Origin: a virus
Lineage: Duplodnaviria; Heunggongvirae; Uroviricota; Caudoviricetes
Reading direction: 5' to 3' (one strand)
DNA length: 60,485 nucleotides
IMG/VR virus record: IMGVR_UViG_2671181056_000013
Coordinates: 1 to 60,485 of that record
Made by a program: the position numbers and the translations under genes
In this document: piece by piece, positions 1 to 60,485 of the stretch
How the letters are laid out: the number at the start of each line of letters is the position of its first letter
Position numbering within the stretch: position 1 is the first letter of the stretch
The notes under the pieces: model-generated
What the model was told of the DNA's origin: nothing
Databases searched by the model: none
The model's input: only the letters and a program-made list of their open reading frames with translations

Positions 1-35
1 AAGCCACTGGAGCACCTCAAAAACACCATCATACA

Positions 36-497
36 CTAAATCAGTAAGTTGGCAGCATCACCGCCACTTTCCAGTTCTTCCACCCAGGCCTGCGGGACAC
101 TGAAATCGAGACGAAAAACCCCGATATCCCAGGTATAGCTCCCACCCTGAACAAGTTGCTCAAATGTTAAACATTGCTTACCGCTGGCGAAGTTATCGCT
201 ATTAATGCCTAACCGCTTGATAACTTCTCTTGATAAACATGTTTCTTGCGGGTTGTCTTTAACAATAATCTCATATTTCCCGCGCCATTGCTTATTGACA
301 TAAATATCGATGTCATACTGCCCCGGTAAGGGTTGATTATCATCAAGACGAATATTTGCAACCTGCTGGTCTTTCATTCCACCTATCATAAAATGGGTAT
401 CAAAGGTTTCTTCAGCTGCATAAGCTTCAATGCCGAGCAATAACGCTACGATTGCTGATGCAAGTGGGGTCATTCTCAACATAGGCAGCTCCTGCAA
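36..497 (-). CDS. yehB: fimbrial usher, N-terminal 153 codons only (signal peptide plus N-terminal domain); ORF stops 35 nt from window edge
   Basis: Translation has a signal peptide and usher N-terminal-domain-like sequence, and sits directly downstream of the chaperone gene as in chaperone-usher operons. A TAG at 36-38 ends it far short of a full usher. Confidence 0.5.
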   Translation of the reverse strand: MQELPMLRMTPLASAIVALLLGIEAYAAEETFDTHFMIGGMKDQQVANIRLDDNQPLPGQYDIDIYVNKQWRGKYEIIVKDNPQETCLSREVIKRLGINSDNFASGKQCLTFEQLVQGGSYTWDIGVFRLDFSVPQAWVEELESGGDAANLLI

Positions 498-1217
498 TTA
501 AATTTTGTCACTAATATAGTTGCCATGGTCATCGATAATGGTCAGATGCCAGTTATTTGCATTATTACTTTTGACATTAACACTCTGACTTTCTAAGGGG
601 GCAATCATAATAGTTTCATAATTGACTTTGACATTATTAGCTTTGACATCCGAGATCGTCACCCAATTAGCTGAGTCATTTTTTATCACCAAACCATTGC
701 CACTGCGATTTACCAGCAATTTTTTAAATGTCGCTTTATTTACCGGAGCAATACCCGCTGGTCGGTAAAACAACTTAATTCTGTTTTGCATCGCAAACTT
801 CAGTGCATTCTTACCTTCTTGCTCTGGACTATTTGGTGGAATATCCAGAACATTCAGATAAAAAATGCTTTCTTTATTAGTGGGCAGTTTATTCGGCATA
901 ATTTTGATTTTTACTTGCTGCCCGGAATTTGCCCCTATTTTTGCCACTGGTGGCGTTAACATGAAAGGAACCTGAATTTTTTCTGGTGGTAATGACGTAT
1001 CGCCATCATCAATCCACGCCTGCAGCAGCGAAGAACGGTTTCCCTGGTTCATCAACTGCACCATCACTTCTTTATTTTCTGCCGGGTAAATAATGCGCGT
1101 CCCGTAGATAACAATTCCGGCATGTGCAGGAAGGACCATAGAAAAAATGAGTAAAGATAATAATCCTTTCATTTTAATGCCTCTTAAATTAAAAGGCCGC
1201 CATGGGATAGCGGCCAT
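498..1217 (-). CDS. yehC: periplasmic fimbrial chaperone (PapD-like)
   Basis: 239 aa with signal peptide and a PapD/FimC-like N-terminal motif (GIVIYGTRIIYP); lies between subunit and usher genes. Confidence 0.85.
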   Translation of the reverse strand: MAAIPWRPFNLRGIKMKGLLSLLIFSMVLPAHAGIVIYGTRIIYPAENKEVMVQLMNQGNRSSLLQAWIDDGDTSLPPEKIQVPFMLTPPVAKIGANSGQQVKIKIMPNKLPTNKESIFYLNVLDIPPNSPEQEGKNALKFAMQNRIKLFYRPAGIAPVNKATFKKLLVNRSGNGLVIKNDSANWVTISDVKANNVKVNYETIMIAPLESQSVNVKSNNANNWHLTIIDDHGNYISDKI

Positions 1218-1251
1218 GTTTATTACCTGGAGAAACTTACAATTTTATTTA

Positions 1252-1794
1252 TTAATCCTGCGCCACACGCATAACCAGAGAAGATAACACATCACCTGAT
1301 TGCACTGAGTTATCTGTCAGTTTCAGGTATTTTGCTTTAAACGGAATAGCATATTGACCTTCCGCTGTTTTATAACTCTCAATGTTAAAAGGTGCAGAAA
1401 CATCCAGGACATCGCTGTTATCACCTAAATAGAGATAGTAACCCACGGTATCGTTGCTACTGGCTATCGCCTTATCGTTACCGGTTATTTTATCGTTGGT
1501 AATCAACGAGAGTTTTACACCAGCAACTTCTTTCGGGCAGCTAATTTTTAACATGCTGCTGGTTACACCGACTGCATCATCATAGGTAGAATATTTAGCT
1601 TTACCTTCAAAGACAGTGGTTGGTACAGTCGGCATATTAATACTTACTGAATCACCACCCGCTTCGAATTTACACGGAGATTCTGCAATATTCCCCTTAA
1701 TAGTTAATGTTCCGGTATCAACGTCTGCAGCAAATACTCCAGCGCTCATAAAAAAAGAAGAAAAGACAGCGGCAGCAATAATTGAACGTTTCAT
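1252..1794 (-). CDS. yehD: fimbrial major subunit
   Basis: 180 aa with signal peptide and fimbrillin-like sequence; first gene of the operon, AT-rich upstream region. Confidence 0.8.
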   Translation of the reverse strand: MKRSIIAAAVFSSFFMSAGVFAADVDTGTLTIKGNIAESPCKFEAGGDSVSINMPTVPTTVFEGKAKYSTYDDAVGVTSSMLKISCPKEVAGVKLSLITNDKITGNDKAIASSNDTVGYYLYLGDNSDVLDVSAPFNIESYKTAEGQYAIPFKAKYLKLTDNSVQSGDVLSSLVMRVAQD

Positions 1795-2035
1795 AATATG
1801 TTCCTTAATAAAATTTTTTTTGGTTGTTAAGAGTCTGTATCTCTTGGAAACAAATTTCTCACATCAAAAAAGTTACCGCAATGTAAACACATTGTTTTAT
1901 TTATTTGAAACAAATTAACCATTGCAATATAAATACAACAAATATTTAAGAGTATTAACTATTTATCGCATCTATCAATTAATGTAGATTTATGTAAATG
2001 GTATTGTTGATATCAATAAAAATCAGGTTGCCAAA

Positions 2036-2317
2036 TTAATCGTAGCGATTTAACACGATTCGACGTTTGCTATCGCTACCTGCAACAACCACTTCTGTCG
2101 TTACACCTTTGACGGGCGAAGAAAACAGATGACGGGTGTCAACATTATACGTTAACTGACCACAATGCGGTTGAGGTTGACCATTAACCATAGCCATACT
2201 GCATGTTGGGGGACTGATCCTGCCATTAATCGCTAATGTGGCAGTCTCTGAAGAGAATGCGGGAGAAGCCAATCCATAGGCAAGAAAAATAATTCCTGAC
2301 AGCCAATACTTATTCAT
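2036..2317 (-). CDS. yehE: small secreted protein, YehE-like
   Basis: 93 aa ORF with N-terminal signal peptide between the fimbrial operon and mrp, matching the E. coli gene order yehD-yehE-mrp-metG. Confidence 0.6.
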   Translation of the reverse strand: MNKYWLSGIIFLAYGLASPAFSSETATLAINGRISPPTCSMAMVNGQPQPHCGQLTYNVDTRHLFSSPVKGVTTEVVVAGSDSKRRIVLNRYD

Positions 2318-2561
2318 TGAAGGTTATGCCTGGATAGAATGAGTGCATAACAAACTATAGCTGTACATCCACTACACAGCCACGAAGGATGATAATGAAG
2401 CATTGCCTGTATGATCAATCGACTTTGTAGAGTTTCGGACGAAGGTCCGCAGAATATTCGCAGTATTAAATAAGTGTTCATTAATGCGGCAAAAACTAAT
2501 ACACCGCATCAATGTAACATCTCTGCGGTGTATGAAGAATAACCAGAATGGTTAATAGGCG

Positions 2562-3671
2562 TTAGACCGCGCGGAAGGAAATCTCGCCTGGAATGACTTC
2601 ACCCTGCCAGTAGAGCTGAGCTGCAACGCGGTCAGCCAGCTGGCGGTAGATAGCGGTAAATTCGCTCTCCGGACGGCTGATAACCGTTGGCGTGCCTTTA
2701 TCGAGATCCTCACGTAAGGAGATGTGTAACGGCATCTGCCCCAGCAGCTGTGTGTGGTATTTTTCAGCCAGTTTCTCTGCACCACCGGTACCGAAAATCG
2801 GTTCATGGTGACCACAGTTACTGCAAATATGCACACTCATGTTCTCGACAATACCAAGCACCGGAACCTCGACTTTCTCGAACATCACAATGCCTTTTTT
2901 CGCATCGATCAAAGCGATGTCCTGCGGGGTGGTGACCACGACTGCACCAGTTACTGGAATGTTTTGCGCCAGCGTCAATTGAATGTCACCGGTGCCTGGC
3001 GGCATATCAAGCACCAGATAGTCGAGATCCGGCCACAAGGTTTCCTGCAACATCTGCATTAACGCCTTGCTCGCCATCGGTCCACGCCACACCATCGCAT
3101 TGTCGTCAGTGACCAGATAACCAATTGAATTGGTTGCCAGGCCATGAGACATAATCGGTGCCATATGGGTACCGTCCGGCGAAGTTGGACGCTGATTTTC
3201 TGCGCCCAGCATGGTGGGAATTGATGGGCCGTAGATATCGGCGTCCAGAATGCCGACTTTCGCCCCTTCCGCCGCCAGTGCCAGCGCCAGGTTTACCGCC
3301 GTGGAGGATTTACCCACGCCGCCTTTACCGGAACTGACCGCAATGATGTTCTTCACACCATTAATACCCGGCTGATTCTTCACGCGTTTTAAGGTGGCGA
3401 TATTGTGCGACAGTTTCCAGTCGATAGCTTTCGCCCCGGTGATACGCAGCAGTTCGGCGCTACATTGCTCTTTTAACTCTTCAAACGCGCTATGCCAGAC
3501 GAATGGCATAACCAGTTCCACATGCAACGTGTCGTCCATCCAGGCGACATGGTGCAACGCGTTCAGCGTGGTGAGGTTATGCTTCAGGGTTGGGTGCTGA
3601 AAATTGGCCAGTGTCCCGGCGACCATTGCGCGCAAGGCTTCTGGTGATTTGGCCTGGGATTGTTCGTTCAT
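2562..3671 (-). CDS. mrp: Fe-S cluster carrier ATPase Mrp/ApbC, copy 1
   Basis: P-loop GKGGVGKS and CxxC motif. Start set at MNEQSQ (369 aa); the ORF track begins 10 codons further upstream. Confidence 0.9.
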   Translation of the reverse strand: MNEQSQAKSPEALRAMVAGTLANFQHPTLKHNLTTLNALHHVAWMDDTLHVELVMPFVWHSAFEELKEQCSAELLRITGAKAIDWKLSHNIATLKRVKNQPGINGVKNIIAVSSGKGGVGKSSTAVNLALALAAEGAKVGILDADIYGPSIPTMLGAENQRPTSPDGTHMAPIMSHGLATNSIGYLVTDDNAMVWRGPMASKALMQMLQETLWPDLDYLVLDMPPGTGDIQLTLAQNIPVTGAVVVTTPQDIALIDAKKGIVMFEKVEVPVLGIVENMSVHICSNCGHHEPIFGTGGAEKLAEKYHTQLLGQMPLHISLREDLDKGTPTVISRPESEFTAIYRQLADRVAAQLYWQGEVIPGEISFRAV

Positions 3672-3802
3672 CCCGACTCCTTTTTTGTATAGATAAACCA
3701 TCAGCTGATAGTTTACCTGAAGAATATAGAGAAGTACTTACTTAACATTTTCCCATTTGGTACTATCTAACCCCTTTTCACTATTAAGAAGTAATGCCTA
3801 CT

Positions 3803-5221
3803 ATGACTCAAGTCGCGAAGAAAATTCTGGTGACGTGCGCACTGCCGTACGCTAACGGCTCAATCCACCTCGGCCATATGCTGGAGCACATCCAGGCTGA
3901 TGTCTGGGTCCGTTACCAGCGAATGCGCGGCCACGAGGTCAACTTCATCTGCGCCGACGATGCCCACGGTACACCGATCATGCTGAAAGCTCAGCAGCTT
4001 GGTATCACCCCGGAGCAGATGATTGGCGAAATGAGTCAGGAGCATCAGACTGATTTCGCAGGCTTTAACATCAGCTATGACAACTATCACTCGACGCACA
4101 GCGAAGAGAACCGCCAGTTGTCAGAACTTATCTACTCTCGCCTGAAAGAGAACGGTTTTATTAAAAACCGCACCATCTCTCAGCTGTACGATCCGGAAAA
4201 AGGCATGTTCCTGCCGGACCGTTTTGTGAAAGGCACCTGCCCGAAATGTAAATCCCCGGATCAATACGGCGATAACTGCGAAGTCTGCGGCGCGACCTAC
4301 AGCCCGACTGAATTGATCGAGCCGAAATCGGTGGTTTCTGGCGCTACGCCGGTAATGCGTGATTCTGAACACTTCTTCTTTGATCTGCCCTCTTTCAGCG
4401 AAATGTTGCAGGCATGGACCCGCAGCGGTGCGTTGCAGGAGCAGGTGGCAAATAAAATGCAGGAGTGGTTTGAATCCGGCCTGCAACAGTGGGATATCTC
4501 CCGCGACGCGCCATACTTTGGTTTTGAAATTCCGAACGCGCCGGGCAAATATTTCTACGTCTGGCTGGACGCACCGATTGGCTACATGGGTTCTTTCAAG
4601 AATCTGTGCGACAAGCGCAGCGACAGCGTAAGCTTCGATGAATACTGGAAGAAAGACTCCACCGCCGAGCTGTACCACTTCATCGGTAAAGATATTGTTT
4701 ACTTCCACAGCCTGTTCTGGCCTGCCATGCTGGAAGGCAGCAACTTCCGCAAGCCGACCAACCTGTTTGTTCATGGCTATGTGACGGTGAACGGCGCAAA
4801 GATGTCCAAGTCTCGCGGCACCTTTATTAAAGCCAGCACCTGGCTGAATCATTTTGACGCTGACAGCCTGCGTTACTACTACACTGCGAAACTCTCTTCG
4901 CGCATTGATGATATCGATCTCAACCTGGAGGATTTCGTTCAGCGTGTGAATGCCGATATCGTGAACAAAGTGGTTAACCTGGCCTCTCGTAATGCGGGCT
5001 TTATCAACAAGCGTTTTGACGGCGTGCTGGCAAGCGAACTGGCTGACCCGCAGTTGTACAAAACCTTCACTGATGCCGCTGAAGTGATTGGTGAAGCGTG
5101 GGAAAGCCGCGAATTTGGTAAAGCAGTGCGCGAAATCATGGCGCTGGCTGATCTGGCTAACCGCTATGTCGAAGTGGCCTTAAACAATTTGTTTTCTACC
5201 TTTTCTTGTTCGAGAAAATAA
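3803..5221 (+). pseudogene. metG: metG 5' portion (about 456 codons) fused in frame to phage-like sequence, ending after 16 unrelated codons
   Basis: Class I aaRS motif HLGH and KMSKS are present. MetG-like sequence stops at 5172/5173 where the full copy continues ...RYVDEQAPW; here it reads ...[19 protein letters not shown]. Confidence 0.8.
5183..5220 (+). promoter_or_regulatory. about 40-bp phage promoter-like element, copy 1 of 3 (AAACAATTTGTTTTCTACCTTTT...GAGAAAATAA)
   Basis: A 23-nt stretch is identical to 12203-12225 and near-identical to 16091-16113; possible -35 TTGTTT and -10 GAAAAT/GATAAT. Confidence 0.4.
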
Positions 5222-5253
5222 CGTTCCTTTGTCTGGTGCTATGTACCGATCAG

Positions 5254-5300
5254 TTGCACTGAGTGAGCTTCTTTCATGTATACTGTGTAAATGAACAGTA
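5254..5300 (+). promoter_or_regulatory. sigma70-like promoter (TTGCAC ... TATACT) overlapped by a LexA/SOS box TACTGTGTAAATGAACAGTA
   Basis: CTGT-N8-ACAG palindrome at 5281-5300, matching the LexA consensus at 16 of 20 positions by my alignment, about 17 nt upstream of the umuD'-like start. Confidence 0.65.
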
Positions 5301-5316
5301 TTGAGGGCAAAACGCT

Positions 5317-5706
5317 ATGGGCTTCCCTTCTCCTGCGGCGGATTATGCTGAGAGCCGTATTTCTCTTGATCAGCAGATAATTAGACATCCTTCAGCGACC
5401 TACTTCATGAGAGCAGCTGATAGTCATCATCGTGAGGGAATATTACAGGGTGCATTGCTGGTGGTTGATTCCTCACTTACCCCGGTTGATGGTTCTCTGC
5501 TTGTATGCGCTCTGGATGGGGAATATCGCGTAAAAAGATACCGGAAGTCTCCACGTCAGCATCTGGAGGATTTAAGAACCGGTAAGAAGGAAGCATTGCC
5601 AAAGGATGACGATGGATGCACGGGCAGCAATGCCGTGTTTGGTGTGATCACTCACATTATCAACGACGCAAGAAGTGGCGAGTTTGATGATTGTCCTGTG
5701 ATGTAG
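5317..5706 (+). CDS. UmuD'-like S24 peptidase-family protein, natively starting at the position equivalent to UmuD Gly25
   Basis: MGFPSPAADY...HPSATYF...VFGVITHII aligns with E. coli UmuD from the Cys24/Gly25 cleavage site onward. Good RBS GAGGG; in-frame TGA at 5302-5304 excludes a longer N-terminus. Confidence 0.8.
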   Translation: MGFPSPAADYAESRISLDQQIIRHPSATYFMRAADSHHREGILQGALLVVDSSLTPVDGSLLVCALDGEYRVKRYRKSPRQHLEDLRTGKKEALPKDDDGCTGSNAVFGVITHIINDARSGEFDDCPVM

Positions 5707-5718
5707 GAGAACTGATTA

Positions 5719-5745
5719 GGCGGTGCAATGCACCGCCTTTTTATC
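5719..5745 (+). terminator. intrinsic terminator (GGCGGTGCA-A-TGCACCGCC plus T-run)
   Basis: Perfect 9-bp stem followed by TTTTT, placed between the convergent umuD'-like gene and mrp copy B. Confidence 0.6.
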
Positions 5746-6844
5746 ACACTGCGCGGAATGCGATTTCGCCAGGTATTACTTCACCTTGCCAATACATTTG
5801 GGCAGCAACGCGATCTGCGAGGTCACGATAAATAGCCGTAAATTCGCTATCTGGACGACTAATAACGGTTGGTGTTCCGTTATCCAGATCTTCACGAAGA
5901 GAGATATGAAGTGGCATTTGGCCTAACAACTGCGTGTTGTATTTCTCGGCCAGTTTCTGTGCTCCACCGGTGCCAAAAATTGGCTCGTGATGACCGCAGT
6001 TACTGCAAATATGCACACTCATGTTTTCAACGATACCCAGTACCGGCACTTCGACTTTTTCGAACATCACAATGCCTTTCTTCGCATCGATCAGCGCGAT
6101 GTCTTGCGGCGTAGTTACCACAACCGCACCAGTTACAGGAATGTTCTGCGCCAGCGTCAATTGAATATCACCAGTGCCCGGTGGCATATCGAGAACGAGA
6201 TAGTCCAGATCAGGCCACAGTGTTTCCTGCAACATCTGCATCAGCGCCTTGCTCGCCATCGGTCCACGCCACACCATTGCATTGTCATCGGTGACCAGAT
6301 AACCAATAGAGTTGGTTGCCAGGCCATGAGACATGATAGGTGCCATGTGAGTACCGTCCGGTGAGGTTGGACGTTGGTTTTCCGCGCCCAGCATGGTTGG
6401 AATTGATGGACCATAGATATCGGCATCCAAAATACCAACTTTCGCACCTTCAGCAGCCAAAGCCAGTGCCAAGTTTACTGCTGTGGAGGATTTACCCACG
6501 CCGCCCTTGCCTGAGCTGACGGCGATAATGTTCTTAACGCCATTAATGCCTGGTTGGTTTTTGACGCGCTTAAGCGTGGCAATGTTGTACGACAGCTTCC
6601 AGTCAATAGCCTTTGCGCCAGTGATACGGAGCAGATCACCACTACATTGCTCTTTCAGGTCTTCAAAAGGCTTATTCCACACGAAAGGCATGATTAGTTC
6701 GACATGCAGTGTGTCATCCATCAACGCAACATGGTGTAACGCTTTAAGCGTAGTCAAGTTGTGTTTCAGGGTTGGGTGCTGAAAATTAGCCAGCGTACCG
6801 GCTACCATTGCTCTCAGGGCATCCGGCGATTTGGACTCGCTCAT
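5744..6844 (-). CDS. mrp: Mrp/ApbC, divergent copy B
   Basis: 366 aa with the same motifs as copy 1, but many synonymous and some non-synonymous differences; its flanking non-coding DNA is unrelated to copy 1. Confidence 0.85.
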   Translation of the reverse strand: MSESKSPDALRAMVAGTLANFQHPTLKHNLTTLKALHHVALMDDTLHVELIMPFVWNKPFEDLKEQCSGDLLRITGAKAIDWKLSYNIATLKRVKNQPGINGVKNIIAVSSGKGGVGKSSTAVNLALALAAEGAKVGILDADIYGPSIPTMLGAENQRPTSPDGTHMAPIMSHGLATNSIGYLVTDDNAMVWRGPMASKALMQMLQETLWPDLDYLVLDMPPGTGDIQLTLAQNIPVTGAVVVTTPQDIALIDAKKGIVMFEKVEVPVLGIVENMSVHICSNCGHHEPIFGTGGAQKLAEKYNTQLLGQMPLHISLREDLDNGTPTVISRPDSEFTAIYRDLADRVAAQMYWQGEVIPGEIAFRAV

Positions 6845-7001
6845 CCCGTCTCCTTTATTTTAATTTGCGCAATTGTCGCCTTGTAGTGTACTCCAGCTAC
6901 GACATTTAATCATTTATGAGAAATGCTGTTATCACATGGCAGACATAAGGCCATTTTGTTACTATCAAGCCCCTTTTCACTACAAAGAAGTAATGCCTAC
7001 T

Positions 7002-8837
7002 ATGACCCAAGTCGCGAAGAAAATTCTGGTGACGTGCGCGCTGCCGTACGCTAACGGCTCAATCCACCTCGGCCATATGCTGGAGCACATCCAGGCTGAT
7101 GTCTGGGTTCGTTACCAGCGAATGCGCGGCCACGAGGTTAATTTCATCTGTGCCGACGATGCCCACGGTACGCCAATCATGCTGAAAGCACAGCAGCTTG
7201 GTATCACACCGGAACAGATGATTGGCGAAATGAGTCAGGAACATCAGACTGATTTCGCAGGCTTTAACATCAGCTATGACAACTATCACTCGACGCACAG
7301 CGAAGAGAACCGTCAGTTGTCCGAGCTTATCTACTCTCGCCTGAAAGAAAACGGTTTTATTAAAAACCGCACCATCTCACAGCTGTACGATCCGGAAAAA
7401 TGCATGTTCCTGCCGGACCGTTTTGTAAAAGGCACCTGCCCGAAATGTAAATCCCCGGATCAATACGGCGATAACTGCGAAGTCTGCGGCGCGACCTACA
7501 GCCCGACTGAACTGATCGAGCCGAAATCGGTGGTTTCTGGCGCTACGCCGGTAATGCGTGATTCTGAACACTTCTTCTTTGATCTGCCCTCTTTCAGCGA
7601 AATGTTGCAGGCATGGACCCGCAGCGGTGCGTTGCAGGAGCAGGTGGCAAATAAAATGCAGGAGTGGTTTGAATCCGGCCTGCAACAGTGGGATATCTCC
7701 CGCGACGCGCCATACTTTGGTTTTGAAATTCCGAACGCGCCGGGCAAATATTTCTACGTCTGGCTGGACGCACCGATTGGCTACATGGGTTCTTTCAAGA
7801 ATCTGTGCGACAAGCGCAGCGACAGCGTAAGCTTCGATGAATACTGGAAGAAAGACTCCACCGCCGAGCTGTACCACTTCATCGGTAAAGATATTGTTTA
7901 CTTCCACAGCCTGTTCTGGCCTGCCATGCTGGAAGGCAGCAACTTCCGCAAGCCGACCAACCTGTTTGTTCATGGCTATGTGACGGTGAACGGCGCAAAG
8001 ATGTCCAAGTCTCGCGGCACCTTTATTAAAGCCAGCACCTGGCTGAATCATTTTGACGCTGACAGCCTGCGTTACTACTACACTGCGAAACTCTCTTCGC
8101 GCATTGATGATATCGATCTCAACCTGGAGGATTTCGTTCAGCGTGTGAATGCCGATATCGTGAACAAAGTGGTTAACCTGGCCTCTCGTAATGCGGGCTT
8201 TATCAACAAGCGTTTTGACGGCGTGCTGGCAAGCGAACTGGCTGACCCGCAGTTGTACAAAACCTTCACTGATGCCGCTGAAGTGATTGGTGAAGCGTGG
8301 GAAAGCCGCGAATTTGGTAAAGCAGTGCGCGAAATCATGGCGCTGGCTGATCTGGCTAACCGCTATGTCGACGAGCAGGCTCCGTGGGTGGTGGCAAAAC
8401 AGGAAGGCCGCGATGCCGACCTGCAGGCAATTTGCTCAATGGGCATAAACCTGTTCCGCGTGCTGATGACTTACCTGAAGCCGGTACTGCCGAAACTGAC
8501 CGAGCGCGCAGAAGCATTCCTCAATACAGAACTGACCTGGGATGGTATCCAGCAACCGCTGCTGGGCCACAAAGTGAATCCGTTCAAAGCGCTGTATAAC
8601 CGCATCGATATGAAGCAGGTTGAAGCACTGGTGGAAGCGTCTAAAGAAGAAGTGAAAGCAGCTGCCGCGCCAGTTACTGGCCCACTGGCAGATGATCCGA
8701 TTCAGGAAACCATCACCTTTGACGACTTCGCAAAAGTTGACCTGCGCGTGGCGCTGATCGAAAACGCAGAGTTTGTTGAAGGTTCTGACAAACTGCTGCG
8801 CCTGATGCGGTGTATGAAGAATAACCAGAATGGTTAA
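7002..8837 (+). CDS. metG: methionyl-tRNA synthetase copy B, truncated after about codon 601 and read through into 10 junction codons
   Basis: Near-identical to the other metG copies except scattered SNPs. Junction at 8805/8806 joins metG to sequence equal to 2524 onward. The ORF-track N-terminal extension (6873-6992) is treated as artefact. Confidence 0.8.
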
Positions 8838-8843
8838 TAGGCG

Positions 8844-9953
8844 TTAGACCGCGCGGAAGGAAATCTCGCCTGGAATGACTTCACCCTGCCAGTAGAGCTG
8901 AGCTGCAACGCGGTCAGCCAGCTGGCGGTAGATAGCGGTAAATTCGCTCTCCGGACGGCTGATAACCGTTGGCGTGCCTTTATCGAGATCCTCACGTAAG
9001 GAGATGTGTAACGGCATCTGCCCCAGCAGCTGTGTGTGGTATTTTTCAGCCAGTTTCTCTGCACCACCGGTACCGAAAATCGGTTCATGGTGACCACAGT
9101 TACTGCAAATATGCACACTCATGTTCTCGACAATACCAAGCACCGGAACCTCGACTTTCTCGAACATCACAATGCCTTTTTTCGCATCGATCAAAGCGAT
9201 GTCCTGCGGGGTGGTGACCACGACTGCACCAGTTACTGGAATGTTTTGCGCCAGCGTCAATTGAATGTCACCGGTGCCTGGCGGCATATCAAGCACCAGA
9301 TAGTCGAGATCCGGCCACAAGGTTTCCTGCAACATCTGCATTAACGCCTTGCTCGCCATCGGTCCACGCCACACCATCGCATTGTCGTCAGTGACCAGAT
9401 AACCAATTGAATTGGTTGCCAGGCCATGAGACATAATCGGTGCCATATGGGTACCGTCCGGCGAAGTTGGACGCTGATTTTCTGCGCCCAGCATGGTGGG
9501 AATTGATGGGCCGTAGATATCGGCGTCCAGAATGCCGACTTTCGCCCCTTCCGCCGCCAGTGCCAGCGCCAGGTTTACCGCCGTGGAGGATTTACCCACG
9601 CCGCCTTTACCGGAACTGACCGCAATGATGTTCTTCACACCATTAATACCCGGCTGATTCTTCACGCGTTTTAAGGTGGCGATATTGTGCGACAGTTTCC
9701 AGTCGATAGCTTTCGCCCCGGTGATACGCAGCAGTTCGGCGCTACATTGCTCTTTTAACTCTTCAAACGCGCTATGCCAGACGAATGGCATAACCAGTTC
9801 CACATGCAACGTGTCGTCCATCCAGGCGACATGGTGCAACGCGTTCAGCGTGGTGAGGTTATGCTTCAGGGTTGGGTGCTGAAAATTGGCCAGTGTCCCG
9901 GCGACCATTGCGCGCAAGGCTTCTGGTGATTTGGCCTGGGATTGTTCGTTCAT
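8844..9953 (-). CDS. mrp: Mrp/ApbC, copy 2 (identical to copy 1)
   Basis: Translation is identical to 2562-3701; the DNA repeat runs from 8806, offset 6282 from copy 1. Confidence 0.9.
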   Translation of the reverse strand: MNEQSQAKSPEALRAMVAGTLANFQHPTLKHNLTTLNALHHVAWMDDTLHVELVMPFVWHSAFEELKEQCSAELLRITGAKAIDWKLSHNIATLKRVKNQPGINGVKNIIAVSSGKGGVGKSSTAVNLALALAAEGAKVGILDADIYGPSIPTMLGAENQRPTSPDGTHMAPIMSHGLATNSIGYLVTDDNAMVWRGPMASKALMQMLQETLWPDLDYLVLDMPPGTGDIQLTLAQNIPVTGAVVVTTPQDIALIDAKKGIVMFEKVEVPVLGIVENMSVHICSNCGHHEPIFGTGGAEKLAEKYHTQLLGQMPLHISLREDLDKGTPTVISRPESEFTAIYRQLADRVAAQLYWQGEVIPGEISFRAV

Positions 9954-10084
9954 CCCGACTCCTTTTTTGTATAGATAAACCATCAGCTGATAGTTTACCT
10001 GAAGAATATAGAGAAGTACTTACTTAACATTTTCCCATTTGGTACTATCTAACCCCTTTTCACTATTAAGAAGTAATGCCTACT

Positions 10085-12118
10085 ATGACTCAAGTCGCGA
10101 AGAAAATTCTGGTGACGTGCGCACTGCCGTACGCTAACGGCTCAATCCACCTCGGCCATATGCTGGAGCACATCCAGGCTGATGTCTGGGTCCGTTACCA
10201 GCGAATGCGCGGCCACGAGGTCAACTTCATCTGCGCCGACGATGCCCACGGTACACCGATCATGCTGAAAGCTCAGCAGCTTGGTATCACCCCGGAGCAG
10301 ATGATTGGCGAAATGAGTCAGGAGCATCAGACTGATTTCGCAGGCTTTAACATCAGCTATGACAACTATCACTCGACGCACAGCGAAGAGAACCGCCAGT
10401 TGTCAGAACTTATCTACTCTCGCCTGAAAGAGAACGGTTTTATTAAAAACCGCACCATCTCTCAGCTGTACGATCCGGAAAAAGGCATGTTCCTGCCGGA
10501 CCGTTTTGTGAAAGGCACCTGCCCGAAATGTAAATCCCCGGATCAATACGGCGATAACTGCGAAGTCTGCGGCGCGACCTACAGCCCGACTGAATTGATC
10601 GAGCCGAAATCGGTGGTTTCTGGCGCTACGCCGGTAATGCGTGATTCTGAACACTTCTTCTTTGATCTGCCCTCTTTCAGCGAAATGTTGCAGGCATGGA
10701 CCCGCAGCGGTGCGTTGCAGGAGCAGGTGGCAAATAAAATGCAGGAGTGGTTTGAATCCGGCCTGCAACAGTGGGATATCTCCCGCGACGCGCCATACTT
10801 TGGTTTTGAAATTCCGAACGCGCCGGGCAAATATTTCTACGTCTGGCTGGACGCACCGATTGGCTACATGGGTTCTTTCAAGAATCTGTGCGACAAGCGC
10901 AGCGACAGCGTAAGCTTCGATGAATACTGGAAGAAAGACTCCACCGCCGAGCTGTACCACTTCATCGGTAAAGATATTGTTTACTTCCACAGCCTGTTCT
11001 GGCCTGCCATGCTGGAAGGCAGCAACTTCCGCAAGCCGACCAACCTGTTTGTTCATGGCTATGTGACGGTGAACGGCGCAAAGATGTCCAAGTCTCGCGG
11101 CACCTTTATTAAAGCCAGCACCTGGCTGAATCATTTTGACGCTGACAGCCTGCGTTACTACTACACTGCGAAACTCTCTTCGCGCATTGATGATATCGAT
11201 CTCAACCTGGAGGATTTCGTTCAGCGTGTGAATGCCGATATCGTGAACAAAGTGGTTAACCTGGCCTCTCGTAATGCGGGCTTTATCAACAAGCGTTTTG
11301 ACGGCGTGCTGACAAGCGAACTGGCTGACCCGCAACTGTACAAAACCTTTACTGATGCCGCTGAAGTGATTGGCGAAGCATGGGAAAGCCGCGAATTTGG
11401 TAAAGCTATCCGTGAAATCATGGCATTGGCTGACCTGGCTAATCGCTATGTCGATGAACAGGCTCCGTGGGTGGTGGCGAAGCAGGAAGGTCGCGATGCA
11501 GATCTGCAGGCGATTTGCTCTATGGGCATTAACCTGTTCCGCGTGCTGATGACGTACCTGAAACCGGTACTGCCGAAACTGACTGAACGTGCAGAAGCAT
11601 TCCTGAATACAGAACTGACCTGGGATGGTATCCAGCAACCGCTTCTGGGCCATAAAGTGAATCCGTTCAAGGCACTGTATAACCGTATCGATATGAAACA
11701 GGTGGAAGCACTGGTGGAAGCATCCAAAGAAGAAGTGAAAGCCACAGCTGCACCGGTAACTGGCCCACTGGCTGACGAACCGATTCAGGAAACCATCACC
11801 TTTGACGACTTCGCCAAAGTTGACCTGCGTGTGGCGCTGATTGAAAACGCGGAGTTTGTCGAAGGTTCTGACAAACTGCTTCGCCTGACGCTGGATCTCG
11901 GTGGTGAAAAGCGTAATGTCTTCTCAGGCATCCGTTCCGCTTATCCAGATCCACAGGCACTGATTGGTCGTCACACCATTATGGTGGCTAACCTGGCACC
12001 ACGTAAAATGCGCTTCGGTATCTCTGAAGGCATGGTGATGGCTGCCGGTCCTGGCGGGAAAGATATCTTCCTGTTAAGCCCGGATGCTGGTGCTAAACCT
12101 GGCCACCAGGTTAAGTAA
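10085..12118 (+). CDS. metG: methionyl-tRNA synthetase, full length (677 aa)
   Basis: Complete ORF including the C-terminal tRNA-binding domain. The 3' third differs at many sites from copies 1 and B. Confidence 0.9.
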
Positions 12119-12140
12119 TTAAACAACCTCTCTTCGCAAT

Positions 12141-12166
12141 GCCCGGCAACACGCCGGGCATTTTCA
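12141..12166 (+). terminator. intrinsic terminator of metG (GCCCGGC-AACAC-GCCGGGC plus T-run)
   Basis: 7-bp GC stem followed by ATTTTC, 23 nt after the metG stop. Confidence 0.7.
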
Positions 12167-12201
12167 TATAGACACAATCCCTCCTGATTTACACAAGCCC
12201 T

Positions 12202-12240
12202 AAAACAATTTGTTTTCTACCTTTTGTTGATTGAGATAAT
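12202..12240 (+). promoter_or_regulatory. about 40-bp phage promoter-like element, copy 2 of 3; apparent left edge of the phage region
   Basis: Same 23-mer as at 5183; sits between the metG terminator and the first phage-like gene. Confidence 0.4.
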
Positions 12241-12279
12241 AAGCCACATAAGAAAACAACTTGTTTTGGAGTAGTTGAA

Positions 12280-12579
12280 ATGTTGAACATTACCCAAGCC
12301 TACCAGGTGGCATTGATCAGTTCATCTCATACATCAGAGGAAGATGCTCGCCGATTCATGATCGCAAGCAATGAGCTGGATTGGGTTTCACAAATTGAGT
12401 ACGGTTGCATTGTCCACGCCGGGTTACAGGACGATGACTGGAAAGATGAGTTGCGTCGATATGGTATATCCGAGGGTGCGATTGCGAACATTCAGAAAGT
12501 ACTTGATGTAGGCTTTAACTCTGTACATTTTGATTGTGGCGCACCGGTCGTTGAAGGGCTTGAGTGCTGGCAATGGTAA
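12280..12579 (+). CDS. hypothetical early protein (99 aa)
   Basis: ORF with GGAG RBS, preceded by the GAAAACAAnTTGTTTTC palindrome. Confidence 0.55.
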   Translation: MLNITQAYQVALISSSHTSEEDARRFMIASNELDWVSQIEYGCIVHAGLQDDDWKDELRRYGISEGAIANIQKVLDVGFNSVHFDCGAPVVEGLECWQW

Positions 12580-12615
12580 TCCGGCAATCGCTTCATACTA
12601 GATAACGGAGAATTT

Positions 12616-12801
12616 ATGCTTAAAGAAGACTCATATCTACTAAAGGCGCTTGAAATGAGTGGCGTTGAACCTACAGTGAAAAACGCTCACGATATCTACC
12701 TTCAGTTTTCGACAGAGCTGAAACAGCTCATAAATAAATATGGAGTGAACGACTCCAGCGTCAAAGCCATGATAGATGATGAATTAGACCATCTCATCTA
12801 A
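12616..12801 (+). CDS. hypothetical small protein (61 aa)
   Basis: ORF with RBS-like GGAGAA upstream. Confidence 0.45.
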   Translation: MLKEDSYLLKALEMSGVEPTVKNAHDIYLQFSTELKQLINKYGVNDSSVKAMIDDELDHLI

Positions 12802-12899
12802 TCAAACCGTTGATAATGGCGGTCACAATTTGATTCTTTTCTATAAGAACCCGTTGATCGCCACTACTACCCTCCCATACCAGCAATCACATCATTAAA

Positions 12900-13700
12900 T
12901 ATCAATAGGTTATGGTTGTTTATACCAATAAGAAAACAACTAAATAACAGATCAACGAAACATCAACGCTTTCTCCCGATTTGGTCTAAAAAATTGACGT
13001 TATCACACATCACTTCTTATACCCGTAATTCTACGCAGCAGATAGCGCCACAGCGTCCAAATTTCACCACAGACGACTCAACACACTACCAACAAAAACA
13101 CACGCTCAAAATCGCTCCCGTTGCGTTACACAACCATATAAACAACTTATTTTCAGGCATAACAAAACAACCAAATAACACATATGCCATTACCCAAAAC
13201 AACCAACCTCTTTATGGCAGGCTACCGAAAAGACCCACCTCTTCTCCCCAGGCTACCGGACAACCAACCTAACTTTCACAGGCAATCCGAAAACATTCAT
13301 ACGCGCGATACCCACGACACGCCATTACCCAAACAGCGAAGAAACACCTGAACCGCTGAAACCCTAACGAAGCCTGTAACCGCAAGGTTTCTCTCAATCC
13401 CAAAAGACACGAAACATAACAATCACGGGAAACGCCATTACCCAATACACGAATAACTACAAAAGCCTTCACACACTCCAGACAAACAACTCAAACACAA
13501 TAACGAAAGCAATCGCCCACCTGCCATTACTCCATACACGGAGAAGAACAATCACCAAAACGACGAGAACACCCCCATAGAAGAACCACCGCAAAACTAA
13601 CGAAACCACATACACCGACAGAGAAAACAACACACCCAATTCACCAACAGAAATAGTCGCCGTATAGAACATTCTGGAAGGAGTGAGCATTAACGCCTAT
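12900..13700. repeat. G-poor, CA-rich non-coding tract with dispersed GCCATTACCCA and CAGGCTACCG...CCCACCT repeats
   Basis: Top strand is almost devoid of G for about 800 bp. Four GCCATTAC(C/T)C copies near 13186, 13321, 13433, 13523; two CAGGCTACCG copies at 13217-13273. The only ORF translates to low-complexity sequence. Confidence 0.6.
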
Positions 13701-13854
13701 AGAGAGGTTGAGACAGATAAAACACAACATGTATAGCGAAGAAGCCAGGTATGTATAAGTGGAGAGGGAAGGAGGGGGGTCGCCTCCTTTTTCGTATTTA
13801 TTCAACTCCTGATTTTATCCCCCGTAACACCCCCTACGGTCAGCCTTCGGTCCA

Positions 13855-13992
13855 TACAGGGAAAAGGTTGCATCCAGCTACAGAAACGGCTGGGTTGCCT
13901 TCGGGGGAACGGCTGGGGATTTTCAGGGAAACGGTCGAGTTGCCTGTGTGGATTTCGGGAAAAGGCTCGATGCCGGTTCTGGAACGGCGGCG
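13855..13992. repeat. iteron-like direct repeats (GGGAAAMGG family, about 6 copies at 21-32 bp spacing), set 1
   Basis: CAGGGAAAAGG, CAGAAACGGC, CGGGGGAACGGC, CAGGGAAACGG, TCGGGAAAAGGC, CTGGAACGGCGG in series; no convincing ORF. Confidence 0.55.
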
Positions 13993-14370
13993 TACCGGTA
14001 TAGCGAGAGAGAGAGTTGCAGCTACCCACCTGTAATGTGCGGGAAGAAGAGAGGCGCTCACGTGCAGGCTGACTTGCTTACCGCTGGATTCCCTCTGAAT
14101 GCCAGATACAGCGTAATTGTGCCAGACAGCCAGCGGGTCACAATCGATTTCAGTAGGTTTTCGGGGAGAGGATTATTCTACCCACCAGCCCCGCGGCGCG
14201 CGTAGAGCAGAATATCGTAAATACTGGCTCTCGTGTCGTTCCCGGATATTCACTGCCCAGCCTGGCTTTCCCGACATAAAATCCTTTTTCGCCTTTATCT
14301 TATTGCGATAATAACACCAACAAGTAAACAGCATATTTAGACGTTATAGAAACGAAGTGAGGATGAAGAG

Positions 14371-14589
14371 ATGATTAAGATGCCTGTGACGGTTGAGGTG
14401 TGGGGCGTGGATTCCCTGGCTGAGTGTCTGGATGCAGTGGGGCCGGAGTTGTACCGCAAGTTGTGGTCGTTCGTCCCGGCAGAAGGGGAATCGCCCAAAG
14501 GGAAGGATATCTGGCACCTGCTGAGTGAAGATGAAAAGCGGGAGCTGGTGGGCGCGGTACACAGCGAGTTCCCGGACGACCAAGATTAA
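14371..14589 (+). CDS. hypothetical acidic small protein (72 aa)
   Basis: ORF with GAGGA RBS, followed by a terminator. Confidence 0.5.
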   Translation: MIKMPVTVEVWGVDSLAECLDAVGPELYRKLWSFVPAEGESPKGKDIWHLLSEDEKRELVGAVHSEFPDDQD

Positions 14590-14595
14590 GAGTGA

Positions 14596-14618
14596 GGCCA
14601 CCAGCACGGTGGCTTTTG
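14596..14618 (+). terminator. intrinsic terminator (GCCACC-AGCAC-GGTGGC plus TTTT)
   Basis: Hairpin plus T-run immediately after the stop at 14589. Confidence 0.6.
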
Positions 14619-14727
14619 TCGCTATTAACCTCGGGGCAGCGCAGCACCGTAACGATATACTTTGTGGCCGTTTTCTTACTGGTATTGTTTACGTAATTCA
14701 GAAAACAACATGTTTAAGGATTGCTTT

Positions 14728-15057
14728 ATGTTTGCAAATATCGACATCAACCAAATTAAGAAATTGACTCAAAAAGAGTTTGACCAGTTTTATGAGCTGG
14801 AAGGTTGGTCTTCCACTCTGATTAATTCAAGATGGGTGCTGGAGCTGATGACTCGTGATGACGCACCTGCTTTGATGATTTGCGACATGGGTGAAGATGC
14901 TGACTTTATGGATATGAGCGAATTTTGTGTGGACACATACAACCGCAGCCAGAAGTACTACTTCACATGCGATAGCGAAAATGACGTGATTTCTAAGGTC
15001 TATCTTCACCTCGTCCAGCATTGGGACGTTCAGGACTTCCTTGCGATATTCGCGTAA
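14728..15057 (+). CDS. hypothetical early protein (about 110 aa)
   Basis: Start chosen at the ATG after an AAGGA RBS, downstream of the palindromic motif at 14701; the ORF track begins at 14662. Confidence 0.55.
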   Translation: MFANIDINQIKKLTQKEFDQFYELEGWSSTLINSRWVLELMTRDDAPALMICDMGEDADFMDMSEFCVDTYNRSQKYYFTCDSENDVISKVYLHLVQHWDVQDFLAIFA

Positions 15058-15211
15058 GCCCAACCAAAGCCAGCATTGCTGGCTTAACTTCATCTGTAGC
15101 CGCAGGGAAGAACCTGCATATCGCTCATGCGCCTGATCAATATGCTTTGTAGCCGTTTTCTTACTGGTATTATTTACGCCATTGAGAAAACAAGTTGTTT
15201 ACGGAGTTGTG

Positions 15212-15523
15212 ATGAAAAAATCATTGGTTCTTGGTCTGGACAAAGACCAGAAGAGAAAAGAGAAGCCTGCACTGGTTGCTCAATTAACTTTGCTGGACAT
15301 CGTTGCCAATGGAACCTCTATTCGTCTGTTCCGTGAAACAGCGGTGTCTTTCGATAAAAACACCTTTACTCGTTATGTAATGAATGTTCGTCGCCAGCGT
15401 GGAAAAGGCTGGATGGCATTTCAAAGAATGTGGCCGGAACATCAGCTCGAACTGGCTTTGATGGAAGTTAACCGCGTGGCCCAGCAAGAGATTCAGAGAG
15501 CATCAGTGATGGCAATAGCCTGA
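15212..15523 (+). CDS. hypothetical early protein (about 104 aa)
   Basis: ATG after a GGAG RBS; the 55-bp upstream block is shared with the 14660-14715 region. Confidence 0.55.
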   Translation: MKKSLVLGLDKDQKRKEKPALVAQLTLLDIVANGTSIRLFRETAVSFDKNTFTRYVMNVRRQRGKGWMAFQRMWPEHQLELALMEVNRVAQQEIQRASVMAIA

Positions 15524-15559
15524 TAATGTGCAAGTGGTAATTAGTCGACAGTACGACAG

Positions 15560-15585
15560 CCCCGCCATCCTTACGGGGTTTTTTG
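15560..15585 (+). terminator. intrinsic terminator (CCCCG...CGGGG plus T6)
   Basis: GC hairpin followed by TTTTTT. Confidence 0.7.
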
Positions 15586-15636
15586 TATTGTAAGTACATA
15601 CCTATGTCTATAAAATAGAAAAATAACCAAGACACT

Positions 15637-16044
15637 ATGGAGAGTGATATGAGCGTTAAACGAGAAAACCTGACAGTTGATGTCTACTATGCTTCAGAAA
15701 GCGCCGAAGGTAAGAATGTAGCTAAAATCACCGTCGTTACGTACAACACCGAAACTGGAACTGAAGTTCAGGCAAGTACTATTGTGCGTAAAGGAGATAC
15801 ATCAGGCGGGGAATATGAGGCGCAATATCAGTCCATTTTTGATGCAACGGACCCGTTGTTGTTGAAAATTGAAAGTTACTTCCGTAAGGTGAATAAAGAG
15901 GTGTTTGAAACCATGATGAATATGGTTAACACCGTATTCGCTTCCAGTCTGAACACTAACACTACCTGGATTGGTCAGTATGGTCTGCGCATTACCTCCG
16001 GCATTCCTGCTGACACCTTAATCCCTGAAAGCGTATTCGCTTAA
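15637..16044 (+). CDS. hypothetical early protein (135 aa)
   Basis: ORF with its own upstream AT-rich region and downstream terminator. Confidence 0.6.
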   Translation: MESDMSVKRENLTVDVYYASESAEGKNVAKITVVTYNTETGTEVQASTIVRKGDTSGGEYEAQYQSIFDATDPLLLKIESYFRKVNKEVFETMMNMVNTVFASSLNTNTTWIGQYGLRITSGIPADTLIPESVFA

Positions 16045-16056
16045 TCCTCTTTGAAT

Positions 16057-16080
16057 GGCGCGTAAACCGCGCCATTTTCT
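16057..16080 (+). terminator. intrinsic terminator (GGCGCG-TAAAC-CGCGCC plus T-run)
   Basis: Hairpin and ATTTTCT directly after the stop. Confidence 0.65.
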
Positions 16081-16090
16081 TATGCCCGAT

Positions 16091-16130
16091 AACAATTTGT
16101 TTTCTGCCTTATCTGATTTGTGAAAATGCT
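16091..16130 (+). promoter_or_regulatory. about 40-bp phage promoter-like element, copy 3 of 3
   Basis: AACAATTTGTTTTCTGCCTTATCTGATTTGTGAAAAT is closely similar to the elements at 5183 and 12203. Confidence 0.4.
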
Positions 16131-16162
16131 TTCACTGAAAGCAACTTGATAAGGAAACCATC

Positions 16163-16537
16163 ATGGGACTTGATATCTACATTGAGACGCAACCAAAAAA
16201 CGATCTGAATAACGATGCATCCAGAAAGAAGGTTGCTTACTTCCGTAAGTTCAATGCTCTCTTTGGGTGGATGGAACGCAACGTAGGTGAAGTCAAAAAT
16301 TGTGAGCTTTTAGAATTAACGATGAATGACATTTGTGCTCTGAAAGCTCATTTGATGCACATGAACGAAAGTAACTGCGAAGAGTACTTACCTACCTGTG
16401 AAGGTTTTTTCTTCGGCAGTCAGGAGTACGATGAAGGGTACTGGCATGACGTGGGGGAGTTGAAAAAACTTGTGGAAGAGCTGATTAAGAACCACGACTT
16501 TCACAATAACAGACTGACCTTCTGCGCCTGGTGGTAA
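16163..16537 (+). CDS. hypothetical early protein (124 aa, Cys-rich)
   Basis: ORF with AAGGAAA RBS. Confidence 0.6.
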   Translation: MGLDIYIETQPKNDLNNDASRKKVAYFRKFNALFGWMERNVGEVKNCELLELTMNDICALKAHLMHMNESNCEEYLPTCEGFFFGSQEYDEGYWHDVGELKKLVEELIKNHDFHNNRLTFCAWW

Positions 16538-16539
16538 AT

Positions 16540-16683
16540 ATGGGCGATTTCAAGAAACGCCTGAAGGAAAGAGCCGAGATAGTCAGAAAGCAAAACGCCT
16601 CTTCTGTCATCAGATACGCAAGGCAGTTTAGTCGCAACAACAAATCAGTTGAGGAAAAGATCCTTAGCGTAATCGGTCGATAA
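16540..16683 (+). CDS. hypothetical small basic protein (47 aa), possibly translationally coupled
   Basis: ATG 3 nt after the preceding stop; followed by hairpin AAGGCCACCACTGCTGGTGGCCTT. Not in the ORF track (below its size cut-off). Confidence 0.35.
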   Translation: MGDFKKRLKERAEIVRKQNASSVIRYARQFSRNNKSVEEKILSVIGR

Positions 16684-16732
16684 TTATTAAGGCCACCACT
16701 GCTGGTGGCCTTAAATGACCATCCTGTTTCCC

Positions 16733-16805
16733 GCAGGCTAAAAACACCAACCTCTTACCTCCAGGCAACCGACAAACCCACCTGTTCCCGTCCGGCTACC
16801 GCAAC
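16733..16805. repeat. second cluster of CAGGCTACCG...CCCACCT-family repeats
   Basis: GCAGGCTAAAAACACCAACCTC, CCAGGCAACCGACAAACCCACCTG and CCGGCTACCGCAAC resemble the repeats at 13217-13273. Confidence 0.45.
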
Positions 16806-16887
16806 TTTCCACTTTGACGCCTTATTCGTACAACGATAATTAACGCCAACAAGAAAACAATTTGTTATTTACGATAAGGAATTAATC

Positions 16888-17370
16888 ATGAATTTTATCG
16901 CTACTGTAAACGCACCCGCACATGGCAATATCGCTGTAACGTTCTCTGACATTGAAAAACGAGTACTTGGTGCATGGCGCGACAATGAGACGGTAGAACT
17001 GTCAGCACAAGAAAAATGCATTATTGCACGCGACATCATTGGCAATCGTCGTTACTCGCGGGTATTTGAGAAAGCGTATGTGGTAAATTCTGGATTCGGA
17101 ACGTTCGTCTTTCCGGTGCGCTCCGGGCGATTCTGCCAGTCCAAGCTGATTGAGTTCGCTACGCAGATTTCTGTCTGGATTAAAACTCAATCGTCGTTCA
17201 AATTTTCCGACGATGAAGCAGTATCGCAGGGGATGCGGATCGCCAACAATGCAATTAAATGCAAAAACATTACGTATACCGCTGGCGTTGATACATGGAA
17301 ACTGTTTTGCGCTAACTTTATGCTGAATGTATACGCAAGCAACCGCATCCACATCCTTGATGGCGTGTAA
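16888..17370 (+). CDS. hypothetical early protein (160 aa)
   Basis: ORF with AAGGA RBS, preceded by the palindromic motif at 16853. Confidence 0.6.
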   Translation: MNFIATVNAPAHGNIAVTFSDIEKRVLGAWRDNETVELSAQEKCIIARDIIGNRRYSRVFEKAYVVNSGFGTFVFPVRSGRFCQSKLIEFATQISVWIKTQSSFKFSDDEAVSQGMRIANNAIKCKNITYTAGVDTWKLFCANFMLNVYASNRIHILDGV

Positions 17371-17379
17371 CTGAGAAGA

Positions 17380-17402
17380 GGGCCAGTAACGGCCCTTTCT
17401 CT
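17380..17402 (+). terminator. intrinsic terminator (GGGCC-AGTAAC-GGCCC plus T-run)
   Basis: Hairpin and TTTCTCT 10 nt after the stop. Confidence 0.65.
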
Positions 17403-17417
17403 ATAGCCACCAGATGC

Positions 17418-17580
17418 CGCAGGGAAATTTTCAGAAACGGCGAGGAACGTATTCATGAACCGACGGGGAACGGCCAGGATTTTTTCGGGAAACGGCTGCA
17501 TTCGCCTTTATGTAGAAAAAACATCGGGAAGCTGGTGGAATCCAACCAGCGGTTGTCGGACAGGTGAGCGGGGAAAATTA
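17418..17580. repeat. iteron-like direct repeats (GGGAAAMGG family), set 2
   Basis: CAGGGAAATTTTCAGAAACGG, ACGGGGAACGGC, TCGGGAAACGGC, TCGGGAAGCTGG; closely resembles set 1 including the GATTTT...CGGGAAACGG units. Confidence 0.5.
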
Positions 17581-17962
17581 TGATGACTTTCGTCGCCTGA
17601 GACATCCAGATTTCTTTCGTAGCGTAATCGCATACGTGATTAAGTGGTGTGATTATGTGAAAAATCACGCGCACATAATACGCGAGCGGATACGGAACAA
17701 AACAAAATGCCGATCCGCGCCGACAAATAAACGCGGATCACATAGCAAGACTAAAAGCCAATGATTAACTATGCGCTATAGCGCAATATAACGCGTTTTA
17801 AGCGCGTTAATGTGTTAAGTAATGGGTATGTACTGGCAAGGATATAAAAGCGCGTCTATGGCGTTATTTTGGCGCTTATTTTTATGTTGTTGGAGTGAGT
17901 CAAAGACAATAAAAAACGCGCCATCATTGGCGCGTTATGGTGGGAGTATTGGAAACGAAAAA

Positions 17963-17997
17963 AGCGCCCACTATGGGCGCTATTGTTTTTATTTTTC
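17963..17997 (+). terminator. GC hairpin AGCGCCCA-CTA-TGGGCGCT plus T-run; inverted partner copy at 18458-18478
   Basis: One of several GCGC-rich hairpins in the AT-rich 17760-18000 tract; the same 19-mer recurs as its reverse complement 495 bp away. Confidence 0.55.
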
Positions 17998-18216
17998 TAA
18001 GCGAATATTAAAACCAGCGTTTAAAAATTCTTGAAGCATTAAAGTAACATCTGCTTCATTGATTCCTGCGCGCGCTCTATGTTCTACGTCATTGATGTTT
18101 ATTTTAAACGTTGTTTCATCAACCACTTCAGAACTTAGAGCATATCCAGCTAAACCAGCAATATCATAAACAAGAGTATGATTATTGATATTTACGCCAG
18201 AGATGAAAATAACCAT
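17989..18216 (-). CDS. hypothetical small protein (75 aa)
   Basis: Second ORF of a two-gene minus-strand cassette lying between the inverted GC hairpins; AT-rich. Confidence 0.45.
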   Translation of the reverse strand: MVIFISGVNINNHTLVYDIAGLAGYALSSEVVDETTFKININDVEHRARAGINEADVTLMLQEFLNAGFNIRLEK

Positions 18217-18236
18217 GATTAAGCTCCTTAAAAAAA

Positions 18237-18440
18237 TTAAATAGAATTATGAAGTTTTCCGATTAATGCGCTTAAACGTAAGTATTCACGTTTACGCTTG
18301 CAATCTCGTTTGCTGTTAAGCAAATCAGAAAACGTAAAATTTAATTGGTCGCGTTGCGCGATTAAATCATTGATTAATTCTAGTTTATAAGCGCGATACT
18401 TTGCGCGATATTCCGCGCGGATCTTGTCATAGCTGACCAT
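18237..18440 (-). CDS. hypothetical small basic protein (67 aa, K/R-rich)
   Basis: AAGGAG RBS 9 nt upstream, immediately preceded by the hairpin 18458-18478. Confidence 0.45.
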   Translation of the reverse strand: MVSYDKIRAEYRAKYRAYKLELINDLIAQRDQLNFTFSDLLNSKRDCKRKREYLRLSALIGKLHNSI

Positions 18441-18489
18441 TTTTTAAAGCTCCTTTAAAGCGCCCATAGTGGGCGCTTGATTCCATTAA

Positions 18490-19140
18490 TTACGCTTTGA
18501 AAGCGTCAGCTAGATAATTGTAGAAATCATTCTTGATAAAGCGATATTGCTGTGTACCAGCTTTGGCGCTTCCCATTCCTTTGACTTTCTCAACAAGTCC
18601 GAGACGTTCGCAAAGATTGATTAGCTGGTTAGCTTGAGTATAGCCAGCGTCCAATTTAATTTCACACGCTTTTTTAGCTTCATTCATTAAATCGAAAACA
18701 GCGCCATTCGTGAACGTGTCGATCTCGTCGTTAATCATATCGATTAAAGCGAATACACGAGATCCAGACATATCAGCGACGGAATAAACACATTTTCCAG
18801 CTTTAATTGATTTAACCAGATAAACCAGTTTTTCCAGTGAATAACTATTAGTCATAGCGTCACGAAAAAATACTTCTGGCGCTTGTTTGCTTGCTTTAAT
18901 CGCATAGTAGAAAACAGAGCATAATTTTTCGTCTTCTACAGCGTTTACGACGTTGTTGATGAAGTAAGCAAGTTTAGTGGTCGCAGCTTGCATATTTGCT
19001 TTGTCTGCTTTAGTGTGCGTACCATTTTTATAATGTTCGTTATATGTTTGAGTTGCCAGATCTGCTTTTTCGCGCAGTTCGTCGGATACAATAGATGCAG
19101 CTTCAATGATGGACTTTTTAGAAATGATAATGTTAGCCAT
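18490..19140 (-). CDS. hypothetical protein (216 aa)
   Basis: ORF with a long AT-rich upstream region (19141-19400). Confidence 0.6.
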   Translation of the reverse strand: MANIIISKKSIIEAASIVSDELREKADLATQTYNEHYKNGTHTKADKANMQAATTKLAYFINNVVNAVEDEKLCSVFYYAIKASKQAPEVFFRDAMTNSYSLEKLVYLVKSIKAGKCVYSVADMSGSRVFALIDMINDEIDTFTNGAVFDLMNEAKKACEIKLDAGYTQANQLINLCERLGLVEKVKGMGSAKAGTQQYRFIKNDFYNYLADAFKA

Positions 19141-19437
19141 GATTTTATTCCTTAGTATAAATATTAAAATTTAACTCAAGAAAGAAAGTGTTTTGCACTC
19201 GTTCCTGATGCGTTCAATTATCGATACGCGAAAAAAGATTGCAAGTGTTTTTTTAAGTTTTTTTGCAGGGATGAAAGTCCTAGAAATAAATGTTAGATCG
19301 TCGAGGGTGTTCCCTAAATAAATAATCGATTCCGGCTTTAGACCTTATATATTTATACGGGGTAGAATTGAAAGAGTATAAAATGAATGGCATGTAAAAT
19401 AATAACCGGACTTAGCCGGTTATTACCCTTATAGAAA

Positions 19438-19959
19438 TTAAAACGGAAGGATTCGTTCAACCCAATCGAAGAAAATAAGTATTTTTCTACCGTCTTCCAA
19501 CTTAAGTGTGACTAGACAGGCGTCAACGCCATCTGACGTTCCCTCAATTTCGCGACCGTCTGCCATGTAGACCCTTATAGATTTGCCGTTTTGGTAAGCC
19601 TGACGACATATCTTAAAAAAGTCACGACGTGATGGCTGATTAACCATCTGTTCATTGTTTAGCGTTAGTCGACCTGTGAATGAAGTGTCAACCTCTTCTA
19701 TGCCCGACTCAATTGTGCTAATGCGCTCAAGAGGGAGCCTTATACGATTTGTGTTGCTAAGCGGATCTGGTGTGAGGTTCAGCTTATTTCTTGCGCTCAA
19801 TAGCCCGTAGACATACATGCAAAACACTTGGCCGTCTTCGAGAGTGACTCTTACAGGAAATTTTGCACTCCGCCAGAAGAGCAAGGTACGTTCAGCATGT
19901 TCGTAGTCTCGCGGCCATACTTCAGCCGGTATGCCGTAGGTGATGTCCAATGTTCTCAT
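19438..19959 (-). CDS. hypothetical cytoplasmic protein (173 aa), translationally coupled to the upstream secreted protein
   Basis: ATGA overlap with the 19956-20549 ORF; a hairpin plus T-run terminator at 19396-19424 on the minus strand. Confidence 0.6.
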   Translation of the reverse strand: MRTLDITYGIPAEVWPRDYEHAERTLLFWRSAKFPVRVTLEDGQVFCMYVYGLLSARNKLNLTPDPLSNTNRIRLPLERISTIESGIEEVDTSFTGRLTLNNEQMVNQPSRRDFFKICRQAYQNGKSIRVYMADGREIEGTSDGVDACLVTLKLEDGRKILIFFDWVERILPF

Positions 19960-20549
19960 TCTGATACTCTTAGAGGTGTTTTCAGCAACCCAAATTTAAA
20001 TTCTTTGTTACCAACGACAAAGAAGGGAACCTCAACATAGATTTTTTTATCGACGGATTTAGAGTTCGCTGTTTTCTGTATGTCACGAACGATACGTTTT
20101 GAGGTATTTTCATCGATAAACAATACCTTTCCACTTGTATTCCCTTCAGCCTTGGCGTAAGTAACGATAGGCTCTTCATTGCCAACCCTAATGTTTACTT
20201 GGCAACCTGTTGTAGCCATTTCATCACAGTAAAGTGTGCCGTCTTGAACTTCCAAAACAATTCCAGATGGCTTCATGGCTTCGTCAGAGCTTACATTAAC
20301 GTTTTCTGGTACAGCGGTTCCGTTAATTTGCAACCGTAATCTTTCTTTTCCTGCATTAAGTATTGTTTCTTCTGCGTTATCTGAGAATCTGAACCAGACT
20401 GGTTGAATCAGACCTCGTGATTCGTATTTTAGTACGTCTTCAGAAGTATACATGCTGTACGTTTTTTGCATGTCGGAGACGATATCTGACAACGCATTGG
20501 CGGAAAATGACGAGAGGTATATACAAGCAAGAAGTAACGAACGTTTCAT
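19956..20549 (-). CDS. secreted or periplasmic protein (197 aa) with N-terminal signal peptide
   Basis: MKRSLLLACIYLSSFSANA-LSD looks like a signal peptide with an AxA cleavage site; own promoter region at 20550-20650. Confidence 0.6.
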   Translation of the reverse strand: MKRSLLLACIYLSSFSANALSDIVSDMQKTYSMYTSEDVLKYESRGLIQPVWFRFSDNAEETILNAGKERLRLQINGTAVPENVNVSSDEAMKPSGIVLEVQDGTLYCDEMATTGCQVNIRVGNEEPIVTYAKAEGNTSGKVLFIDENTSKRIVRDIQKTANSKSVDKKIYVEVPFFVVGNKEFKFGLLKTPLRVSE

Positions 20550-20730
20550 TTTTATACAGCGATTATTGCAAAGTAGAATTATAAATATCCAATAGTCTCA
20601 AACGATAAGTTTTCAACTGTAAATAGCAGACGTGTTTTCTCTAAAAGCTGTGCGGCAAAGGCGTTGTTGCCGCACTCTGTCTATTAGCTCTTCAAGTCTG
20701 GCAATTCTGAAATTGACTAAGAATCCAATA

Positions 20731-21009
20731 TTACGGCAGTTTGCTTAGAATTTGCTCTAAATCTTCCTTTGTCATATTAGAGTTCTCATAGATGCGCATG
20801 ATTTTCTCACGAGCCTTAGCAGAGACTCCAACGGCAGATGAAACTTTGTCAAATTCAGCCATCGTCATCGTCTCCAGAATGGTATTGATAACTTCAGCCT
20901 TAGACATTTTGATGTTTTTTTCTTTTAGTTTCATTTGAAACTTTCCAAGTTTGTCATTGGCCTTATCGGACAATGCCACCTGACAATAAGTTGTTTTCTT
21001 TTCGCTCAT
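20731..21009 (-). CDS. hypothetical small protein (92 aa)
   Basis: ORF immediately downstream of the helicase gene (3-nt gap); a hairpin terminator follows on the minus strand at 20650-20675. Confidence 0.5.
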   Translation of the reverse strand: MSEKKTTYCQVALSDKANDKLGKFQMKLKEKNIKMSKAEVINTILETMTMAEFDKVSSAVGVSAKAREKIMRIYENSNMTKEDLEQILSKLP

Positions 21010-21011
21010 AA

Positions 21012-22571
21012 CTAATCTCGTTTCAGAACTCCAAAATCGAATGCGCCATCAATAGGCAATACACCTTCTGCAAAGCCAGGTGTGGTGTCGATGATGTGTT
21101 TTCGCTCATAAGAGTGAGACAACAGGTATTTGTTGCTAATGTCAATGAAATCAGTGATAAAACACACGTTTGCCTGATTCTTCTTGGCTCGTAAGCCACG
21201 ACCGACACGCTGCCTCATTTCAACTTCTGCTTTCCCACCACCAGCAAGAATGACCGCACCAACGCTTGGCACATCAACACCGACATCCAGAATAGTCGAG
21301 CCTATTAAAACATCTATTTCTCCAGACGCTAAACTGTTCAGCTTTGCTTGCCTTGTCGCCTGGTTAGATTCCCCATAGATGAAGTCAACTCTAAGGCCGG
21401 ACTCTTTCATCATTTCCATCAGGATTTGCCCGTGGCGTTTAAGGCGAACCAGAGTCATACAATTGAGAGAATGTTGCTTATAGAGCAATGCTTCGCGCAC
21501 AATGGCCTCGTTACGTCCCAAATTATACACGATCCCCAACTGATAAGCCTTTTGGTAGGCGGTGCTCATACCAACTCTAAAATTGAGGTGTTTGTTGGCA
21601 AGTTCGGCCTTGATTCTGGCCTCGTCTGGCTTGTAGGCAACTTTATGATAAAGGAAGTACGGCTTTGCCAGAATGCCTCGATCAATCAGATACTTTTCTG
21701 TGACTTTAATTTCAATTCGCCCGGCCACCGCCATCAGGCGCATGTTGGCTTCCGTCGAATCCTTCATGAACGGCGTGGCTGTAAGCGCCAGACGATAGTC
21801 TGCGTTCACACATAATCTGGCGATGTCATAGAAATTTGAGCCTGAAGACTCATGCGCCTCTTCCAGAATAAGAAGAGAGACACTTGAAAGGAAGCGTTTC
21901 ACCAACTCCCGACGTTTGAGGTGGTAGCTTTTCTTATCTGGTGTTGCATCGCGTGGTGGTTCTTCGAGGAAACTTGCAAGAGTTTGAACTGTAGCGACGT
22001 TGATATGTCGTGATACCTGGAACTCACCCGAGCCAATGACTCCAACCTTTTGGTCTTTTAACCACGGTTCGCCATTTTTGGCGCGGTAGTCGATGGATCT
22101 CTGGAAGTTTTCGGCCATTTGAAACATCAGAACAGAGCGGGTTGTTAAAAATAATGTCATTCGACCGATACGTGCAGCTGCTTTGCAGGCAACGTTAGAT
22201 TTCCCGCCACCAGTAGCGATCTGCGCAATCATCATTCCCTCTCGAACCAGTGTTTCCACAGTCTGATCCTGATACGCATAATCAGGATTGTATGGGAATG
22301 GGTTAACCGCCGGATTTGGTTTACCAAGCGCCGGGGCTTTGTCTTTGCGGATATGAACACATTTGATGCCCGCCTTGTTCAAATTAGCCGCCACGGGCTT
22401 GGCAAAGCCAGCAGGGAACGAGTTTTTGCTCCAGTTGAACATTGTGCTTGTGCCCTTCCAGTCGCCAGCCTCGACTTCGTAGCTCAACATTTGCTGCACC
22501 AGTTGCTTTACCTTGTCATCTGCGCCAGAAATAAGCGCATTTACTGCGTTAGATACAATCCGAACAGTCAT
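21012..22571 (-). CDS. SF2 (DEAD/DEAH-box-like) helicase
   Basis: Walker A ATGGGKS, motif II LEEAHE, motif III TAT and motif VI QRVGRGLR are all present. Confidence 0.85.
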   Translation of the reverse strand: MTVRIVSNAVNALISGADDKVKQLVQQMLSYEVEAGDWKGTSTMFNWSKNSFPAGFAKPVAANLNKAGIKCVHIRKDKAPALGKPNPAVNPFPYNPDYAYQDQTVETLVREGMMIAQIATGGGKSNVACKAAARIGRMTLFLTTRSVLMFQMAENFQRSIDYRAKNGEPWLKDQKVGVIGSGEFQVSRHINVATVQTLASFLEEPPRDATPDKKSYHLKRRELVKRFLSSVSLLILEEAHESSGSNFYDIARLCVNADYRLALTATPFMKDSTEANMRLMAVAGRIEIKVTEKYLIDRGILAKPYFLYHKVAYKPDEARIKAELANKHLNFRVGMSTAYQKAYQLGIVYNLGRNEAIVREALLYKQHSLNCMTLVRLKRHGQILMEMMKESGLRVDFIYGESNQATRQAKLNSLASGEIDVLIGSTILDVGVDVPSVGAVILAGGGKAEVEMRQRVGRGLRAKKNQANVCFITDFIDISNKYLLSHSYERKHIIDTTPGFAEGVLPIDGAFDFGVLKRD

Positions 22572-22635
22572 AAACCTCTTTCCTTAGTGCCTTTTGTATG
22601 TTATTTGGCTATTATAATAAGTAAGTGATTACTTA

Positions 22636-23334
22636 GTGGATTGTAGCAATAAAATGGACGTAAAAATCACGATTTTGCAGGTTGATGTTGCCAACCTTCG
22701 CCCGAATACCTGGAACACCAATTCGGTTGGTGCGCAGAATTTCGAAAAACTGAAAGGTTCTATCGAAAAATTGGGCTTTTTTAAGCCAATTTTGGCTCGT
22801 GAACTTGAAGATGGATTTTTTGAAATCCTCGGCGGCGAACATCGCTGGCGTGCCGCTATTGAGCAAGGAATTTCAACGGTTCCAGTGCTTTCTGTGGGCA
22901 AAATTAGCGATGTCGTAGCTAAACAGATGTCACTGGTGGACAACGAGCGATACGGTGAAGACGACCAAATCGCATTGCAACGCTTCATTGAAGAAATTCA
23001 GTCAGAACTTGACTATCAACTGTCTGAAATCGCCCCGTATGACGACGAAATCTCGATGGTTTTAGCAAAAGAGGCGGCAATCGACCTTGAAGCACTGGAG
23101 GCGTTGTCTCGTGGTAGTGATGAGCCTGTCGATACCGACAAACGAGAGAAAACCGAACGTGTGGGGGCGGAACATCAGACCATGCGCTTCAAAGTAACTT
23201 TCGATGCGTCAGATCGTGTTGCAGAAACCATAAAAAACATCATCAAAGAGCAGGCTATTAACACCGGTAATGAAATGGAGAACGCTGGTGAGGCTCTGGT
23301 GTGGCTGGTCGACTACTACAAGGAGCGTATGTAA
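22636..23334 (+). CDS. ParB/Srx-fold N-terminal-domain protein (ParB-like nuclease domain)
   Basis: GGEHRWRAA motif typical of the ParB N-terminal domain; the true start may be the ATG at 22654. Confidence 0.7.
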   Translation: MDCSNKMDVKITILQVDVANLRPNTWNTNSVGAQNFEKLKGSIEKLGFFKPILARELEDGFFEILGGEHRWRAAIEQGISTVPVLSVGKISDVVAKQMSLVDNERYGEDDQIALQRFIEEIQSELDYQLSEIAPYDDEISMVLAKEAAIDLEALEALSRGSDEPVDTDKREKTERVGAEHQTMRFKVTFDASDRVAETIKNIIKEQAINTGNEMENAGEALVWLVDYYKERM

Positions 23335-24002
23335 TGACCAAAAAGTTTGAAATCGTATATCGCGACCCGGCAGATCTTATTCCCTATGAGATGAATGCCA
23401 AAAAGCATGATGAACAGCAGATCAGAGATCTGGCCGCAGCCATTAAAAAGCGCGGATTTGACCAGCCAATTACGGTCGATAAGAACGACGTAATTATTAC
23501 TGGCCACGGCCGTCGTGAGGCTGCAATTTTTGCTGGACTTGAGCGTGTACCGGTTATTGTTCGCGATGATCTCAGTGATGACGAGGTTCGTGCGAAGCGC
23601 CTTGAAGATAACCGACTTGCCAGCATTGATTACGATGCAATTAAGCTACAGAAAGAGCTTGAGTCGCTTGTTCTGGACGATATCGAGGTTTTCGGCTTCG
23701 AAGAGCGTGAGTTGAATGTTCTCGTTGGCAGTATGACAGAAGAAATGGACACCGACTCGCTAGTTATCGATCTTGGCGAAGAAACTAAACGACAGAAGGA
23801 TGAACACACCGAGATCAGTCGTGAAGTTGCAGCGGAAGAAGTACGTGTTGTCGACGTATTGGGCTTTAAAACGCTTCCTGCTGGCTCTGCCATTGTTGTT
23901 GGTGATTTGCTTGCCCACATGGAAGAAATGACGGGAGAAAGCGGGGTAGACGCATTTGTGGCATATGCGGAGAAAATCTCTTCCGGGGAGATGGCTGCAT
24001 GA
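23334..24002 (+). CDS. second ParB-like N-terminal-domain protein
   Basis: ITGHGRREAA motif; start overlaps the previous stop (TAATG). Confidence 0.7.
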   Translation: MTKKFEIVYRDPADLIPYEMNAKKHDEQQIRDLAAAIKKRGFDQPITVDKNDVIITGHGRREAAIFAGLERVPVIVRDDLSDDEVRAKRLEDNRLASIDYDAIKLQKELESLVLDDIEVFGFEERELNVLVGSMTEEMDTDSLVIDLGEETKRQKDEHTEISREVAAEEVRVVDVLGFKTLPAGSAIVVGDLLAHMEEMTGESGVDAFVAYAEKISSGEMAA

Positions 24003-24637
24003 GCAAATACATCATCAACGTATCGTTTCAGACACGCGTAAATAAAACCACGCGCACGTTGGAAATCGCTGAGTCGTTCGGGCTTGGCCTGGACGAAAAA
24101 GAGTGGACGCTTTACGACAATCTGGAGCTGGAAGTGAAGCAGGGCGATGTGGTGTACATCACCGGCCAATCCGGTTCCGGCAAATCCGTTGTGCTGCGCG
24201 AGTTGCAACGACAGATGAAGGATGAAGGGCTGTCTGTAGCCTCCATCGATGATTTTACCTTCGATAATGAGGTTAACGTCATCGATCAGTTGGGCAAAAC
24301 GACCAGTGATGCGCTTGGGTTGTTATCTATGGCTGGTCTGAACGATGCATATCTGTTTGTTCGCAAGCCTTCTGAAATGTCAGACGGCCAGAAATATCGT
24401 CTCAAGATTGCCAAACTGATTGAGTCAGGCGCTAAAGTATGGGCTGCTGACGAGTTCGGCGCTGTTCTAGACCGTGTAACCGCTCAGGTTGTGGCGTCTA
24501 ACCTCCAGCGTGCCGCTCGAAAGGTTGGTGCGACGGTAATGGTGGCGACGACTCACGAAGACCTGAAGAACGCGCTGCGCCCGGATATGCAGATCACCAA
24601 GCACTACAAAGAACGCGTGAAGGTGGAATATGCCTGA
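23999..24637 (+). CDS. ABC-type ATPase (no transmembrane domain)
   Basis: Walker A GQSGSGKS, signature-like MSDGQKYRL, Walker B AADEFGA and H-loop TTHE. Confidence 0.7.
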   Translation: MSKYIINVSFQTRVNKTTRTLEIAESFGLGLDEKEWTLYDNLELEVKQGDVVYITGQSGSGKSVVLRELQRQMKDEGLSVASIDDFTFDNEVNVIDQLGKTTSDALGLLSMAGLNDAYLFVRKPSEMSDGQKYRLKIAKLIESGAKVWAADEFGAVLDRVTAQVVASNLQRAARKVGATVMVATTHEDLKNALRPDMQITKHYKERVKVEYA

Positions 24638-24884
24638 TTTGAAGATCGTAGAGCTGAAGCCATCGAAAGAGACTGATAACAACAACGTGGAAGTCATCCG
24701 CCTGCTGGAAGAAGCACTTCAGCACGCCAGAGAAGGAAAAAGCCAGAGCCTGGCGCTGTTGATGATCAACAACGACGGCAGTGTTCTTGATTGCTGGCAT
24801 AACGGCGGGCGCCCGTATGTCATGGTAGGGGCGATGGAGTCTCTTCGCCTGGATTTCATCAATGCCAATATCGAGCGCAGGTGA
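24630..24884 (+). CDS. hypothetical protein (84 aa)
   Basis: ORF overlapping its neighbours by 8 and 4 nt, suggesting operon membership. Confidence 0.5.
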   Translation: MPDLKIVELKPSKETDNNNVEVIRLLEEALQHAREGKSQSLALLMINNDGSVLDCWHNGGRPYVMVGAMESLRLDFINANIERR

Positions 24885-25780
24885 TCGACATGGCAGATAT
24901 CATCATCAAACGCTACCGCCCTGAAGAGTTTCCGCGTCATCTGGACTTTCTGGAGCGAATGACTGTCACAAAGGGAACTGTAGAGGACTGGCACGCTCTT
25001 AAGTCGCTTCACTACAAAACAGACGGCAAACCTTTCGCGCCAACTTACTATCGCTGCGAACTTGATGACCGTCTGGTGGGCGTCGTGGTTATGGCTTACC
25101 CGAAACTACTGTTGGCACCTCGCCACCGCATGTTTCCTAAGTTGAAACCAACCACTAATACCACCGTAGCTAACCAGTACTGGGGTCGGTACGTGAATAA
25201 CAACTTTGCGGTGATCAGTCGCTCAGTTGTGGATACTCAGTATCGTGGCGTAGGCGTCTCTTATCGAATGATTAACCTGGTTAGCAGGATGCATGACCGG
25301 CCAATCATTGAGATCCAGTCCTCGATGAGCAAATACAATCCCTTCGCCATGAAAGCAGGGTTTAAGTTCATCCGCCCTGAGCGACCGAAGAGCTATGAAA
25401 GTGCACTGCGTGTATTCCAGCGCCATTTCCGTTCCGACCCTGGTGATAACGAGGCGATCGTCAAAGAGTTGTTCGCAATGAGCGAGTCTCGTCGTCGCCG
25501 TGCACTGCGTGATCTGGTGGCGGACTACCACAAGAACAGTTCCCTGGCAAAAGCTGGGCGGAATCGTGGCACGACGATTCAGGACATTGCCGACAGTCTG
25601 GTGGACGAGGCCAGCATTGTGAAGCTGCTCAAGGACATTCACAACCTGAGCTTTACGTCTCCGTTGTATGGTGTGTACCGAAACCCTGACTTTGGTCGTC
25701 GACTGCCTGACACGCTGCCACTGCTGGCATTCGACAAACAACCTTTGGATAAACCGTTAGAAATTGCTTTACCGGCATAA
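24881..25780 (+). CDS. hypothetical protein (299 aa) with a possible GNAT-like acyltransferase core
   Basis: Q-Y-R-G-V-G-V resembles the GNAT motif A (Q/RxxGxG/A); assignment is tentative. Confidence 0.4.
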   Translation: MIDMADIIIKRYRPEEFPRHLDFLERMTVTKGTVEDWHALKSLHYKTDGKPFAPTYYRCELDDRLVGVVVMAYPKLLLAPRHRMFPKLKPTTNTTVANQYWGRYVNNNFAVISRSVVDTQYRGVGVSYRMINLVSRMHDRPIIEIQSSMSKYNPFAMKAGFKFIRPERPKSYESALRVFQRHFRSDPGDNEAIVKELFAMSESRRRRALRDLVADYHKNSSLAKAGRNRGTTIQDIADSLVDEASIVKLLKDIHNLSFTSPLYGVYRNPDFGRRLPDTLPLLAFDKQPLDKPLEIALPA

Positions 25781-25789
25781 GGATTTGCC

Positions 25790-26056
25790 ATGACGTTAAC
25801 CGACAAACAAAAGGACATCATCAAAACGCTCAATCTCGGTTATGAGCGAGGTCATCTACTTGATCTGGACGAATTGCTTGAAGTTTTGCCGTACAAGACA
25901 ACCAAGCAAAGCATCCAGTTCTCAATTCGCGCTCTGATAAAAAAGGGGCTGGTGGAGAAAGGACATACGCGCCAACGCAGTGACAATCGCTATCACCGCC
26001 GGACTCTTGGGTTAACCACTTTAGGTCGAGCCAAAGCGAAGTTACTGGTGATGTAA
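25790..26056 (+). CDS. small basic protein (88 aa), possible DNA-binding regulator
   Basis: Basic C-terminus; followed by the long palindrome at 26081. Confidence 0.4.
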   Translation: MTLTDKQKDIIKTLNLGYERGHLLDLDELLEVLPYKTTKQSIQFSIRALIKKGLVEKGHTRQRSDNRYHRRTLGLTTLGRAKAKLLVM

Positions 26057-26080
26057 TCGGTCTGGGAGCTTATTTAAAGA

Positions 26081-26135
26081 CCTGCTTCTGTATATATAAA
26101 TAATAAGTAACTTATTAAATATATACAGAAGCAGG
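26081..26135. repeat. 55-bp imperfect palindrome with 17-bp perfect arms (CCTGCTTCTGTATATAT ... ATATATACAGAAGCAGG), copy 1
   Basis: Read directly; outer arms GGTCTGGG / CCCAGACC extend the symmetry to about 100 bp. A second copy lies at 56965-57017. Confidence 0.7.
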
Positions 26136-26252
26136 CTTAGTAAGACATGCCCAGACCTAATTAAACACCCCAGAAAACAAGTTGGTTAGCATATGCAGTA
26201 AACAAGTTGTTTTAGAGCGCATGGACGCGCTCTGTGTGTTTTAGAGGGATCT

Positions 26253-26885
26253 ATGACGGTCGAAAAAGACGAGGTAAAAACTCGCCTGACACCAGCGGAG
26301 TGGGCCGAAGCTGAAGCCAAATGGACGTCAGGCGAATATACACTCTCAAAGCTGGAGGAAGAGTACGGCATTCGTCGTGAAACACTCTCCAGACATTTCA
26401 AAAAGCGAGGATTAGAGAAAGGCGCGGACTCTGTTGGGAAGATGGTTCGTGAGTCTCTTAAATCTGACGCAGAGCTTCGCGCTAAAGCCCGTGCGGAAAA
26501 GATAGAAGAACGTCGTACACGTTATGACGGCTGGGCGTATGCGTTGGGGCAGATGGTGATGGTCGAAGTCACTACGGCCAAACGTGAGGGTAAGCCTTTA
26601 GGGGCGATTGAGGATTCTCTCAAGAGCTTACAGAGAGCCAGTAATACTCTTGCAAAATGCTTTGAAGTTTCGTCCAAAGCATTGGGCATGGATCATGCGG
26701 AAAATGACGAGGAAGAAATTCCGAACCTGGTATTTGGTGAGCTTACGCCTTCCCAGGTGGCGAAATTACGTCAGGAAGACGACGAGCCTGAAATCATCGA
26801 TGACGAATTGCTTGAGACGTTGGAAGAAGAAGCTCTAAGCGAATTTGATGCGACAGATGATGGAAGTGAAGGGGAGGACGAATAA
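26253..26885 (+). CDS. putative terminase small subunit
   Basis: Directly upstream of, and abutting, the large terminase; 210 aa with acidic C-terminus. Call rests on position. Confidence 0.55.
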   Translation: MTVEKDEVKTRLTPAEWAEAEAKWTSGEYTLSKLEEEYGIRRETLSRHFKKRGLEKGADSVGKMVRESLKSDAELRAKARAEKIEERRTRYDGWAYALGQMVMVEVTTAKREGKPLGAIEDSLKSLQRASNTLAKCFEVSSKALGMDHAENDEEEIPNLVFGELTPSQVAKLRQEDDEPEIIDDELLETLEEEALSEFDATDDGSEGEDE

Positions 26886-28141
26886 TGGCAATCCCGTCCT
26901 CGCTCAGTCTTGTGCAACTGCATTCTGGACAGATGAAAGTCTTCCAGTCTCCGCATCGATTTAAAGTTGTTTGTGCTGGTCGACGCTGGGGAAAATCCCG
27001 GTTGTCGATCTCCACTATTATTCGTGCGGCGGCAAAGGAAAAAAAGCAAAGAGTCTGGTATGTCGCTCCTACTTACCAGATGGCTCGCCAGATTTTGTGG
27101 GACGATCTACAGGAAGTTCTGCCTCGTAAGTGGGTTAGGAAAAAGAACGACACCACGATGACAATCGTGTTGAAGAACGGTTCGGAGATCGCCCTCAAAG
27201 GTGCTGATAAGCCTGACACTCTGCGCGGCGTAGCGTTGCATTTTGTAGTGCTTGATGAATTTCAGGATATGAAGGCTGACACCTGGTACAAGGTGTTACG
27301 ACCTACTCTTTCATCGACACGCGGCGGTGCACTGATCATTGGTACGCCAAAAGGCTTCTCGGAATTTCACAAACTGTGGACTATAGGCCAGAACGTAGAG
27401 CTGCAAAGAAAGGGACAGTGGAAGAGCTGGCAGTTTGTAACTGCCGATTCTCCGTTTGTACCTACGGCGGAAATTGAAGCTGCTAAGAACGATATGGACC
27501 CGAAATCGTTCGCTCAGGAGTACCTGGCGAGCTTTGAGAACATGTCCGGGCGCGTTTACTACCCGTTCGATCGTAACGTGCATGTAAAACCGCTTCAGTT
27601 CAACCCTCGGTTGCCTATATGGGTAGGGCAGGACTTCAACATTGACCCGATGTCTTCAGTAATTTTGCAACCTCAGCCAAATGGTGAGCTATGGGCAATT
27701 GATGAATTGGTGCTCTTTTCCTCTAACACGGCAGAAGTTTGTGATGAGCTTGAGAGACGCTTCTGGCGCTGGAAATCACAGGTAACGGTATTTCCAGATC
27801 CGGCAGGTGCTTATCGCCAACATGCTCGTGGGGAGTCTGACGTAGACATATTCAAAGAGAAGGGATTCTTACGTGTCGATTATTCGAAAAAGCACCCGCC
27901 AATTGCGGATCGTGTTAATGCTGTTAACCGAATGCTGATGTCCGCATCTGGAGATATCCGGCTGTATATCGATCCGAAGTGCAAGCATTTGATTGATTCA
28001 CTGGAAAAAGTCATCTACAAGCCTGGAACACGAGATATGGATAAGACAGGTGGCATTGAGCATAGTGCAGACGCATTGGGCTATCCAGTACATCGTAGGT
28101 ATCCAGTAAAAAATCGTGTTATTCTTGGTGGTTCTCGATAG
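26885..28141 (+). CDS. terminase large subunit
   Basis: Walker A AGRRWGKS and Walker B VVLDEF in the N-terminal ATPase; nuclease-like C-terminal half. Confidence 0.85.
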   Translation: MAIPSSLSLVQLHSGQMKVFQSPHRFKVVCAGRRWGKSRLSISTIIRAAAKEKKQRVWYVAPTYQMARQILWDDLQEVLPRKWVRKKNDTTMTIVLKNGSEIALKGADKPDTLRGVALHFVVLDEFQDMKADTWYKVLRPTLSSTRGGALIIGTPKGFSEFHKLWTIGQNVELQRKGQWKSWQFVTADSPFVPTAEIEAAKNDMDPKSFAQEYLASFENMSGRVYYPFDRNVHVKPLQFNPRLPIWVGQDFNIDPMSSVILQPQPNGELWAIDELVLFSSNTAEVCDELERRFWRWKSQVTVFPDPAGAYRQHARGESDVDIFKEKGFLRVDYSKKHPPIADRVNAVNRMLMSASGDIRLYIDPKCKHLIDSLEKVIYKPGTRDMDKTGGIEHSADALGYPVHRRYPVKNRVILGGSR

Positions 28142-28167
28142 GTAAGTAATTATCTAAGGTTATTCAA

Positions 28168-29742
28168 ATGGAATTGAACGACAAACAAATTAAGGATCTG
28201 GTGGCGCGACGCCACCCGGAATACGAAAAGAAAAAAGAACATTGGGACTTCCTCGCCAGCACTTACGCTGGCGGGCGTGGTTGGTTTACAGACAATATCT
28301 TTCGTTACTTTAAAGAGGGAGATCAGGAGTTTAAGGAGCGAGTTGAACGTGCTTATCGCTTCAACCACACTCGTGAGGTGGTAAACCTCATCAACAAATA
28401 TCTCTTTAAAGAAGACATTCATAGAAATATCGAAGAGGCACCAGAGCAGATCCGCAATTTCTGGAAACGTGCGACTCGCCAGAATGCCTCTATTGACTCA
28501 TTTATGGCCGCTATTGATTTGCAGTCGTCTATTTACGGTCGCATATGGGTTGTTGTCGATAGCACGATGAGTGGTGATGTTGAGTCAGTAGCTGACGAGA
28601 AAAAGAAAGATGCTCGCGCCTACGCCTACTGGATTTCACCTCAGCAAATGCTGGATGTGGCATGGGACGACGACGGGAATATGTTGTGGGCGTTAATTGT
28701 GGAAGTCGCTCGTGATGACGCAGATCCTTTTACTTCTACAGGTCAGGAATACCAACGTTATCGTCTGTGGACACAAAACGAGTGGTATCTGTTCCGTGAG
28801 GAAGTGAAGAAGGGCGCTGGTGGAGCAGGTCGCCGTCAGGCAAAAGTTATTTTAGAGGATAGCGGTGAGCATAATCTCGGCGTAGTTCCTGTGTTTCCTG
28901 TTGATTGTATTGGAGAAAGTGAATCACCGTATTTCAGCCCATCGTTGATCGATGATATCGCTTATCTTGATCGTGCGGTTGCAAACTATCTGTCAAACCT
29001 TGATGCCATTATTCAGGATCAGACATTTAGCCAGTTGGCTATACCGGTACAGTCGCTTTTACCTGGTGATGAAAACCACACTAAAGTGCTTGAAATGGGC
29101 ACAAAGCGAGTCTTCACCTACGATTCTGAAGGTGGAAACCAGCCGTTTTATCTGTCACCAGACCCGAAACAAGCTCAGATGATCATCACTACGATTAAGA
29201 CGGTGATTAACGAAATCTACCATTCAGTTGGTGTAGCTGGTGAGCGAACGAAGCAGGACAACGCACAGGGAATCGATAATTCATCTGGTGCCGCAAAAAT
29301 GTATGACTTCCAGCGTGTAAATAGCTTGCTTGTCACAAAAGCAGAGCGTCTGGAAAGGGCTGAACGCCAAATCATGCTACTGGTTGCGAAATGGATGGGG
29401 GTAGATCTGGACGAAGACCACTCTTTAATTGCGTATCCAGAAAGTTTCGATATTCGTGGCCTTACTGATGAATTTTCTGTTGCCGAGAAACTGTCATTAC
29501 TTCAGGCACCGGACTCTGTACGTCGTCACCAGATGGAAATGCTTATTGAGAAGATTTTCCCGAACATTACTGAGGCGATGAAAAAGGAATTTGATAAAGA
29601 TCTCTTGAATTTTCCTCCAAAAAATGATCTAAATACCCTTGAAAATAAGTCAGTACTTACTTATGATCGTGGTGCAGCCCAAGAAAGCGGGCAAGATCAA
29701 CCCCGAGGGAATGGGGACTCATCTACTCAAGAGAACGAGTGA
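28168..29742 (+). CDS. portal protein
   Basis: 524 aa ORF immediately after the terminase; call rests on position and size. Confidence 0.7.
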   Translation: MELNDKQIKDLVARRHPEYEKKKEHWDFLASTYAGGRGWFTDNIFRYFKEGDQEFKERVERAYRFNHTREVVNLINKYLFKEDIHRNIEEAPEQIRNFWKRATRQNASIDSFMAAIDLQSSIYGRIWVVVDSTMSGDVESVADEKKKDARAYAYWISPQQMLDVAWDDDGNMLWALIVEVARDDADPFTSTGQEYQRYRLWTQNEWYLFREEVKKGAGGAGRRQAKVILEDSGEHNLGVVPVFPVDCIGESESPYFSPSLIDDIAYLDRAVANYLSNLDAIIQDQTFSQLAIPVQSLLPGDENHTKVLEMGTKRVFTYDSEGGNQPFYLSPDPKQAQMIITTIKTVINEIYHSVGVAGERTKQDNAQGIDNSSGAAKMYDFQRVNSLLVTKAERLERAERQIMLLVAKWMGVDLDEDHSLIAYPESFDIRGLTDEFSVAEKLSLLQAPDSVRRHQMEMLIEKIFPNITEAMKKEFDKDLLNFPPKNDLNTLENKSVLTYDRGAAQESGQDQPRGNGDSSTQENE

Positions 29743-29763
29743 TAAGTAACAAAAGGAATTTTT

Positions 29764-30651
29764 ATGAATCTGTGGCAAATGCTTTTGGCCCGTCGTGGTC
29801 TGATGGATGTCGCTGAAGCGCATGAGCGTGGAGGCGCTGGCGGTGTAGCTGCTGATAATGAGCAGAGTACACAAGATCCTGACAAACAGGGTGAACAAAA
29901 AGAGCAGCCGAAGGGCGATGACGAATACGCTGGCATGACTCAGGAAGAGTTACTGGCCGAACTTCGTAAAACCAAGAAAGCTGGTGCTGAACTGCTGAAG
30001 GAGAACATGAAGCGCAAAGAGAAAGAGCGCACATTGGCCGATCAGCTTGCTCAGTACGGTGATATCGACCCGGCGCGTGCTCGCCAGCTTTTAGAGGCTG
30101 AACAGGCCGCAGAAAACACACGTCGTGAGGCGGAGCAAGCTGAACTGGAGCGTCGTGGTGAGTTCGATGCTGTTAAAAAACAGATGATCGAAGCACACCA
30201 GGCAGAGCTGGCACAGCGTGACGAACGTTATGCAGCACTGGAAAGTGAAAACGCATCACTGAAATCTCAATTAGTTGAGATGACCGTTGGCGCGTCATTT
30301 AGTAATTCTGCCTTCCTTCGTGACAAAGTTCTAATGACTCCCGCGAAAGCTCGCGTGATCTACGGTTCTCATTTTGAAGTCGGTGATGACGGTAGCGTAG
30401 TGGGTTATGACAAACCGGCAGGCCACAAAGATCGAGCTGTTCTGGTTGACGGTGAAGGAAACACGTTGTCATTTGAATCTGCGATTGAACGCATTGTGCG
30501 GGCAGATCCAGAGGCTGACGCAGTCATGCGCAGCGAAGCCAAACAGGGTGCTGGTTCTAATAGCAAACCAACCCATAAGGTAGTCCAACAGAAGTCTAAG
30601 TCGACGATGGACAAGTTGACCTCTGGTCTTGGGAAAATTGGACTTAAGTAA
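29764..30651 (+). CDS. putative scaffolding protein
   Basis: Charged, Ala/Glu/Lys-rich coiled-coil-like sequence between portal and capsid genes. Confidence 0.55.
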   Translation: MNLWQMLLARRGLMDVAEAHERGGAGGVAADNEQSTQDPDKQGEQKEQPKGDDEYAGMTQEELLAELRKTKKAGAELLKENMKRKEKERTLADQLAQYGDIDPARARQLLEAEQAAENTRREAEQAELERRGEFDAVKKQMIEAHQAELAQRDERYAALESENASLKSQLVEMTVGASFSNSAFLRDKVLMTPAKARVIYGSHFEVGDDGSVVGYDKPAGHKDRAVLVDGEGNTLSFESAIERIVRADPEADAVMRSEAKQGAGSNSKPTHKVVQQKSKSTMDKLTSGLGKIGLK

Positions 30652-30676
30652 CATCTAAATCAAAGGGAATTGATAG

Positions 30677-31597
30677 ATGCCATTACTGCGTGAAGAAGCT
30701 GAAAAGCTATCCAATAATGAACTTGAACAGGGTGTGATCGAAACTATCATCGATCGCGATGACCTGTTTGCGATTCTGCCTTTTATGAAGATTAACTCGA
30801 AGGCATATCTTTATAATCGCGAAGCAACGCTTAGTGAAGCGACCTTTATTGATGTAAACGATACTATTGCGGAAGGCGCAGCAACATTCAGCGAACATGT
30901 TGCAAAACTGCGTATTCTGGCTGGTGACGTTGACGTTGATAAATTCTTAGCAACAACTATGTCCGATACTAACAATCAGTTGGCTGTTCAGGTTCGCCAG
31001 AAAGTTAAAGGTCTGGCTCGTGCATTCCGTCGAAATCTGATCTTGGGTAATTCTGAAACTAATACCAAAGCGTTTGATGGTATTCCGCGTCTGATGCACA
31101 AAGATCAGAAGATCGACATTGCTGGTGCATCTATGACTTTCTCTATGTTCGACGAGCTGGTCGATGCGGTGAAAGATTTGGGCGCTGACTGCATCATGAT
31201 GCGTTCAGAGCACCTGCGTGCTTACCGTGCGCTGCTGCGTACAGTAAACGTAGGCCCGTCTGAAATCATGATGGAGAACTTCGGTCGTCCTATGCTGTGC
31301 CATAATGGTATTCCATTTATTGTTAACGACTTCATTCCTAAAAATGGGGTTAAAGTTACTGAAGATTCAGAGCAGAAAACGGAAGGCCAGGAAGGCACTG
31401 CTAACATTTATTGTCTGCATTTGTCAGAAGAAAATGGTCTTACCGGTCTGTATGGCGGTGACAATGCTGGTATCGTTGTGGAGAACATTGGCACGGTACA
31501 GAATAAAGATGCAGTACGTACTCGTGTGAAATGGTACTGCTCTCTGGCGAATAAGCACGATAAGGCTATCGCTGCACTGAACAATGTAAAAATTTAA
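30677..31597 (+). CDS. putative major capsid protein
   Basis: 306 aa ORF after the scaffold gene, followed by a strong terminator as is usual for capsid genes. Confidence 0.65.
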   Translation: MPLLREEAEKLSNNELEQGVIETIIDRDDLFAILPFMKINSKAYLYNREATLSEATFIDVNDTIAEGAATFSEHVAKLRILAGDVDVDKFLATTMSDTNNQLAVQVRQKVKGLARAFRRNLILGNSETNTKAFDGIPRLMHKDQKIDIAGASMTFSMFDELVDAVKDLGADCIMMRSEHLRAYRALLRTVNVGPSEIMMENFGRPMLCHNGIPFIVNDFIPKNGVKVTEDSEQKTEGQEGTANIYCLHLSEENGLTGLYGGDNAGIVVENIGTVQNKDAVRTRVKWYCSLANKHDKAIAALNNVKI

Positions 31598-31630
31598 CTA
31601 AAATAATAGGTGTGTAATTACCTATGCTTA

Positions 31631-31658
31631 AGGGTGGGCTATACGCCCACCCTTTTTG
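31631..31658 (+). terminator. strong intrinsic terminator (AGGGTGGGC-TATAC-GCCCACCCT plus T5)
   Basis: Perfect 9-bp stem followed by TTTTT. Confidence 0.75.
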
Positions 31659-31694
31659 TAGGTTTTAAATATGCCTGTATAGCGAGAAAGCGTA

Positions 31695-32129
31695 ATGAAA
31701 CCAGCAAAAATTCGTTTATTGGAACCGCAATTTTCTGATTATTCGGGAATGTTGTGTGGAGTTAAGTTTGAGAATGGGGTATCCGTTTCCGAGTTACCTT
31801 TTATCGACCAGCAGAGGATTTGTGCATCAATGCGCGCATCAACTGTTGAGGGTAAAAACGTTTCTCCATCTGCTGCATATGGCGAACGTAATGATCTGAA
31901 CGTAGATCAGATTGTTGAGCCATCAGCACCTGACATTGTTCCAATGAAGCGCGGAACGGCAGATGAACCAGCTAAACCAATTCAAACTTTCACACGGGAA
32001 GAACTGGAGTCAATTGCTGATAGTGAGGGTATTGCCGGTTTACGTTTAATTGGGAATAAGATTGGTGTTAAGGCGAAAGGAATTGTCGAAATGATTGACG
32101 GCATCATGAAAGCACAAGGCGGTGAGTAA
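31695..32129 (+). CDS. head-associated hypothetical protein (144 aa)
   Basis: Position in the structural module only. Confidence 0.5.
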   Translation: MKPAKIRLLEPQFSDYSGMLCGVKFENGVSVSELPFIDQQRICASMRASTVEGKNVSPSAAYGERNDLNVDQIVEPSAPDIVPMKRGTADEPAKPIQTFTREELESIADSEGIAGLRLIGNKIGVKAKGIVEMIDGIMKAQGGE

Positions 32130-32962
32130 TGGCGCAGATCGACTCGTATCGTAGCGGTGAAGCTGTTTCTCTTTCATTTGCCTTCAACGTGCTGGATATC
32201 GAATCTGCCACCTACACAGTAAAGGACAGCACCGGGGCTATTCTCGTTGATGGCGAGCCGCTAGAAATTACCAGCGGTCAAATGTCGATTCCGGTTGTCG
32301 TGTCGGCTGAATATAACCAGCTCTCTGAGAAAGAACGAGATCTGCGGTACGTCATTGTGAAGGCTGTTGCATCGGGCCTTACGCATGAAGAGCGTCAAAT
32401 GTATGTTCTGCTGAATACTTTTGAACTGTCGATACCAGAACAGTCGTTTGCAACTGTCGCTGATGCTCAAATGCAGGCGATCGATATGCTGAATGGGGAC
32501 ACTTTGCTGTCGGATGGTGAAGGCTTAATGCGCAAGCGTCTCATTGAGGCTACAAGACGTATTAAAACTTTACCGTTCTCAATCCGCAAAATTCTACGTA
32601 TCGACTTTGACCGATACGATCGCCCTCAAAATATGCTGAATGTGTATGACATTCCGTGGGGAGCAGATGGAGCGTACCGGCATGATTTAGTCGATTGGGA
32701 AAAGATGACTCAGGAGAAGTTTGAAGAGTTCCCTGACTACTTCAAAGAAGCGTTAATGCTAGCCGTTGTTAATGAAGCGTGTGAGATAGCAAATGGCAAT
32801 GATATCGTCGCAGCACGAGAGGATGGCATTTTGTCAGAATCGATCGGTGAAACGACCAACATGTATCGTACAGGTAAATCAGCAAACGTGCATGTTGCTC
32901 GCAGCACCTGGCGTTTACTGATCCGTTATATAGACAATCGTATGATTGTTCGACGTTCGTAA
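32129..32962 (+). CDS. hypothetical structural protein (277 aa)
   Basis: Position; start overlaps the previous stop. Confidence 0.5.
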   Translation: MAQIDSYRSGEAVSLSFAFNVLDIESATYTVKDSTGAILVDGEPLEITSGQMSIPVVVSAEYNQLSEKERDLRYVIVKAVASGLTHEERQMYVLLNTFELSIPEQSFATVADAQMQAIDMLNGDTLLSDGEGLMRKRLIEATRRIKTLPFSIRKILRIDFDRYDRPQNMLNVYDIPWGADGAYRHDLVDWEKMTQEKFEEFPDYFKEALMLAVVNEACEIANGNDIVAAREDGILSESIGETTNMYRTGKSANVHVARSTWRLLIRYIDNRMIVRRS

Positions 32963-33033
32963 TGTCTTTCTCATTATTTGGTTTTGGAAGCAATAGTTTT
33001 GGCTGGCAATGAGATCGACAACAGGGAGAGAGC

Positions 33034-33378
33034 GTGAATATTTCATGGCAAACAGAAATTGCGATCTACCGCTTTGGCACAAAGAACGTCTACGGTGAAG
33101 CGCAATTGCAGTTCGTCAGGAAGACGAATGTCGGTGTAGTTAAATTCGAACAGAGTAATGAGAAATCGTCAGTTCGTGCTGATAGCTCTGGTAGTCGTGG
33201 CAAGGCGAGTCTGGAGCTGTTTGATGCTGTGTTAGTTGTCCCTTTGGAATCGGCTGTACAACTTGATGATGTACTGATCCTTGAAGGTCAAAAATTAAAG
33301 GTGTCCAGTGTTCATCGCCGCTGGGGGCTACGAGGAAGACCTGGGCATCTTGAAGTAGGGGCGAATATATGGGTCTGA
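33034..33378 (+). CDS. hypothetical head-tail joining region protein (114 aa)
   Basis: Position. Confidence 0.5.
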   Translation: MNISWQTEIAIYRFGTKNVYGEAQLQFVRKTNVGVVKFEQSNEKSSVRADSSGSRGKASLELFDAVLVVPLESAVQLDDVLILEGQKLKVSSVHRRWGLRGRPGHLEVGANIWV

Positions 33379-33842
33379 AATACGATGCGCATCAGTTCAA
33401 ACGTGCGGGGAATAGACTCAACAACAGCCAGAAAGCATTTAAGCGATATCTTATTCGGGATATGGAAAAGCTGGCGCGTTTGGTTGAGCGCCTCAGCCGT
33501 GCAATGGCCCCGCTGGAAACCGGATCTCTGGAGACAGCCATCTTTGCTAGGGTGATTAAAGAAGGTTATTCAGGGCTGCGCATTGAGCTTTCTGTGTCTG
33601 GAGCAAAGCCACGTCAGGGGCATCCTGGCGTAGAAGTAGGTGACTATGCTAAGTACATGGAGCTGGGCAAATACCGTCTCGGTTATCTTTCTCGAATGAA
33701 GAACGTGACAAACCCACCAATTGAAGGTGTAAAACCTCGTGTTGGTCCACACTTTCTGGAAAGAGCGGTGGAAATTAGCGAGAAGCAGTTCTCCGAAGCG
33801 ATTCTTGAGGCTGCCAAAAAAGCCGGGTTTACGAGAGGTTAA
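33369..33842 (+). CDS. hypothetical head-tail joining region protein (157 aa)
   Basis: Position; overlaps the previous gene by 10 nt. Confidence 0.5.
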   Translation: MGLKYDAHQFKRAGNRLNNSQKAFKRYLIRDMEKLARLVERLSRAMAPLETGSLETAIFARVIKEGYSGLRIELSVSGAKPRQGHPGVEVGDYAKYMELGKYRLGYLSRMKNVTNPPIEGVKPRVGPHFLERAVEISEKQFSEAILEAAKKAGFTRG

Positions 33843-33843
33843 T

Positions 33844-34227
33844 GTGTTTATTGAAGCATTTGCAAATTTGATGCAGAAGGCAAAGATTGGCACGGTAGGG
33901 ACAGACATTTTCTGTCATTACTTACCTGCCTATGTCAAATCCGGTGTCCTGCTTATTAACCCAAATACCGGTATCAGTATCGATCATGAGTTACAGGGCT
34001 TTTATCATGAGTCGTTCACAATCATTGTGCGTGGCTCGTCAATTACAACGACTATTGAGAAAGCGCGTAAGATCATTGATATGTTTCCCGTAGAGGAAAC
34101 GGAATCTGGAGAGGTCTATTTTCGACTTGTACGGCCTATGGCTATGCCTGTCGTTTATCCGAAAAATGATGGATCGTTAATAGAAGCCGGTATTCCAGTT
34201 GAATTTGCTGGCTATTTATTGAATTAA
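33844..34227 (+). CDS. hypothetical tail-completion-region protein (about 127 aa, GTG start)
   Basis: GTG at 33844 with a GAGAGG RBS right after the upstream stop; the ORF-track start at 33739 would overlap the previous gene by about 100 nt. Confidence 0.45.
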   Translation: MFIEAFANLMQKAKIGTVGTDIFCHYLPAYVKSGVLLINPNTGISIDHELQGFYHESFTIIVRGSSITTTIEKARKIIDMFPVEETESGEVYFRLVRPMAMPVVYPKNDGSLIEAGIPVEFAGYLLN

Positions 34228-34300
34228 ATAAATAGGTAAGTATATACTTAAATATAGCGCAATGAATGCGTGAAATTAACGGAAAAAGGAGTTTCCATCA

Positions 34301-35038
34301 ATGTCTAATACCCATGTAAAAAACATCAAGCTTGGTGCCTGCAAGGTATCATTTGGTGGTGTGGATCTGGGTTACACCAAAGGTGGTGTTCAGGTTGAAG
34401 TAGCCACTGAAACGCTTAAAGTTACAGTCGATCAACAAGGTCAGACAGTAATCTCTGAATTGGTTCAGGGGCGTAACATTACCATTACCGCACCTCTGGC
34501 CGAGTCTGTGCTCAAAAACATGGTCGATCTTATGCCTGGTTCTACTTTGAGCGAAGATGACAACTCCGTCACCATCACATCTGCACAGGGCGTAAATCTG
34601 ATCAACGTGGCGAAGGAACTCGTCCTGACACCGCAGGACACCACCGACTATGTGTTGACGCTCCCGAAAGCGGCAACCGCTGGCAACTTCACTATGTCCT
34701 ACCAGTCTGATGATGTACGTGTGTTCTCTGTTCAGTTCAACGCGTACCCTGATGATGAGGGGGTTCTTGGCAAAATGAGTGGCCCAAAACCGGTGAAAAA
34801 CGTGACGATTACACCTGAATCTCCGAGTGTAAAGGTCGGGGCGACAGTTCAACTGACTGCTAATTTCACCCCAGATGATGTAGTTGATAAAACAGGCGTA
34901 TGGTCATCTGATAATAAAAAAGCCACTGTTGATCACACTGGTCTTGTGCGTGGTGTGGAACAAGGTTCTGCAAACATATCATTCACCAGCAATAGCGGTA
35001 GCAAGAAAGTAACCAAATTAGTGACGGTTAATCAATAA
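34301..35038 (+). CDS. major tail protein with C-terminal Ig-like (Big_2-type) domain
   Basis: The C-terminal roughly 80 aa match the Big_2 pattern (VTITPESPSVKVGATVQLTA...VWSSDNKKATVD...); lies just upstream of the chaperone and tape-measure genes. Confidence 0.75.
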   Translation: MSNTHVKNIKLGACKVSFGGVDLGYTKGGVQVEVATETLKVTVDQQGQTVISELVQGRNITITAPLAESVLKNMVDLMPGSTLSEDDNSVTITSAQGVNLINVAKELVLTPQDTTDYVLTLPKAATAGNFTMSYQSDDVRVFSVQFNAYPDDEGVLGKMSGPKPVKNVTITPESPSVKVGATVQLTANFTPDDVVDKTGVWSSDNKKATVDHTGLVRGVEQGSANISFTSNSGSKKVTKLVTVNQ

Positions 35039-35064
35039 TCAAGCAACTTATTAATCTATAAATT

Positions 35065-35090
35065 GAGGCTCATGATGGGCCTCTCTTTTA
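35065..35090 (+). terminator. intrinsic terminator-like hairpin (GAGGC...GCCTC plus T-rich tail)
   Basis: Hairpin plus TCTTTT after the major tail gene. Confidence 0.55.
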
Positions 35091-35105
35091 AAAGGATTTT
35101 AACAA

Positions 35106-35423
35106 ATGACAAAATTACTCGATCTCGACTCCATCCTACCTCCTAAAAAAAGTGTCAAATTTGGCGGCCAGGAATATCCCATCGTTGAAATGACGGTAGG
35201 TCTGTTCGTTTCCATTAAGCAGATGGAAGGTAAAGATCTGACCAATATGTCTCCTGTTGAGCAAGTGACAGCTTATGCAGATCTGGTTCGCAAGGTTATC
35301 CCTTCAGTGCCCGACGAAGTTCTTGAAAAACTGACTGTTCCGCAACTTCAGCAGATCTTCACCTTCGCTATGGAAGTGATTGATGAAGAAAACGAAAAAG
35401 CGGCTGGCGAAGGGGCAAAGTAA
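35106..35423 (+). CDS. tail assembly chaperone (lambda G-like)
   Basis: Small acidic protein immediately upstream of the tape measure. Confidence 0.6.
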   Translation: MTKLLDLDSILPPKKSVKFGGQEYPIVEMTVGLFVSIKQMEGKDLTNMSPVEQVTAYADLVRKVIPSVPDEVLEKLTVPQLQQIFTFAMEVIDEENEKAAGEGAK

Positions 35424-35773
35424 TTTCCCGCGATGAATCCGGGACAAGGACCGTCTCAATAGATCTCGGATTCTATTTCAGTCGTATAGTTGCTCACTAC
35501 GCCGTGTCGCCGTTAGAACTACTGAACATCCCTCTCACGATGTTCTGGATGCTCAGTCGCAACATCGACCGTCTACGTGCGGAAGAGGATGTCCGCAACC
35601 TGCAAGTCGCTCGCGCTGCTCAGGCAGATGGCGAGGGCGTGAAGGCGTTCATGGAGGGTTTGCAACTCAGGATTGGAAGACCAGTCGTAACAGATAAAGT
35701 CTACGATCCAAGCCAGGATAGGGCAGACCCTGACGCCAAAGAGCAACTGATGCAAATATTTGGCAGAGGATGA
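35387..35773 (+). other. -1-frame open segment overlapping the chaperone 3' end: candidate frameshift extension (G-T-like)
   Basis: The frame is open from 35387 to 35773 with no stop, overlapping the chaperone's last 36 nt; an A-rich stretch GAAAACGAAAAAG lies in the overlap. No canonical slippery heptamer identified. Confidence 0.45.
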
Positions 35774-38700
35774 CAAGGGAATGTCACAAAACGTAGAGTT
35801 TATCCTGTCGCTGGAAGACAAACAGTTTACAGCGTCAATCGATCGTGCGGGAAAACTGCTTACTCGATTTGGTGAGCAGGTAACAAAGCCTGCTCAAAAA
35901 ATCCAAACCTTTGAACGCTCTTTGGGTTCGGTCGCCCGTATCATTGGCGTTCTGGAAAGCAAGCTCGATTCTACGGCAGATAAACTACAGGATGTAGCTG
36001 TCGGTTTTGAGCTTGCTTCAGATGCTACGCGTAAAATGCGTGGCAACATCACCAGCCTCAATTCTGGTCTTAAAGCTCTGATTGAGCGCGTCGATACGAC
36101 AACTTCTTCAGTAGATAAACTCACCGCGTCATTACGTAAAGTGCAATCAGAGCTAAATGATTTCTCTGACTGGGCGACCTATGCAAGCAAAAGCGCAAGC
36201 CGTTTTGGTACGGAGGTCAAAGAAGCCTCTGCGTCCGTGAGTGGCATGAATACGCGCCTTAACACCACGACGAAGCGACTCAGTAATTGGGGTGTGACAA
36301 CAAGCCAGGCTGCCGAGGGACTAAAAAAAGTTCGTGAGCAGATGGACGAAGTTATCGGACGTCAGCAACTCATTAACAAGCCTGTACGCGTTCGCACATC
36401 AGGAAGCGGAAATGGTGGGGGTAGCGGTGGACGTGGTGGTTACTCTTGGCATATCGGTAAAAATAACGAAGGCAGTATGTTCTCTGGCCTTCGTGGCAAC
36501 ATTTTCCTGCTTGGTGAGATCGGAGATGCTGCAAGAACCGTCACCAGTATCATGTTTGGTTGGCAGAAGCCTATTATTGAAGCTGCGGCCGAAATGGAAC
36601 GTATGCGGGTGATGCTTCGAGGGTTGAATAAGGAGAAGTCCAACCCGGGCCAGGCTGCCGCTGATGATATGAAGTACATCGTAGACATGGCTCAAAATGC
36701 GCCGTTCGCGATGCAGGCGTTAACAGACTCCTTCGTGAAGTTTCGTTCTGCTGGCTTAGATCCAACCGATGGTTCTCTGAAGGCGCTGGTGGACTCCGTT
36801 GCTCGTTTTGGTGGTGATAGTGAGCTGTTGAAACGTGCGGCTGTGGCCGTTCAGCAGATGTCCGGTAAGGGCGTTGTGTCAATGGAAGAGCTACGTCAGC
36901 AATTAGGTGAAGCCGTTCCTAACGCGATGCAGGCAATGGCAGACGCCGCAGGCATCACTATGGGGGAACTGACTAAAGCCGTTGCCAGCGGTACGGTTGA
37001 GGCAAAACAGGCGTTGTCTCTGATGTTTGTTGGTCTGCGTGCGGAGAATGAGAACGCAGCGAAAGACATGATGCAAACCTACACAGGTGCGCTGGCGCAA
37101 CTTCAGACGTCATTCACGTTATTTGCTGATCGGGTTGGTCAGGCCGGATATCTGGATTCTCTATCGAAGGGGATGAAAGAACTGGCTTCAATCATGAATA
37201 GCGCCGAAGGGATTTCGTTTGCCAATTCTTTAGGTTCGGGGTTAACGACGGCAATCGATGGGTTGCGTCAGCTTGCTCAATGGTTAGCAAAGAACCAAGA
37301 GCTGGTAATTAATCTCGGTAAGGTCGTGGCCGCGATGGTTGCGTTCAAACTGATGCGAGCAGGGATCATGGGAGTAGTTGGCGCAGGCAGCAAGATGGTT
37401 AGCACCTTTGCCACGATGGCGACCGCCATACAGACTCCATTTAACCTCGGCGCTACAGCAGTAACTCGATTCAATCGTGCGGCACGTATGGGGCTGGCTC
37501 CGATCCCCTCTCTTATTTTCGCCATCCGTGGGGCGATTACGGGGCTTAAAGGCGCTTTTGCTGGATTAACGGCGTTCATTGCAGCAAATCCTATAGGGGC
37601 AGCATTTACAGTTGCCACTGTAGCTGTTGCTGGCCTAATCACGTACATGACCATGCTCCGCAGCGAAACTTCAAAGGTCGTTGACGAGATTAGGAAAATA
37701 CCAGAGGCGATGACGGCGGCCAAACGTGCACAAATGGCCGACCGCGCAGAAAAGCTCGAAAAGCAGATTCTTGCTGATCAACGAGCATTAAAAACTGGTG
37801 AGGGTGTTAATTACGTATCTAACTCTGCCGGTGTTATTACTCACAAAGAGTCGAAGGCTGACATCGAAGCACGCCTGAAAAAAAATCAGGAAGAGTATCA
37901 AAAGATAACCGGCACGATAGCTCTTGGTGACGGCGCTGTAGCAAAGCGTTTGGCTAAAGAGGCTGCCGAATCTCAGATTGAGAAAATTCGAGCGGAAAAC
38001 CAGATTTTCGCGGCAACATTCGTGAAAGCCCGGCAGGAGGCTCTGGATAAGATCCAGAAAATCAATGATGACGGTTCACTTTCAGATGACGAAAAGAACA
38101 AGCTATTGGCACCGTTACGTGAAACGGTAAACAAAAGCTATCTGGAGCCTGCGCAAAAACTGGTTGATTCATTTTCTTCTCGTAAGAATGCTACCGAGAA
38201 GCAAATAGCGACTCTTAATGATCAGCTTGAAAAAGCCAAAAAGGATGGAAATACCGAGCAAATCCAGAAACTGCAAGGCAGTATCCGTGGTTATCAGGAG
38301 CATTTGGAAGCCGTTGCTCAGGAACTGACACAGGCAGAGTTCGAGAGAGATAACGCGGCCAAAACTGGTAAGGGCGTAATGTCAAACCAGGGGACTGTTC
38401 TTGGGTTAGGTACAACTGATAAAGCTGCTCAGAAGGCGCTGGCGCAATATATGCGAAACCAGATGGATTCTGCGACTTATCAACGTACTTTGCCTGACGG
38501 CACTCCGATGATGGACTTCGAAGGTAAGCCGATTATTGGGCCTAAACAACTCAAGACGCAGCTTAATTTGCAGAAAGCATCCAGTGCCAGCTCTCTGGAG
38601 AAAATGAGCGATGAAGAGCGTGCCGCAGCCATTGCCGCACTGACTAAAGCTCGTGAACAGGATGCCGCAGCCGCCGAGAAAGCAGCCCAACGATCAGCTA

Positions 38701-40337
38701 ATGCCTCGCAGCGTGCGGCCAAGAAAGAACAGACAGCGCAACAGAAACTGGCAGCCGGATACCAGAAGGCTCTGGATAAAGCCGATCAGCTTATGGGGCA
38801 AATGGGTGAAAGCTCTAAGGCTACGGTATCGTTTGATCAGTCTCTTCGCGATACAACGAAATCGCTGACAGATTTGGCTAATGCGGTTCCTAACGAGTTC
38901 ATCACTCAAGAGATGATCGACAAGGCGAAAAAACGTCTTGAAGACCTCAAAAATGCGACACCTGAATATCGCGAGATGTTTAATCGCCGCAATGTTGAGC
39001 AGATGATCTCCACCTGGGCACCGGAGTCGGATTCCATTATTAGTGCTGGCTATACGCCGTCTCGTGAAGAGAAAGTTGCTGATTTCGAAGACACCTACAA
39101 CCGCAATCTCAAAGCGTTGATAGAACTTCGTGATAAGGCGTCTGATCCTAAAGTTGTGGCGCTTTATACAAAGAAAATCAATCAACTGATTGCTGCTGGC
39201 AATACCGCGCTTATTAAAGAGACGGGGACTGCGACGCAGAAGTTGGCACTGGAATACGAAAACCTGGCAGAGCAGATCGAAAGCACCTGGACTGATTTGT
39301 TTAGTGGCTTAACTGATGTCCTGACTGATTTCGTTATTAACGGGAAGATGAGTTTCTCCAGCCTATCTCAGTCCATTTTGAAAGATATCACCAATATGGT
39401 CGTGAAGTCGCAAATCACGCTGCCTCTAATGAACATGTTGGGGATGGGAACCACCGCAGCTGGTAGTTCACAGAGTGGTAATTTGCTGACCGGGGTTGCT
39501 TCCGCCGTTGCCAATCAAGGGGTACGAATGGGCAACACTGTTAACGGCGACAAGTCGGTAGGAGAAGCCACGAAGGAGACGTCCAGTTCGGTAACTGGAT
39601 TAGGGCAAACAACACAGCAGACCACCAGCGCAATTGGCACTGCAACAAATGCGATTGGTAGCTGGGTATCAGGGCTATTTGATAGCACTGAAGCCAAAGA
39701 TGCCGAGACAAAAGCCGTGAAGGACTCCATCTTCTCGATGCAGAACCTCAGCTCTGTTACCGGCGCGCTGTCTGCCGCGTTTGCAATGCTTGGAGCTAAT
39801 GCTTCCGGCTCTGGTAATAAGTGGTTGAGTTTTGGAGCAACGGTTGCATCTGGTCTTGTTTCAGCTTGGGCTGGCGGTGGTTTCGACAGCTTGACATCAA
39901 GCTCTGCTAAAACCGCAACCAGCAGTGTGGCTGACGGAACTAAAGGCATTCCTGCAATCCCGAAGTTTGCAAATGGAGGAATATTCGGAAAAGACGGCGT
40001 GATCCCGCTCCGGGCATACCAGAAAGGCGGTATTGCTAACTCGCCTCAATTAGCGTTGTTTGGGGAAGGTTCTATGAATGAGGCGTATGTTCCATTGCCT
40101 GATGGCCGAACAATCCCTGTAACGCTCAGTACCGATGGTATGAGTGGAGGCGGAAATGTTCTTTCTCCTGTATCAATTGAGATCAACGTCCATAGTGACG
40201 GTAGCACAACTGAATCCGGCGATACAGAAAGCATATGGAACAATGCCGCTCAACGGATGAAAGCAATCGCGCTTGAGACTATCGCTCAAGAGAAACGCCC
40301 TGGCGGATCACTCAACCCAAACACTCAACGTAACTAA
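35760..40337 (+). CDS. tail tape measure protein
   Basis: 1525 aa, Ala/Gly-rich with hydrophobic segments, in the canonical position. Confidence 0.85.
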   Translation: MAEDDKGMSQNVEFILSLEDKQFTASIDRAGKLLTRFGEQVTKPAQKIQTFERSLGSVARIIGVLESKLDSTADKLQDVAVGFELASDATRKMRGNITSLNSGLKALIERVDTTTSSVDKLTASLRKVQSELNDFSDWATYASKSASRFGTEVKEASASVSGMNTRLNTTTKRLSNWGVTTSQAAEGLKKVREQMDEVIGRQQLINKPVRVRTSGSGNGGGSGGRGGYSWHIGKNNEGSMFSGLRGNIFLLGEIGDAARTVTSIMFGWQKPIIEAAAEMERMRVMLRGLNKEKSNPGQAAADDMKYIVDMAQNAPFAMQALTDSFVKFRSAGLDPTDGSLKALVDSVARFGGDSELLKRAAVAVQQMSGKGVVSMEELRQQLGEAVPNAMQAMADAAGITMGELTKAVASGTVEAKQALSLMFVGLRAENENAAKDMMQTYTGALAQLQTSFTLFADRVGQAGYLDSLSKGMKELASIMNSAEGISFANSLGSGLTTAIDGLRQLAQWLAKNQELVINLGKVVAAMVAFKLMRAGIMGVVGAGSKMVSTFATMATAIQTPFNLGATAVTRFNRAARMGLAPIPSLIFAIRGAITGLKGAFAGLTAFIAANPIGAAFTVATVAVAGLITYMTMLRSETSKVVDEIRKIPEAMTAAKRAQMADRAEKLEKQILADQRALKTGEGVNYVSNSAGVITHKESKADIEARLKKNQEEYQKITGTIALGDGAVAKRLAKEAAESQIEKIRAENQIFAATFVKARQEALDKIQKINDDGSLSDDEKNKLLAPLRETVNKSYLEPAQKLVDSFSSRKNATEKQIATLNDQLEKAKKDGNTEQIQKLQGSIRGYQEHLEAVAQELTQAEFERDNAAKTGKGVMSNQGTVLGLGTTDKAAQKALAQYMRNQMDSATYQRTLPDGTPMMDFEGKPIIGPKQLKTQLNLQKASSASSLEKMSDEERAAAIAALTKAREQDAAAAEKAAQRSANASQRAAKKEQTAQQKLAAGYQKALDKADQLMGQMGESSKATVSFDQSLRDTTKSLTDLANAVPNEFITQEMIDKAKKRLEDLKNATPEYREMFNRRNVEQMISTWAPESDSIISAGYTPSREEKVADFEDTYNRNLKALIELRDKASDPKVVALYTKKINQLIAAGNTALIKETGTATQKLALEYENLAEQIESTWTDLFSGLTDVLTDFVINGKMSFSSLSQSILKDITNMVVKSQITLPLMNMLGMGTTAAGSSQSGNLLTGVASAVANQGVRMGNTVNGDKSVGEATKETSSSVTGLGQTTQQTTSAIGTATNAIGSWVSGLFDSTEAKDAETKAVKDSIFSMQNLSSVTGALSAAFAMLGANASGSGNKWLSFGATVASGLVSAWAGGGFDSLTSSSAKTATSSVADGTKGIPAIPKFANGGIFGKDGVIPLRAYQKGGIANSPQLALFGEGSMNEAYVPLPDGRTIPVTLSTDGMSGGGNVLSPVSIEINVHSDGSTTESGDTESIWNNAAQRMKAIALETIAQEKRPGGSLNPNTQRN

Positions 40338-40379
40338 CTATCGACTGCCCCGGTCGGGGCAGTCTCACAAGGATGTGAG

Positions 40380-40715
40380 ATGGAAAGACAAACGTTTAAT
40401 TGGTATCCAGATTACGAATCTGAAAAGAGCGTAAAACCGAATGTAACGGTACTTAATTTTGGTGATGACTACGAGCAGCGACAGGCTCAAGGTCTTAATC
40501 GTATTAAAGAAGAATGGTCGTTAACCTTTACCAGATCATACAACGAAATTAATGCAATCGATGACTTCCTTACTGAGCGATCAGGTGTTGAATCGTTCTA
40601 TTGGGTTAATCCAAGAGGCAAGCAGATTGTAGTTGTATGTGACAGTCATACGGTCAAGAGATATCAGGGGTACTGTGTCTTAACTGCTACATTCAGACAA
40701 GTATTTGAGGCTTAA
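40380..40715 (+). CDS. minor tail protein (lambda M-like)
   Basis: 111 aa, first gene after the tape measure; size and order match the lambda M-L-K-I-J arrangement. Confidence 0.7.
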   Translation: MERQTFNWYPDYESEKSVKPNVTVLNFGDDYEQRQAQGLNRIKEEWSLTFTRSYNEINAIDDFLTERSGVESFYWVNPRGKQIVVVCDSHTVKRYQGYCVLTATFRQVFEA

Positions 40716-40764
40716 GTATCTGGATAAGTAAGTACTAATTTACTATCATTGTGGCGCTGACAGG

Positions 40765-41496
40765 ATGTCAGCGCCTACTTATTTCAAGGATGAAACAATG
40801 GGAATTAAAGCTGATATTCAGAGCTTATCTCCCTCTGCACTCATTGAGTTGTTCGTACTGGATATGTCGAACACAACTTCAGGGGGGAAGCTATTCTTCC
40901 ACGCCGGAACAAACGAACTGATGCAACCGGTCGTCTGGCAAGGAGTGACATACGAGCCGTGGCCAATCAAAGCATCAGGCTTTGACAAAACTGGCCAGGG
41001 AACGTTGCCACGTCCAAAAATTCAGGTATCGAACTTTGCCGGAACCGTCTCTGCGGAAGTTCAGGCGAACGACGATCTTGTTGGCTGCCGCATTATTCGC
41101 AAGATGACGCTGGCTCGCTTCCTCGATGCCGTTAATTTTAAAGACGGCAACCCAACAGCAGATCCAAACCAACATTTCCCGGATGAAATGTGGTTTATCG
41201 AACAGAAAACTCTCGAAACTCATCAGGTTGTCGAGTTTGAATTGTCCAGTGTGTTCGATTTGATGGGGGTACAACTGCCGTATCGTCAGATCATTAAAAA
41301 CACCTGCCCGTGGAAATACCGAGGGCCAGAATGCGGCTATACCGGTCCATATTTCGACAAAAATAACCAGCAGACGTCTATGTCTGGTGCGGATTACTGC
41401 ACAAAACGTTATGACGCCTGTAATGCGCGTCGGAATTATTTTGCCGACGGTGTGATCCATTTTGGTGGATTTATTGGAGCTACGCGGTATGGGTAA
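40765..41496 (+). CDS. minor tail protein (lambda L-like)
   Basis: 243 aa with a Cys-rich C-terminus (CPWKY...CGY...YCTKRYDAC), as in L-type proteins. Confidence 0.7.
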   Translation: MSAPTYFKDETMGIKADIQSLSPSALIELFVLDMSNTTSGGKLFFHAGTNELMQPVVWQGVTYEPWPIKASGFDKTGQGTLPRPKIQVSNFAGTVSAEVQANDDLVGCRIIRKMTLARFLDAVNFKDGNPTADPNQHFPDEMWFIEQKTLETHQVVEFELSSVFDLMGVQLPYRQIIKNTCPWKYRGPECGYTGPYFDKNNQQTSMSGADYCTKRYDACNARRNYFADGVIHFGGFIGATRYG

Positions 41497-42286
41497 TAAA
41501 GCAATCCCTGAGCTTGGCTCTGACGTTATGCAGCAAATCTATCTCTGCGCCATAAATCGCTACCCTAATGAAGCGTGTGGCTTTCTGGTTAGAACTAATG
41601 GCGACAAATATCGCTTTATGGAAGCGCGGAATGTTTCGGAGAACCCGCAGAACACTTTTGTAATGCACGTTGACGACATTATGGCGGCTGAGGATGCGGG
41701 TGATGTTATCGCAATCTGGCATTCACATACTGATGAATCAGCAGAAGCATCTGATGCCGATCGTGCAGGCTGCGAAGCGACGGAAGTTCCGTGGATGATT
41801 CTGGCTATTCGCAAGAATGTTGAGGGAGATGCCCCTTTCCATTTTAGCGAGATGAATGTGATCACACCTGATGGTTTCGAAATGCCATACCTGTGCAGAC
41901 CGTATGTATTTGGCGTATTCGATTGCTGGATGTTGTGTCGGGACTATTTGAAGCGTGAGTTTAACGTCGAACTAAACCCGAACGCACACCTGCATATTCC
42001 ATCGTGGTACACCGGCGATAACGACATTCTCGACCAGAACTACCGAAACGAAGGATTGGTACGGCTTGCGCCCGGAACAGAACCTCAACGTGGGGACGTC
42101 TTCTTTATCCAATACGGAAAAATGCCTGACCACTGTGCGGTTTATATCGGCGATGGAATGATTCTTCATCACCAGATCGACCGCCTTAGTTGTCGTGCTT
42201 ATTACGGCGGGATGTATCAGAAACATACGACGCATCACTTGCGTCACAGAGACTTGCTCAAGGGAGATGAGACGTGTCTGAGTTAG
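41462..42286 (+). CDS. tail tip protein (lambda K-like) with JAB/MPN and NlpC/P60-like domains
   Basis: JAMM motif HSHT...S..D (IWHSHTDESAEASDAD); C-terminal Cys/His residues consistent with an NlpC/P60 fold. Confidence 0.8.
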   Translation: MVDLLELRGMGNKAIPELGSDVMQQIYLCAINRYPNEACGFLVRTNGDKYRFMEARNVSENPQNTFVMHVDDIMAAEDAGDVIAIWHSHTDESAEASDADRAGCEATEVPWMILAIRKNVEGDAPFHFSEMNVITPDGFEMPYLCRPYVFGVFDCWMLCRDYLKREFNVELNPNAHLHIPSWYTGDNDILDQNYRNEGLVRLAPGTEPQRGDVFFIQYGKMPDHCAVYIGDGMILHHQIDRLSCRAYYGGMYQKHTTHHLRHRDLLKGDETCLS

Positions 42287-42867
42287 TTCATGTGCAGCTT
42301 GGCGGCCCTATGGCCAAACATTTTGGCCGCCACTGGCATCTAAAGGTGCGCAATACAAAACAGGCTCTGGATTTAATTGAGGCCAATAAGCCTGGTTTTA
42401 AAGCATGGATGAAGCGCAATATCAAAACCTATGACAGATACCACATCCAGATCACCAATAAACAGGGCCACAAGTGGTCTGTGGACGAGAGTGAATATCA
42501 GATGATGGGGCAGTCTGACAACATTGCCAAAATCCGCATTACCCCTGTTCCGCGAGGAAGCGGCGGATCTGCTTTTGGGTGGTTTCAGACGGTAGTAGGG
42601 GCCGCTTTGTTGGTTGTATCGGCGGTAATGATGCCCGCTCTTGCCCCTCTCGGTTTGTCACTGATGATGGGCGGTATAGCGCAAATCATATCTCCGCAAG
42701 CCACTAACGAAAGTGTGAGGCAGGCGGATAACTCGAACTCTTATTACTTTGATGGACCTCAAAACACAACAAACCAGGGGAACCCTGTACAGCTTATCTA
42801 TGGCGAGGAAATTTTAGTTGGCTCACAGGTCGTGAGTTCTTCTATCACCATCGACCAGCTTATGTAA
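42274..42867 (+). CDS. tail assembly protein (lambda I-like)
   Basis: Position between the K-like and J-like genes; hydrophobic C-terminal half. Confidence 0.6.
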   Translation: MSELVHVQLGGPMAKHFGRHWHLKVRNTKQALDLIEANKPGFKAWMKRNIKTYDRYHIQITNKQGHKWSVDESEYQMMGQSDNIAKIRITPVPRGSGGSAFGWFQTVVGAALLVVSAVMMPALAPLGLSLMMGGIAQIISPQATNESVRQADNSNSYYFDGPQNTTNQGNPVQLIYGEEILVGSQVVSSSITIDQLM

Positions 42868-42877
42868 TCAAGGATTT

Positions 42878-45800
42878 TTGGACATGGAACAGTTCAAGAA
42901 GAAAAAGTTACCTCTATTAATTGCAGGTTCTGGTGGCAAAAAAAGTAGCAAAAGCTCTAGTCGCACACCAGTTGAAGCAGACGATACCGTAAATTCTCGT
43001 GCTATGGCCTCTATTCTCGATCTTCTTGGAGAAGGCGTAATTGGCGGCTTGGTAAATGGCGCAAGATCTATTTTTGTCGACGATTTGCCCATAGTAAATG
43101 AAGACGGCTCTTCAAACTTTAGCGGAATTTCATGGGATTTTCGAGACGGCTCGCAAGACCAGACACCAATGTCTGGCTTTGATTTCGTCGAAACACCTAA
43201 ATCGATCAATATCCAACTAAAGAAATCGCATTATGTGACGGTTTCAATAGATAACGATGAGGCCGATCGTGTTCGAGTCATCATGAAGTTCCCTTCTCTG
43301 CGAAGAATAGACCAAAAAACGGGTGATACAAACGGCACTACCGTTGAGTATAAGTTCCAGATCTCAAATGGAGATTCAACATTTGTAGATGTGGTCGCAG
43401 AAGGTGAAAAAAACGTTGGTATTAAGTTAACAGCGAAGAAAACCGGTGCTTATTATCGTAGTTATGAGCTGAAGTTACCCAAGCCAGGTCGGGCATACAG
43501 TGTTCGAGTAGTTCGTATTACTGATGATAACAGCGGTCAGTATCTTTATAACGATACATGGGTGGACTCAATCGGTGAGATCGTTGATACACCGATGAAC
43601 TACCCAAACTCTGCGTTGGTGGGACTGAAGGTTAATTCTGAGCAGTTTGGCGGCTCTATGCCTTCTCGTTCCTATCTGGTGCGGGGATTAAAAATTCGCG
43701 TACCATCAAACTACAACGAGGCTAGCAACACTTATGATGGCGTATGGGATGGCTCTTTTAAGCTGTTGTCATCTTCAAACCCTGCGTGGATTCTCTTCGA
43801 CTTGCTTACCAATTCTCGATATGGGCTTGGTCAGTATGTGTCGGAATCTATGATTGATCTCGGCCAACTGTACCAGATCGGTCGATATTGTGACGAAGAG
43901 GTTGATGATGGCTTTGGTGGTAAAGAGAAACGCTTTGCAATCAATACGCAGATCACCAGTAGACAGGATGCATACCGACTAATTCAGGATATTGCCGGTG
44001 CATTCCGCGGCATGGTGTTTTGGGCTGGTGGCATGGTTAACATCATGCAGGATAGCCCATCAGATCCAGTAATGATGTTTACCAACTCGAACGTCAAAGA
44101 TGGATTGTTTACCTATAAAGGTTCTGCGCGTAAAGATCGCCCATCCGTTGCGCTCGTAACCTACAACAACAAGGAGGACGGTTATAAGCAAAACATTGAG
44201 TACGTTGAAGATCAGGACGCAATGCGCCGTTATGGTGAGCGTAAAACAGAAGTCGTAGCATTTGGATGTACAAGCCGAGGCCAGGCTCACCGAGTTGGTT
44301 TGTGGCTTTTGTATACCGCCAGAATGGAGTCGGATGTAATTACATTTACTGCCGGTTTAGACGCCTCATTTCTGATGCCCGGTGAAACCGTTCTGATTCA
44401 GAACAAATATCGTGCAGGTAAACGTAACTCCGGTCGAATTGTGGAGTTTACCAAAAACAGCATCACTCTCGATGCGCCTGTGTCGTTAGCTAAAAGCGGC
44501 AGCTTTATTCGGATATTGAATCAGGAAGGCAAAATCGTTGAACGCGATGTTCTTGAAACTGGCGAAAACATAACAAAGGTTACGTTTTCAAAAGCTCTGT
44601 CGTCAGCGGAAACGCCTGTTTTGAACGGTGTATGGACAATCACAGAACCAGATCTCGAACCTATGCGCGTTCGCATCGTTAACATCGCTCAGGGGGAAAC
44701 GTCGGGTAGCTTTGACATCACCGCTGTTGAGAACAATCCGTCTAAATATGAGGCAATCGACAATGGTGCAACGCTTATCCCGCAGAATACGACGGTATTG
44801 GACCCGACTTACTCCAAGCCGTCTAATTTGCAAATCACCGAAGGGACTTATCTCTCAAGCCCAGGCAACCTGTCAGTAAAACTGACTGCAACATGGGAAG
44901 GGAAATCTCCAGAGTATTGGATCAGTTGGCGACGTTCTGATGAAAACAATGTATCGAACTGGCAATCGGCACGTGTAACCGAAGAGCAATACGAAATCGT
45001 TAATGTCGCGGAGAATGGACGCTACGACTTCCAACTGTATGCGGTTTCATTCAACGGTAAAAAAACAGAGATTATCAGTACCGTTTATCAGGTGCTGGGC
45101 ACAATGACACCGCCGGATGCACCAACGTCATTAACGGCCGTTGGAGACTATCGTAATGTGATACTGAATTGGGTTAATCCAGATTCGGTAGACCTTGATC
45201 ACATTAATGTTTACGCATCCCAGACCAACAATCTGGATACGGCGAAACTGATCGCAGAGTCTGCAAGCACCACCTTTACACATTCTGGTCTTGGGGATAG
45301 TGAAACTTGGTATTACTGGGTTAGATCAGCAAATAAGCGTGGCATGTTGAGTCGCCCAAACTCAAATCTTGGTACAGAGGCCACAACGCGAGATGTTCTT
45401 TCATTTTTAGCCAATAAAATTACCTCGTCAGAACTTGGCCAGGCTTTAAATGAGGAAATTGACAGTAAGGCTTCTCAACAAGCTGTTGATGAAATCAATA
45501 ATCATATCGATCAGAGCGTCGAATCTCTGGAAGGTGAAATTTCCGCATTAAATAAGGAGCTAACGAGTAGTATCGATGAGTTCAAAACATCGTTTACTGA
45601 ACGCAGCGAGACACTGGAGAATGCGCAAAGCGAGCTTAGAACGGAAGTTTCTAGCACTCGGGAAAAAGTAGATGATGCATTACGACAAGTTGAAAATTCA
45701 AATGCAGCACTTATTGAACTACGTAATACAGTATCAAAACAAGGTGATTCTGTTGCTGGTGTCGTAGAAGCAGCAAATGCGGCACTTGAAAATGCATCAT

Positions 45801-47590
45801 CTTTAATTGCCGAAGAGCGTAAAGTTCGTGCACAAGCAGATCTAGCGAATGCTAAAAAGATAGAAACGATGAGATCATCGGTTGATGAAAGTGTTGCGGC
45901 TGTAGAAGAAATGCGGAGAACGGTTGCTGAGGTAGGAAGAGTAAGTTCAGAAATCACAACTAATCTTGAAGCCATTTCTAAGACAAATATCGATCTTGCG
46001 TTGCGGCAGGACGAAGATCAGCACAGACAGCTGGTAAATAACGCGAAAATTGCCACGACTCAAAAGATTCTTGTCGATGATGTGTCAGCAATGGCGTCTA
46101 AGGTTGAAGAGATACGAGCCGAGATTGGTGACAACATTCGAGCATCTATTCTCGAAGAAGCGACAGCCAGAACTGATGGTGATAATGCGTTAGCCAATCG
46201 TGTGACACAATTACAGAGTAAATTTGAAGGTGATATCAGTGCCGCAATAAGGACCGAACAATCTGCAAGAGCATCGGCCAATGAGACTCTTTCAAAGCAG
46301 ATCACACAACTGGAGTCTAAAGTAAATACTGATATTTCAACCGCTATTAGAGAAGAGCAACAAACAAGAGCAACGCAAGATGAAGCATTATCAAGGCAAA
46401 TAACTCAACTTCAAACAAAAGTTAATAACGATATATCTGCTGCTATTAAAAGTGAGCAACAAGCGCGAGTTAGCGGCGATTCAGCGTTATCCACACAAAT
46501 TAATCAATTGCAGGCAAAAGTAGATGATGACATATCAGCTGCTATTAATGAGGAAAGAGAAGCCAGAGCATCAGGCGATAGTGCACTATCAAGAGAAGTT
46601 AGTAGTTTAAAAACAAAAACAGGTAAAGACATTGCAGCGGCGGTAGCAGTTGAAACCAAAGCAAGAACTGACGCTAACGATGCATTATCCAGACAAATTT
46701 CTTCTCTTACTACGAGGGCTAATAATCTTCAGTCCTCGATAGAGCGAGAATCGACATCTCGTACAAGTCAGGATTCTGCCATTGCAAAAGACTTGGCAAG
46801 TTTTAAAACAAAAACTGCTAAGGATATAAGTGCAGCTGTTGCGGTTGAAACTCAAGCAAGAGCTGCCGCTGATACCGCATTGACGTCGCAGATTAACTCA
46901 CTAAAGACACAAACAGGTAAAGATATAAAGGCTGCTGTAGCAGAAGAGACGAAAGCCAGAACTGATGCTGATGCAGCGCTTTCGACAAGGGTAACTAATC
47001 TCCAGTCGCAAACAACAAATTATATCAATGCAGCGATTACGTCAGAGTCAAAGGCCAGAACAAGTGCAGACAACGCTCTAGGAAAACGAATTGATACACT
47101 GAAAGCGTCTGTAGATGGAAATGTTGCCGTTATTCAGCAGCAGGCTTCTGCTATAGCTGACGCTAATAGAAAAGTATCAACCTCGTACACATTGAAGATG
47201 GAAACTTCAACGAGTGGTGGGCAGAAGTATGTAGCGGGCATTGCGCTGGGTATTGATACAACGGGGCTTTCTCAGTTTTTGGTGCGGGCAGATCGATTTG
47301 GTTTGGTCAACAATGTTAATGGGAAGATCACAACGCCATTTGTTATCGAAAACAGCGTTGCGTATATGAACGGTGCTTATATCAAAGATGGCACTATCAC
47401 AAACGCAAAGGTAGGTGACTTACAATCAACAAACTTCGTAAGAGGACGAGCCGGATGGAGATTTGGCAAAAACGGAACGCTTGAGATTAACGGTAACAGT
47501 GGAGGAAATGGGAGATTAGTTATCAATGGGCAGAGAATCGACGTTTACGACGACAATAATGTACTCAGGGTAAGAATTGGTCGACTTTGA
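42878..47590 (+). CDS. central tail fibre / host specificity protein (lambda J-like) with C-terminal tandem coiled-coil repeats
   Basis: 1570 aa; about 13 tandem units of roughly 29 aa (..DISAAI..E...R...D.ALS.QI..L..K.) encoded at about 46150-47100. Confidence 0.85.
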   Translation: MDMEQFKKKKLPLLIAGSGGKKSSKSSSRTPVEADDTVNSRAMASILDLLGEGVIGGLVNGARSIFVDDLPIVNEDGSSNFSGISWDFRDGSQDQTPMSGFDFVETPKSINIQLKKSHYVTVSIDNDEADRVRVIMKFPSLRRIDQKTGDTNGTTVEYKFQISNGDSTFVDVVAEGEKNVGIKLTAKKTGAYYRSYELKLPKPGRAYSVRVVRITDDNSGQYLYNDTWVDSIGEIVDTPMNYPNSALVGLKVNSEQFGGSMPSRSYLVRGLKIRVPSNYNEASNTYDGVWDGSFKLLSSSNPAWILFDLLTNSRYGLGQYVSESMIDLGQLYQIGRYCDEEVDDGFGGKEKRFAINTQITSRQDAYRLIQDIAGAFRGMVFWAGGMVNIMQDSPSDPVMMFTNSNVKDGLFTYKGSARKDRPSVALVTYNNKEDGYKQNIEYVEDQDAMRRYGERKTEVVAFGCTSRGQAHRVGLWLLYTARMESDVITFTAGLDASFLMPGETVLIQNKYRAGKRNSGRIVEFTKNSITLDAPVSLAKSGSFIRILNQEGKIVERDVLETGENITKVTFSKALSSAETPVLNGVWTITEPDLEPMRVRIVNIAQGETSGSFDITAVENNPSKYEAIDNGATLIPQNTTVLDPTYSKPSNLQITEGTYLSSPGNLSVKLTATWEGKSPEYWISWRRSDENNVSNWQSARVTEEQYEIVNVAENGRYDFQLYAVSFNGKKTEIISTVYQVLGTMTPPDAPTSLTAVGDYRNVILNWVNPDSVDLDHINVYASQTNNLDTAKLIAESASTTFTHSGLGDSETWYYWVRSANKRGMLSRPNSNLGTEATTRDVLSFLANKITSSELGQALNEEIDSKASQQAVDEINNHIDQSVESLEGEISALNKELTSSIDEFKTSFTERSETLENAQSELRTEVSSTREKVDDALRQVENSNAALIELRNTVSKQGDSVAGVVEAANAALENASSLIAEERKVRAQADLANAKKIETMRSSVDESVAAVEEMRRTVAEVGRVSSEITTNLEAISKTNIDLALRQDEDQHRQLVNNAKIATTQKILVDDVSAMASKVEEIRAEIGDNIRASILEEATARTDGDNALANRVTQLQSKFEGDISAAIRTEQSARASANETLSKQITQLESKVNTDISTAIREEQQTRATQDEALSRQITQLQTKVNNDISAAIKSEQQARVSGDSALSTQINQLQAKVDDDISAAINEEREARASGDSALSREVSSLKTKTGKDIAAAVAVETKARTDANDALSRQISSLTTRANNLQSSIERESTSRTSQDSAIAKDLASFKTKTAKDISAAVAVETQARAAADTALTSQINSLKTQTGKDIKAAVAEETKARTDADAALSTRVTNLQSQTTNYINAAITSESKARTSADNALGKRIDTLKASVDGNVAVIQQQASAIADANRKVSTSYTLKMETSTSGGQKYVAGIALGIDTTGLSQFLVRADRFGLVNNVNGKITTPFVIENSVAYMNGAYIKDGTITNAKVGDLQSTNFVRGRAGWRFGKNGTLEINGNSGGNGRLVINGQRIDVYDDNNVLRVRIGRL

Positions 47591-47684
47591 TTATGGAAAA
47601 AAATATTTTTATCGATAATAATAGGTAGTTACATACTTAATGGTGGGCAAGGATAGCCCACCTGATTAAAGGAGCAGATTCAAC

Positions 47685-50600
47685 ATGTGGTACAGGGAAG
47701 GTACTATCACATTTACACAAGGCAGCAATACTCTGGTTGGTGCTGGGACAGCATGGAACGTTACGGCCAATGGTGTGTTGCCTGGCATGATTGTCGTCGC
47801 ACCTGATAATAAATTGTATGAAATTAAAAGCGTAACAAATGACACAACCTTAACGTTGGTTGAAAACTATACTGGTGAAACGCAAAGTGATATACCATGT
47901 AGGATCATCACTACCTACGAAGGAGATTTGACACAGTTTAGTGCGAGATTTACGGCTCTTTTATCACGAATGTCTGGTGATGCAAAAACAGTTCGAAATT
48001 GGTTAACTGCCGTAGATGAAGTTACTCTTGAGCGAGAAGATGGCACTAATGTTAATGTAAAACCTCTTTCTAAGATTATCGCGGAGCATAATAAGCACGT
48101 AGAATGGTATGAAAATAATACTAACGCAATTAATTCCGCAGGAGATAAAGCAAAACAGGCTGCGGCCAGTGCGTCGGCTGCGGCGAAGAGTGCGAATCTA
48201 GCAAGCAGTAAGGCTACTCAGGCATCTAATAGTGCGTTGGATGCTACAGCGTCTAAAAATGCAGCAAATAAAAGTGCATCAAGTGCTAAAGCATCAGAAA
48301 CAAGTGCTTTAGAGGCGAAGAACGCAGCTGCAATTTCTGCATCAACAGCTTCCACTAAGGCAACAGAAGCCACAAGTTCGGCTAATGCTGCGTTGGTCTC
48401 TAAAGAGGCTGCAAAATTATCTGAAATGAATGCTGCTTCTGGTGCTGGCAGTGCATCAACTTCTGCAAATCAGGCTAGAGAGTCGGCAAGGTCTGCGAAG
48501 ACATCCGCTAATCAGGCTTCAACTTATGCGTCTGCTGCTAGAGCTTCGAAGGATGAAGCTAGCCGAAAGTCTGCTGAAGCCTCAACTAGTGCTAGTAACG
48601 CATCATCGAAATCAGCTGAATCTGCGGCTAAAGCAGAAGAAGCAAAGCAAAGCCAAACATCAGCACTTGCATCGGCAGAGCGTGCAGAGATAGCTGCTAC
48701 TAGAGCAGAAAGAGCTTTGTCAGCGATATCATTACATGATGCCAGTTTGACTATGAAGGGTATTGTCAAATTAAGCAGTGAGACGAGCAGTTCGTCAGAA
48801 GAATTTGCAGCAACACCAAAAGCAGTAAAGGCTGCGTTTGATCTTGCTAAATCAAAATATACTGCAAATGACGCGACAACTTCACAAAAAGGGCTGGTTC
48901 AATTAAGTAGCGATACAAATAACGCCTCTGAATCATTGGCCGCAACAACAAAAGCGGTTAAAAGTGTAAAGGATCTTGCTGATAGAAAAGCAGCAATCAA
49001 CAGCCCAGCATTTACTGGCACACCAACGGCACCAACGGCGACTCAAGGCACTAATAATACGCAAATTGCCACAACTGCTTATGTAAGAGAAGCGATCTCA
49101 GGTCTTGTAGGATCATCACCTGAAGCGCTTGATACTCTTAATGAGTTGGCAAGGGCTTTGGGTGATGATCCCGATTTTGCCACAACAATGACGAACAAGT
49201 TGGCCACAAAACAACCTCTTGATGCTACGCTGACTGCACTGGCTGGACTAACAACAGCCGCTAATAAACTTCCTTATTTTACAGGGAATGATACAGCTGG
49301 ATTAGCAACAATAACTTCTGTTGGTCGAGATATTCTTTCTAAAGCAAGTGTACAGGCGATTATTCAGTATCTTGGATTGAAGGAAAATGGAACAAGTGGC
49401 GATAAAATACCTTTATTGAGTACAGCCAATACATGGAGTGCAAAGCAAACATTTAGTAATGGTCTTGCAGGCTCACTTAACGGAAATTCCGATACCGCAA
49501 CAAAATTAAAAGCAGCACGAAAAATTGGCGGAGTACCGTTTGATGGTTCATCAGATATAAATCTACCAGGTGTAAACTCAACAGGAACTCAGAGTACTAG
49601 TGGAAACGCTGCCTCTGCCACTAAGTTAGCAACACCTCGTTCAATTGGTGGAATGTTATTTGACGGCACTGCAAATATTGACTTACCAGGCGTTAACAAG
49701 GTTGGAAATCAGAGTACAACAGGTAATGCAGGGAGCGCAACGAGACTGCAAACGGCAAGAACAATAGGTGGGGTATCGTTTAATGGCACTGCAAATATTG
49801 ACTTACCTGGTGTCAATAAAGCTGGAAATCAGAACACGTCAGGTAATGCTGCAACGGCGACAAAACTTGCAACGGCACGAAAAATAAATGGGGTCAGTTT
49901 TGATGGCTCAAAGAATATAAGCATCACGCCAAAACAACTAGGTGCAGCAAAATATGTTGCTAATCTTGCTACGGGGAATACTCAAGAGTGGACAACTGCA
50001 CAATTTGTCGCATGGTTAAATTCACAAGGGGCATTTGATGCAACTCAGTGGAGCACACGTTGTAGCTGGTCTTATGGTAGTAACTGTTATATAGGAAATG
50101 CATCAACGGGATGTGGAGTTATACCTCTTGCTGGTTCTGTTATTGAGGTGTTTTCAACCGGTACAAGTAATTACACTATACGCATTACAACACCTTCAAC
50201 ATCTGGAGGTGCATCTGGTGCTGTTCTTAATAGTGAGTTTATTTATACATACAACGGCGATAACTATAGCCCAACATGGCGTCGTAATTACAGTTCTCAA
50301 AATAAACCAACGGCTTCAGAGATAGGCGCCCTTGCCTCAAATGGAAATGCAGTTTCGGCTACGAAACTGAAAACAGCGAGAAATATAGGGGGGGTATCGT
50401 TTGATGGTACAGCGAATATAGATTTACCAGGCGTTAACAAAGCTGGAAATCAGAACACATCAGGTAATGCTGCAACAGCTACTAAATTAAAAACATCAAG
50501 AACAATAGGTGGAGTATCATTTGATGGTAGCGCAAACATTAATCTTCCAGGTGTGAATACGTCAGGAAATCAGAATACATCTGGTAACGCAGCATCAGCA

Positions 50601-51056
50601 ACTAAGCTACAAACAGCACGTACTATAAATGGAGTAAGTTTCGACGGAACAAAAAATATTAGTATAAGTGCCGCTCAAATTGGTGCTTTGCCTATCGGTG
50701 GGGGTACGATAACAGGTAATTTGACTGTAAATGGAAATGGCTCATTTAATGATGTTCAGATCCGCTCAGATAAGCGTAACAAGCGTAATCTGGTAAAGCT
50801 AGATAATGCGTTAGATCGTTTGGAGGCACTTACTGGTTATCTTTATGAAATCCAACTCTCTGATGATAGTTGGAAAACGTCAGTTGGTTTAATTGCTCAG
50901 GATGCACAAAAAGCATTGTCTGAACTGGTAACTGAAGACACAGACGTTATATCTGGTGAAAAACGTCTGTGTCTTAACTACAACGGCATAATTGCATTGT
51001 TAGTCGAGGGCTTTAAAACACTTCGTCATGAGATTAAAGAACTTCGGGAGAAGTAA
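47685..51056 (+). CDS. tail fibre with internal repeats and a C-terminal intramolecular chaperone domain
   Basis: Repeated GVSFDG..NI.LPGVN..GNQNTSGNAA.ATKL units, and a C-terminus resembling auto-cleaving chaperone domains of L-shaped fibres and endosialidases. Confidence 0.8.
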   Translation: MWYREGTITFTQGSNTLVGAGTAWNVTANGVLPGMIVVAPDNKLYEIKSVTNDTTLTLVENYTGETQSDIPCRIITTYEGDLTQFSARFTALLSRMSGDAKTVRNWLTAVDEVTLEREDGTNVNVKPLSKIIAEHNKHVEWYENNTNAINSAGDKAKQAAASASAAAKSANLASSKATQASNSALDATASKNAANKSASSAKASETSALEAKNAAAISASTASTKATEATSSANAALVSKEAAKLSEMNAASGAGSASTSANQARESARSAKTSANQASTYASAARASKDEASRKSAEASTSASNASSKSAESAAKAEEAKQSQTSALASAERAEIAATRAERALSAISLHDASLTMKGIVKLSSETSSSSEEFAATPKAVKAAFDLAKSKYTANDATTSQKGLVQLSSDTNNASESLAATTKAVKSVKDLADRKAAINSPAFTGTPTAPTATQGTNNTQIATTAYVREAISGLVGSSPEALDTLNELARALGDDPDFATTMTNKLATKQPLDATLTALAGLTTAANKLPYFTGNDTAGLATITSVGRDILSKASVQAIIQYLGLKENGTSGDKIPLLSTANTWSAKQTFSNGLAGSLNGNSDTATKLKAARKIGGVPFDGSSDINLPGVNSTGTQSTSGNAASATKLATPRSIGGMLFDGTANIDLPGVNKVGNQSTTGNAGSATRLQTARTIGGVSFNGTANIDLPGVNKAGNQNTSGNAATATKLATARKINGVSFDGSKNISITPKQLGAAKYVANLATGNTQEWTTAQFVAWLNSQGAFDATQWSTRCSWSYGSNCYIGNASTGCGVIPLAGSVIEVFSTGTSNYTIRITTPSTSGGASGAVLNSEFIYTYNGDNYSPTWRRNYSSQNKPTASEIGALASNGNAVSATKLKTARNIGGVSFDGTANIDLPGVNKAGNQNTSGNAATATKLKTSRTIGGVSFDGSANINLPGVNTSGNQNTSGNAASATKLQTARTINGVSFDGTKNISISAAQIGALPIGGGTITGNLTVNGNGSFNDVQIRSDKRNKRNLVKLDNALDRLEALTGYLYEIQLSDDSWKTSVGLIAQDAQKALSELVTEDTDVISGEKRLCLNYNGIIALLVEGFKTLRHEIKELREK

Positions 51057-51141
51057 ACGACAGCTGTTGGAGTTTCTGGTTTCTACTGAATTTAAATTGT
51101 GGGGGTGATACTCACCCCACGCATTCAAAAGGAGGGGTAAA

Positions 51142-51654
51142 ATGGGGGTAGCGTCGGGATGGGTCGGTTCTTCGGCTAAGAGCGAAACGGGCGAACAATG
51201 GATGAGCGCTGCGGGTACTAAGTTAGGATTGGGTAAACCTTTTATGATGAGTCAAATGGTGGGACGATCTATGGGCTGTAAAATTGCAACCGCTTACTAT
51301 AAAGGGAATCCTCCTGATAAAGTCGAAAACTGGGGGGCTGTAGGTTCAGATTGGCCATTGGCTGAAAAGAACCAAGGTACAATTGCTGGTGCTTCGAGCT
51401 GTGGTTTAGGTCGTTTAGTGGGGATCGTGCTTACGCAAGCTCACTACGTTCCTGGTTTACCGCCCACTGGGGGTTTATACATCGCAGGGGGAAGGGCAAG
51501 CAATATTACAGTAACAGTTGGTGGAGTCTCACAAGTTTTTACTTACAATAGTGTTATTAACGGTTTTCACTATTACTGGCAAGGAACACCTAGTTCGGCC
51601 TTTATAACGGCAATGAAAAGGACGGGGGTTACACAAGATTTGAAAATTAGTTAA
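51142..51654 (+). CDS. hypothetical Gly-rich protein downstream of the tail fibre (170 aa)
   Basis: ORF with GGAGGGG RBS; function unknown. Confidence 0.5.
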   Translation: MGVASGWVGSSAKSETGEQWMSAAGTKLGLGKPFMMSQMVGRSMGCKIATAYYKGNPPDKVENWGAVGSDWPLAEKNQGTIAGASSCGLGRLVGIVLTQAHYVPGLPPTGGLYIAGGRASNITVTVGGVSQVFTYNSVINGFHYYWQGTPSSAFITAMKRTGVTQDLKIS

Positions 51655-51751
51655 AATATAAAAGGTTATATATTATTTAAATTTCAGTTGATATTTAAAT
51701 TACATAAAATTATGTAAGGGGATATTAAAATAGATTGCTCATGGAGGAAGC

Positions 51752-52075
51752 ATGGCTAATGACGTAGGAGGCGTCACTCATGATCAGGTTGAGAGAATAG
51801 CTAAAATTGTCGCCAGAGAAGTTGTTGGTAAATTAGGAAAAGAAATCAGAGAGGAGATAGTTCATGAGGTTCATGAGCAGTTGAAAAACTATTTTGGTGA
51901 CATGACTCCGGCTCAACACAGTATTCAACATTCCAATCTGGATAAACTACTTAATAGGTTAGATTCGATCTCAAGCGGCTTCTTTGGAGGCATTATTTCT
52001 AAAGTGACGTCGTTTATTATAACCGCACTAATTTTAGGATTAGCCGCATATGGCGTAAAAAATGGACTGCAATAA
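51752..52075 (+). CDS. putative holin-like membrane protein
   Basis: 107 aa with a C-terminal hydrophobic helix; first gene of the lysis cluster, AT-rich upstream region. Confidence 0.45.
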   Translation: MANDVGGVTHDQVERIAKIVAREVVGKLGKEIREEIVHEVHEQLKNYFGDMTPAQHSIQHSNLDKLLNRLDSISSGFFGGIISKVTSFIITALILGLAAYGVKNGLQ

Positions 52076-52088
52076 CAGGAGAACAAGG

Positions 52089-52781
52089 ATGAAGACTCCG
52101 AGAGGCATTCGTAATAATAACCCCGGTAATCTTGATAAAGGATCACCGTGGCAAGGTCTGGTTGCGAATCCAGACGAACCTCGCTTTTGCACGTTTAAAG
52201 ACCCTGTTTGGGGTATTCGTGCTCTGGCAGTGACTCTAATTACCTACCACGATAAACGTCGCGCCAAAGACGGCTCAAGTATTGATACCATTCGCGAAGT
52301 TATTGAACGTTGGGCACCGCCGAATGAAAACAACACTGACACCTACATTAATGAGGTGTCTAAAGCTGTTGGTGTAACCGCAGACATGATCATCGATCTG
52401 CATGATTACGACATCCTTCGACCTTTGGTTGAGGCAATCATTCGCCATGAGAATGGGCGAGGTCCGCTAAAAACGCTGAACACCTGGTATGCGGCAGAAG
52501 TTATTGAGGAAGGTCTGCGTCGAGCTGGAGTCGTTAAGCCGGTGAAAACCGTGAAGGCTGTTCCTGTAACTAAAGAAACAGCAGGCGCAACTGTTACAGC
52601 AGGTATTGGTCTGGCGCAGCTGGCCGATGTTATGCCGCAGGTTTCCGCTGCTATGGATAAAGCACAAGGTCATATCTCTAGTGGGGATACAGTACGCATC
52701 ATCTTCGGTATTGCCACTATTGTTGTGGCAGGATTCATTGCCTGGTCGCAGGTAAGAAAACACCAGAAAGGGATGGCCTAA
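52089..52781 (+). CDS. putative endolysin-position protein with C-terminal transmembrane segment
   Basis: Sits between the holin-like and spanin genes; hydrophobic segment IIFGIATIVVAGFIAW near the C-terminus. No catalytic family recognised by eye. Confidence 0.4.
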   Translation: MKTPRGIRNNNPGNLDKGSPWQGLVANPDEPRFCTFKDPVWGIRALAVTLITYHDKRRAKDGSSIDTIREVIERWAPPNENNTDTYINEVSKAVGVTADMIIDLHDYDILRPLVEAIIRHENGRGPLKTLNTWYAAEVIEEGLRRAGVVKPVKTVKAVPVTKETAGATVTAGIGLAQLADVMPQVSAAMDKAQGHISSGDTVRIIFGIATIVVAGFIAWSQVRKHQKGMA

Positions 52782-52782
52782 T

Positions 52783-53034
52783 ATGCTAGGTAGCCTGATG
52801 ATAAAGCTAAAAGTTGCTTTGATTACTCTGGCTGCCGTTCTTTTCGTTCTGGTCGGCGCTTACACGATGGGCGGAAATGCGGCGCGACGAGCAATGGAAG
52901 AGAAGGCAAAACAGGAAGACAGGAAACGACTTCAAAGCACAGTGGATGTCAAAAATGAAACACTTGATGAGTTACGGCGCAAAGATGCTTCTACTGTTCA
53001 TCATGAGTTGCACAATAAGTGGTTGCGTGATTAA
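52783..53034 (+). CDS. i-spanin (Rz-like)
   Basis: N-terminal transmembrane helix followed by a charged coiled-coil-like region. Confidence 0.6.
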   Translation: MLGSLMIKLKVALITLAAVLFVLVGAYTMGGNAARRAMEEKAKQEDRKRLQSTVDVKNETLDELRRKDASTVHHELHNKWLRD

Positions 53035-53185
53035 GCCTCAATCCTCTGGTGTGCTTTTCTGCGATGCGGCTACACCGCTATACATCAGCCGTGATGATCT
53101 CATGACCGAAGAGACTGAAAGGGAAGTACTTTTTCACAATATGATAGGGGAGCGATTGTGTGGATGGGGCAGAAAAGTGCCATAA
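52955..53185 (+). CDS. o-spanin (Rz1-like lipoprotein), overlapping Rz in another frame
   Basis: Signal peptide with lipobox TISGC inside the +1 frame of the i-spanin gene; extends past the i-spanin stop. Confidence 0.6.
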   Translation: MKHLMSYGAKMLLLFIMSCTISGCVIKPQSSGVLFCDAATPLYISRDDLMTEETEREVLFHNMIGERLCGWGRKVP

Positions 53186-53359
53186 TAAAAGCGGAATTTT
53201 CTAACATAAAATTTGCATATTATTAGAGCACAAGGTAGATTTGAAGCATGGATGTCAAGTAAATCATACCTTGTTTTAATAAATCGACGCATACTCGTAG
53301 CCTCTAAACCGACAAGGTCGCCGCTATGACATAAAGTTATTACCGGCTAAGGTGGAAAC

Positions 53360-53758
53360 ATGCATACTGCGCTTAACGCATCTCGTTCTATTCAGACGAT
53401 AAGAGACTGTACCAAGATGATCGCATCGGTTCCGTTGCGGCATTGGAATGACTCGCTCCAAATTCGTGAAATGAACAAACCGGGTATGCTTAAGGATCAG
53501 CGTTTCATCGTTAACCTTAAAAGTGACGTTGAAGAAGGCAAGTTTACCATCAAATTGTTTGCAGAAATGATGGTGCTCAACAATCGGTTACGTTTTCTTG
53601 TTAAGCCAGAAAAACAGTTTCCCGATGTTGTGCGTTGTGAACAGGATGCTTTCTATGAGATTGAAAGCAAAATAGCTAAATTTATCAAAGATAAATACCG
53701 CGTAGATGTTAAAATAGCGAAACTGGATTCATCTACGGATATGCGGCTTGCTAACTAA
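53360..53758 (+). CDS. hypothetical protein (132 aa), first gene of a two-gene cassette
   Basis: AT-rich promoter-like region upstream; GGTGGAAA RBS; stop abuts the next start. Confidence 0.55.
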   Translation: MHTALNASRSIQTIRDCTKMIASVPLRHWNDSLQIREMNKPGMLKDQRFIVNLKSDVEEGKFTIKLFAEMMVLNNRLRFLVKPEKQFPDVVRCEQDAFYEIESKIAKFIKDKYRVDVKIAKLDSSTDMRLAN

Positions 53759-54535
53759 ATGTCACCATCATTCATAGCAGAGTATTCAAAAGTACTGTCT
53801 GATTTCCCTGAATGTGAAGCAAGAGAGAAAATCAGAGTTGGCTACATGGTTAACTCTGATTTTTCTGTTTTACGGCTCACAGAGTGGTCCTTGATCGGGT
53901 CTAATTATGATTACTGTTTGACAGTGTCATTTGTAGGCGACCCTGATGCAGATTGGCTTCAAGAACATGCAATGGATCTTGACGAGCAGGGGCATTCAGA
54001 AGAAGAGATAGTTCATAGTGTTCGTGAATTAGTTGGTGATGAGCAAGAAGATGATGACGGCATTCAGATCGCCAGGTTCGTCTACAAACGATTCCAGTTT
54101 CGCTCACAAAAAGGCTCTCACCTTGGGGTCCAGATTAAAGGGGCATTTGTAACCCCTTCAAAGGAACAAAAGGGACTTGCTAGAAGAGTTTACAATTTTC
54201 TTCTCAATTGGCATGACCATGTAGTATGTGATGACCATCAGACGGTTTACGGTGCCAGAATTTGGGCTGTAGGTATGCTTTTGGTCGGTCGTGTCCAAAT
54301 CTATGACAATTTAAATAAAGAATTTATAGATGTCCTTGTTGAAGGTGGTATTGGGCAGAATGGCGTCAAACCGTGGGATGCGCTGCTATTGAACAGCGAG
54401 GCTCAGTTACGTCACTGGAACCCTATGGCTGTCAGCATAGACCCATCTAGTCAGATTCTCACCATCATCTCCAAAGAAGACCGCCACATTGAAGTGGGCG
54501 TTACAACATTTGATGCCAGGTCTACCAACCACTAA
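53759..54535 (+). CDS. hypothetical protein (258 aa), second gene of the cassette
   Basis: Start immediately follows the upstream stop; terminator 9 nt after its own stop. Confidence 0.6.
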   Translation: MSPSFIAEYSKVLSDFPECEAREKIRVGYMVNSDFSVLRLTEWSLIGSNYDYCLTVSFVGDPDADWLQEHAMDLDEQGHSEEEIVHSVRELVGDEQEDDDGIQIARFVYKRFQFRSQKGSHLGVQIKGAFVTPSKEQKGLARRVYNFLLNWHDHVVCDDHQTVYGARIWAVGMLLVGRVQIYDNLNKEFIDVLVEGGIGQNGVKPWDALLLNSEAQLRHWNPMAVSIDPSSQILTIISKEDRHIEVGVTTFDARSTNH

Positions 54536-54543
54536 TTCCTAAA

Positions 54544-54565
54544 CCCGCTACGGCGGGTTTTTTGT
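54544..54565 (+). terminator. intrinsic terminator (CCCGC-TACG-GCGGG plus T6)
   Basis: Hairpin plus TTTTTT. Confidence 0.7.
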
Positions 54566-54697
54566 TATTAAGTCCTTACCAAATCTATGTACCTATCATT
54601 AAACCTTTACACAGCAGCCGTAGGCATTTAGGCTATATCACATATAAGAAAACAAGTTGTTTCAGACAATAATAATAGACGCAAAGGAAACTCTCCA

Positions 54698-55366
54698 ATG
54701 ACCAAGATCTTTGTGGTTGGCGGCACAAAGGGCGGGCCTGGCAAATCCACCGTTGCCCAGCAAATTGCCGTTTGCCTGAAAGTCAAAAAGAAGAAGAAGG
54801 TTTATATTACCGATATAGATATTCAGCGCACGACAACGAGCTGGTGTGAAGACCGTCGACAGAACGAAGACCTTGAGCTGATTCCTTTTGCATACGTTCA
54901 GGATGACATCATTAAGCACCTAAAATCGCTTCAGGGTAGAGCTGAGTTTGTAGTGGTAGATGCTGGTGGCTTCGACTCCGAAATTCAGCGACAAGCGATG
55001 CTGATGGCTGACGTTATCATTATCCCGCTGCGTCCTAAGCGTCGTGATTTGAAATCTTTACGTGACATCGATCCTATTATCGACAATGTTCGCAATGTAA
55101 ACGATAAAGTGAAGGTCCGCGCGGTCATGAACCAGTGCCCGGCTTTGCCATCACAAGTGTCTCGCATTCTGGCGGCTAAAGAGATTGTTGAGACGTTTGG
55201 CATCGAGTCTGCGCCAGTCAATCTATATAACCGCAACGTCTATGATGATGCGGAAGAGTCTGGTCGTTCTATCTTTGAAATGACCGGTAGCGAGCGCGAC
55301 AAAAAGGCGGAAGCCGAGTTTGAAGAATTTGTAGATTATCTGTTGAGTCTGGAGGAAGAAGAATAA
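54698..55366 (+). CDS. ParA/MinD-family partition ATPase
   Basis: Deviant Walker A GGTKGGPGKST; 222 aa, typical small ParA size. Confidence 0.8.
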   Translation: MTKIFVVGGTKGGPGKSTVAQQIAVCLKVKKKKKVYITDIDIQRTTTSWCEDRRQNEDLELIPFAYVQDDIIKHLKSLQGRAEFVVVDAGGFDSEIQRQAMLMADVIIIPLRPKRRDLKSLRDIDPIIDNVRNVNDKVKVRAVMNQCPALPSQVSRILAAKEIVETFGIESAPVNLYNRNVYDDAEESGRSIFEMTGSERDKKAEAEFEEFVDYLLSLEEEE

Positions 55367-55725
55367 TGTCCATGAAAATGGGTGACCTAGCAAAGCGCAA
55401 AGAGTCTGATGCACCGGCTAAGAACACAACTCCTTTGCGCCAACCAGTCAGACCACAGGGACGCCCGACTCGTGGCAAAGAGAAAATTAAAAGCCGCACA
55501 ATGTCACTGGAGGACGAATACTTCGAACTGCTGGAGATGATGAAGTTCATCCCTCGCTTCGAGAAATTCACCCGCTCTGATGTGATTCGTGCTGCTATTT
55601 TCCATCTGGCAGAGAAGTCACCGCAGGAAATCGAGGACATCGTGAAGCTTAACGAGGCGATCACTGCTGCCGATGTCACGATGCGTACCGATGAAATTAA
55701 ACGCGAGTTAATGAAGAAAGGTTGA
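55366..55725 (+). CDS. putative partition partner protein (ParG/ParB-like adaptor)
   Basis: Overlapping start with parA-like (ATAATG); basic N-terminus. Call rests on position. Confidence 0.5.
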   Translation: MSMKMGDLAKRKESDAPAKNTTPLRQPVRPQGRPTRGKEKIKSRTMSLEDEYFELLEMMKFIPRFEKFTRSDVIRAAIFHLAEKSPQEIEDIVKLNEAITAADVTMRTDEIKRELMKKG

Positions 55726-55734
55726 TATAAATCT

Positions 55735-55764
55735 CTAAGGCTGGTCTGCATTGGACAGCCTTAG
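55735..55764. terminator. hairpin between convergent genes (CTAAGGCTG...CAGCCTTAG)
   Basis: 9-bp stem with 12-nt loop; the flanking A/T runs are weak. Confidence 0.45.
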
Positions 55765-55785
55765 AAATATTTCGTTCTATGAAAG

Positions 55786-56859
55786 CTATTCGTAGTTAAG
55801 CTCACCGAACAGACTGAACATCAAGTCACCATCCAAAATTTCAAAGGGCAACTCAACATACTCATCCTTATGTCTCGGAATTGCATTGCCGTCGTTAGGG
55901 GCATTCTTGGTATAACCTTTTACATGTTTACCGTTTTCTTTTGTATACGGCAGCACGACAATTCGACCGTGATTTTTTGAAATGATAGTTCCTTCTTTCC
56001 AGAGCGTATTGCCTCTTGAGGTGGTTTCGCTTTCGCTAGCAACTTTAACACTCCAACCTACCTGATTTTTGTCCTCAAACCAGAAAACAAAGTTGCCAAC
56101 AACCAGTACCTTTTGCCCATTCCTGAGAGCTTCATCCAGCATTCTTTTTACGCTGGCGAGTTGCAGTAACCGGTTAGCACGCGGCAGAAGCATTGAGCGA
56201 ATAGTCGCTTTTGTTTTTCCCCAATGTGCAGCACCTGATAAACCAAAACCTCTGGCTATGCGTTCTTGGTAGCAGATCTTCGCTGTCTTAGCTTTGTTGT
56301 TATATGAACATTCCCAAGTGTTAGGAGCAACGAGTTGAAGTGAAACTTGGAATTTGGGAAGAAAAACAAAATGTAAGTAAGGCATCTCGCTTAGCACGTC
56401 AAAAAGGGGTTGACGCAAAGTTTCGTAATCTGGGTTAATTATTAACTCATTTAATGTCACTCGCGGATCGTTGGCGTGTGCCTTAATTGCTTCGTTGAGC
56501 ATTATATACTCTTCATCCATGAGACGTGATTTGGCTTTGAGTGCTTTGTCAACTTTCAAACGCAATGACTTCTTTTGAAACATAGATAGAGGAAGTTTTT
56601 CAATGTCAAAGCTCACGTTTTTATTCAGCTCTAATGCCGCTTTTCTTGCTTCAGGATAGTTATCGTAGTCGTCATCAACAGCGTGGTTTGGCATACCACG
56701 ATCAACATATCGCCGATACCAAGCAAGGGTTCCATCATTACGGAGTTTCAGACAGAACATCGACCATTTATTCCGTTCATATTTAGGCTGAGGCCAAAAA
56801 GCCAGTTCGGGAAGGCCATATCCTGGAAGTCTATTCATGCGCATGGTGACAATATCCAC
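55786..56859 (-). CDS. hypothetical protein (357 aa), lone minus-strand gene in a plus-strand region
   Basis: Long ORF with its own upstream region containing palindrome copy 2. Confidence 0.65.
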   Translation of the reverse strand: MDIVTMRMNRLPGYGLPELAFWPQPKYERNKWSMFCLKLRNDGTLAWYRRYVDRGMPNHAVDDDYDNYPEARKAALELNKNVSFDIEKLPLSMFQKKSLRLKVDKALKAKSRLMDEEYIMLNEAIKAHANDPRVTLNELIINPDYETLRQPLFDVLSEMPYLHFVFLPKFQVSLQLVAPNTWECSYNNKAKTAKICYQERIARGFGLSGAAHWGKTKATIRSMLLPRANRLLQLASVKRMLDEALRNGQKVLVVGNFVFWFEDKNQVGWSVKVASESETTSRGNTLWKEGTIISKNHGRIVVLPYTKENGKHVKGYTKNAPNDGNAIPRHKDEYVELPFEILDGDLMFSLFGELNYE

Positions 56860-56964
56860 GAGGCTAAAACACTAATTCTAACATGATCTCCCTTGATAAA
56901 TCTGTCAATGACATAGCATCTGGAGTTGGAGTCAAATTATGTTGTTCTTGGTATCCATTAGGAG

Positions 56965-57017
56965 CCTGTTTCTGTATATAAATAATAAGTAACTTATTAA
57001 ATATATACGGAAGCAGG
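56965..57017. repeat. 55-bp imperfect palindrome, copy 2 (two substitutions relative to copy 1)
   Basis: CCTGTTTCTGTATATAT...ATATATACGGAAGCAGG; both substitutions keep pairing as G-U in plus-strand RNA. Confidence 0.7.
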
Positions 57018-57124
57018 TCTTTTAAAAGACACCACCAGAACAACTCCCTTCCGTTTTCACTTCCAAAAACTGACACCAGTCGCTATCATCCGTCCATTGT
57101 GATAAGTAAGTAACTACCTACCAG

Positions 57125-57874
57125 GTGAGCCACATGAGCCAAATCTTTTTCGATACCATCGACAACGACCAGTACGACTTCATGACAGAGTGGAATACCG
57201 CTGTTATGGACAAGTGGGTCGCTGAAAACATTGGTTTGTCGCGCTGTAAAGACGAGGCTGAACTCTTCGAGACGAAGTGGTTTGATTACCGAGACATGCA
57301 TCCTCTTATGGCCACCTGTCTGTTTACGGAGGCATACAAACGTCAGTACTCAAATATCATGCTGACGCACGGTCGCGAACACTTTGAAACAGCTCCGTTC
57401 ACCACCGGGTTAAAACGCCTGCCTTATCAGGAGTTGTCGACTGCCAATAAAACGTCTCTATGGAAAGCACGCCAGTTTGCTGACCGCTATTGCTGCTCAT
57501 ACGACTACTTTATCTCCACCGTTCTTTCCGCAGCTGCACGACGGCTGTGGGACAAGCTGCCGCGCCCACAGCATTTGTGGCAGCCAGAGCTGGTTGAGAT
57601 ATTCGAAGAGAAATTAGCCAGACGCGCAACAACCCGTCTGGATGACTCTCTTGTTAGCTTTAAGCATATGGGAGACATGCAGTTCAACCCGATTCAGGAA
57701 AGCTATTTTGAGTGGATTCTGGAGTGTTTGCGCACCATCCCTCGCAGCAAGCGCATACGCGCAATTTTCTCCGCTATCTGGCTAATGGAAATCGTTCCAG
57801 AGCGCCTTATTTCCGCCCACTTTCCAGAAGAACTGGAAGAAGCACGGCGGTTTATTGATCCCCTATCTAATTAA
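57125..57874 (+). CDS. hypothetical protein (249 aa), possibly replication-associated
   Basis: Lies immediately upstream of the DnaB-like helicase. Confidence 0.55.
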   Translation: MSHMSQIFFDTIDNDQYDFMTEWNTAVMDKWVAENIGLSRCKDEAELFETKWFDYRDMHPLMATCLFTEAYKRQYSNIMLTHGREHFETAPFTTGLKRLPYQELSTANKTSLWKARQFADRYCCSYDYFISTVLSAAARRLWDKLPRPQHLWQPELVEIFEEKLARRATTRLDDSLVSFKHMGDMQFNPIQESYFEWILECLRTIPRSKRIRAIFSAIWLMEIVPERLISAHFPEELEEARRFIDPLSN

Positions 57875-57917
57875 CTAATACTAGAAAACAATTTGTTTAA
57901 AAAACAAAGGAAAGCAC

Positions 57918-59258
57918 ATGACAGAACTTTGCCATACAGGACGCGGGCTGTCCGAAGAGTTTGATGAAGATTTCCAGAACAGACTGACGGCATATTTTTG
58001 TCGTGATCACGAGTTTCTTACTCGTGCGGGAGATCTGGTTGTGCCTAGCCAATTTGCCAATGCGGCCAATGCCATATTGGTTAATATGGTTTCGGGCTAT
58101 TACCGTATGTACAAGAGCGCGCCCTCTTCATCTGCAATTCTGGATATGCTTAAGCGTGCGAAACGCGATAAGACTATCCGTGAGGAACTATTCGCCGATG
58201 TTGTTGCTGCGTTTAAGCGCATTCTTGCAGAAAAATTGTCCGATACCTCGTACATGGTTGACCAGGTATCAACCTTCGCAAAAAGTGTAGCGTTTGATGA
58301 TGCTCTGATTAAGGCTGCTGAACTGAAAGAGAAAGGCGACTTTCAGGGAGCGATGGCAATCATGGCTAAGGTTCAGCAGATTGGATCGAACGAAGCGACC
58401 GGAATCTATGACTACTACACCTCCGCAAGTGAGCGATTGAAAGCGCGTGAATATGAGGCTTCAGAGGAGTATGTGCCAAACAGCATTACAACTGGACTCC
58501 CTCTGCTCGATAGGTTGCTGTACCAAAAAGGCTGGGCGAAGCGTGAAATGGTGCTCTTCATGGGGTTCGCTAAATCCGGTAAATCGACCGCAATGGGTGA
58601 GTTTTCCATAAACGCAACGCTTGCTGGCTACAATGTTCTGTATCTCTCGCTGGAGGTTCACACCACCATTTTATCCGACCGTTTTGATGCAAGATTGTCG
58701 GAGACAGAAATGTCCAAGCTGGTGGAACGGCGCGATGAGGTTCATCGTAAGTTGGCAGAGTTGGGAGCCACGAAGGGGATTGGTAGTTTGTGGGTGGTTG
58801 AGCGTCCGTCAGGAAGTATGTCACCGGCAGATCTGGACCGTATGCTTAACAGCATGAAAGCCAACGGCATGGTGCCTGACATGGTTGTTGTCGACTACGC
58901 AGATTTGATGCGTGCCAGTTATGACCTTCGTGATGATCGCGCCAACATTCGTAGTATCTACACCGATTTACGTGCTCTTTATGACAAGCATAACGTTGCT
59001 GGGATCACGGCATCGCAGACAAACCGTGAAGGTGGCGCGTCAGAAGTTGCCACAATGATGCACGCTGCCGACAACATCGAAAAAGTACGTATTGCTGACC
59101 TGGTAATAACGATCAACAAAACCGAAGAAGAAGAAGCGAAAGGAGAGGCTCGTCTCTACTTTGCTGGTTCACGTAACCAGCAGGGAGGGATCAGCATTCG
59201 CGTTAAACAAAACCTCGAACAAATGCGCTTCATTGAGCGAATCTTAGACGTTACCTAA
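57918..59258 (+). CDS. DnaB-like replicative helicase
   Basis: RecA-fold Walker A GFAKSGKST in the C-terminal half; 446 aa. Confidence 0.8.
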   Translation: MTELCHTGRGLSEEFDEDFQNRLTAYFCRDHEFLTRAGDLVVPSQFANAANAILVNMVSGYYRMYKSAPSSSAILDMLKRAKRDKTIREELFADVVAAFKRILAEKLSDTSYMVDQVSTFAKSVAFDDALIKAAELKEKGDFQGAMAIMAKVQQIGSNEATGIYDYYTSASERLKAREYEASEEYVPNSITTGLPLLDRLLYQKGWAKREMVLFMGFAKSGKSTAMGEFSINATLAGYNVLYLSLEVHTTILSDRFDARLSETEMSKLVERRDEVHRKLAELGATKGIGSLWVVERPSGSMSPADLDRMLNSMKANGMVPDMVVVDYADLMRASYDLRDDRANIRSIYTDLRALYDKHNVAGITASQTNREGGASEVATMMHAADNIEKVRIADLVITINKTEEEEAKGEARLYFAGSRNQQGGISIRVKQNLEQMRFIERILDVT

Positions 59259-59339
59259 AAAATAAGCGTGGAGAACACCTCCACGCTTGATTCATTGGTG
59301 AAACAACTTTTCTTTTGCCAAACCACAAAAGAAAAACAC

Positions 59340-60485
59340 ATGAGCCTTTATGTTATATCAACATTTAGATTGGTCACAATATTGCCTGTTAAAAGTGGAA
59401 TTATCGTGAGCGAGCTGAAAGAGCTAATTGCCGAATTAGATTTTGAACAATGGTTGGATACTGAAGGTATCGTTTATCGACGTGGAGGCGTGAGTACTCG
59501 CGGTCGTGAAGTGAATATCAAGGAGTGTCCGGTATGCGGCAGCTCCAACTGGAAGGTATATTTCAATCTGACCAGTGGCGTCGGCAAATGCTTCGCTGGT
59601 GATCATCCCGAAGAGATTCAGTTCAATAAGCTGGTCTTCCTCAAGCACTACAGCGGTAAATCACGACGACAGTTCGAGGAATATGTGCAGAACGCTCTTC
59701 TTTCCCAGGGGTGGGCACCAAAGAAAGAAGAGCTAGTGCTTGCAAGCACAGTCGAGTTAGAGGGGCCAGTTGCACTCCCTCGTCATTACGAGCTTCCTAT
59801 AGATGGCCGTCTTCCAGATTATCTGGTTGAACGAAACATATCACCTGAAATGGCAAAGTATTTTGACCTACGATACTGCGTCGAAGGCAAGCACGCTTAT
59901 GTAGATCCGTATACAGATCAGGTAAAAGGGCAGATATTCGATATGCGAATACTGATACCGGTTTACGATCTGGATGGGGTAATGAAGACATTTCAGGGAC
60001 GAGACATTACCGGTACAGCAGAACGCCGCTACCTCTTTCCTATGCAGCTTCCAGCTTCAGGTAAATTTCTCTACAACGGCCATAATGCAGTCGGCAAACA
60101 GACTGTAGTTGTCTGTGAGGGTGCGTTCGATGTTATGGGGGTCAAACGAGCTATTTTCGACGAAGAAACATTACGTGATTACGTGGAGCCAATAGGAACG
60201 TTCGGGATGCATCTATCTGGCAACACCACTCAGGATGCAGAAGATCAGTTGGGCGCGTTCCTGACGCTCAAGGCGCGTGGATTACGTAATGTGATCATGA
60301 TGTGGGATAGTGAAAAGCAAGCTATACGCAACACGATGGCCGCAGCCAGGCGACTGACCAGTATCGGTCTTAATGTCAAAGTTGCGTGTTTGGGTGAGGA
60401 AGGACTCGACCCGGGCGGTGCAACGCCAGAACAAATTATCAAAGCCTATTATCGGTGGATTTGCCCCTATATTTCCAGACACCTG
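59340..60485 (+). CDS. DNA primase (zinc ribbon plus TOPRIM), 3' end beyond the window
   Basis: CPVCGSS...KCFAGDH zinc-binding motif and TOPRIM-like VVVCEGAFDVMG. The frame is open from ATG 59340 (alternative GTG 59406) to the window end. Confidence 0.75.
   Translation, partial: MSLYVISTFRLVTILPVKSGIIVSELKELIAELDFEQWLDTEGIVYRRGGVSTRGREVNIKECPVCGSSNWKVYFNLTSGVGKCFAGDHPEEIQFNKLVFLKHYSGKSRRQFEEYVQNALLSQGWAPKKEELVLASTVELEGPVALPRHYELPIDGRLPDYLVERNISPEMAKYFDLRYCVEGKHAYVDPYTDQVKGQIFDMRILIPVYDLDGVMKTFQGRDITGTAERRYLFPMQLPASGKFLYNGHNAVGKQTVVVCEGAFDVMGVKRAIFDEETLRDYVEPIGTFGMHLSGNTTQDAEDQLGAFLTLKARGLRNVIMMWDSEKQAIRNTMAAARRLTSIGLNVKVACLGEEGLDPGGATPEQIIKAYYRWICPYISRHL

Follow-up and report, generated by a model that had tools for sequence, protein, structure and literature searches.

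Chromosomal and phage-plasmid apbC-metG modules joined in a draft contig of Shigella sonnei

The DNA analyzed here, hereafter referred to as the window, is a stretch of 60,485 nucleotides that constitutes one whole contig (CXFJ01000012.1) of a Shigella sonnei draft assembly limited by repeats (GCA_001255095.1). It is bounded on the left by an IS1 end and on the right by an IS2 end. The former corresponds to the terminal 62 bp of IS1A (positions 1 to 62), interrupts yehB, and matches exactly the sequence found beside annotated IS1A transposase genes in records L003 and L004. The latter (60456 to 60485) agrees at 29 of 30 bases with the terminus of an IS2 annotated in record L021 and is inserted in the plasmid primase gene, 68 bp ahead of its stop codon. 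Adjacent to the IS1A end is a chromosomal flank on the minus strand (63 to 2523) with a yehB fragment, yehC (498 to 1172), yehD (1252 to 1794), and yehE (2036 to 2317), as assigned from the gene table of record L008. This flank is 99.2-99.4% identical to annotated E. coli chromosomes. The chromosome-derived bases extend from 63 to 5172 and read yehB'-yehCDE-apbC-metG, and matches to a complete, pWPMR2-like phage-plasmid of the SSU5 family, pAUSMDU00010534_01 (NZ_CP045933.1), cover bases 5174 to 7512 and 11312 to 60455. The original prediction, made from the letters of the DNA, had missed the chromosomal nature of the left flank and the phage-plasmid origin of all that lies to its right.

Positions 2524 to 5029 and 8806 to 11311 had been claimed to be base-for-base identical at an offset of 6282, and indeed the identity is exact over 2506 bp, with its limits at 2523/8805 on the left and 5030/11312 on the right. 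The first copy of this repeat contains the chromosomal apbC gene and nucleotides 1 to 1227 of metG, with 0 or 1 mismatch per 100 bp relative to chromosomal references. Its apbC (mrp) gene (2562 to 3671, minus strand) encodes 369 amino acids and is identical to that found by sequence comparison in the second copy (8844 to 9953, minus strand). Two additional exact repeats measure 859 bp (4314 to 5172 and 7513 to 8371) and 716 bp (7513 to 8228 and 10596 to 11311). Between the 2506-bp repeats lies the phage-plasmid module (5174 to 7512), which shows 0 mismatches to NZ_CP045933.1. On the basis of the annotation of that record and Pfam, it consists of an operator-like motif (5182 to 5195), humD (5317 to 5706, plus strand), a second type of apbC, here termed apbC_P (5744 to 6844, minus strand), and metG nucleotides 1 to 511. 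The apbC_P product of 366 residues is 82.7% identical to the flanking 369-residue copies, in keeping with the divergent third mrp described originally. Both types are full-length NUBPL-type P-loop NTPases of the ApbC/Mrp iron-sulfur carrier family (PF10609, E=4e-102 for the chromosomal and 2e-102 for the plasmid protein). The window holds exactly one apbC_P and one humD.

Three copies of metG are present, all on the plus strand. As judged from sequence comparison, the "alleles" of the original prediction are two paralogs, one from the chromosome (C) and one from the plasmid (P1), that succeed each other in clean blocks; the two genes are 94% identical. Copy 1 (3803 to 5221) is chromosomal from end to end, breaks at 5172/5173, and encodes MetG residues 1-456 followed by a 16-residue tail, with the catalytic domain (PF09334) as its sole Pfam domain. 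Copy B (7002 to 8837) follows the P1 allele to nucleotide 511 and the chromosomal allele to nucleotide 1804, where it breaks at 8805/8806. Its product, residues 1-601 with a 10-residue tail, lacks the C-terminal tRNA-binding domain (PF01588). Copy 3 (10085 to 12118) is the sole full-length copy, with 677 residues (deposited as protein CSS55254.1 of Shigella sonnei), and contains PF09334 (E=1e-165), PF19303, and PF01588, namely the catalytic, anticodon-binding, and C-terminal tRNA-binding domains. It is chromosomal to nucleotide 1194 and P1 thereafter. The switch from P1 to C in copy B falls inside a 163-bp identity run at 7513-7675 (metG nucleotides 512-674), which is the longest such run between the paralogs; the second longest measures 131 bp. 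The switch from C to P1 in copy 3 falls inside a run of 33 bp at 11279-11311 (metG nucleotides 1195-1227). The SNP pattern, the two truncations, and the single intact metG had all been described accurately beforehand.

The phage-plasmid backbone (11312 to 60455) begins with a DUF5983 gene (12280 to 12579), ends in the primase gene, and is collinear with NZ_CP045933.1 from 76230 to 27085, with 2 differences in 49 kb (99.996% identity). When positions 10035 to 60455 are compared with that record the identity is 99.9%, and the only 2 differences past 11279 are those of the backbone. NZ_CP045933.1 is complete and circular, comes from the same host species, and carries the same humD-apbC-metG module. 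Its annotation combines phage structural genes with plasmid replication and partition genes (tail, capsid, portal, terminase, ParB, dnaE, primase, and helicase), and the collinear near-identity to it places the plasmid portion of the window in the pWPMR2-like SSU5 supergroup. The phage-plasmid is ∼108 kb in size. The humD-apbC-metG cargo is single in L001, L002, L021, and L011-L017, which is the canonical plasmid arrangement, whereas the window presents the plasmid as an uninterrupted continuation of the chromosome, with its module flanked by extra copies of the chromosomal allele. The plasmid annotation also includes an ATPase and metallophosphoesterase pair, which we take to be SbcCD-like, and a DNA ligase. 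The extra metG itself is known biology. According to Tam et al. (medRxiv 10.1101/2024.10.27.24316207), as cited in PMC12452169 and in bioRxiv 10.1101/2025.09.12.675607, an auxiliary metG is carried by pWPMR2-type SSU5-supergroup phage-plasmids in S. sonnei and E. coli, and PMC12452169 also cites a link between the phage-plasmid auxiliary methionyl-tRNA synthetase, multidrug-resistant S. sonnei, and persister formation.

Two junctions interrupt the metG copies. At J1 (5172 to 5174), metG nucleotide 1370 is followed by an orphan A (5173) and then by plasmid sequence, with no microhomology. At J2 (8805 to 8806), metG nucleotide 1804 is joined bluntly to the chromosomal base located 38 bp downstream of the apbC stop codon, as had been noted originally; the chromosomal allele lies on both sides. 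The two joints differ from one another, and in neither is sequence shared across the joint. Plasmid sequence at J1 sets in exactly where the 3' arm of the hairpin TTAAGGCCAC-TAGTT-GTGGCCTTAA starts (dG -10.7 kcal/mol, z -6.1), and the acceptor base at J2 is likewise the one that opens the 3' arm of a hairpin, ATACACCGCA...TGCGGTGTAT (dG -10.0 kcal/mol, z -5.8). Such positions make up ∼6e-4 of bases, and the placement is thus not due to chance. SbcCD cuts hairpins at the 5' side of the loop. An in vivo process makes the placement easier to explain, and J1 and J2 may be real local rearrangements. Both also join pieces of one 10-kb locus, unlike what would be expected of chimeras formed at random in the library. 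The head-to-tail joints without homology, with acceptor ends exactly at the boundary between loop and 3' arm, resemble those of RecA-independent tandem duplication or illegitimate recombination at hairpins, a candidate mechanism here. In contrast to it, the stems are only 10 bp long and one joint links two replicons. Database searches for J1 and J2 found neither in any other record, and the pair occurred in 0 of 5,426 complete E. coli genomes.

Other public short-read assemblies display comparable allele switches, contigs composed of a chromosome arm plus a plasmid circle, or breaks inside metG. Record L010 is equivalent to the window without a 6282-bp insert, at 99.94% identity, and L009 has the same simple layout. 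In both, the allele switch occurs in the 131-bp run, on two different plasmid backbones. From its coordinates, L009 extends over approximately the chromosomal arm plus one ∼109-kb plasmid circle. L013 is the mirror image, running out of plasmid sequence and just into the downstream flank of the chromosome, and L019 shares the P-to-C switch of copy B. The ∼108-kb plasmid contigs of L018-L020 stop inside metG, at or within long identity runs.

Because the source is a repeat-limited draft contig, the order and copy number that it displays are not established. The literal three-copy layout is most likely, with a probability of roughly 0.5, an assembly path through a repeat tangle rather than one faithful molecule. 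The isolate carries two paralogous apbC-metG modules, one chromosomal by yehE and the other on a pWPMR2-like phage-plasmid, and the contig would thread both, with two passes through the chromosomal allele and one through the plasmid module before it exits along the plasmid. Switches between the alleles fall in sequence that the paralogs share exactly, and for this reason the order and number of copies are most likely unfaithful. The exact repeats of 2506, 859, and 716 bp are longer than short reads can order, and from them at least two Eulerian orders can be derived for the same k-mer graph. Ends in IS elements, exact repeats exceeding the reads, switches in the longest shared runs, and chimeras recurring in unrelated assemblies are all features of repeat-induced chimeric contigs. 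Path choice alone would not be expected to yield blunt joints at hairpin arms or a switch within 33 bp: a graph walk cannot create J1 and J2, which are novel and homology-free, and the 33-bp switch needs supporting reads if those of the assembler exceed 33 bp. To our knowledge, no standard pipeline step would write a 2.5-kb unit into a contig two times unless something in the data supported it. J1, J2, and the 33-bp switch were therefore probably present in the reads and then walked across by the assembler, and they probably reflect genuine recombination of the two paralogs within the isolate. The presence of a chromosomal metG and a phage-plasmid auxiliary metG is secure.

More tentatively, the phage-plasmid and the chromosome may truly have recombined via the host-derived apbC-metG cargo, with the plasmid integrated or fused at metG, allele tracts exchanged, and the array built by hairpin-initiated end joining. 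That array would comprise one full hybrid metG, one C-terminally truncated metG (1-601), and one dead fragment; the truncated enzyme would probably still be catalytically active. If so, captured housekeeping genes would serve as a landing pad for integration of a normally extrachromosomal phage-plasmid, and copy-number and allelic variation would arise in a gene linked to antibiotic persistence. A Campbell-type co-integrate, as in Hfr and F-prime formation, is not supported by the layout of the contig. It shares with the window the apbC-metG homology on both replicons, hybrid genes that switch in identity runs, and a chromosomal flank leading into plasmid. In the window, however, the order of the hybrids is inverted, copy B (P-to-C) standing upstream of copy 3 (C-to-P), the switch points at nucleotides 512-674 and 1195-1227 differ and are non-reciprocal, and two joints without homology come in addition; the far end of the plasmid falls outside the contig. 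Coverage of a synthetic query for the left junction reached 80% in 0 of 5,426 complete E. coli genomes, and none of these showed chromosome-to-plasmid continuity or such a co-integrate with this plasmid family.

That the contig is literally right, the phage-plasmid being covalently joined to the chromosome at metG, appears doubtful. RecA-dependent double-strand-gap repair between chromosomal and plasmid metG would have given the copy 3 and copy B hybrids, with the region between the switch points converted to C. Two end-joinings at cleaved hairpins, J1 and J2, would then have inserted a 6282-bp block, apbC_C-metG'(1-456)-humD-apbC_P-metG'(1-601), between yehE and the hybrid; equivalently, a 6282-bp circle would have integrated via 2.5 kb of homology. 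A single ends-in recombination would indeed give right and left products that look like copies B and 3, with the interval between 10759 and 11278 converted to C, and the blunt joints at hairpin arms, the ATPase and metallophosphoesterase pair and DNA ligase annotated on the plasmid, and the 33-bp switch, which favors real reads, are consistent with it. The arrangement would also be viable since a full-length metG is kept. Yet at least three events are required, the right-end product stands upstream of the left-end product, the insert is absent from the related isolates L009 and L010, the joints are unique to the contig, and no finished genome searched contains an integrated plasmid of this family. 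In PLSDB, three complete S. sonnei records were found, each of them a free circular plasmid whose allele is pure P1.

Somewhat less likely still is a reading in which J1, J2, and the 33-bp switch exist in the DNA in an order other than that of the contig, or in which the junctions occurred in a minority of the cultured cells. One Eulerian path of this type is yehE-[apbC_C-metG_C(1-601)]-J2-[apbC_C-metG_C(1-456)]-J1-humD-apbC_P-metG_P1, the last of these with a short patch converted to chromosomal sequence, and then the plasmid; it would mean that 3083 bp of chromosome were duplicated in tandem and that chromosome and plasmid were joined by a single illegitimate event. Its k-mer content equals that of the contig, and J2, chromosomal on both sides, is like a plain tandem-duplication joint. 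The real patch could be as small as 4 SNPs (metG nucleotides 1128-1194), exactly where the window departs from L009 and L010. Against it, neither a hybrid allele nor a C patch was found in the complete plasmids of PLSDB, the best match being pure P1 at 99.3% identity to the patch allele, the chromosome-plasmid joint is still unexplained, and neither junction has been independently observed.

Tandem amplification of one chromosomal mrp-metG unit, with one copy replaced by an allele imported via transformation or transduction, would account for direct head-to-tail repeats but is highly improbable: the units are unequal in length (3199 versus 3083 bp) and derive from two replicons, J1 and J2 differ whereas amplification would reuse one junction, and the "imported" unit carries humD and originates contiguously with the 108-kb phage-plasmid that forms the rest of the contig. 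The triplication of a resident unit proposed originally is accordingly abandoned, the divergent unit being the plasmid humD-apbC-metG module and the contig running on for 49 kb as plasmid, whereas the notion of two alleles recombined or threaded together stands, and an assembly artefact was a justified alternative.

Because the paralogs are 94% identical and have identity runs as long as 163 and 131 bp, metG is systematically chimeric in short-read assemblies and SNP calls, which affects GWAS signals, plasmid typing, and any claim of integration. Should the reads contain J1, J2, and the 33-bp switch, these would provide direct evidence of cargo-mediated recombination between plasmid and chromosome, undocumented in the finished genomes searched. 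The metG query matches 208 plasmids in PLSDB. The plasmid MetG differs from that of the host by 5-6 residues, namely G134C, A410T, V442I, A554T, D565E, and position 438, the last of which is variable among the chromosomal references.

By an exact-protein look-up, the window is contig CXFJ01000012.1 in full, from assembly GCA_001255095.1, in which the deposited protein carries the name Shigella sonnei; a literature search on the assembly accession returned nothing relevant. The contig begins with an IS1A end (1-62), followed by a chromosomal segment, yehB'-yehC-yehD-yehE-apbC-metG (63-5172), that is 99.2-99.4% identical to E. coli chromosomes. From 10035 to 60455 it aligns as a single piece with the complete circular S. 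sonnei plasmid pAUSMDU00010534_01 (NZ_CP045933.1, 108,107 bp), and it terminates in an IS2 end (60456-60485). A contig ending in an IS element on either side is the expected product of a repeat-limited draft assembly. Of the 44 differences between the window and NZ_CP045933.1, 42 lie in 10037-11278 and two in the following 49 kb. The annotated genes of the plasmid include those for tail, capsid, portal, and terminase as well as ParB, dnaE, primase, and helicase, and it carries one humD-apbC-metG module, which makes it an SSU5-type phage-plasmid. Its relatives in phage collections include the Escherichia phages Cyrano and PhiR41_1.

A metG-carrying element of this kind is credited, in a second-hand citation, to Tam et al. 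(medRxiv 10.1101/2024.10.27.24316207). The element has been named pWPMR2 and placed in the SSU5 supergroup, members of which occur in 18% of 3,428 S. sonnei genomes (bioRxiv 10.1101/2025.09.12.675607). By its sequence the plasmid part of the window belongs to the pWPMR2/SSU5 group, and an auxiliary metG was thus already known. What would be new, if true, is limited to the linkage of chromosome and plasmid and to the two junctions described below, all of which rest on one draft contig.

The original prediction described a tandem triplication of apbC (mrp) and metG with mosaic alleles, or else an assembly artefact. The repeat structure was as described: 2506 bp are identical between 2524-5029 and 8806-11311, with sharp ends at 2523/8805 and 5030/11312. 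Additional exact repeats of 859 bp (4314-5172 and 7513-8371) and 716 bp (7513-8228 and 10596-11311) are present. The three apbC genes are located at 2562-3671 (369 aa), 5744-6844 (366 aa), and 8844-9953 (369 aa). Of the three metG genes, only copy 3 (10085-12118) is full length. Copy 1 (3803-5221) encodes MetG residues 1-456, corresponding to the catalytic domain only, and copy B (7002-8837) encodes residues 1-601, which include the catalytic and anticodon-binding domains without the C-terminal tRNA-binding domain. E. coli MetRS is active as a monomer truncated at its C terminus to ∼547-551 residues, and for this reason the product of copy B could be functional and that of copy 1 could not. 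All three copies encode Ser 273 (codons 4619-4621, 7818-7820, and 10901-10903), which falls within the chromosomal-allele block; a glycine occupies this position both in the chromosomal reference L003 and in the plasmid allele. The serine may be a variant particular to the S. sonnei chromosome.

The three copies were aligned to chromosomal references (allele C) and to the plasmid (allele P1). The resulting blocks are clean, with scattered mismatches absent. The copy 1 block (2524-5172) is C throughout, and the region containing humD, the plasmid-type apbC, and metG nucleotides 1-511 (5174-7512) is P1 with zero mismatches. Copy B switches from P1 to C inside 7513-7675 and remains C up to 8805. 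The copy 3 block starts as C (8806-11278), has its switch within 11279-11311, and continues as P1. The chromosomal and plasmid metG genes differ at 115 of 2034 nucleotides (94.3% identity), and the proteins differ from both chromosomal references at five residues (G134C, A410T, V442I, A554T, and D565E); position 438 also differs but is polymorphic among the chromosomal references. The longest runs of identity between the metG paralogs are 163 bp (nucleotides 512-674) and 131 bp (nucleotides 997-1127). The switch in copy B lies in the 163-bp run, and the run that holds the copy 3 switch measures only 33 bp. A bubble-popping consensus was rejected as an explanation for the shared C block, given that single-SNP bubbles at metG nucleotides 39 and 511 retain both alleles.

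The neighboring cargo genes have drifted unequally from those of the host. The apbC genes of chromosome and plasmid are just 82.7% identical, as compared to the 94.3% for metG (5744-6844 versus 7002-8837; 6571-9862 in L001, a record with a single humD-apbC-metG module). This suggests, from the alignments, either separate origins or a metG repeatedly homogenised via recombination with host copies. Many of the chromosomal states, relative to P1, are also found in E. coli-type plasmid alleles (L002 and L021).

With respect to the triplication, the original interpretation is partly supported: the repeats are real, but the copies correspond to the chromosomal allele traversed twice and the plasmid module traversed once, in an array that is unverified. 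Exact repeats of such length (2.5, 0.86, and 0.72 kb) make a short-read contig an unreliable guide to the order and multiplicity of its parts. We consider it about an even bet (a probability of roughly 0.5) that the assembly path accounts for the three-copy layout, and the literal triplication is probably not real.

Other public assemblies display related behavior. The plasmid module itself is common: the metG gene matches 208 PLSDB plasmids, mostly non-mobilizable E. coli plasmids of ∼108-112 kb, and the humD protein is present in 2,582 indexed blocks of the assembly collection. Two S. sonnei draft assemblies, L009 and L010, share a simple chromosome-to-plasmid layout, with L010 corresponding to the window minus a 6282-bp block (99.94%). 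In both, the 131-bp run is where C gives way to P1, despite a 2.4% difference between their plasmid backbones. By arithmetic, the 114,003 bp of L009 are consistent with a chromosomal arm plus roughly one plasmid circle of ∼109 kb. Locus L013 is the mirror image, leading from plasmid sequence by way of a hybrid metG (P-to-C) to the beginning of the downstream flank in the chromosome, and L019 ends with a P-to-C switch as in copy B. The plasmid contigs of ∼108 kb from which L018 and L020 come break off within metG, at or in the long identity runs. In finished sequences, the yeh flank was linked to the plasmid in none of 5,426 complete E. coli genomes (queried with a synthetic left junction), and in each of the three complete S. 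sonnei records found in PLSDB the plasmid is a free circle with a pure P1 metG. No chromosomal patch was found in the metG of any complete PLSDB plasmid, the best match being pure P1. Judged from these sequences, short-read assembly is easily misled at the apbC-metG locus. In public short-read assemblies with this plasmid family (L009, L010, L013, L018, L019, and L020), contigs are often chimeric, with a chromosomal arm joined to plasmid, or broken within metG, which is a systematic hazard when plasmids are typed or SNPs are called in metG.

We do not think that everything in the window is artefact, for the blunt, novel joints at 5172/5173 (J1) and 8805/8806 (J2) cannot arise from path choice alone. 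At J1, metG nucleotide 1370 is followed by an orphan A (5173) and then by plasmid sequence lying just upstream of humD. At J2, metG nucleotide 1804 is joined directly to the chromosomal base 38 bp past the apbC stop. Neither junction displays microhomology. The right side of each starts precisely at the base where the 3' arm of a strong parental hairpin begins, with 10-bp stems, ΔG values of -10.7 and -10.0 kcal/mol, and z-scores of -6.1 and -5.8 for J1 and J2, respectively. Such positions constitute ∼6 x 10-4 of the window, and the coincidence at two of two junctions is thus not chance; it points to an in vivo process. Conceivably, a hairpin was cleaved and the ends were then joined. The plasmid annotation lists a DNA ligase and an ATPase and metallophosphoesterase pair, which we take to be SbcCD-like.

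The strongest reading, that real recombination between chromosome and phage-plasmid underlies the structure, has a substantial minority chance of being right. The 33-bp switch also suggests that a gene-conversion tract, perhaps a very short one, is real; only four sites in that region (11212, 11227, 11269, and 11278) distinguish the window from L009 and L010. That the contig is literally right appears unlikely: J1 and J2 occurred together in none of the 5,426 complete E. coli genomes, and neither was found in GTDB species representatives or IMG/VR, nor J1 in JGI metagenomes. Both fusion proteins were unrecorded in exact-protein look-ups, a weak result in that the contig itself was also unreturned though its gene table lists both. 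Doubtful as well is an arrangement in which the features are real and ordered differently, even though the same k-mer content fits yehE-[apbC_C-metG(1-601)]-J2-[apbC_C-metG(1-456)]-J1-humD-apbC_P-metG-plasmid, as well as mixtures of molecules. Random library chimeras were ruled out because both joints link parts of one 10-kb locus. As for a restriction-site or cloning origin, the end of the J1 donor resembles a filled-in SalI site (GTCGA), but no site matches any of the other three ends, and the resemblance was dismissed as a coincidence.

The IS1A end breaks the fimbrial usher gene yehB, and contigs L009 and L010 end at the same place. The IS2 end cuts the plasmid DNA primase gene 68 bp short of its stop, at plasmid coordinate 27085 inside the CDS 27019-28134 of NZ_CP045933.1; the primase in this isolate may be slightly truncated. 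The palindromic motif AAAACAAnTTGTTTT has 15 matches in the phage-plasmid part, against an expectation of 0.23, and usually sits a short distance upstream of a small gene (5182-5195, 12203-12216, 12254-12267, 15187-15200, 16090-16103, 16855-16868, 26174-26213, 54649-54662, and 57885-57899). Its appearance is that of an operator for a repressor encoded by the plasmid, and one of the sites is found 8 bp beyond J1, upstream of humD. Finally, the region from 12800 to 14100 contains few genes and has an extreme strand skew (GC skew of -0.49 and AT skew of +0.39 at 13001-13500). Within it, GCCATTACCCAA is present three times (13186, 13321, and 13434), in an arrangement resembling iterons or a partition site.

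Follow-up and report, generated by a model that had tools for sequence, protein, structure and literature searches.

The gene at positions 5317–5706 of the window, the 60,485-nt stretch of viral DNA analyzed here, is humD, an SOS gene of the P1 type; the copy is an ordinary one, and the gene is already known. We consider, with a probability of about 87%, that it is a phage or phage-plasmid umuD that is translated directly as activated UmuD΄ and serves the host Pol V. A preliminary description of this DNA, made from its letters alone, had called the gene an orphan. Instead, it belongs to a named and experimentally characterized family, and the NCBI models in current use name it correctly. The same description had offered a UmuD΄ mimic as one possible function of the product, and this reading matches the known biology of P1 HumD. 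The coding sequence and the signals around it are listed in Table 1.

Table 1. Features of the humD locus, in window coordinates
Feature	Position	Strand	Remarks
Candidate –35 (weak), TTGCAC / TGCACT	5254–5260	+	8/12 hexamer matches together with TATACT
Candidate –10, TATACT	5279–5284	+	5/6 match to TATAAT; overlapped by the LexA box
LexA (SOS) box, TACTGTGTAAATGAACAGTA	5281–5300	+	Ends 16 nt before the ATG; assigned by a sequence criterion
In-frame stop, TGA	5302–5304	+	Four codons 5΄ of the ATG; frame reads ...NEQY*GQNAMGFPS (5170–5331 translated)
Shine–Dalgarno sequence, GAGGG	5303–5307	+	9 nt before the ATG; read from the sequence; GAGG in P1
humD coding sequence, 129 aa plus stop codon	5317–5706	+	ATG start; natively truncated UmuD΄ homologue
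Acidic C-terminal tail, RSGEFDDCPVM, codons 119–129	5671–5703	+	No UmuD΄ counterpart
Intrinsic terminator	5718–5743	+	Stem of 9 bp with 7 GC pairs (5718–5738), 3-nt loop, T-run

The identity of the protein was examined using profile, sequence and structure comparisons. The NCBIfam equivalog model NF051876, 'HumD family translesion DNA polymerase', was matched with 218.7 bits against a cut-off of 120, and residues 1–129 of the protein were aligned to positions 1–129 of the 129-position profile. The Peptidase_S24 profile search that had been proposed as a check gave 38.1 bits against a gathering score of 23.3 (Pfam PF00717). In PHROGs, the protein matched phrog_811, 'UmuD-like' (E = 6e-54), and its best sequence match in the PDB was UmuD΄ (1umu, E = 5e-23). 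The model of the canonical UmuD subfamily (NCBIfam NF007621/PRK10276) gave 87.8 bits, which is under its cut-off of 110; the window protein differs from canonical UmuD not only in this score but also in lacking the N-terminal 24 residues and a downstream umuC. When phage genomes were searched using tblastn, the protein exhibited 90.7–91.5% identity to HumD of phage P1 and 64–72% identity to N15 gp26, phiKO2 Gp23 and the 'UmuD-like protein' of HK639. From position 5174 on, the DNA is 100% identical to SSU5-like phage-plasmids of ~110 kb from E. coli O104:H4, and for the gene on these plasmids RefSeq uses the names 'S24 family peptidase' and 'HumD family translesion DNA polymerase'. The family is large, comprising 562 proteins at E ≤ 1e-5 in a 90%-clustered database, many of which are named HumD. 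An AF2 model built from a diverse alignment of 65 sequences reached a pLDDT of 75.6; its best PDB match was UmuD΄ (TM 0.77), and the next matches were the C-terminal domains of LexA and lambda CI. An earlier AlphaFold model computed from 31 close homologues (pLDDT 49.5) was too poor for use.

The alignment with UmuD΄ confirmed that the protein begins where activated UmuD΄ begins, as the preliminary description had proposed for a pre-cleaved product of 129 aa. HumD Gly2 pairs with the first residue of the UmuD΄ chain in 1umu and with residue 25 of full-length UmuD (8gmt_B), and G25, S60 and K97 of UmuD map to G2, S36 and K73 of HumD. Because the protein starts at the Gly of the cleavage site, it has no scissile bond, and it contains no internal Ala/Cys-Gly self-cleavage site. 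The start MGFP is common to all homologues aligned. We also looked for an upstream in-frame start that could yield a full-length UmuD; the TGA listed in Table 1 closes the frame, and a second in-frame stop lies farther 5΄ of it. Because these in-frame stops precede the ATG, a longer protein is not possible, in agreement with the original reading.

Conservation relative to UmuD΄ is unevenly distributed along the protein, with identities of 64% for residues 2–43, 44% for residues 44–75, 12% for residues 76–105 and 46% for residues 106–118. In residues 34–38, ADSHH replaces the GDSM of UmuD, just as had been read from the translation. The C-terminal third had been described as divergent. This holds for residues 76–105, which differ from UmuD΄ and include a 4-residue insertion and a low-confidence loop (residues 98–104), and for residues 119–129, which extend the protein by 11 residues that UmuD΄ lacks; however, residues 106–118 form the last β-strand and are conserved.

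We analyzed the region upstream of the initiation codon for promoter and operator sequences. A strict sigma-70 scan of positions 5100–5850 called no promoter, and in a looser hexamer count over positions 5180–5316 the best pairs were TGCACT-18 nt-TATACT and TTGCAC-19 nt-TATACT, each with 8 of 12 matches. Because the –35 hexamer is weak and the strict scan was empty, the promoter ahead of humD is regarded as a plausible candidate only, as judged from its hexamers. Accordingly, of the earlier statement that an SOS box overlaps the –10 of a promoter, the overlap between the box and TATACT stands, and the promoter itself is reduced to a candidate with a weak –35.

A search with the 20-mer palindromic LexA consensus at ≤3 mismatches returned no match. 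The humD box has four mismatches to this consensus, all in its variable center, and was missed for this reason; core-pattern searches were therefore used in place of the 20-mer. The pattern CTGT-N8-ACAG occurs at two sites in the 60-kb window against 0.79 expected, and the site other than the humD box, at position 15326, lies within a gene annotated in the reference plasmid. The longer pattern TACTGT-N8-ACAGTA has a single site in the window, namely the humD box, with 0.07 sites expected at ≤1 mismatch. An exact CTGT-N8-ACAG is also located about 15–60 nt 5΄ of the M-G-F-P start in P1, N15, phiKO2, HK639 and Hafnia phage yong1, and a homologue in an Aeromonas phage has a box with one mismatch at the same place. 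Downstream of the stop codon, the RNA fold calculation gave –18.6 kcal/mol for the terminator hairpin (z = –5.2; 0 of 200 shuffled sequences folded equally well), and together with the T-run that follows, this hairpin upholds the claim that the gene has a terminator of its own. No matches were obtained when the whole window was scanned for tRNAs and against Rfam.

No umuC is adjacent to humD, as had been noted: the neighbors are a convergent apbC on one side and, upstream, a junction to chromosomal metG. This junction (5173/5174) is abrupt and lies 143 bp upstream of humD. Positions 1–5173 of the window are E. coli chromosome (yehB-E, apbC and nt 1–1371 of metG), and positions 5174–8805 are phage-plasmid DNA carrying humD, a plasmid apbC (83% nt identity to the host apbC) and a metG copy. 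Chromosomal apbC–metG appears again at positions 8806–12119, with positions 2524–5029 100% identical to positions 8806–11311, and from there on the window runs collinear with the phage-plasmid. The three copies of metG have a mosaic make-up: the first is of the chromosomal type, the second has a 5΄ end of the plasmid type and a 3΄ part of the chromosomal type, and the third has a 5΄ end of the chromosomal type and a 3΄ part of the plasmid type. This pattern would fit recombination between the metG genes of the element and the host, together with a junction of the tandem-duplication type (metG nt 1804 joined to the downstream flank of apbC). Both junctions (5173/5174 and 8805/8806) were absent from complete RefSeq E. 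coli genomes and from PLSDB plasmids, and junction 5173/5174 had no exact match in GTDB representative genomes. The arrangement may be either a real integration or a misassembly. It has no effect on humD, whose promoter–operator region is identical to the plasmid form.

A polymerase partner for HumD was sought within the element. The large open reading frames of the window encode a helicase, terminase, portal, capsid and tail proteins, a DnaB-like helicase and the apbC and metG copies; none of them encodes a Y-family polymerase (IMS), and ~50 kb of this copy of the element lies beyond the window. In the complete reference phage-plasmid NZ_CP022085.2, no umuC-like gene was found among the 131 annotated features, although the plasmid encodes its own RecA, DnaE, ligase, NrdAB and thymidylate synthase. 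Thus a umuC elsewhere in the element, which would have made this an ordinary umuDC fragment, was found in neither set. HumD would have to work with the host UmuC, as in P1.

The proposed mechanism would operate as follows. In an undamaged cell, host LexA bound to the box overlapping the –10 would hold humD off, and upon DNA damage, RecA*-induced cleavage of LexA would derepress it. A HumD dimer, like UmuD΄2, would then combine with host UmuC and RecA-ATP, giving a translesion polymerase of the Pol V type. The slow RecA*-mediated conversion of UmuD to UmuD΄, which is the usual delay on mutagenic bypass, would in this way be bypassed, and an element devoid of a polymerase gene would thereby provide itself and its host with damage tolerance and mutagenesis. 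Dimerization, binding to UmuC and RecA and complementation of UmuD΄ are here inferred from the ~91% identity to P1 HumD and from what has been published on that protein. The activity of HumD may nevertheless differ from that of UmuD΄, because the conserved tail of the family is absent from UmuD΄. The 12% identity in residues 76–105, the weak –35 and the poor expression reported for P1 HumD also count against the proposed mechanism.

We also compared the residues of the protease dyad across the family. The window HumD, like P1 HumD, retains both dyad residues (S36 and K73). Of the 32 full-length UmuD-like proteins in the 65-sequence alignment, 27 have the Ser and 28 the Lys. Among the 33 natively truncated relatives, the position of Ser60 is occupied by S, T, A, H, Y or Q; no more than 13 of them have the Ser, and 16 have the Lys. 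Among the aligned HumD homologues, S, T, Y or Q is found at the Ser60 position and K, M or R at that of Lys97. These frequencies suggest that constraint on the Ser/Lys dyad has been lost in the natively truncated clade, and such decay is expected once self-cleavage has become obsolete. This point may be new.

The C-terminal tail, ending in ...NDARSGEFDDCPVM, is the most conserved stretch of the HumD family. E122, D124 and P127 do not vary among 31 family members, in which F123, D125, C126 and V128 reach at least 90% conservation, and the tail is retained in homologues with only 44–48% overall identity. Its pLDDT of about 51 predicts that it is poorly ordered. We surveyed 150 representatives obtained by searching 1.84 billion proteins exhaustively. 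Every protein with the tail was a natively truncated form; none of the 43 full-length UmuD-like representatives had it, and some truncated forms lack it. The consensus E-[FW]-D-D-x-P-[VC]-[MIL]-COOH resembles the C-terminal tip of E. coli SSB, DFDDDIPF (PMC3936761): both the SSB tip and the HumD end EFDDCPVM have [DE]-F-D-D at positions –8 to –5 from the C-terminus, followed by a Pro and a hydrophobic end, and some family variants end in -EFDDTPF or -EFHDNLPF. However, the Pro of HumD is shifted by one position relative to the SSB tip, the last residue is usually M, I or L rather than F, and the tail directly follows the folded S24 domain, unlike that of SSB, which is preceded by a long disordered linker.

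That the HumD tail is a functional mimic of the SSB tip is suggested by this resemblance of pattern, and we regard it as a tentative and rather unlikely proposal. If it were true, HumD would be more than a pre-cleaved UmuD΄: the HumD2–UmuC polymerase could dock on the SSB-interaction network or on the OB-fold of SSB, or compete with it, and a functional tail would add an extra mechanistic layer to the recruitment of Pol V. Nothing relevant to HumD was found when the literature was searched for phage proteins that mimic the SSB tail. The presence of an SSB-tip-like tail in many, not all, members of the truncated clade may also be a new point.

We considered whether HumD might mainly modulate or antagonize the host system, rather than act as a productive subunit of Pol V. 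It could form heterodimers with host UmuD or UmuD΄, titrate UmuC or RecA*, or compete through its tail at SSB-binding sites; this would alter when the UmuD2C checkpoint acts and when mutagenesis sets in, in favor of replication of the element. The divergence of residues 76–105 is in keeping with such a role, as are the conservation of a family-specific tail and its confinement to natively truncated forms, the recA and dnaE genes of the reference element, and the situation in phiKO2, where a single LexA box is shared between the humD homologue and a divergent dinI homologue. However, complementation of UmuD΄ is both annotated and cited for the P1 orthologue, and the N-terminal two thirds of the protein are 44–64% identical to UmuD΄. 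We therefore judge a mainly modulatory role to be improbable, while modulation and complementation can coexist and are not mutually exclusive.

Two further explanations were given far less weight. The preliminary description had also raised an SOS-induced antirepressor-type factor; such a protein, of the 186 Tum or N15 AntC type, would link LexA cleavage to induction of the phage-plasmid, and at the level of the promoter the layout agrees with this, humD being small, standing alone and following a LexA box in a temperate element. However, the Pfam, NCBIfam and PHROG matches are all to UmuD/S24 and the fold matches UmuD΄, the immunity systems of phages that carry humD (P1, N15 and the lambdoid HK639) are unrelated, and N15-related phage-plasmids have separate families of SOS-dependent antirepressor genes (PMC7969092). 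The suggestion thus found no support, and we regard it as very improbable. We assign almost no probability to a functionless, decaying umuDC fragment truncated at its 5΄ end, as the missing umuC and the degenerate protease motif (ADSHH instead of GDSM) might have indicated. The dN/dS ratio relative to P1 humD, 0.06 at a dS of 0.77, is a sign of strong purifying selection and rules out a fragment in decay. The M-G-F-P start is also exactly kept across many phages, together with a Shine–Dalgarno sequence, LexA box and terminator of its own, and the size of the family likewise argues against decay.

A directly translated UmuD΄ in the service of host Pol V, the reading that we prefer, has implications beyond this element. 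The LexA-controlled humD cassette is common to SSU5-like phage-plasmids, P1, N15 and several lambdoid phages, so that temperate elements would widely borrow the host UmuC by means of a ready-activated accessory subunit. This would matter for SOS mutagenesis in clinical E. coli and Shigella harboring such elements and, through it, for how resistance evolves in them.

The closest known system is phage P1. P1 HumD (AAQ14181) has the same length (129 aa), M-G-F-P start, ADSHH sequence and C-terminal tail as the window HumD, with ~91% amino acid identity. Neither P1 nor the element analyzed here has a cognate umuC, and both carriers are phage-plasmids, although the carrier here is an SSU5/pHCM2-like phage-plasmid of ~110 kb and not P1. 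P1 HumD reportedly forms dimers and binds UmuC and RecA filaments; it is also said to be poorly expressed, full complementation having needed a high copy number. In the GenBank record of P1 (AF234173), humD carries the note 'DNA repair; functionally complements E. coli UmuD΄', and the site homologous to the box in the window is labelled 'LexA binding site in the regulatory region of lxr and humD'. In PMC7092418, P1 HumD is likewise treated as an already activated, shorter UmuD that complements UmuD΄. The LexA boxes of the two humD genes differ at a single nucleotide, and the –10 is nearer to the consensus in the window (TATACT) than in P1 (TGTACT). The DNA homology between P1 and the window extends only from about the –35 region, where TTGCAC is kept in P1, to the stop codon, and the conserved mobile unit is therefore the promoter, the operator and the open reading frame. 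The surroundings differ accordingly: in P1, humD is flanked by the divergent lxr and, downstream, by phd-doc, whereas in the SSU5-like element a toprim-domain gene lies upstream (in the reference plasmid) and the convergent apbC downstream. LexA control, truncation at the equivalent of Gly25 and the lack of a cognate umuC, as the preliminary description had them for the window gene, make up the published definition of HumD.

Among more distant relatives, N15 gp26, phiKO2 Gp23 and the HK639 protein share with HumD the truncated start, the LexA box, the tail and a stand-alone gene with its own terminator. However, all three have Thr at the position of the catalytic Ser, and the HK639 protein has Met at that of the Lys, unlike the window HumD. 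To our knowledge, the plasmid- and ICE-encoded proteins MucA, RumA, ImpA and SamA are full-length, need cleavage and always have their own polymerase gene (mucB, rumB etc.) next to them. HumD lacks both of these features of the MucA type, that is, the full-length pro-form and the polymerase gene of its own downstream. MucA, RumA, ImpA and SamA have in common with HumD that they are S24 accessory subunits of mobile elements, SOS-regulated and serving Pol V-type polymerases (PMC7092418). UmuD΄ itself (PDB 1umu, 1ay9 and 1i4v) has the same S24 fold and the same first residue as HumD, with about 44% identity over residues 2–118; however, UmuD΄ arises by RecA*-mediated autocleavage, whereas HumD, whose gene lies outside any umuC operon, arises directly by translation.

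The S24 Ser/Lys catalytic dyad was compared between natively truncated relatives of HumD and full-length UmuD-like proteins in two alignments (A3 and A5). In the truncated group its conservation is poor, the Ser being retained in at most 13 of 33 proteins and the Lys in 16 of 33; in the full-length group it is good (Ser, 27/32; Lys, 28/32). As judged from these alignments, the proteolytic function seems to be eroding in proteins that no longer require cleavage. HumD also carries an acidic C-terminal tail, EFDDCPVM, which is highly conserved, family-specific and similar to the C-terminal tip of SSB (DFDDDIPF). This tail was restricted to the natively truncated UmuD' homologues and was found in none of 43 full-length forms.

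Features of humD and its surroundings
Feature	Position in HumD	Window coordinates	Other coordinates or description
S24 Ser/Lys catalytic dyad region	residues 35-38 and K73	5419-5430 and 5533-5535	
Acidic C-terminal tail EFDDCPVM	residues 119-129	5671-5703	
Phage-plasmid apbC/mrp and metG		5744-8805	12571-15862 in L001 (SSU5-like phage-plasmid)
Chimeric junctions		5173/5174 and 8805/8806	
metG copy types			chromosomal type; 5' plasmid-type and 3' chromosomal-type; 5' chromosomal-type and 3' plasmid-type

Adjoining humD on the SSU5-like phage-plasmid are element-borne versions of two housekeeping genes of the host. The phage-plasmid's apbC/mrp shares ~83% nucleotide identity with the E. coli gene, and its metG, which is full-length, shares ~97%. 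About 190 plasmids from E. coli, Shigella and Salmonella have kept this layout. In the window, apbC-metG occurs three times (2524-12119), in the chimeric order chromosome, phage-plasmid, chromosome and phage-plasmid; the metG copies are mosaics, and positions 8806-11311 are 100% identical to positions 2524-5029. Such an arrangement fits recombination via the host-derived metG of the element, accompanied by a duplication-type junction, and it also fits misassembly. Neither junction was present in the RefSeq complete E. coli genomes or in PLSDB, and an exact-match search of GTDB representatives with the 5173/5174 junction returned none.

Downstream of metG, a stretch of ~2.5 kb (about 12120-14660) contains no ORF of at least 120 aa, and Rfam and tRNA scans yielded no matches within it; the counterpart in the reference plasmid holds just two very small annotated CDSs and a 1.5-kb gap in the annotation. 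A second CTGT-N8-ACAG match in the window (15326-15341, CTGTTCCGTGAAACAG) lacks TA flanks, falls within a gene annotated in the reference plasmid and is probably a chance occurrence. This plasmid (NZ_CP022085.2, positions 77900-109945) further encodes RecA, DnaE (Pol III alpha), a 5'-3' exonuclease, NrdAB, thymidylate synthase and DfrA51, all in a region that the window does not reach. A RecA supplied by the element itself may be relevant alongside HumD, which requires RecA for Pol V activation.

Comparison of the SSU5-like element with phage P1 revealed DNA similarity extending from the -35 hexamer to the stop codon (window 5254-5706; P1, L002 2935-3390), whereas the flanks are unrelated, P1 humD being preceded by lxr and followed by phd-doc. 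Because the similarity is limited to this segment and the surroundings differ, the promoter, operator and ORF act as a self-contained exchangeable cassette. In phage phiKO2 (L004 1181-1884), an annotated LexA site is common to the humD homologue and a dinI homologue transcribed divergently from it. The DinI protein inhibits RecA*-mediated UmuD cleavage, and its pairing with a pre-cleaved UmuD' in phiKO2 is therefore suggestive.

Follow-up and report, generated by a model that had tools for sequence, protein, structure and literature searches.

How a strongly diverged apbC (mrp) gene comes to lie beside a metG gene resembling that of Escherichia coli, with the change falling inside the short region between them, is the question raised by the second of three apbC-metG copies (2524-5172, 5748-8805 and 8806-12118) in the DNA analysed here. 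The window, that is the whole stretch of 60,485 bp, is an entire draft contig, CXFJ01000012.1 of assembly GCA_001255095.1. The middle pair is called copy B, and the pairs on either side of it are copies 1 and 3, which are 100% identical to each other over ~2.4 kb. From left to right the contig contains the following features.

1..62: terminal 62 nt of IS1 at the left end of the contig, 100% identical to the end of IS1A in E. coli PK-F-10122
63..2523, minus strand: chromosomal yehB'-yehC-yehD-yehE segment, 98.5-99.4% identical to E. coli chromosomes
2562..3671, minus strand: chromosomal apbC (mrp) copy 1, 369 aa, 98% identical to Shigella/E. coli apbC and 100% to copy 3
3803..5172, plus strand: metG copy 1, nt 1-1370 only, the frame continuing to a stop at 5221
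5172..5174: junction J_A, where metG nt 1370 is followed by an orphan A (5173) and then by plasmid DNA
5317..5706, plus strand: humD-like S24 peptidase gene of the plasmid (Pfam Peptidase_S24; S24 family peptidase/HumD in closed plasmids)
5744..6844, minus strand: plasmid-type apbC (apbC_P, the "mrp copy B" of the preliminary description), 366 aa, matching closed S. sonnei plasmids at 100%
6845..7001: plasmid-type apbC-metG intergenic region, with the step in divergence located by alignment and change-point where the common TACTAT box and metG leader begin
7002..8805, plus strand: metG copy B, nt 1-1804, the frame continuing to a stop at 8837
8805..8806: junction J_B, where metG nt 1804 is joined to the yehE-apbC spacer
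8844..9953, minus strand: chromosomal apbC copy 3, identical to copy 1
10085..12118, plus strand: metG copy 3, full-length
12119..60455, plus strand: phage-plasmid backbone with helicase, ParB-like, terminase, portal, capsid, tape measure, tail fibre and DnaB genes and part of a primase gene
60456..60485: terminal part of a further IS closing the contig on the right, a putative IS2-like terminal repeat; the sequence leaves the plasmid reference at 60456

When copy B is compared with copy 1 in 100-nt windows, identity is 73-93% within apbC, 50-53% in the core of the intergenic region and 92-100% from about position 6987 onwards. A max-chi2 test places the break after 6984, the rate of differences falling from 0.217 on the left to 0.014 on the right, and the statistic reaches 274 where the highest value among 2000 permutations was 21 (p<0.0005). 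Dense differences stop at 6954, and between that position and the start codon of metG (7002-7004) the two copies differ only at 6959, 6967, 6969, 6983 and 6984, which locates the step at about 6955-6984. The preliminary description had reported strong divergence of mrp and of the intergenic DNA up to about 35 bp before the metG start, with the splice completed within a few tens of bp. The window identities bear out both the divergence and its sharp drop, the distance is accurate in that CCCCTTTTCACTA, named as the onset of similarity, begins at 6970, and alignment and change-point alike put the boundary in the last ~50 nt of the intergenic region. Uniform divergence across the pair, which was named there as the contrary outcome, is not seen, synonymous divergence being far greater in apbC than in metG.

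The near-identity of metG copy B to the other copies from CCCCTTTTCACTA onwards, also claimed at that stage, holds in so far as divergence from copy 1 is low, but is partly due to an allele switch within the gene. A second significant max-chi2 step lies inside metG after 7427, where differences from copy 1 fall from 4.3% to 0.1%. Copy B carries plasmid alleles as far as metG nt 511 (7512) and chromosomal alleles from nt 675 (7676), and it is partly because of this switch between 7512 and 7676 that the gene looks so similar to its neighbours. Copy 1 has the chromosomal allele at 50 of 50 informative sites, and copy 3 has chromosomal alleles to nt 1194 (11278) and plasmid alleles from nt 1228 (11312).

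The plasmid-type intergenic region is 157 nt long, as against 131 nt in the chromosome, and its best chromosomal matches are from Citrobacter at 77-79%. Its two ends, namely the apbC start with its ribosome-binding site and the TACTAT box with the metG leader, align with the chromosome. The TACTAT box is an observation from alignment only, and consensus scans for promoters and terminators in both types of intergenic region gave no matches. At the outer limits of the pair, chromosome-like similarity ends exactly at the stop codon of metG on one side and ~4 nt inside that of apbC on the other.

Judged by nucleotide identity, copy B represents the humD-apbC-metG cargo of an SSU5-group phage-plasmid and is not a chromosomal paralogue that recombined in the source genome. 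Positions 5174-7675 are base-identical to closed S. sonnei plasmids (100% to NZ_CP045933.1, with 5174-7010 identical also to LR213459.1 and NZ_CP053753.1). Further along the contig, 21540-60455 has 100.000% identity to NZ_CP045933.1, and 10035-22092 is 99.6% identical to it, the mismatches being roughly covered by the metG and intergenic differences. The matching closed plasmids are circular and non-mobilizable, measure ~107-113 kb and carry terminase, portal, capsid, tail, ParB and DnaB genes. The annotation of NZ_CP045933.1 (replicon type rep_cluster_488) includes ParB-family genes, a DnaB-like helicase and a primase, together with portal, capsid, tape measure and tail fibre genes. In the closed plasmids a full-length metG adjoins apbC_P, and in the window both copy B and copy 3 contain plasmid metG alleles. 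A 44-nt direct repeat (5178-5221 and 12199-12242) was considered as a boundary of the module and rejected, since the motif recurs upstream of other plasmid genes.

A diverged apbC beside an extra, Escherichia-like metG is the standard layout of an already known Shigella/E. coli phage-plasmid. A phage-plasmid-borne metG in S. sonnei, that of pWPMR2, is described in PMC12452169 and in a bioRxiv preprint (10.1101/2025.09.12.675607), both of which cite Tam et al. (medRxiv 10.1101/2024.10.27.24316207) as the primary source for this plasmid type. There the S. sonnei SSU5-group plasmids of clade K are stated to be identical or close to pWPMR2, and the auxiliary, "highly variable" metG of pWPMR2-like plasmids is linked to antimicrobial survival in epidemic S. 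sonnei (cited in PMC12452169).

The two genes of the module have different evolutionary histories. In a closed S. sonnei plasmid that equals copy B through 7675, apbC_P differs from the E. coli chromosomal gene with a dS of 1.50 and a dN of 0.032, whereas metG of the same plasmid has a dS of 0.17 over nt 1-600, 0.12 over nt 601-1230 and 0.54 over nt 1231-2031, so that apbC and the first 1230 nt of metG are ~9-12-fold apart. Correspondingly, the first 1230 nt of genuine plasmid metG genes match E. coli at ~96-98% and the final 800 nt at ~91%, so that near-identity does not extend over the whole gene. Purifying selection acts on both genes (dN/dS ~0.01-0.02), and the ApbC_P protein, WP_000004356.1, is identical in plasmids of four species. 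In a scan of GTDB, with one genome per species and 80 loci, the DNA identity of apbC_P to any species representative was at most 83.3%, and the gene was about equally distant from Escherichia and Citrobacter. The donor lineage of mrp copy B, which the preliminary description had proposed to identify, therefore cannot be named at this best identity of 83.3%, and because no donor was found we infer the ancient capture of apbC_P from its saturated dS. Of the earlier picture of a foreign mrp spliced to an E. coli-like metG, the separate histories and the foreignness of apbC to E. coli are upheld, but the splice was not a local event.

Evidence on the last point comes from a comparison of 12 plasmid modules (from S. 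sonnei, E. coli, E. albertii and E. marmotae) with 11 chromosomes. The same divergence step is present in 12 of 12 modules, the mean best identity to any chromosome rising from 77.8% to 96.9% across the intergenic region, and this speaks against recombination within the source genome. Since the step is common to all modules, the breakpoint is, as far as these sequences reveal, ancestral to the plasmid family. To its left, apbC and the intergenic DNA hardly vary among plasmids and reach no more than 77-90% identity to any chromosome; in none of the 12 modules is a chromosome the nearest neighbour of an apbC or intergenic window, and apbC_P is always closest to another plasmid. To its right, a chromosome is nearest for metG windows in up to 7 of the 12 modules, a count that is inflated at the 3' end by three modules that are junction contigs with a chromosomal 3' metG. 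The plasmid metG genes are variable and pieced together from chromosomal alleles of Escherichia; their best chromosomal match shifts species window by window, and some patches are 100% identical to E. coli chromosomes. Among plasmids, dS is 0.10-0.43 in metG versus 0.06-0.18 in apbC; the dN of apbC is 0 in all but one of four comparisons, the exception being 0.001. Every module has mainly plasmid-type alleles at the first ~15 informative metG sites (nt 6-324), which argues for a single ancestral left boundary.

The explanation that we consider probable is that of a family-wide, ancestral boundary in phage-plasmid cargo, combined with a tandem array that is most likely an artefact of assembly. 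The apbC-metG pair, in its divergent orientation, would have been captured long ago from an enterobacterial chromosome, with apbC and most of the intergenic DNA retaining that deep divergence. The plasmid that gave rise to the Escherichia/Shigella clade may then have received an Escherichia allele in place of the segment that starts ~47 nt ahead of metG and ends with its stop codon, and gene conversion with the chromosomal metG of the host would since have kept overwriting patches of the plasmid gene, chiefly in its middle and 3' parts. Exchange presumably cannot spread leftwards, since the divergence of the intergenic DNA and apbC is too great for pairing, and the step in the intergenic region would hence persist as a fixed, family-wide boundary. 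The three-copy order would have arisen where a short-read assembly threaded chromosome and plasmid through their common metG sequence.

A history without recombination, in which the pair was captured once and the step reflects constraint on metG or faster evolution of the plasmid apbC, would fit the purifying selection on both genes and the gene order and orientation, which are those of the chromosomal pair. It seems scarcely credible given that adjacent genes on one replicon differ 9-12-fold in dS (1.5 versus 0.12-0.17), that between the chromosomes of E. coli and Citrobacter or Salmonella the ratio of apbC dS to metG-segment dS is only 1.2-2.5, and that metG is internally mosaic with patches matching E. 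coli chromosomes perfectly. Two independent captures, of apbC from a distant enterobacterium and of metG from Escherichia, which happened to land side by side, would account for the differing apparent ages and for the want of a donor with both genes. Yet the native divergent arrangement is kept, the intergenic lengths are similar (157 and 131 nt), the intergenic ends align with the chromosome, and the limits of similarity at the metG stop and ~4 nt inside the apbC stop are explained more simply by replacement within a captured pair, all of which makes two captures very improbable.

The order copy 1, copy B, copy 3 is a separate matter, and is probably an assembly artefact. The contig is a draft with IS ends at both sides, and its junctions border perfect repeats of 2.4 kb that short reads are unable to resolve. 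J_A and J_B are both non-homologous, with 0-2 nt of microhomology and one orphan base. The acceptor of J_A, at 5174, lies in an inverted repeat, AAGGCCAC-tagtt-GTGGCCTT, and that of J_B in another, ATACACCGCA-n15-TGCGGTGTAT. Each acceptor is exactly the base with which the distal arm begins, both repeats being perfect, a coincidence with a chance of ~2e-6. Such acceptors may stem from the way sequencing or assembly behaves, or from genuine template switching at hairpins. Requiring at least 80% of the query to be covered at one place, neither junction was found in 5,426 complete E. coli genomes, and J_A is absent from the best PLSDB matches, all of which start at 5174. A plasmid joined to the chromosome at metG was likewise found in none of the 5,426 genomes, ~200 of which have the module on a plasmid. 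Independent assemblies do not reproduce the junctions of a tandem triplication: the 677-aa product of copy 3 also occurs in two other assemblies, where a simple yeh-apbC-metG-plasmid path is present without the array and the alleles switch elsewhere, between metG nt 996 and 1128. The internal switch of copy B, like the tandem array, may itself be a product of assembly.

Several observations sit less easily with an artefact. The 16 plasmid-specific alleles of metG nt 675-1194, present in all closed S. sonnei plasmids, are in no copy of the contig, which tells against a plain chimera and fits better with a genuinely recombined metG pair in the isolate. The switch in copy 3 occurs within a common stretch of 34 nt, such that a de Bruijn graph would need k of 33 or less. 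Moreover, several large draft contigs from other samples (370-570 kb) run from humD-apbC_P-metG into chromosomal DUF4132 genes; these represent the reciprocal junction, and real integration by homologous recombination may occur. Two technical routes to the chromosomal-type middle of the copies were rejected, namely a simple chimera of an intact chromosome with a plasmid whose metG is plasmid-type at the 5' end, chromosomal in the middle and plasmid-type at the 3' end, for which there is no PLSDB record (best 99.3%), and Velvet-style bubble popping, given that the isolated site at nt 511 is kept in two forms.

A real array would imply that the phage-plasmid integrated at the chromosomal metG by homologous recombination, yielding the hybrid copies B and 3, and that two hairpin-associated template switches or illegitimate joins then produced three copies with one intact metG. 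Copies B and 3 do resemble reciprocal products, both being chromosomal-type over nt 675-1194, as a crossover followed by heteroduplex repair would leave them; the contig lacks the plasmid-type alleles of this tract, and a recombined allele of this kind occurs in no closed plasmid. The 370-570 kb contigs and the character of the two junctions, with their inverted-repeat acceptors, microhomology and orphan base, point the same way. Nevertheless, we regard a real array as unlikely, for the contig ends in IS elements, the order of two identical 2.4-kb segments is beyond the reach of short reads, the junctions and the integrated form are absent from the complete E. coli genomes and J_A from the top plasmid matches, and copy 1 would require a third, unrecombined chromosomal-type 5' part of metG and hence a long history.

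It is doubtful, though conceivable, that the phage-plasmid of this isolate truly recombined with the chromosome at metG and that phage-plasmids and hosts exchange metG continually in general. If so, the contig would hold hybrid MetRS genes and a multi-copy apbC-metG array rearranged by hairpin-associated template switching, and segments of an essential tRNA synthetase gene would be swapped continually, with a homology barrier in the promoter region as the left limit. Exchange of this kind could be a source of the metG alleles described as "highly variable" and connected with survival under antimicrobials. Phage-plasmid metG gives the element clinical relevance, a link between it and such survival in epidemic S. 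sonnei being cited in PMC12452169. What is added here is that apbC and metG of the plasmid are very different in age, that the left limit of chromosome-like sequence is fixed just upstream of metG throughout the plasmid clade, and that metG appears to keep exchanging with host chromosomes whereas apbC does not. On the practical side, sequence common to plasmid and chromosome leads draft assemblies to fuse the two replicons, with false gene arrays as a possible result, and SNP calls in the chromosomal metG are contaminated in the same way.

The closest known counterpart, going by its published description, is pWPMR2, a ~108 kb S. sonnei phage-plasmid with SSU5-like structural genes and an auxiliary variable metG; its closed relatives are without the joining to the chromosome and the extra apbC and metG copies seen in the window. 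The Escherichia phages Cyrano (the LF82 phage-plasmid), CMS-2020a and PhiR41_1 carry the same humD-apbC-metG module at 95-100% identity and a terminase 99.5-100% identical to that of the window (99.5% for Cyrano), but are free phage or plasmid genomes whose mosaic metG alleles differ by 3-5%. Salmonella phage SSU5, and presumably pHCM2, has the same structural and replication backbone, SSU5 with a terminase large subunit 96.9% identical to that of the window; a search of the SSU5 record for the apbC-metG module gave no match, and the cargo appears to be specific to the Escherichia/Shigella clade. In a wider sense, the patchwork of chromosomal alleles in plasmid metG is akin to the concerted evolution, or gene conversion, of plasmid and chromosomal copies of housekeeping genes. 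The hybrid metG genes that switch inside common sequence are likewise reminiscent of homology-driven cointegrates such as Hfr and F-prime, from which this system differs in that integration at metG is seen in no closed genome.

Three apbC(mrp)-metG units lie within the first 12 kb of the window, which is the full 60,485-bp contig CXFJ01000012.1 of draft assembly GCA_001255095.1 rather than an excerpt from a finished genome. Between copies 1 and 3 identity is 100% as far as about 4938/11220, and copy B shares about 89% overall identity with either.

Layout of the contig
1–62: final 62 nt of an IS1 at the left contig end; the IS1 end sits in yehB
2524–5172: copy 1 unit
5748–8805: copy B unit
8806–12118: copy 3 unit
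60456–60485: 30 nt of an insertion sequence at the right contig end, presumably an IS2-like terminal repeat, where the contig departs from the plasmid reference

The right-end element is inserted in the plasmid primase region; the closed reference plasmid has no such insertion.

Sliding-window identity between copies B and 1 runs at 73–93% over apbC, falls to about 50% in the intergenic core and reaches 92–100% from about 6987 onward. Maximum-chi-square analysis of the two copies places the change point after 6984 (chi2 = 274; top value in 2000 permutations, 21), with a difference rate of 21.7% to its left and 1.4% to its right. The last of the dense differences is at 6954, CCCCTTTTCACTA starts at 6970 and the metG start codon is at 7002–7004, so that the preliminary description of a breakpoint just ahead of metG was right in coordinates and character, and the sliding-window plot displays the sharp step. 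When the intergenic regions are aligned, chromosome-like sequence starts at a common TACTAT box and leader, upstream of which the sequence is unalignable, with 14-nt and 10-nt indels; consensus promoter scans of this region gave no match. Synonymous divergence (dS) from an E. coli chromosome is 1.50 for apbC and 0.17, 0.12 and 0.54 for metG nt 1–600, 601–1230 and 1231–2031, respectively; between the E. coli and Citrobacter/Salmonella chromosomes apbC dS is just 1.2–2.5 times that of the metG segments. Since synonymous divergence itself differs, the step is not due to constraint and genuinely marks two distinct gene histories.

The same boundary is seen when 12 plasmid-type modules (from S. sonnei, E. 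coli, E. albertii, E. marmotae and further assemblies) are compared with 11 chromosomal apbC-metG regions of Escherichia species, Citrobacter and Salmonella. Throughout the apbC and intergenic windows the closest relative of each plasmid is another plasmid, with a mean pairwise identity among plasmids of 96–99.8% and a best identity to any chromosome averaging 78–90%. From the window starting at the metG start the best chromosome identity rises to 95–98.5%, identity among plasmids drops to 93–98%, and in several metG windows a chromosome is the nearest relative, a count inflated in the 3′ windows by the 3 of 12 modules that come from junction contigs. Resemblance to chromosomes extends exactly to the stop codon of metG on one side and, on the other, ends about 4 nt inside that of apbC. 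Among plasmids, dS is 0.06–0.18 for apbC against 0.10–0.43 for metG, and the plasmid-type ApbC protein, ApbC_P (WP_000004356.1), is identical in five annotated plasmids whose MetG varies. The identity of ApbC_P across plasmids of four host species (L084–L087 and L001) despite that apbC divergence points to very strong purifying selection on this plasmid-borne Fe-S carrier. The first ~15 informative metG sites (nt 6–324) are mostly plasmid-type in every module, which argues that the left boundary probably arose once, in the ancestor of the plasmid clade; later exchange would have affected chiefly the middle and 3′ parts of plasmid metG. In the E. marmotae plasmid NZ_CP072690.1 the essential GTPase gene der (L085 1776–3248) stands beside apbC_P, in the place of humD in other members, as a second captured housekeeping gene.

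The donor lineage of mrp copy B, which the preliminary description had hoped to name, did not emerge, as no species representative exceeds 83.3% DNA identity to apbC_P. The gene is near-equally distant from Escherichia and Citrobacter (81–83%), its protein is 94–95% identical to those of Escherichia, Citrobacter and one of two Salmonella representatives, and the intergenic core best matches Citrobacter (77–79%). The S. sonnei plasmid metG is E. coli-like over nt 1–1230 (96–98%), while over nt 1231–2034 every one of the Escherichia species stands at ~91–92% identity and Citrobacter at 85%; divergence from E. coli is 2–4% over nt 1–1230 and ~9% at the 3′ end. We infer that, in the simplest history, a native divergent apbC/metG pair would have been captured long ago, its metG then replaced by an Escherichia allele, with patchy exchange afterwards.

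The metG alleles of the closed S. sonnei plasmid (P) and of the chromosome (C) can be told apart at 115 sites.

Alleles and joins of the three copies
Copy 1, metG nt 1–1370: C at all sites
Copy 1 to copy B join (5172/5174): after metG nt 1370 comes a single orphan A, followed by plasmid DNA from upstream of humD
Copy B, metG nt 1–1804: P as far as nt 511 and C from nt 675 onward
Copy B to copy 3 join (8805/8806): metG nt 1804 abuts the yehE-apbC spacer
Copy 3, full-length metG: C as far as nt 1194 and P from nt 1228 onward, continuing into the plasmid backbone

The near-identity of copy B metG to the other copies, though it holds at 92–100%, is therefore partly the product of a switch to chromosomal alleles at 7512–7676. 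Only copy 3 carries a full-length metG, with two residue differences from the closed plasmid's MetG; if real, copies 1 and B would encode MetG 1–456 plus 16 residues and MetG 1–601 plus 10 residues.

Because insertion sequences bound both ends, the window is almost certainly a short-read contig, and it holds two identical 2.4-kb segments whose order is beyond short reads. Both joins are non-homologous and unique to this assembly, being found in none of 5,426 complete E. coli genomes, nor, for the first, among the best plasmid matches. On these grounds the three-copy array is quite probably an assembly or scaffolding artefact. A real plasmid-chromosome recombinant in this isolate would also fit: P alleles of metG nt 675–1194 occur nowhere in the contig, the chromosomal-type metG middle is found in no closed plasmid, and the copy 3 switch falls inside a 34-nt shared stretch. 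A further argument against an artefact is the coincidence of both acceptors (5174 and 8806) with hairpins: each is exactly the base at which the distal arm of a perfect inverted repeat starts (arms of 8 bp and 10 bp; L001 11985–12008 and window 2499–2533), a property shared by just 0.12–0.17% of positions. Either the sequencing or assembly may have broken at the hairpins, or templates may really have switched there. Against a recombinant stand the IS-bounded contig, its unorderable repeats and the uniqueness of the joins. Two further draft assemblies follow a simple path from yeh through chromosomal-type apbC and metG to plasmid, without the array, switching from C to P between nt 996 and 1128. 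L089 and L090 encode the same hybrid MetG protein as window 10085–12118, with a different switch (nt 996–1128 versus 1194–1228). Other large draft contigs hold the reciprocal junction, in which chromosomal DUF4132 genes come after humD-apbC_P-metG; it occurs in no complete E. coli genome, though ~200 of these have the module on a plasmid.

Copy B itself is plasmid cargo. Window 5174–7010 is 100% identical to S. sonnei plasmids of ~108 kb and 98–99% identical to ~170 non-mobilizable E. coli plasmids of 106–113 kb, in which an S24/HumD gene, apbC and full-length metG adjoin. Against closed plasmid NZ_CP045933.1 there are no mismatches over 5174–7675 or over the 38,916 bases of 21540–60455, and 10035–22092 is 99.6% identical. 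The proposal of a foreign mrp spliced to metG thus survives as two gene histories, with mrp as plasmid cargo and the splice not made in this genome. Intact plasmid-type modules with plasmid genes on both flanks also lie inside two Mb-scale chromosomal records (VCZV01000001.1, 4.9 Mb; CP043541.1, 5.6 Mb), which may be phage-plasmids integrated at another site or mis-joined assemblies. A 23-nt motif, AAACAATTTGTTTTCTACCTTTT, is repeated on one strand only, in intergenic DNA upstream of plasmid genes, where chance would give none, and probably serves the phage-plasmid as a promoter or operator.

Occurrences of the 23-nt motif
Window: 5182–5204, 12203–12225, 16090–16112
L001: 6889, 12009, 15947, 19834

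NZ_CP045933.1 encodes a terminase, portal, capsid, tape measure, tail fibre, ParB-like proteins, DnaB-like helicase and primase. Pseudomonas phage Y5 (OQ572407.1) and Acinetobacter phage MD-2021a (CAKLQF020000011.1/CAKLQH020000007.1) carry an mrp-metG pair at ~68% identity, which may have been captured independently or be host DNA within prophage calls. According to the literature, SSU5-group phage-plasmids, named pWPMR2-like, are common in S. sonnei and carry an additional, highly variable metG linked to antimicrobial survival (PMC12452169; bioRxiv 10.1101/2025.09.12.675607). The preliminary observation is correct, and the feature is part of a mobile element that had been described before; the analysis contributes some modest detail on its evolution, together with a likely assembly artefact surrounding the feature. 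The plasmid's terminase shares 96.9% identity with its counterpart in Salmonella phage SSU5, which lacks the module, and 99.5% with that of Escherichia phage Cyrano, which shares the module with Escherichia phages CMS-2020a and PhiR41_1; the layout of copy B is exactly that of phage-plasmids already in the literature.

Follow-up and report, generated by a model that had tools for sequence, protein, structure and literature searches.

Chromosomal and phage-plasmid sequences meet inside metG, upstream of the metG terminator, in a Shigella sonnei draft contig

The 60,485 bp stretch of DNA analysed here (the window) is the complete draft contig CXFJ01000012.1 of the Shigella sonnei assembly GCA_001255095.1, and contains 0 Ns. 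It opens with chromosomal yeh genes, continues through three copies of apbC (mrp) and metG, and then runs in phage-type DNA to its right end; both ends are insertion sequence termini. An exact-protein look-up returns the MetG product of 10085–12118 as a recorded Shigella sonnei methionyl-tRNA synthetase. The segments to either side of the repeated apbC-metG region are:

1–62, no strand: left contig end, made up of 62 terminal nt of an IS1 inserted in yehB and identical to the IS1A end in the E. coli chromosome reference
63–2523, minus strand: chromosomal yehB’-yehC-yehD-yehE, with 98.5% identity to the E. coli chromosome reference, from gene calls and Pfam
11312–60455, plus strand: phage-plasmid DNA from plasmid alignment, with the metG 3’ end, early genes, a ParB-like pair, helicase, terminase, portal, capsid, tail and lysis genes, a DnaB-like helicase and primase
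60456–60485, no strand: IS2-like (IS3-family) terminus at the right contig end; the plasmid alignment stops at 60455

The same IS1 insertion site forms the end of contigs from two other S. sonnei assemblies. At the right, the IS2-like end breaks into the phage primase region, as comparison with the reference plasmid NZ_CP045933.1 shows, and the last 32 nt of the window occur 9,422 times in E. coli genomes, annotated as IS3/IS2 transposase. A contig flanked in this way by IS copies is typical of a short-read Shigella draft. An Rfam scan of the window gives no family reaching threshold, and a tandem repeat scan of 12–22 kb returns one weak 23-nt array only.

The right-hand 49 kb are almost indistinguishable from a known plasmid. 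Alignment of 11312–60455 to the closed circular S. sonnei plasmid NZ_CP045933.1 (pAUSMDU00010534_01, 108,107 bp) shows, over 49,144 nt, a single mismatch and a single gap (99.996% identity; plasmid coordinates 76229 to 27085). The segment from 12120 to 60485 is also collinear with the circular Escherichia phages CMS-2020a and PhiR41_1 (95–98% identity), with Cyrano (92–95%) and with Salmonella phage SSU5 (79–81%), although SSU5 aligns only from about 26,100 of the window onward and DNA-level sharing of the cargo and early region is not seen with this phage. SSU5 and pHCM2, CMS-2020a, PhiR41_1, Cyrano and p09EL50 have collinear structural, replication and partition modules, and all are circular episomes. 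We assign the element from these alignments to the SSU5 family (SSU5-supergroup) as a pWPMR2-like phage-plasmid; the pWPMR2-type phage-plasmids of S. sonnei correspond to clade K (bioRxiv 10.1101/2025.09.12.675607). The collinear records are annotated with ParB/RepB/Spo0J and ParB/Srx genes as well as ATPase genes, and one window gene has a ParB_N Pfam match. An earlier reading made from the sequence alone had suggested either a phage-plasmid with partition genes or a virulent-type genome; the collinear plasmid records and the ParB_N match bear out the former, and the latter can be set aside. That reading also had phage DNA continuing for more than 48 kb toward the window end, and it does so as far as 60455, where the IS2-like terminus begins; the other phage end had been expected in sequence beyond 60485, but the window is the entire contig, ending inside the phage, and nothing lies beyond it. 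Of 5,426 complete E. coli genomes, 260 contain the structural module of this phage; its 430 occurrences there are all on plasmids and 0 are chromosomal, and the closed S. sonnei relatives are plasmids of 107–108 kb.

The features around the position at which phage genes follow metG, with the metG stop at 12118, are:

12141–12167, plus strand: metG rho-independent terminator of the plasmid allele, GCCCGGC-AACAC-GCCGGGC followed by ATTTTCAT
12166–12290, plus strand: native intergenic control region between the cargo metG and the DUF5983 gene, found exactly in the closed circular plasmid and in one plasmid-size contig
12203–12218, plus strand: operator-like palindrome AAACAATTTGTTTTCT, upstream copy, from a motif count
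12251–12266, minus strand: second, inverted copy (AGAAAACAACTTGTTT on the plus strand), lying 13 nt ahead of the DUF5983 start codon and directly before a GGAG ribosome-binding site
12280–12579, plus strand: gene for a 99-aa DUF5983 protein (Pfam PF19419, 47.5 bits), the first phage early gene

Identity to the chromosome falls to 36–38% past approximately 12149 and identity to the phage remains at 98–100%. Because chromosome homology ends at the terminator, the phage genes appear to begin about 115 bp past metG, and the sequence-only reading was right to place the start of the early genes at this distance, since the terminator ends at 12167 and the first open reading frame (DUF5983) starts at 12280. 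Its further proposal that the phage genome abuts a chromosomal metG terminator does not hold, however, because the 3’ 800 nt of metG, the terminator and 12119–12300 are themselves phage-plasmid DNA, the last of these being base-for-base identical to the closed circular plasmid NZ_CP045933.1. We thus regard 12166–12290, on the evidence of the aligned plasmid sequences, as native phage DNA forming the fixed right-hand boundary of the cargo, with neither a chromosome/phage junction nor an att site. An att-site reading of this interval is ruled out by the exact identity of 12119–12300 to the closed plasmid.

The control elements in this interval resemble those of other phage genes. The motif AAACAAnTTGTTTTCT has a palindromic 13-bp core, AAACAA-n-TTGTTT, and the window contains 12 copies as compared with 0.07 expected, all in phage-type DNA; the operator-like motif is located just upstream of a ribosome-binding site and ATG before at least six other phage genes as well. 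We infer that it is a recurrent early-gene operator, presumably bound by a dimeric phage repressor. The two inverted copies between metG and DUF5983 bracket a promoter, with the ribosome-binding site and the DUF5983 gene following. A simple promoter and terminator scan called neither the DUF5983 promoter nor the metG terminator, both of which are read from the sequence.

In circular PhiR41_1, p09EL50 and pAUSMDU00010534_01 the gene order is toprim, S24 peptidase, apbC/mrp (on the opposite strand), metG, DUF5983 and small early genes, and metG is continuous with DUF5983 in these three and in circular CMS-2020a. Because free circular relatives carry the module in one piece, apbC-metG is phage-plasmid cargo, a status that had been proposed for mrp-metG from the sequence and is confirmed by this gene order. 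The homology between cargo and chromosome starts inside the 3’ end of apbC and stops at the metG terminator (12141–12167), and this homology is the sole link of the element to the chromosome. The S24 peptidase, apbC/mrp, metG and the metG terminator form an old captured module in the pWPMR2-like family. Carriage of metG by a phage-plasmid in S. sonnei is already published and the arrangement is known; in the account given in PMC12452169, Tam et al. (medRxiv 10.1101/2024.10.27.24316207) describe phage-plasmid-borne metG in S. sonnei (pWPMR2) and link it to antimicrobial survival. The window resembles pWPMR2 and pAUSMDU00010534_01 in 49 kb of sequence, in the S24-apbC-metG-DUF5983 cargo arrangement and in having an extra plasmid metG. 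Unlike pAUSMDU00010534_01-type plasmids, the contig writes plasmid sequence as contiguous with chromosomal yehBCDE, has an IS2-like end in the primase region, and contains apbC-metG in triplicate with two novel joins.

The triplicated region lies upstream of the DUF5983 boundary and is interrupted by two non-homologous joins, J1 (5172/5173) and J2 (8805/8806). The three metG copies (A, B and C) were phased at 115 sites where chromosomal metG (E. coli reference) and the S. sonnei plasmid metG differ:

2501–2531, minus strand: apbC/mrp terminator hairpin, ACACCGCA-15 nt-TGCGGTGT, read from sequence
2524–5172, plus strand: copy A, with chromosome-type apbC (2562–3671, minus strand) and metG nt 1–1370 (from 3803); all diagnostic SNPs are chromosome-type
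3803–5172, plus strand: metG copy A, chromosome-type throughout, to nt 1370
5172–5174, no strand: join J1, with metG nt 1370, an orphan base A (5173) and then phage-plasmid DNA; no microhomology
5174–7512, plus strand: phage-plasmid segment with S24, plasmid-type apbC and metG copy B nt 1–511; 0 mismatches in 2,339 nt to NZ_CP045933.1
5182–5197: operator-like palindrome in the phage-plasmid segment
5317–5706: S24/UmuD-like gene (Pfam PF00717)
5744–6844, minus strand: plasmid-type apbC
7002–8805, plus strand: metG copy B, plasmid-type to nt 511 and chromosome-type from nt 675 to nt 1804
7513–8805, plus strand: remainder of metG copy B, nt 512–1804, chromosome-type at every diagnostic site from nt 675
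8805–8806, no strand: join J2, where metG nt 1804 meets arm TGCGGTGT of the apbC terminator hairpin (corresponding to 2524), without microhomology
8806–11311, plus strand: chromosome-type part of copy C, an exact repeat with apbC (8844–9953, minus strand) and metG nt 1–1227 (from 10085)
10085–12118, plus strand: metG copy C, chromosome-type to nt 1194 and plasmid-type from nt 1228
11279–11311, plus strand: the true switch zone from chromosome-type to plasmid-type in metG, 33 nt that do not differ between the alleles and lie between the SNPs at nt 1194 and nt 1228

The change from chromosomal to phage-plasmid sequence is therefore located inside the third metG copy, between diagnostic SNPs that are 34 nt apart. 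Compared in 100-nt windows, the chromosome-type part of this copy agrees fully (100%) with the E. coli chromosomal reference. Although B and C are both hybrids, they are not reciprocal, since B switches from plasmid to chromosome at nt 512–674 and C from chromosome to plasmid at nt 1195–1227; both are chromosome-type over nt 675–1194 and they are identical over nt 512–1227. The exact hybrid MetG protein is found in only five contigs. Two other S. sonnei assemblies contain a simple yehBCDE-apbC-metG(hybrid)-phage join with the switch at nt 997–1127, as compared with nt 1195–1227 here, such that the switch point varies among assemblies. The plasmid metG alleles are themselves mosaic, which suggests recurrent exchange with chromosomal metG.

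Neither join has a ready parent. The duplicated block starts at 2524, exactly at an arm of the apbC terminator hairpin, and the phage-plasmid DNA to the right of J1 begins at the 3’ arm of another terminator hairpin, AAGGCCAC-TAGTT-GTGGCCTT. The metG open reading frame of copy A closes at 5221 with a 15-aa foreign tail, and that of copy B, which starts at 7002, closes at 8837 with an 8-aa foreign tail; no truncated MetG fusion protein (475-aa, 472-aa and 611-aa versions) is on record in exact-protein look-ups. A 36-mer spanning J1 is absent from GTDB representative genomes by exact search, and the J1-to-J2 block (4900–9100) has no one-piece match in 5,426 complete E. coli genomes and 72,556 PLSDB plasmids, its matches in the same search being ordinary phage-plasmids only, in two pieces. 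The exact repeats are extensive: 2524–5029 equals 8806–11311 (2,506 nt), copies A and B are the same over metG nt 512–1370 (859 nt), and B and C over nt 512–1227 (716 nt). Because repeats of 0.7–2.5 kb exceed the reach of short reads, which cannot choose among paths across them, the order of the apbC-metG copies is unreliable and the contig order as printed carries little weight.

We think it probable that the element is episomal, and that its link to the chromosome reflects ambiguity of the assembly path through a shared repeat; of the two alternatives in the sequence-only reading, a contig join is thus the more likely. The contig leaves chromosomal sequence (yehBCDE-apbC-metG 5’) and enters plasmid sequence inside metG, at 11279–11311, and the apparent continuity of chromosome and phage would be an unresolved or arbitrary path through sequence carried on both replicons, perhaps the product of the assembler alone. 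The draft contig is bounded by repeats, and its switch lies inside a stretch that the two replicons share without difference. Other assemblies break at such places: many plasmid-size contigs are interrupted within metG, and the starts of seven coincide with stretches identical to the chromosomal allele or fall no more than about 20 nt away. Because plasmid-size contigs break in it, metG behaves as an inter-replicon repeat in assembly graphs. Copy A retains intact chromosomal metG past the switch point, which simple integration would not leave. Collection blocks containing the DUF5983 protein number 2,418 and those with the adjacent 61-aa protein 2,906, and neither protein is on any contig larger than 200 kb.

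Within this episomal reading the contig could have arisen in two ways. A purely artefactual contig seems rather unlikely; a plasmid that is really rearranged is a fair contender, if still short of an even chance. The joins J1 and J2, which are without counterpart in either parent and have left sides that fall off repeat boundaries, count against an assembly path, as does the 33-nt identical stretch, which is too short for de Bruijn merging unless k is 33 or less. Because an unrearranged genome gives no read pairs linking the sequences at J1 and J2, an origin by scaffolding alone is awkward and some real rearrangement is plausible. Pure de Bruijn bubble-collapse as the source of the mosaic fails on J1, on J2 and, if k exceeds 33, on the 33-nt switch, and we keep it as a sub-scenario. 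Where a rearranged plasmid is involved, the plasmid of this isolate may have taken up a chromosomal copy of apbC-metG and doubled a part of its cargo, in which case J2 and J1 would be the novel junctions. The contig can be written as the segment path a-N-m-c1-J1-x-m-c1-c2-J2-N-m-p, and the same path edges fit two structures equally: an intact chromosome together with a rearranged plasmid, or a chromosomal cointegrate. In the first structure the chromosome would be intact, J1 would mark a tandem duplication on the plasmid, and J2 would mark the capture of chromosomal apbC-metG by the plasmid.

The second structure, a true chromosomal cointegrate of Hfr-like type, is possible but on balance unlikely. 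It would arise by RecA recombination between chromosomal metG and the approximately 95% identical plasmid metG, placing the whole phage-plasmid beside yehBCDE-apbC, with a heteroduplex or gene-conversion tract (metG nt 512–1227) accounting for the non-reciprocal switches and with later illegitimate events at J1 and J2 duplicating parts of the junction. The contig as written does read chromosome, apbC, metG (chromosome-to-plasmid hybrid) and phage, and the reciprocal-type hybrid predicted by homologous integration (S24, plasmid apbC, and metG switching from plasmid to chromosome) is in the contig as well. Both hybrids of a Campbell-type pattern (C and B) are thus present, but B stands to the left of C and, truncated at nt 1804, leads through J2 into a second chromosomal apbC and not into the chromosomal right flank; reciprocal switch points of the Campbell type are not found in copies B and C, but a conversion tract could still explain this. 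Copy A moreover preserves an unrecombined chromosomal metG path to nt 1370, and three rare events are needed in all, to be read from a short-read contig in which the order of kilobase exact repeats is unreliable. J1 and J2 are, for their part, hard to obtain by scaffolding from an unrearranged genome.

Evidence from other records also falls on both sides of the cointegrate. The same kind of left join occurs in the two other S. sonnei assemblies with their different switch point; plasmid-type ApbC is encoded on contigs larger than 200 kb in approximately 0.8% of collection blocks, two of these being chromosome-sized records; WSWW01000001.1 and ABVVIT010000001.1 read phage, S24, plasmid apbC, metG and DUF4132 chromosomal genes; and contigs of the right-join type are found in E. 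coli drafts of 371–574 kb. The mosaic plasmid metG alleles, suggestive of repeated exchange with chromosomal metG, fit as well. Rare integrase-independent chromosomal capture of phage-plasmids has been reported (PMC12977533), with seven capture regions in 32,798 assemblies, 0 of which were assigned to the SSU5_pHCM2- or pSLy3-type group. Against this, none of the 260 complete E. coli genomes with the phage has a chromosomal copy (0/260), the closed S. sonnei relatives are 107–108 kb plasmids, and the hybrid MetG is confined to its five contigs. The record CP043541.1 is chromosome-sized and contains the phage.

If the join is real, the mechanism would be that of Hfr and F-prime formation, RecA recombination between shared sequences with no site-specific recombinase, and J2 resembles an aberrant-excision or duplication junction. 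F normally uses IS copies, whereas here the homology would come from cargo, an essential housekeeping gene that has diverged to about 95% identity. Were the joins real, they would be a documented case of a phage-plasmid recombining with the chromosome, at a locus with a tie to antimicrobial tolerance, and would indicate that cargo genes can provide the homology for integration. A true cointegrate would make housekeeping cargo a portable homology arm by which a phage-plasmid enters and leaves the chromosome without an integrase; J1 and J2, as local duplication or aberrant excision, would have left three metG and two chromosomal-type apbC copies, and F-prime-like pick-up of flanking genes could change the dosage of a gene linked to antimicrobial survival.

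We consider it very unlikely that the structure comes from mixed template or a similar error, either two clones or a recombinant subpopulation sequenced together, or library chimeras formed at hairpins and used by the assembler. To the right of both J1 and J2 the sequence starts with a terminator hairpin’s 3’ arm, an orphan base sits in J1, and microhomology is absent from both joins, all of which would suit such an origin. End-points of deletions and duplications at hairpins are also known in vivo, however, and this counts against library chimeras.

As had been observed from the sequence, the first 10 kb or so of the phage holds small open reading frames only, with no recombinase domain on record, and the tyrosine recombinase of the family has no tblastn match in the window. 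NZ_CP045933.1 does encode one (PF00589, 38.7 bits; plasmid coordinates 18,629–19,732), mid-genome and approximately 7.4 kb past the contig end point. Because all closed relatives are episomal despite carrying it, this recombinase probably resolves plasmid multimers, by analogy with P1 Cre. A classical site-specific prophage, in which 12166–12290 would be a hybrid attL or attR with the recombinase and the other att site outside the contig, finds support in that recombinase gene but is scarcely credible, since 12119–12300 is identical to a closed circular plasmid and hence contains no hybrid site, all free circular relatives run unbroken from the metG 3’ end through the terminator to DUF5983, the switch lies inside metG within homologous DNA, and the closed relatives are all episomal even with the recombinase present. 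The earlier view that this is not a classical integrase-mediated prophage is upheld, 12119–12300 being free-plasmid sequence with no hybrid attL or attR.

The arrangement has a partial parallel in e14 in icd, a prophage with a duplicate 3’ end of its target gene, where a phage-borne copy of a host gene likewise lies at the apparent junction. In the e14 type an integrase acts on an att core inside the gene and only a 3’ fragment is carried, whereas here complete apbC and metG are present with their own promoter region; unlike e14-type junctions, the interval 12166–12290 is not a recombination site. This interval is itself ordinary, the native cargo boundary of a described phage-plasmid, and only the triplication merits follow-up. 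More generally, when a plasmid carries a second copy of a housekeeping gene, short-read contigs are joined or broken there, in a manner that can be misread as prophage insertion, and the duplication of metG on the plasmid also confounds SNP calling in metG.

Plasmid-borne metG alleles in E. coli (records L009-L018) combine chromosome-type with plasmid-type sites in a mosaic pattern, as defined relative to the S. sonnei pair, and this suggests that the cargo metG and the chromosomal metG have undergone repeated gene conversion. The plasmid apbC is far more diverged from its chromosomal counterpart (77-90% nucleotide identity) than is the plasmid metG (about 94%). Many plasmid-size contigs from other assemblies (90-109 kb; L022, L023, L025 and L031-L034) start within metG, at about nt 448, 533, 598, 659, 676, 1005 and 1129, and these start points lie in, or no more than about 20 nt from, the longest runs of sequence that match chromosomal metG exactly. 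The plasmid-type ApbC protein is also present on large contigs (L009, L012, L018, L010 and L014), where the following arrangements are seen:

WSWW01000001.1 (483 kb), phage - S24 - plasmid apbC - metG - DUF4132 chromosomal genes
ABVVIT010000001.1 (371 kb), the same order
ENA metagenome scaffold (574 kb), the same order
CP043541.1 (5.57 Mb), internal cargo region flanked by phage DNA on both sides
VCZV01000001.1 (4.89 Mb), internal cargo region flanked by phage DNA on both sides

These could be either real integrations or misassemblies.

Three apbC-metG copies span 2524-12118 of the window, with two joins at 5172/5173 (J1) and 8805/8806 (J2). Microhomology is absent at both, J1 contains an orphan A, and at each join the right-hand side starts with the 3' arm of a terminator hairpin. 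J1 has no match in 5,426 complete E. coli genomes, 72,556 plasmids or the GTDB representatives, and J2 has none in the same E. coli genomes or plasmids. The 472-residue MetG of copy A is cut inside the anticodon-binding region, and copy B (7002-8837) encodes a truncated hybrid MetG of 611 aa, composed of 601 native residues and a short foreign tail and missing the C-terminal tRNA-binding/dimerisation domain. Because E. coli MetRS truncated at its C-terminus is an active monomer, the 611-residue product might be functional if this copy is real.

At the right end of the window (60456-60485) an IS2-like terminus breaks the primase region of the phage at a point that corresponds to position 27,085 of the reference plasmid, suggesting that an IS has inserted in the phage-plasmid of this isolate; such an insertion, if present, would give the element a further way to recombine with the chromosome, which is rich in IS copies. 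The closed circular S. sonnei plasmid NZ_CP045933.1 encodes a tyrosine recombinase (18629-19732) adjoining an HTH regulator, approximately 7.4 kb past the point at which the contig ends, and this gene is absent from the window.

Two repeated motifs are present in the phage-plasmid DNA, one of them within a native non-coding stretch of approximately 700 nt that has a strongly C/A-rich plus strand (AT skew 0.33, GC skew -0.23) and no match in Rfam:

12930-13650, C/A-rich non-coding stretch
13186, 13321, 13434 and 13523, a GCCATTACCCAAAACA-like motif present four times within this stretch
5182, 12203, 12251, 14700, 15185, 16090, 16852, 26172, 26197, 54647 and 57883, palindrome-containing motif AAACAAnTTGTTTTCT

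The AAACAAnTTGTTTTCT motif occurs 12 times in the window against an expectation of 0.07, usually directly 5' of the ribosome-binding site of a phage gene, and is probably a phage operator or 5'-UTR element. The phage-plasmid also has a minus-strand gene (19438-19959) whose 173-residue product belongs to the FljA family, 'repressor of phase-1 flagellin' (PF03614, E = 1.4e-68).

Follow-up and report, generated by a model that had tools for sequence, protein, structure and literature searches.

A long, A+C-rich and structure-free non-coding tract beside the early genes of SSU5/pHCM2-type phage-plasmids, a possible Rho-dependent barrier

What kind of element is an ~800-bp stretch of phage DNA that differs sharply in base composition between its two strands and yet holds no credible gene? 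A preliminary description of the window (the whole stretch of DNA analysed here, 60,485 nucleotides) had reported that the top strand at positions 12900–13700 is almost free of G within otherwise balanced DNA, that it carries two dispersed repeat families, and that it could be a structured non-coding RNA, a protein-binding array, or a DNA mimic or decoy. Positions below are those of the window, and all features are given on the + strand.

Positions 12900–13700 contain 316 A, 245 C, 102 G and 138 T (39.5/30.6/12.7/17.2%), compared with a window average of 28.2/21.9/24.3/25.6% for A/C/G/T. The strand asymmetry is therefore real, but "almost free of G" overstates it, because G is halved rather than absent and the window has its longest G-free run outside the tract. 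T is reduced too, hence the stretch is better described as A+C-rich and G+T-poor than by loss of G alone. Between 12900 and 13600 the GC skew is −0.37 to −0.56 and the AT skew is +0.23 to +0.63, and sliding-window composition shows both returning to about zero on either side, in agreement with the claim that the surrounding DNA is balanced. The skew sets in at ~12860 and ends at ~13700, slightly wider than first delimited. On composition and folding, 12860–13700 as a whole (39% A, 31% C, 12% G, 17% T; A+C 70%) is an A+C-rich, G+T-poor, structure-free non-coding tract that forms the core of the largest C>G bubble described below. In 400-nt windows the (G+T)−(A+C) skew falls to −0.505, against a window mean of −0.001 (sd 0.074), a departure of ~6.8 SD, and the tract is the only stretch beyond 3 SD in this skew across the ~108-kb plasmid. 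Its G+C content is 43%, versus 46% for the window, and a search for A-tract, 10.5-bp and other periodicities found none in the tract.

The tract and its flanks match phage-plasmids of the SSU5/pHCM2 type, for which the whole plasmid is ~108 kb. Specifically, 12850–13800 is 100% identical to Shigella sonnei plasmid LR213459, 12600–14100 is 97% identical to Escherichia phage CMS-2020a, and ~12800–14100 is 94–95% identical to phages Cyrano and PhiR41_1. The tract is carried by 838 PLSDB plasmid records (Klebsiella, Escherichia, Enterobacter, Salmonella, Citrobacter, Cronobacter and others) and by 243 of 5,426 complete E. coli genomes. In the window, the terminase and structural genes occupy 26–52 kb (terminase at 26–28 kb), ParB_N proteins are encoded at 22.6–24 kb (22636/23301), ParA at 54.7 kb (54698) and a DnaB-like helicase at 57.9 kb (57918). 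The tract itself sits in a run of small + strand early genes without known function, each matching a PHROG family; the neighbouring ORFs gave no Pfam, NCBIfam or PADLOC match, and PADLOC likewise returned no defence or anti-defence context for the tract. The adjacent 72-aa protein, used as a query, belongs to a family confined to SSU5-like elements, with at least 62% identity (full-length matches all at least 70%). A literature search on SSU5, pHCM2 and phage-plasmids, covering non-coding RNA, origin, operator and transcriptome, found nothing on this region.

In the relatives compared, the order is constant: variable upstream genes, the tract, then conserved downstream early genes. The upstream genes differ in every relative, are mostly co-oriented and end at most ~20 nt from the conserved block; in a Klebsiella lineage the upstream gene is directed away from the tract and the tract is still kept. 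The conserved non-coding block exceeds the tract: it extends between the stop codon at 12801 and the next promoter (~14340) and includes a hairpin (13768–13793) and a G-rich array (13855–13995). No larger conserved non-coding region than this block (12800–14340) was seen in the window.

Within E. coli the tract diverges by 1–4.7% per 100 nt, no more than the flanking genes, and between genera its identity is 66–71%, compared with 67–69% for adjacent coding genes. Composition is kept along with sequence: A+C is 62–72% in 47 of 47 homologues, the inter-anchor length stays within 661–741 nt in 11 lineages, and the A+C bias, length and motifs are retained in every lineage. Furthermore, the A+C bias is equal within and outside the motifs of the tract and is maintained through 30–40% sequence divergence, and the G residues are neither concentrated in motifs nor better conserved than A or C. 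Transitions dominate the substitutions between close relatives and A↔C differences those at long range, a spectrum that fits a maintained composition but is not decisive, since misaligned A/C-rich sequence gives the same pattern. Judged from these lineage comparisons, the tract is under selection. The repeats, whose lack of conservation in related genomes the preliminary description had named as an observation that would count against it, are conserved in related phage-plasmids.

The selected feature is not a reading frame. Tract ORFs have no PHROG or Pfam match, whereas every flanking ORF matches a PHROG. Stop-free stretches fall in different places and frames across 11 lineages, and the lineage alignment places indels of 8 and 15 nt inside the tract ORF. 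Shuffled sequences give open stretches of 93 ± 22 codons and 12% of them reach 123, so the 123-codon stretch of the tract is what chance produces in T-poor sequence, and the period-3 power of the tract is 4.6 (background), versus 12–31 in real genes. PGAP/RefSeq leaves the tract unannotated in 25 of 25 rows taken as a sample of the 243 E. coli plasmids that match, and among 40 PLSDB rows sampled the same is true of all but a few. With no conserved frame, no codon periodicity and no family match, the sequence bears out the earlier statement that there is no credible ORF: the tract is non-coding.

Nor is the tract a structured RNA, the first of the functions proposed for it. Because A and C cannot pair, its + strand is the least foldable sequence of the window: its 150-nt segments have minimum free energies between −5.8 and −19 kcal/mol, where the mean is −36.7 (sd 8.1). 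Of the ten weakest 150-nt windows, seven lie inside the tract and one more is the second repeat cluster described below. The same holds in five relatives from four genera, where the + strand of the tract gives −17 to −24, versus −35 to −38 kcal/mol per 150 nt. On the minus strand folding is normal, with an average free energy, and a full-length fold of the tract has z = only −2.2 (20 shuffles). A search of 10–20 kb against Rfam (E ≤ 1) found no match in the tract, or anywhere in 12800–14300, and RNAalifold on the adjacent G-rich part gave a covariation term of +3.16, which does not support a structure. The idea of a structured non-coding RNA is thus contradicted. Duplex DNA-binding sites cannot account for this maintained single-strand bias, which suggests that the + strand works as RNA or, with lower likelihood, as single-stranded DNA.

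The conserved block contains, in addition to its composition, an ordered series of motifs. Its left boundary (12803–12866) carries two direct copies of CCGTTGAT (12807 and 12851), with columns 12840–12865 invariant across 11 lineages, and in most relatives examined the variable cargo genes stop immediately to the left of it. A promoter-proximal module, TTTATACC-aat-AAGAAAACAA, follows at 12918–12948. Like modules precede phage genes; this one, compared with 13 operator sites, has only the left half of the palindromic operator, and its AAGAAAACAA and TAAATAACA are nearly invariant. At 12951–12968 are two copies of ATCAACG, the inverse of the CGTTGAT at the left boundary, conserved in all lineages. 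The best-conserved part of the block is a σ70-like promoter candidate at 12994–13023, TTGACG-N17-TTATAC(C), preceded by an A-run. Its TTGACGTT does not vary in 9 lineages, nor its TCTTATA in 11; the spacer has no indels, and a search with the motif retrieved 46 viral contigs. A strict consensus promoter scan misses it, as its −10 element is without the final T (the T at −7). The lineage alignment reveals a further conserved block, ACGCTCAAAATCGCTCCCGTTGCGTT, at 13102–13127. At 13139–13175 lies a copy of the phage-wide palindromic operator, AAACAAnTTGTTT (operator at 13140), followed by AACAAAACAA; the operator has one mismatch here and is perfect in relatives. The palindrome occurs at 13 sites in the window, against 0.40 expected, and always between a −10-like hexamer and a Shine–Dalgarno sequence.

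Beyond the tract, a G-rich hairpin, GGAGG-GGGGTCG-CCTCC followed by TTTTTCGTATTT, occupies 13766–13803 and was detected in a scan as a terminator-like site at 13768–13793. The hairpin is kept in relatives (pairs at columns 21–48, one with compensatory changes), the U-run being absent from most, and in this lineage it has the appearance of an intrinsic terminator. A G-rich array of GGrAAmGG (13860, 13905, 13927 and 13958, within 13855–13995), often preceded by TTTC, belongs to the second part of the conserved block, which extends to ~14340. Comparison of operator modules identified a separate promoter/operator module, TTGCGATAAT ... CAAGTAAACA, at 14286–14345 for the gene at 14371. As this gene has its own module, the downstream genes need no read-through from the tract.

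Both repeat families reported earlier are present in the tract, with all copies of each in the same orientation. The first, announced as four motif copies ~90–135 bp apart, was recovered by a repeat search as four GCCATTAC units at 13186, 13321, 13434 and 13523 (13186–13552), with spacings of 135, 113 and 89, that is, four copies in 340 nt; relatives have up to five. The extended unit reads GCCATTACyymAyAyrCGGAGAAsAAC, and GCCATTAC occurs six times in the window, against 1.76 ± 1.31 expected, a number reached in 0 of 100 shuffles. The second consists of three tandem ~30-nt units at 13196–13292 (cluster 1), rACCnACCTnTT-N5-CAGGCTACCG or, in another notation, ACCnACCT-N9-CAGGCTACCG, whose core is invariant across genera. 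Its recurrence, noted before at 16733–16805, was found as three further ~30-nt units at 16712–16805 (cluster 2), directly 5′ of the promoter of a conserved 160-aa ORF (16888–17370; ORF160) at about −45 to −135. The two clusters are similar to each other (blastn E 7e-9), and the units have no copies elsewhere in the plasmid; a pattern scan with the unit gave matches outside the SSU5-like family that were mostly chance. The tandem units are spaced by 30–31 bp, which corresponds to three helical turns, and in SSU5 cluster 2 lies between divergent genes. Altogether, at least four repeat families show base-level conservation across genera, which extends to their G residues.

ORF160 resembles the tract in being flanked by 30-nt units and the G-rich motif, a copy of which (GGGGAACGGCyrGGaTTTTTTCGGGAAACGG; E 4e-4) lies 3′ of it at 17465–17495. 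The protein has a confident structural model (pLDDT 89), with no fold or sequence match. A decayed copy of ORF160 was considered as the source of the tract and rejected, there being no residual similarity between them, and SSU5_116, a "repressor-like" protein encoded beside cluster 2, was discarded as a partner of the repeats because it has no homologue in this plasmid.

The reading that we rank first, with a probability of roughly 0.35, is that the tract is an untranslated, rightward-transcribed and structure-free Rho-loading barrier between variable cargo and conserved early genes, equipped with factor-binding repeats. For a long transcript that is untranslated, unstructured and C>G, loading of Rho is the most direct biochemical consequence. 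Rho is known to load on stretches of ~80 nt or more of RNA that carry no ribosomes, lack structure and are rich in C and poor in G, and RhoTermPredict requires C/G above 1 across 78 nt and, beyond it, a hairpin pause site (PMC6407284). In the work of Nadiras et al. (2018), all templates with a C>G bubble larger than 78 bp or 700 %×bp terminated with Rho in vitro, and %CA, %AAC, %ACA and %CAC were among the best positive descriptors, GG, GT, GTG and GGT being negative ones (PMC6144790).

The C>G bubble at the tract (12743–13709) has an area of 16,103 %×bp at a mean C−G of 18% and is the largest of 1,391 on both strands, 23 times the 700 %×bp at which all tested templates terminated (PMC6144790). 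CA, AAC, ACA and CAC are enriched 2–3.5-fold, and GG, GT, GTG and GGT are depleted 3–12-fold. C/G is ~2.4, and a hairpin follows at 13768. Of the features expected of a rut region, the tract has an uninterrupted C>G bubble of at least 78 nt, little structure and, as its lack of a plausible reading frame implies, no translation. Spaced YC dimers behave differently: the longest (YC)N9–13 chain comprises four, the minimum for rut and ordinary for this genome, and such dimers are not above composition (z −1.95 in the window, −1.9 to +1.8 in relatives).

RNA-seq of E. coli LF82 lysogenic for Cyrano, the 95%-identical relative, records 57 FPKM for the upstream gene CYRAN_102, the floor value of 5 for the tract ORF CYRAN_103, and 12–17 FPKM for the downstream genes (PMC9928086, S1 table). 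Taken together, the C>G bubble, the descriptor enrichment, the hairpin, the position and the LF82 expression place a rightward Rho-based barrier or attenuator of transcription first.

Three steps of this reading are inferred: the tract is transcribed, Rho acts on it, and its purpose is to be a barrier. The tract would be transcribed rightward, like all flanking genes, as the untranslated body of its unit, from the upstream cargo genes, from the tract's own conserved promoter- and operator-like modules at 12918–13175, or from both. The RNA would be kept nearly devoid of G and U, the pairing partners, with C strongly exceeding G. On such ribosome-free, unstructured RNA, Rho should load and halt RNA polymerase inside the tract or shortly after it, with the hairpin and U-run at 13768–13798 as a possible back-up in this lineage. 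The outcome would be a one-way barrier, separating an accessory-gene island on the left from early genes on the right that have their own operator-controlled promoter at 14286–14345. A phage factor that blocks Rho could open the barrier, and the two repeat families embedded in the tract probably bind a phage or host factor that modulates it.

Known rut regions, including λ tR1 (rutA/rutB), trp t′ and the mgtA, corA and rho leaders, resemble the tract in several ways. Their sense RNA is untranslated, unstructured, C-rich and G-poor, and rich in CA, AAC, ACA and CAC; they lie between transcription units, and a C>G bubble is followed by a hairpin or pause. The tract differs in being ~10 times longer than the canonical 80-nt rut, in its depletion of T, in carrying sequence-specific repeats that Rho does not need, and in a YC spacing that is not optimised.

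Several observations weigh against a Rho barrier. A 40-nt intrinsic terminator would suffice for insulation, and 800 nt with conserved motifs that contain G implies more. T depletion is not required for Rho, and the YC spacing is no better than composition predicts. The Klebsiella lineage keeps the tract despite an upstream gene that points outward, the promoter candidate fails the strict scan, and the tract ORF stays at the floor of the lysogen RNA-seq. Moreover, cluster 2 lies 5′ of a promoter and, in SSU5, between divergent genes, a position more natural for a DNA site than for an RNA element.

The position of cluster 2 leads directly to the serious rival, which is nearly as likely as the Rho barrier. 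On this account the tract is a DNA-level protein-binding array, a regulatory or architectural hub in which the GCCATTAC units, the 30-nt units, CGTTGAT/ATCAACG and the operator copies bind phage or host proteins on duplex DNA, for example a protein that activates or represses early promoters, or one that builds a nucleoprotein complex, and the A+C bias is secondary. The base-by-base conservation of at least four repeat families across genera, the three-turn spacing of the tandem units and the phage-wide operator copy inside the tract all argue for it. So do the 30-nt units near ORF160, which are placed at about −45 to −135 relative to its promoter and, in SSU5, between divergent genes, a typical setting for a DNA-binding regulator. 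The floor value of the tract ORF in the lysogen also counts in favour of an array.

Phage T7 offers a comparable non-transcribed, A+C-rich repeat array adjoining its left terminal repeat (nt ~150–400, with CCTAAAG repeats). Nucleotides 150–400 have 67% A+C and 11% G, and are the most skewed stretch of T7; like the tract, the array is non-coding, is G-poor on the top strand and has dispersed short direct repeats. It is unlike the tract in length (250 bp versus 840 bp), in lying at a physical end by the packaging junction, 5′ of early promoters, and in having no sequence similarity to it. The function of the T7 array is poorly defined. What duplex binding sites do not explain is the strand bias, equal outside the motifs. 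Binding by proteins, as first proposed, therefore keeps its plausibility for the two repeat families and leaves the bias unaccounted for. The Rho barrier and the DNA array may both hold, at different layers.

Two further readings were considered. In the first, which we regard as rather unlikely, the tract would be a module of structure-free nucleic acid, defined by composition and not by fold, that is driven from its promoter during infection or induction and soaks up or redirects a host factor, most plausibly Rho as a silencer of foreign DNA, switching the element from plasmid maintenance to lytic expression, with the repeats anchoring a phage protein. In the second, a decoy or sponge, the promoter at 12994 would produce an abundant CA-rich RNA in lytic growth that titrates a host factor binding single-stranded RNA, such as Rho, Hfq, a GU-rich sRNA (GcvB), a ribonuclease or a toxin. 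Phage-encoded CA-rich anti-sRNAs (AgvB) and A-rich protein sponges (CrcZ) exist, and known sponges (CrcZ, CsrB, AgvB) share with the tract repeated short motifs in an unstructured A/C-rich context. A promoter-like site, ~740 nt of structure-free RNA and a hairpin with a U-run do form a self-contained unit, which is kept where no upstream gene reads in.

The motif content of the tract and the lysogen data make a decoy unlikely. Known sponges are 60–400 nt long and enriched in A-R-N or GGA; in the tract, A-R-N runs, the motif of the Hfq distal face, are not above composition, and the GGA motifs of CsrA are depleted along with G. Specifically, (ARN)4 and (AAN)3 counts equal the shuffle expectation in 11 of 11 lineages and GG is depleted 3-fold, a profile that does not fit a sponge for Hfq or CsrA. 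In addition, the tract ORF is at the floor in the lysogen, and an unstructured RNA would be short-lived. Pairing with GcvB was considered separately and rejected: one 13-nt match to the R1 complement (13486–13500) is not conserved in relatives.

A cis-acting site for replication, packaging or entry (a lytic origin, a pac-like site or an injection stop), in which one strand is kept unstructured when single-stranded, seems improbable as well. It would account for a large conserved non-coding block (12800–14340) with several direct-repeat families, for partial repeat copies flanking another gene, as iterons often do, and for promoter-like sites, which could activate an origin; the T7 analogue near the genome end also favours it. 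Iteron and centromere arrays (P1 oriR/incA, the RepFIB repeats flanking repA, N15 sopC) likewise have direct repeats in one orientation and in two clusters, of which one lies beside a gene and reaches into its promoter region. However, the tract is far from the replication, partition and packaging genes (ParB_N, terminase, ParA and DnaB-like helicase, at the positions given above), and the adjacent rep or par gene and AT-rich region that mark an iteron origin or centromere were not found at it. Its G+C content of 43%, versus 46%, indicates no AT-rich unwinding element, no cluster of DnaA boxes was seen by eye, and its non-template strand is not G-rich, which disfavours an R-loop primer. Moreover, iteron arrays show no strand bias, and their units are 17–22 nt rather than 30 nt. 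A type III toxin–antitoxin locus fits no better, as this class has 34–45-nt tandem repeats 5′ of ToxN/AbiQ and the tract has three 30-nt repeats and no toxin ORF.

Finally, a protein-coding gene (ORF 12916–13272, or minus-strand ORFs) or a decayed pseudogene is hardly credible: a + strand CDS is called in two deposited records, Cyrano and PhiR41_1, and a minus-strand CDS, SSU5_108, in the SSU5 record, but PGAP makes no call in the 25 RefSeq E. coli rows sampled, the frame, periodicity and family searches were all negative, the ORF length is as expected from a T-poor composition, and a pseudogene would not remain as conserved as the neighbouring genes.

More broadly, the tract illustrates that selection can preserve an absence of structure, by means of A+C composition, over ~700 nt and across genera, a signal that structure-based RNA discovery pipelines and gene callers both miss. 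If the Rho reading is true, the tract is an unusually long, motif-bearing rut region or Rho-dependent barrier; if the decoy reading were true, it would represent a new kind of element, one that is defined by an enforced lack of structure. Clinical Enterobacteriaceae commonly harbour SSU5/pHCM2-type phage-plasmids. These elements bring resistance and virulence cargo with them, and the control of their lysis–lysogeny decision and cargo expression is essentially unstudied. The block is placed exactly where variable cargo inserts beside conserved early genes. A Rho-based insulator or switch at this position would allow cargo to be expressed in the plasmid state without firing the lytic genes, and would provide a handle, through bicyclomycin or rho alleles, for inducing or curing these elements.

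The variable cargo stops and the conserved sequence starts at the same point, positions 12803–12866, in most of the relatives examined. Two direct repeats of CCGTTGAT mark this boundary, and two inverted copies of CCGTTGAT are located at 12951 and 12962. The boundary may be a recombination or insertion border for cargo exchange.

Positions 2524–12118 hold three paralogous units, each composed of an Mrp/NUBPL-type P-loop ATPase gene on the minus strand and a methionyl-tRNA synthetase gene on the plus strand. Across 2.6 kb, unit 1 shares 99.5% identity with unit 3, while the ATPase of unit 2 shows only 83% identity to those of units 1 and 3, and the first of the three methionyl-tRNA synthetases is truncated (475 aa). 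The related phage Cyrano carries the ATPase/methionyl-tRNA synthetase unit in single copy. The threefold arrangement looks as if a cargo module had been amplified in mosaic fashion. Fimbrial cargo is present at 36–1794 on the minus strand, with a PapD-type chaperone (498–1217) and a fimbrial subunit (1252–1794), both on that strand. In addition, a minus-strand ORF aboard the phage-plasmid (19438–19959) matches Pfam Flag1_repress, an FljA-like repressor of phase-1 flagellin, at full length (E = 1.4e-68).

A G-rich array at 13855–13995, located 3′ of the A+C-rich non-coding tract, contains (TTTC)rGGrAAmGG motifs and two CCTTCGG (UUCG-type) elements. The array is kept across genera, and RNAalifold gave no net covariation support for it. 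A single copy of the array motif recurs at 17465–17495, beyond the conserved 160-aa ORF. Back-to-back hairpins at 17900–17995 give weak Rfam matches on both strands, to MicX (34 bits), Hrs1 (32 bits) and STnc350 (26 bits), all of them sub-threshold and far under the gathering scores; the hairpins are most likely a bidirectional terminator, not an sRNA.

The whole window holds 14 copies of the E. coli Chi sequence, GCTGGTGG, versus 1.24 expected, with 10 of the 14 copies on the plus strand (for example, at 14544, 16701 and 17531) and others on the minus strand (for example, at 14182 and 14598). A perfect hairpin at 16689–16712, directly ahead of the second repeat cluster (three ~30-nt units), contains one Chi copy in its loop-stem.

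The palindrome (AG)AAAACAAnTTGTTT(TCT) is present in 13 copies in the window versus 0.4 expected, at 1885, 5182, 12203, 12254, 13140, 14703, 15188, 16090, 16855, 26175, 26200, 54650 and 57886. Most copies are flanked by a −10-like hexamer on one side and a Shine-Dalgarno sequence on the other, and the genes with the palindrome placed in this way include early genes, the terminase operon, parA and the DnaB-like helicase gene. The palindrome is probably either an operator through which a global regulator of the phage acts or a promoter element specific to the phage.
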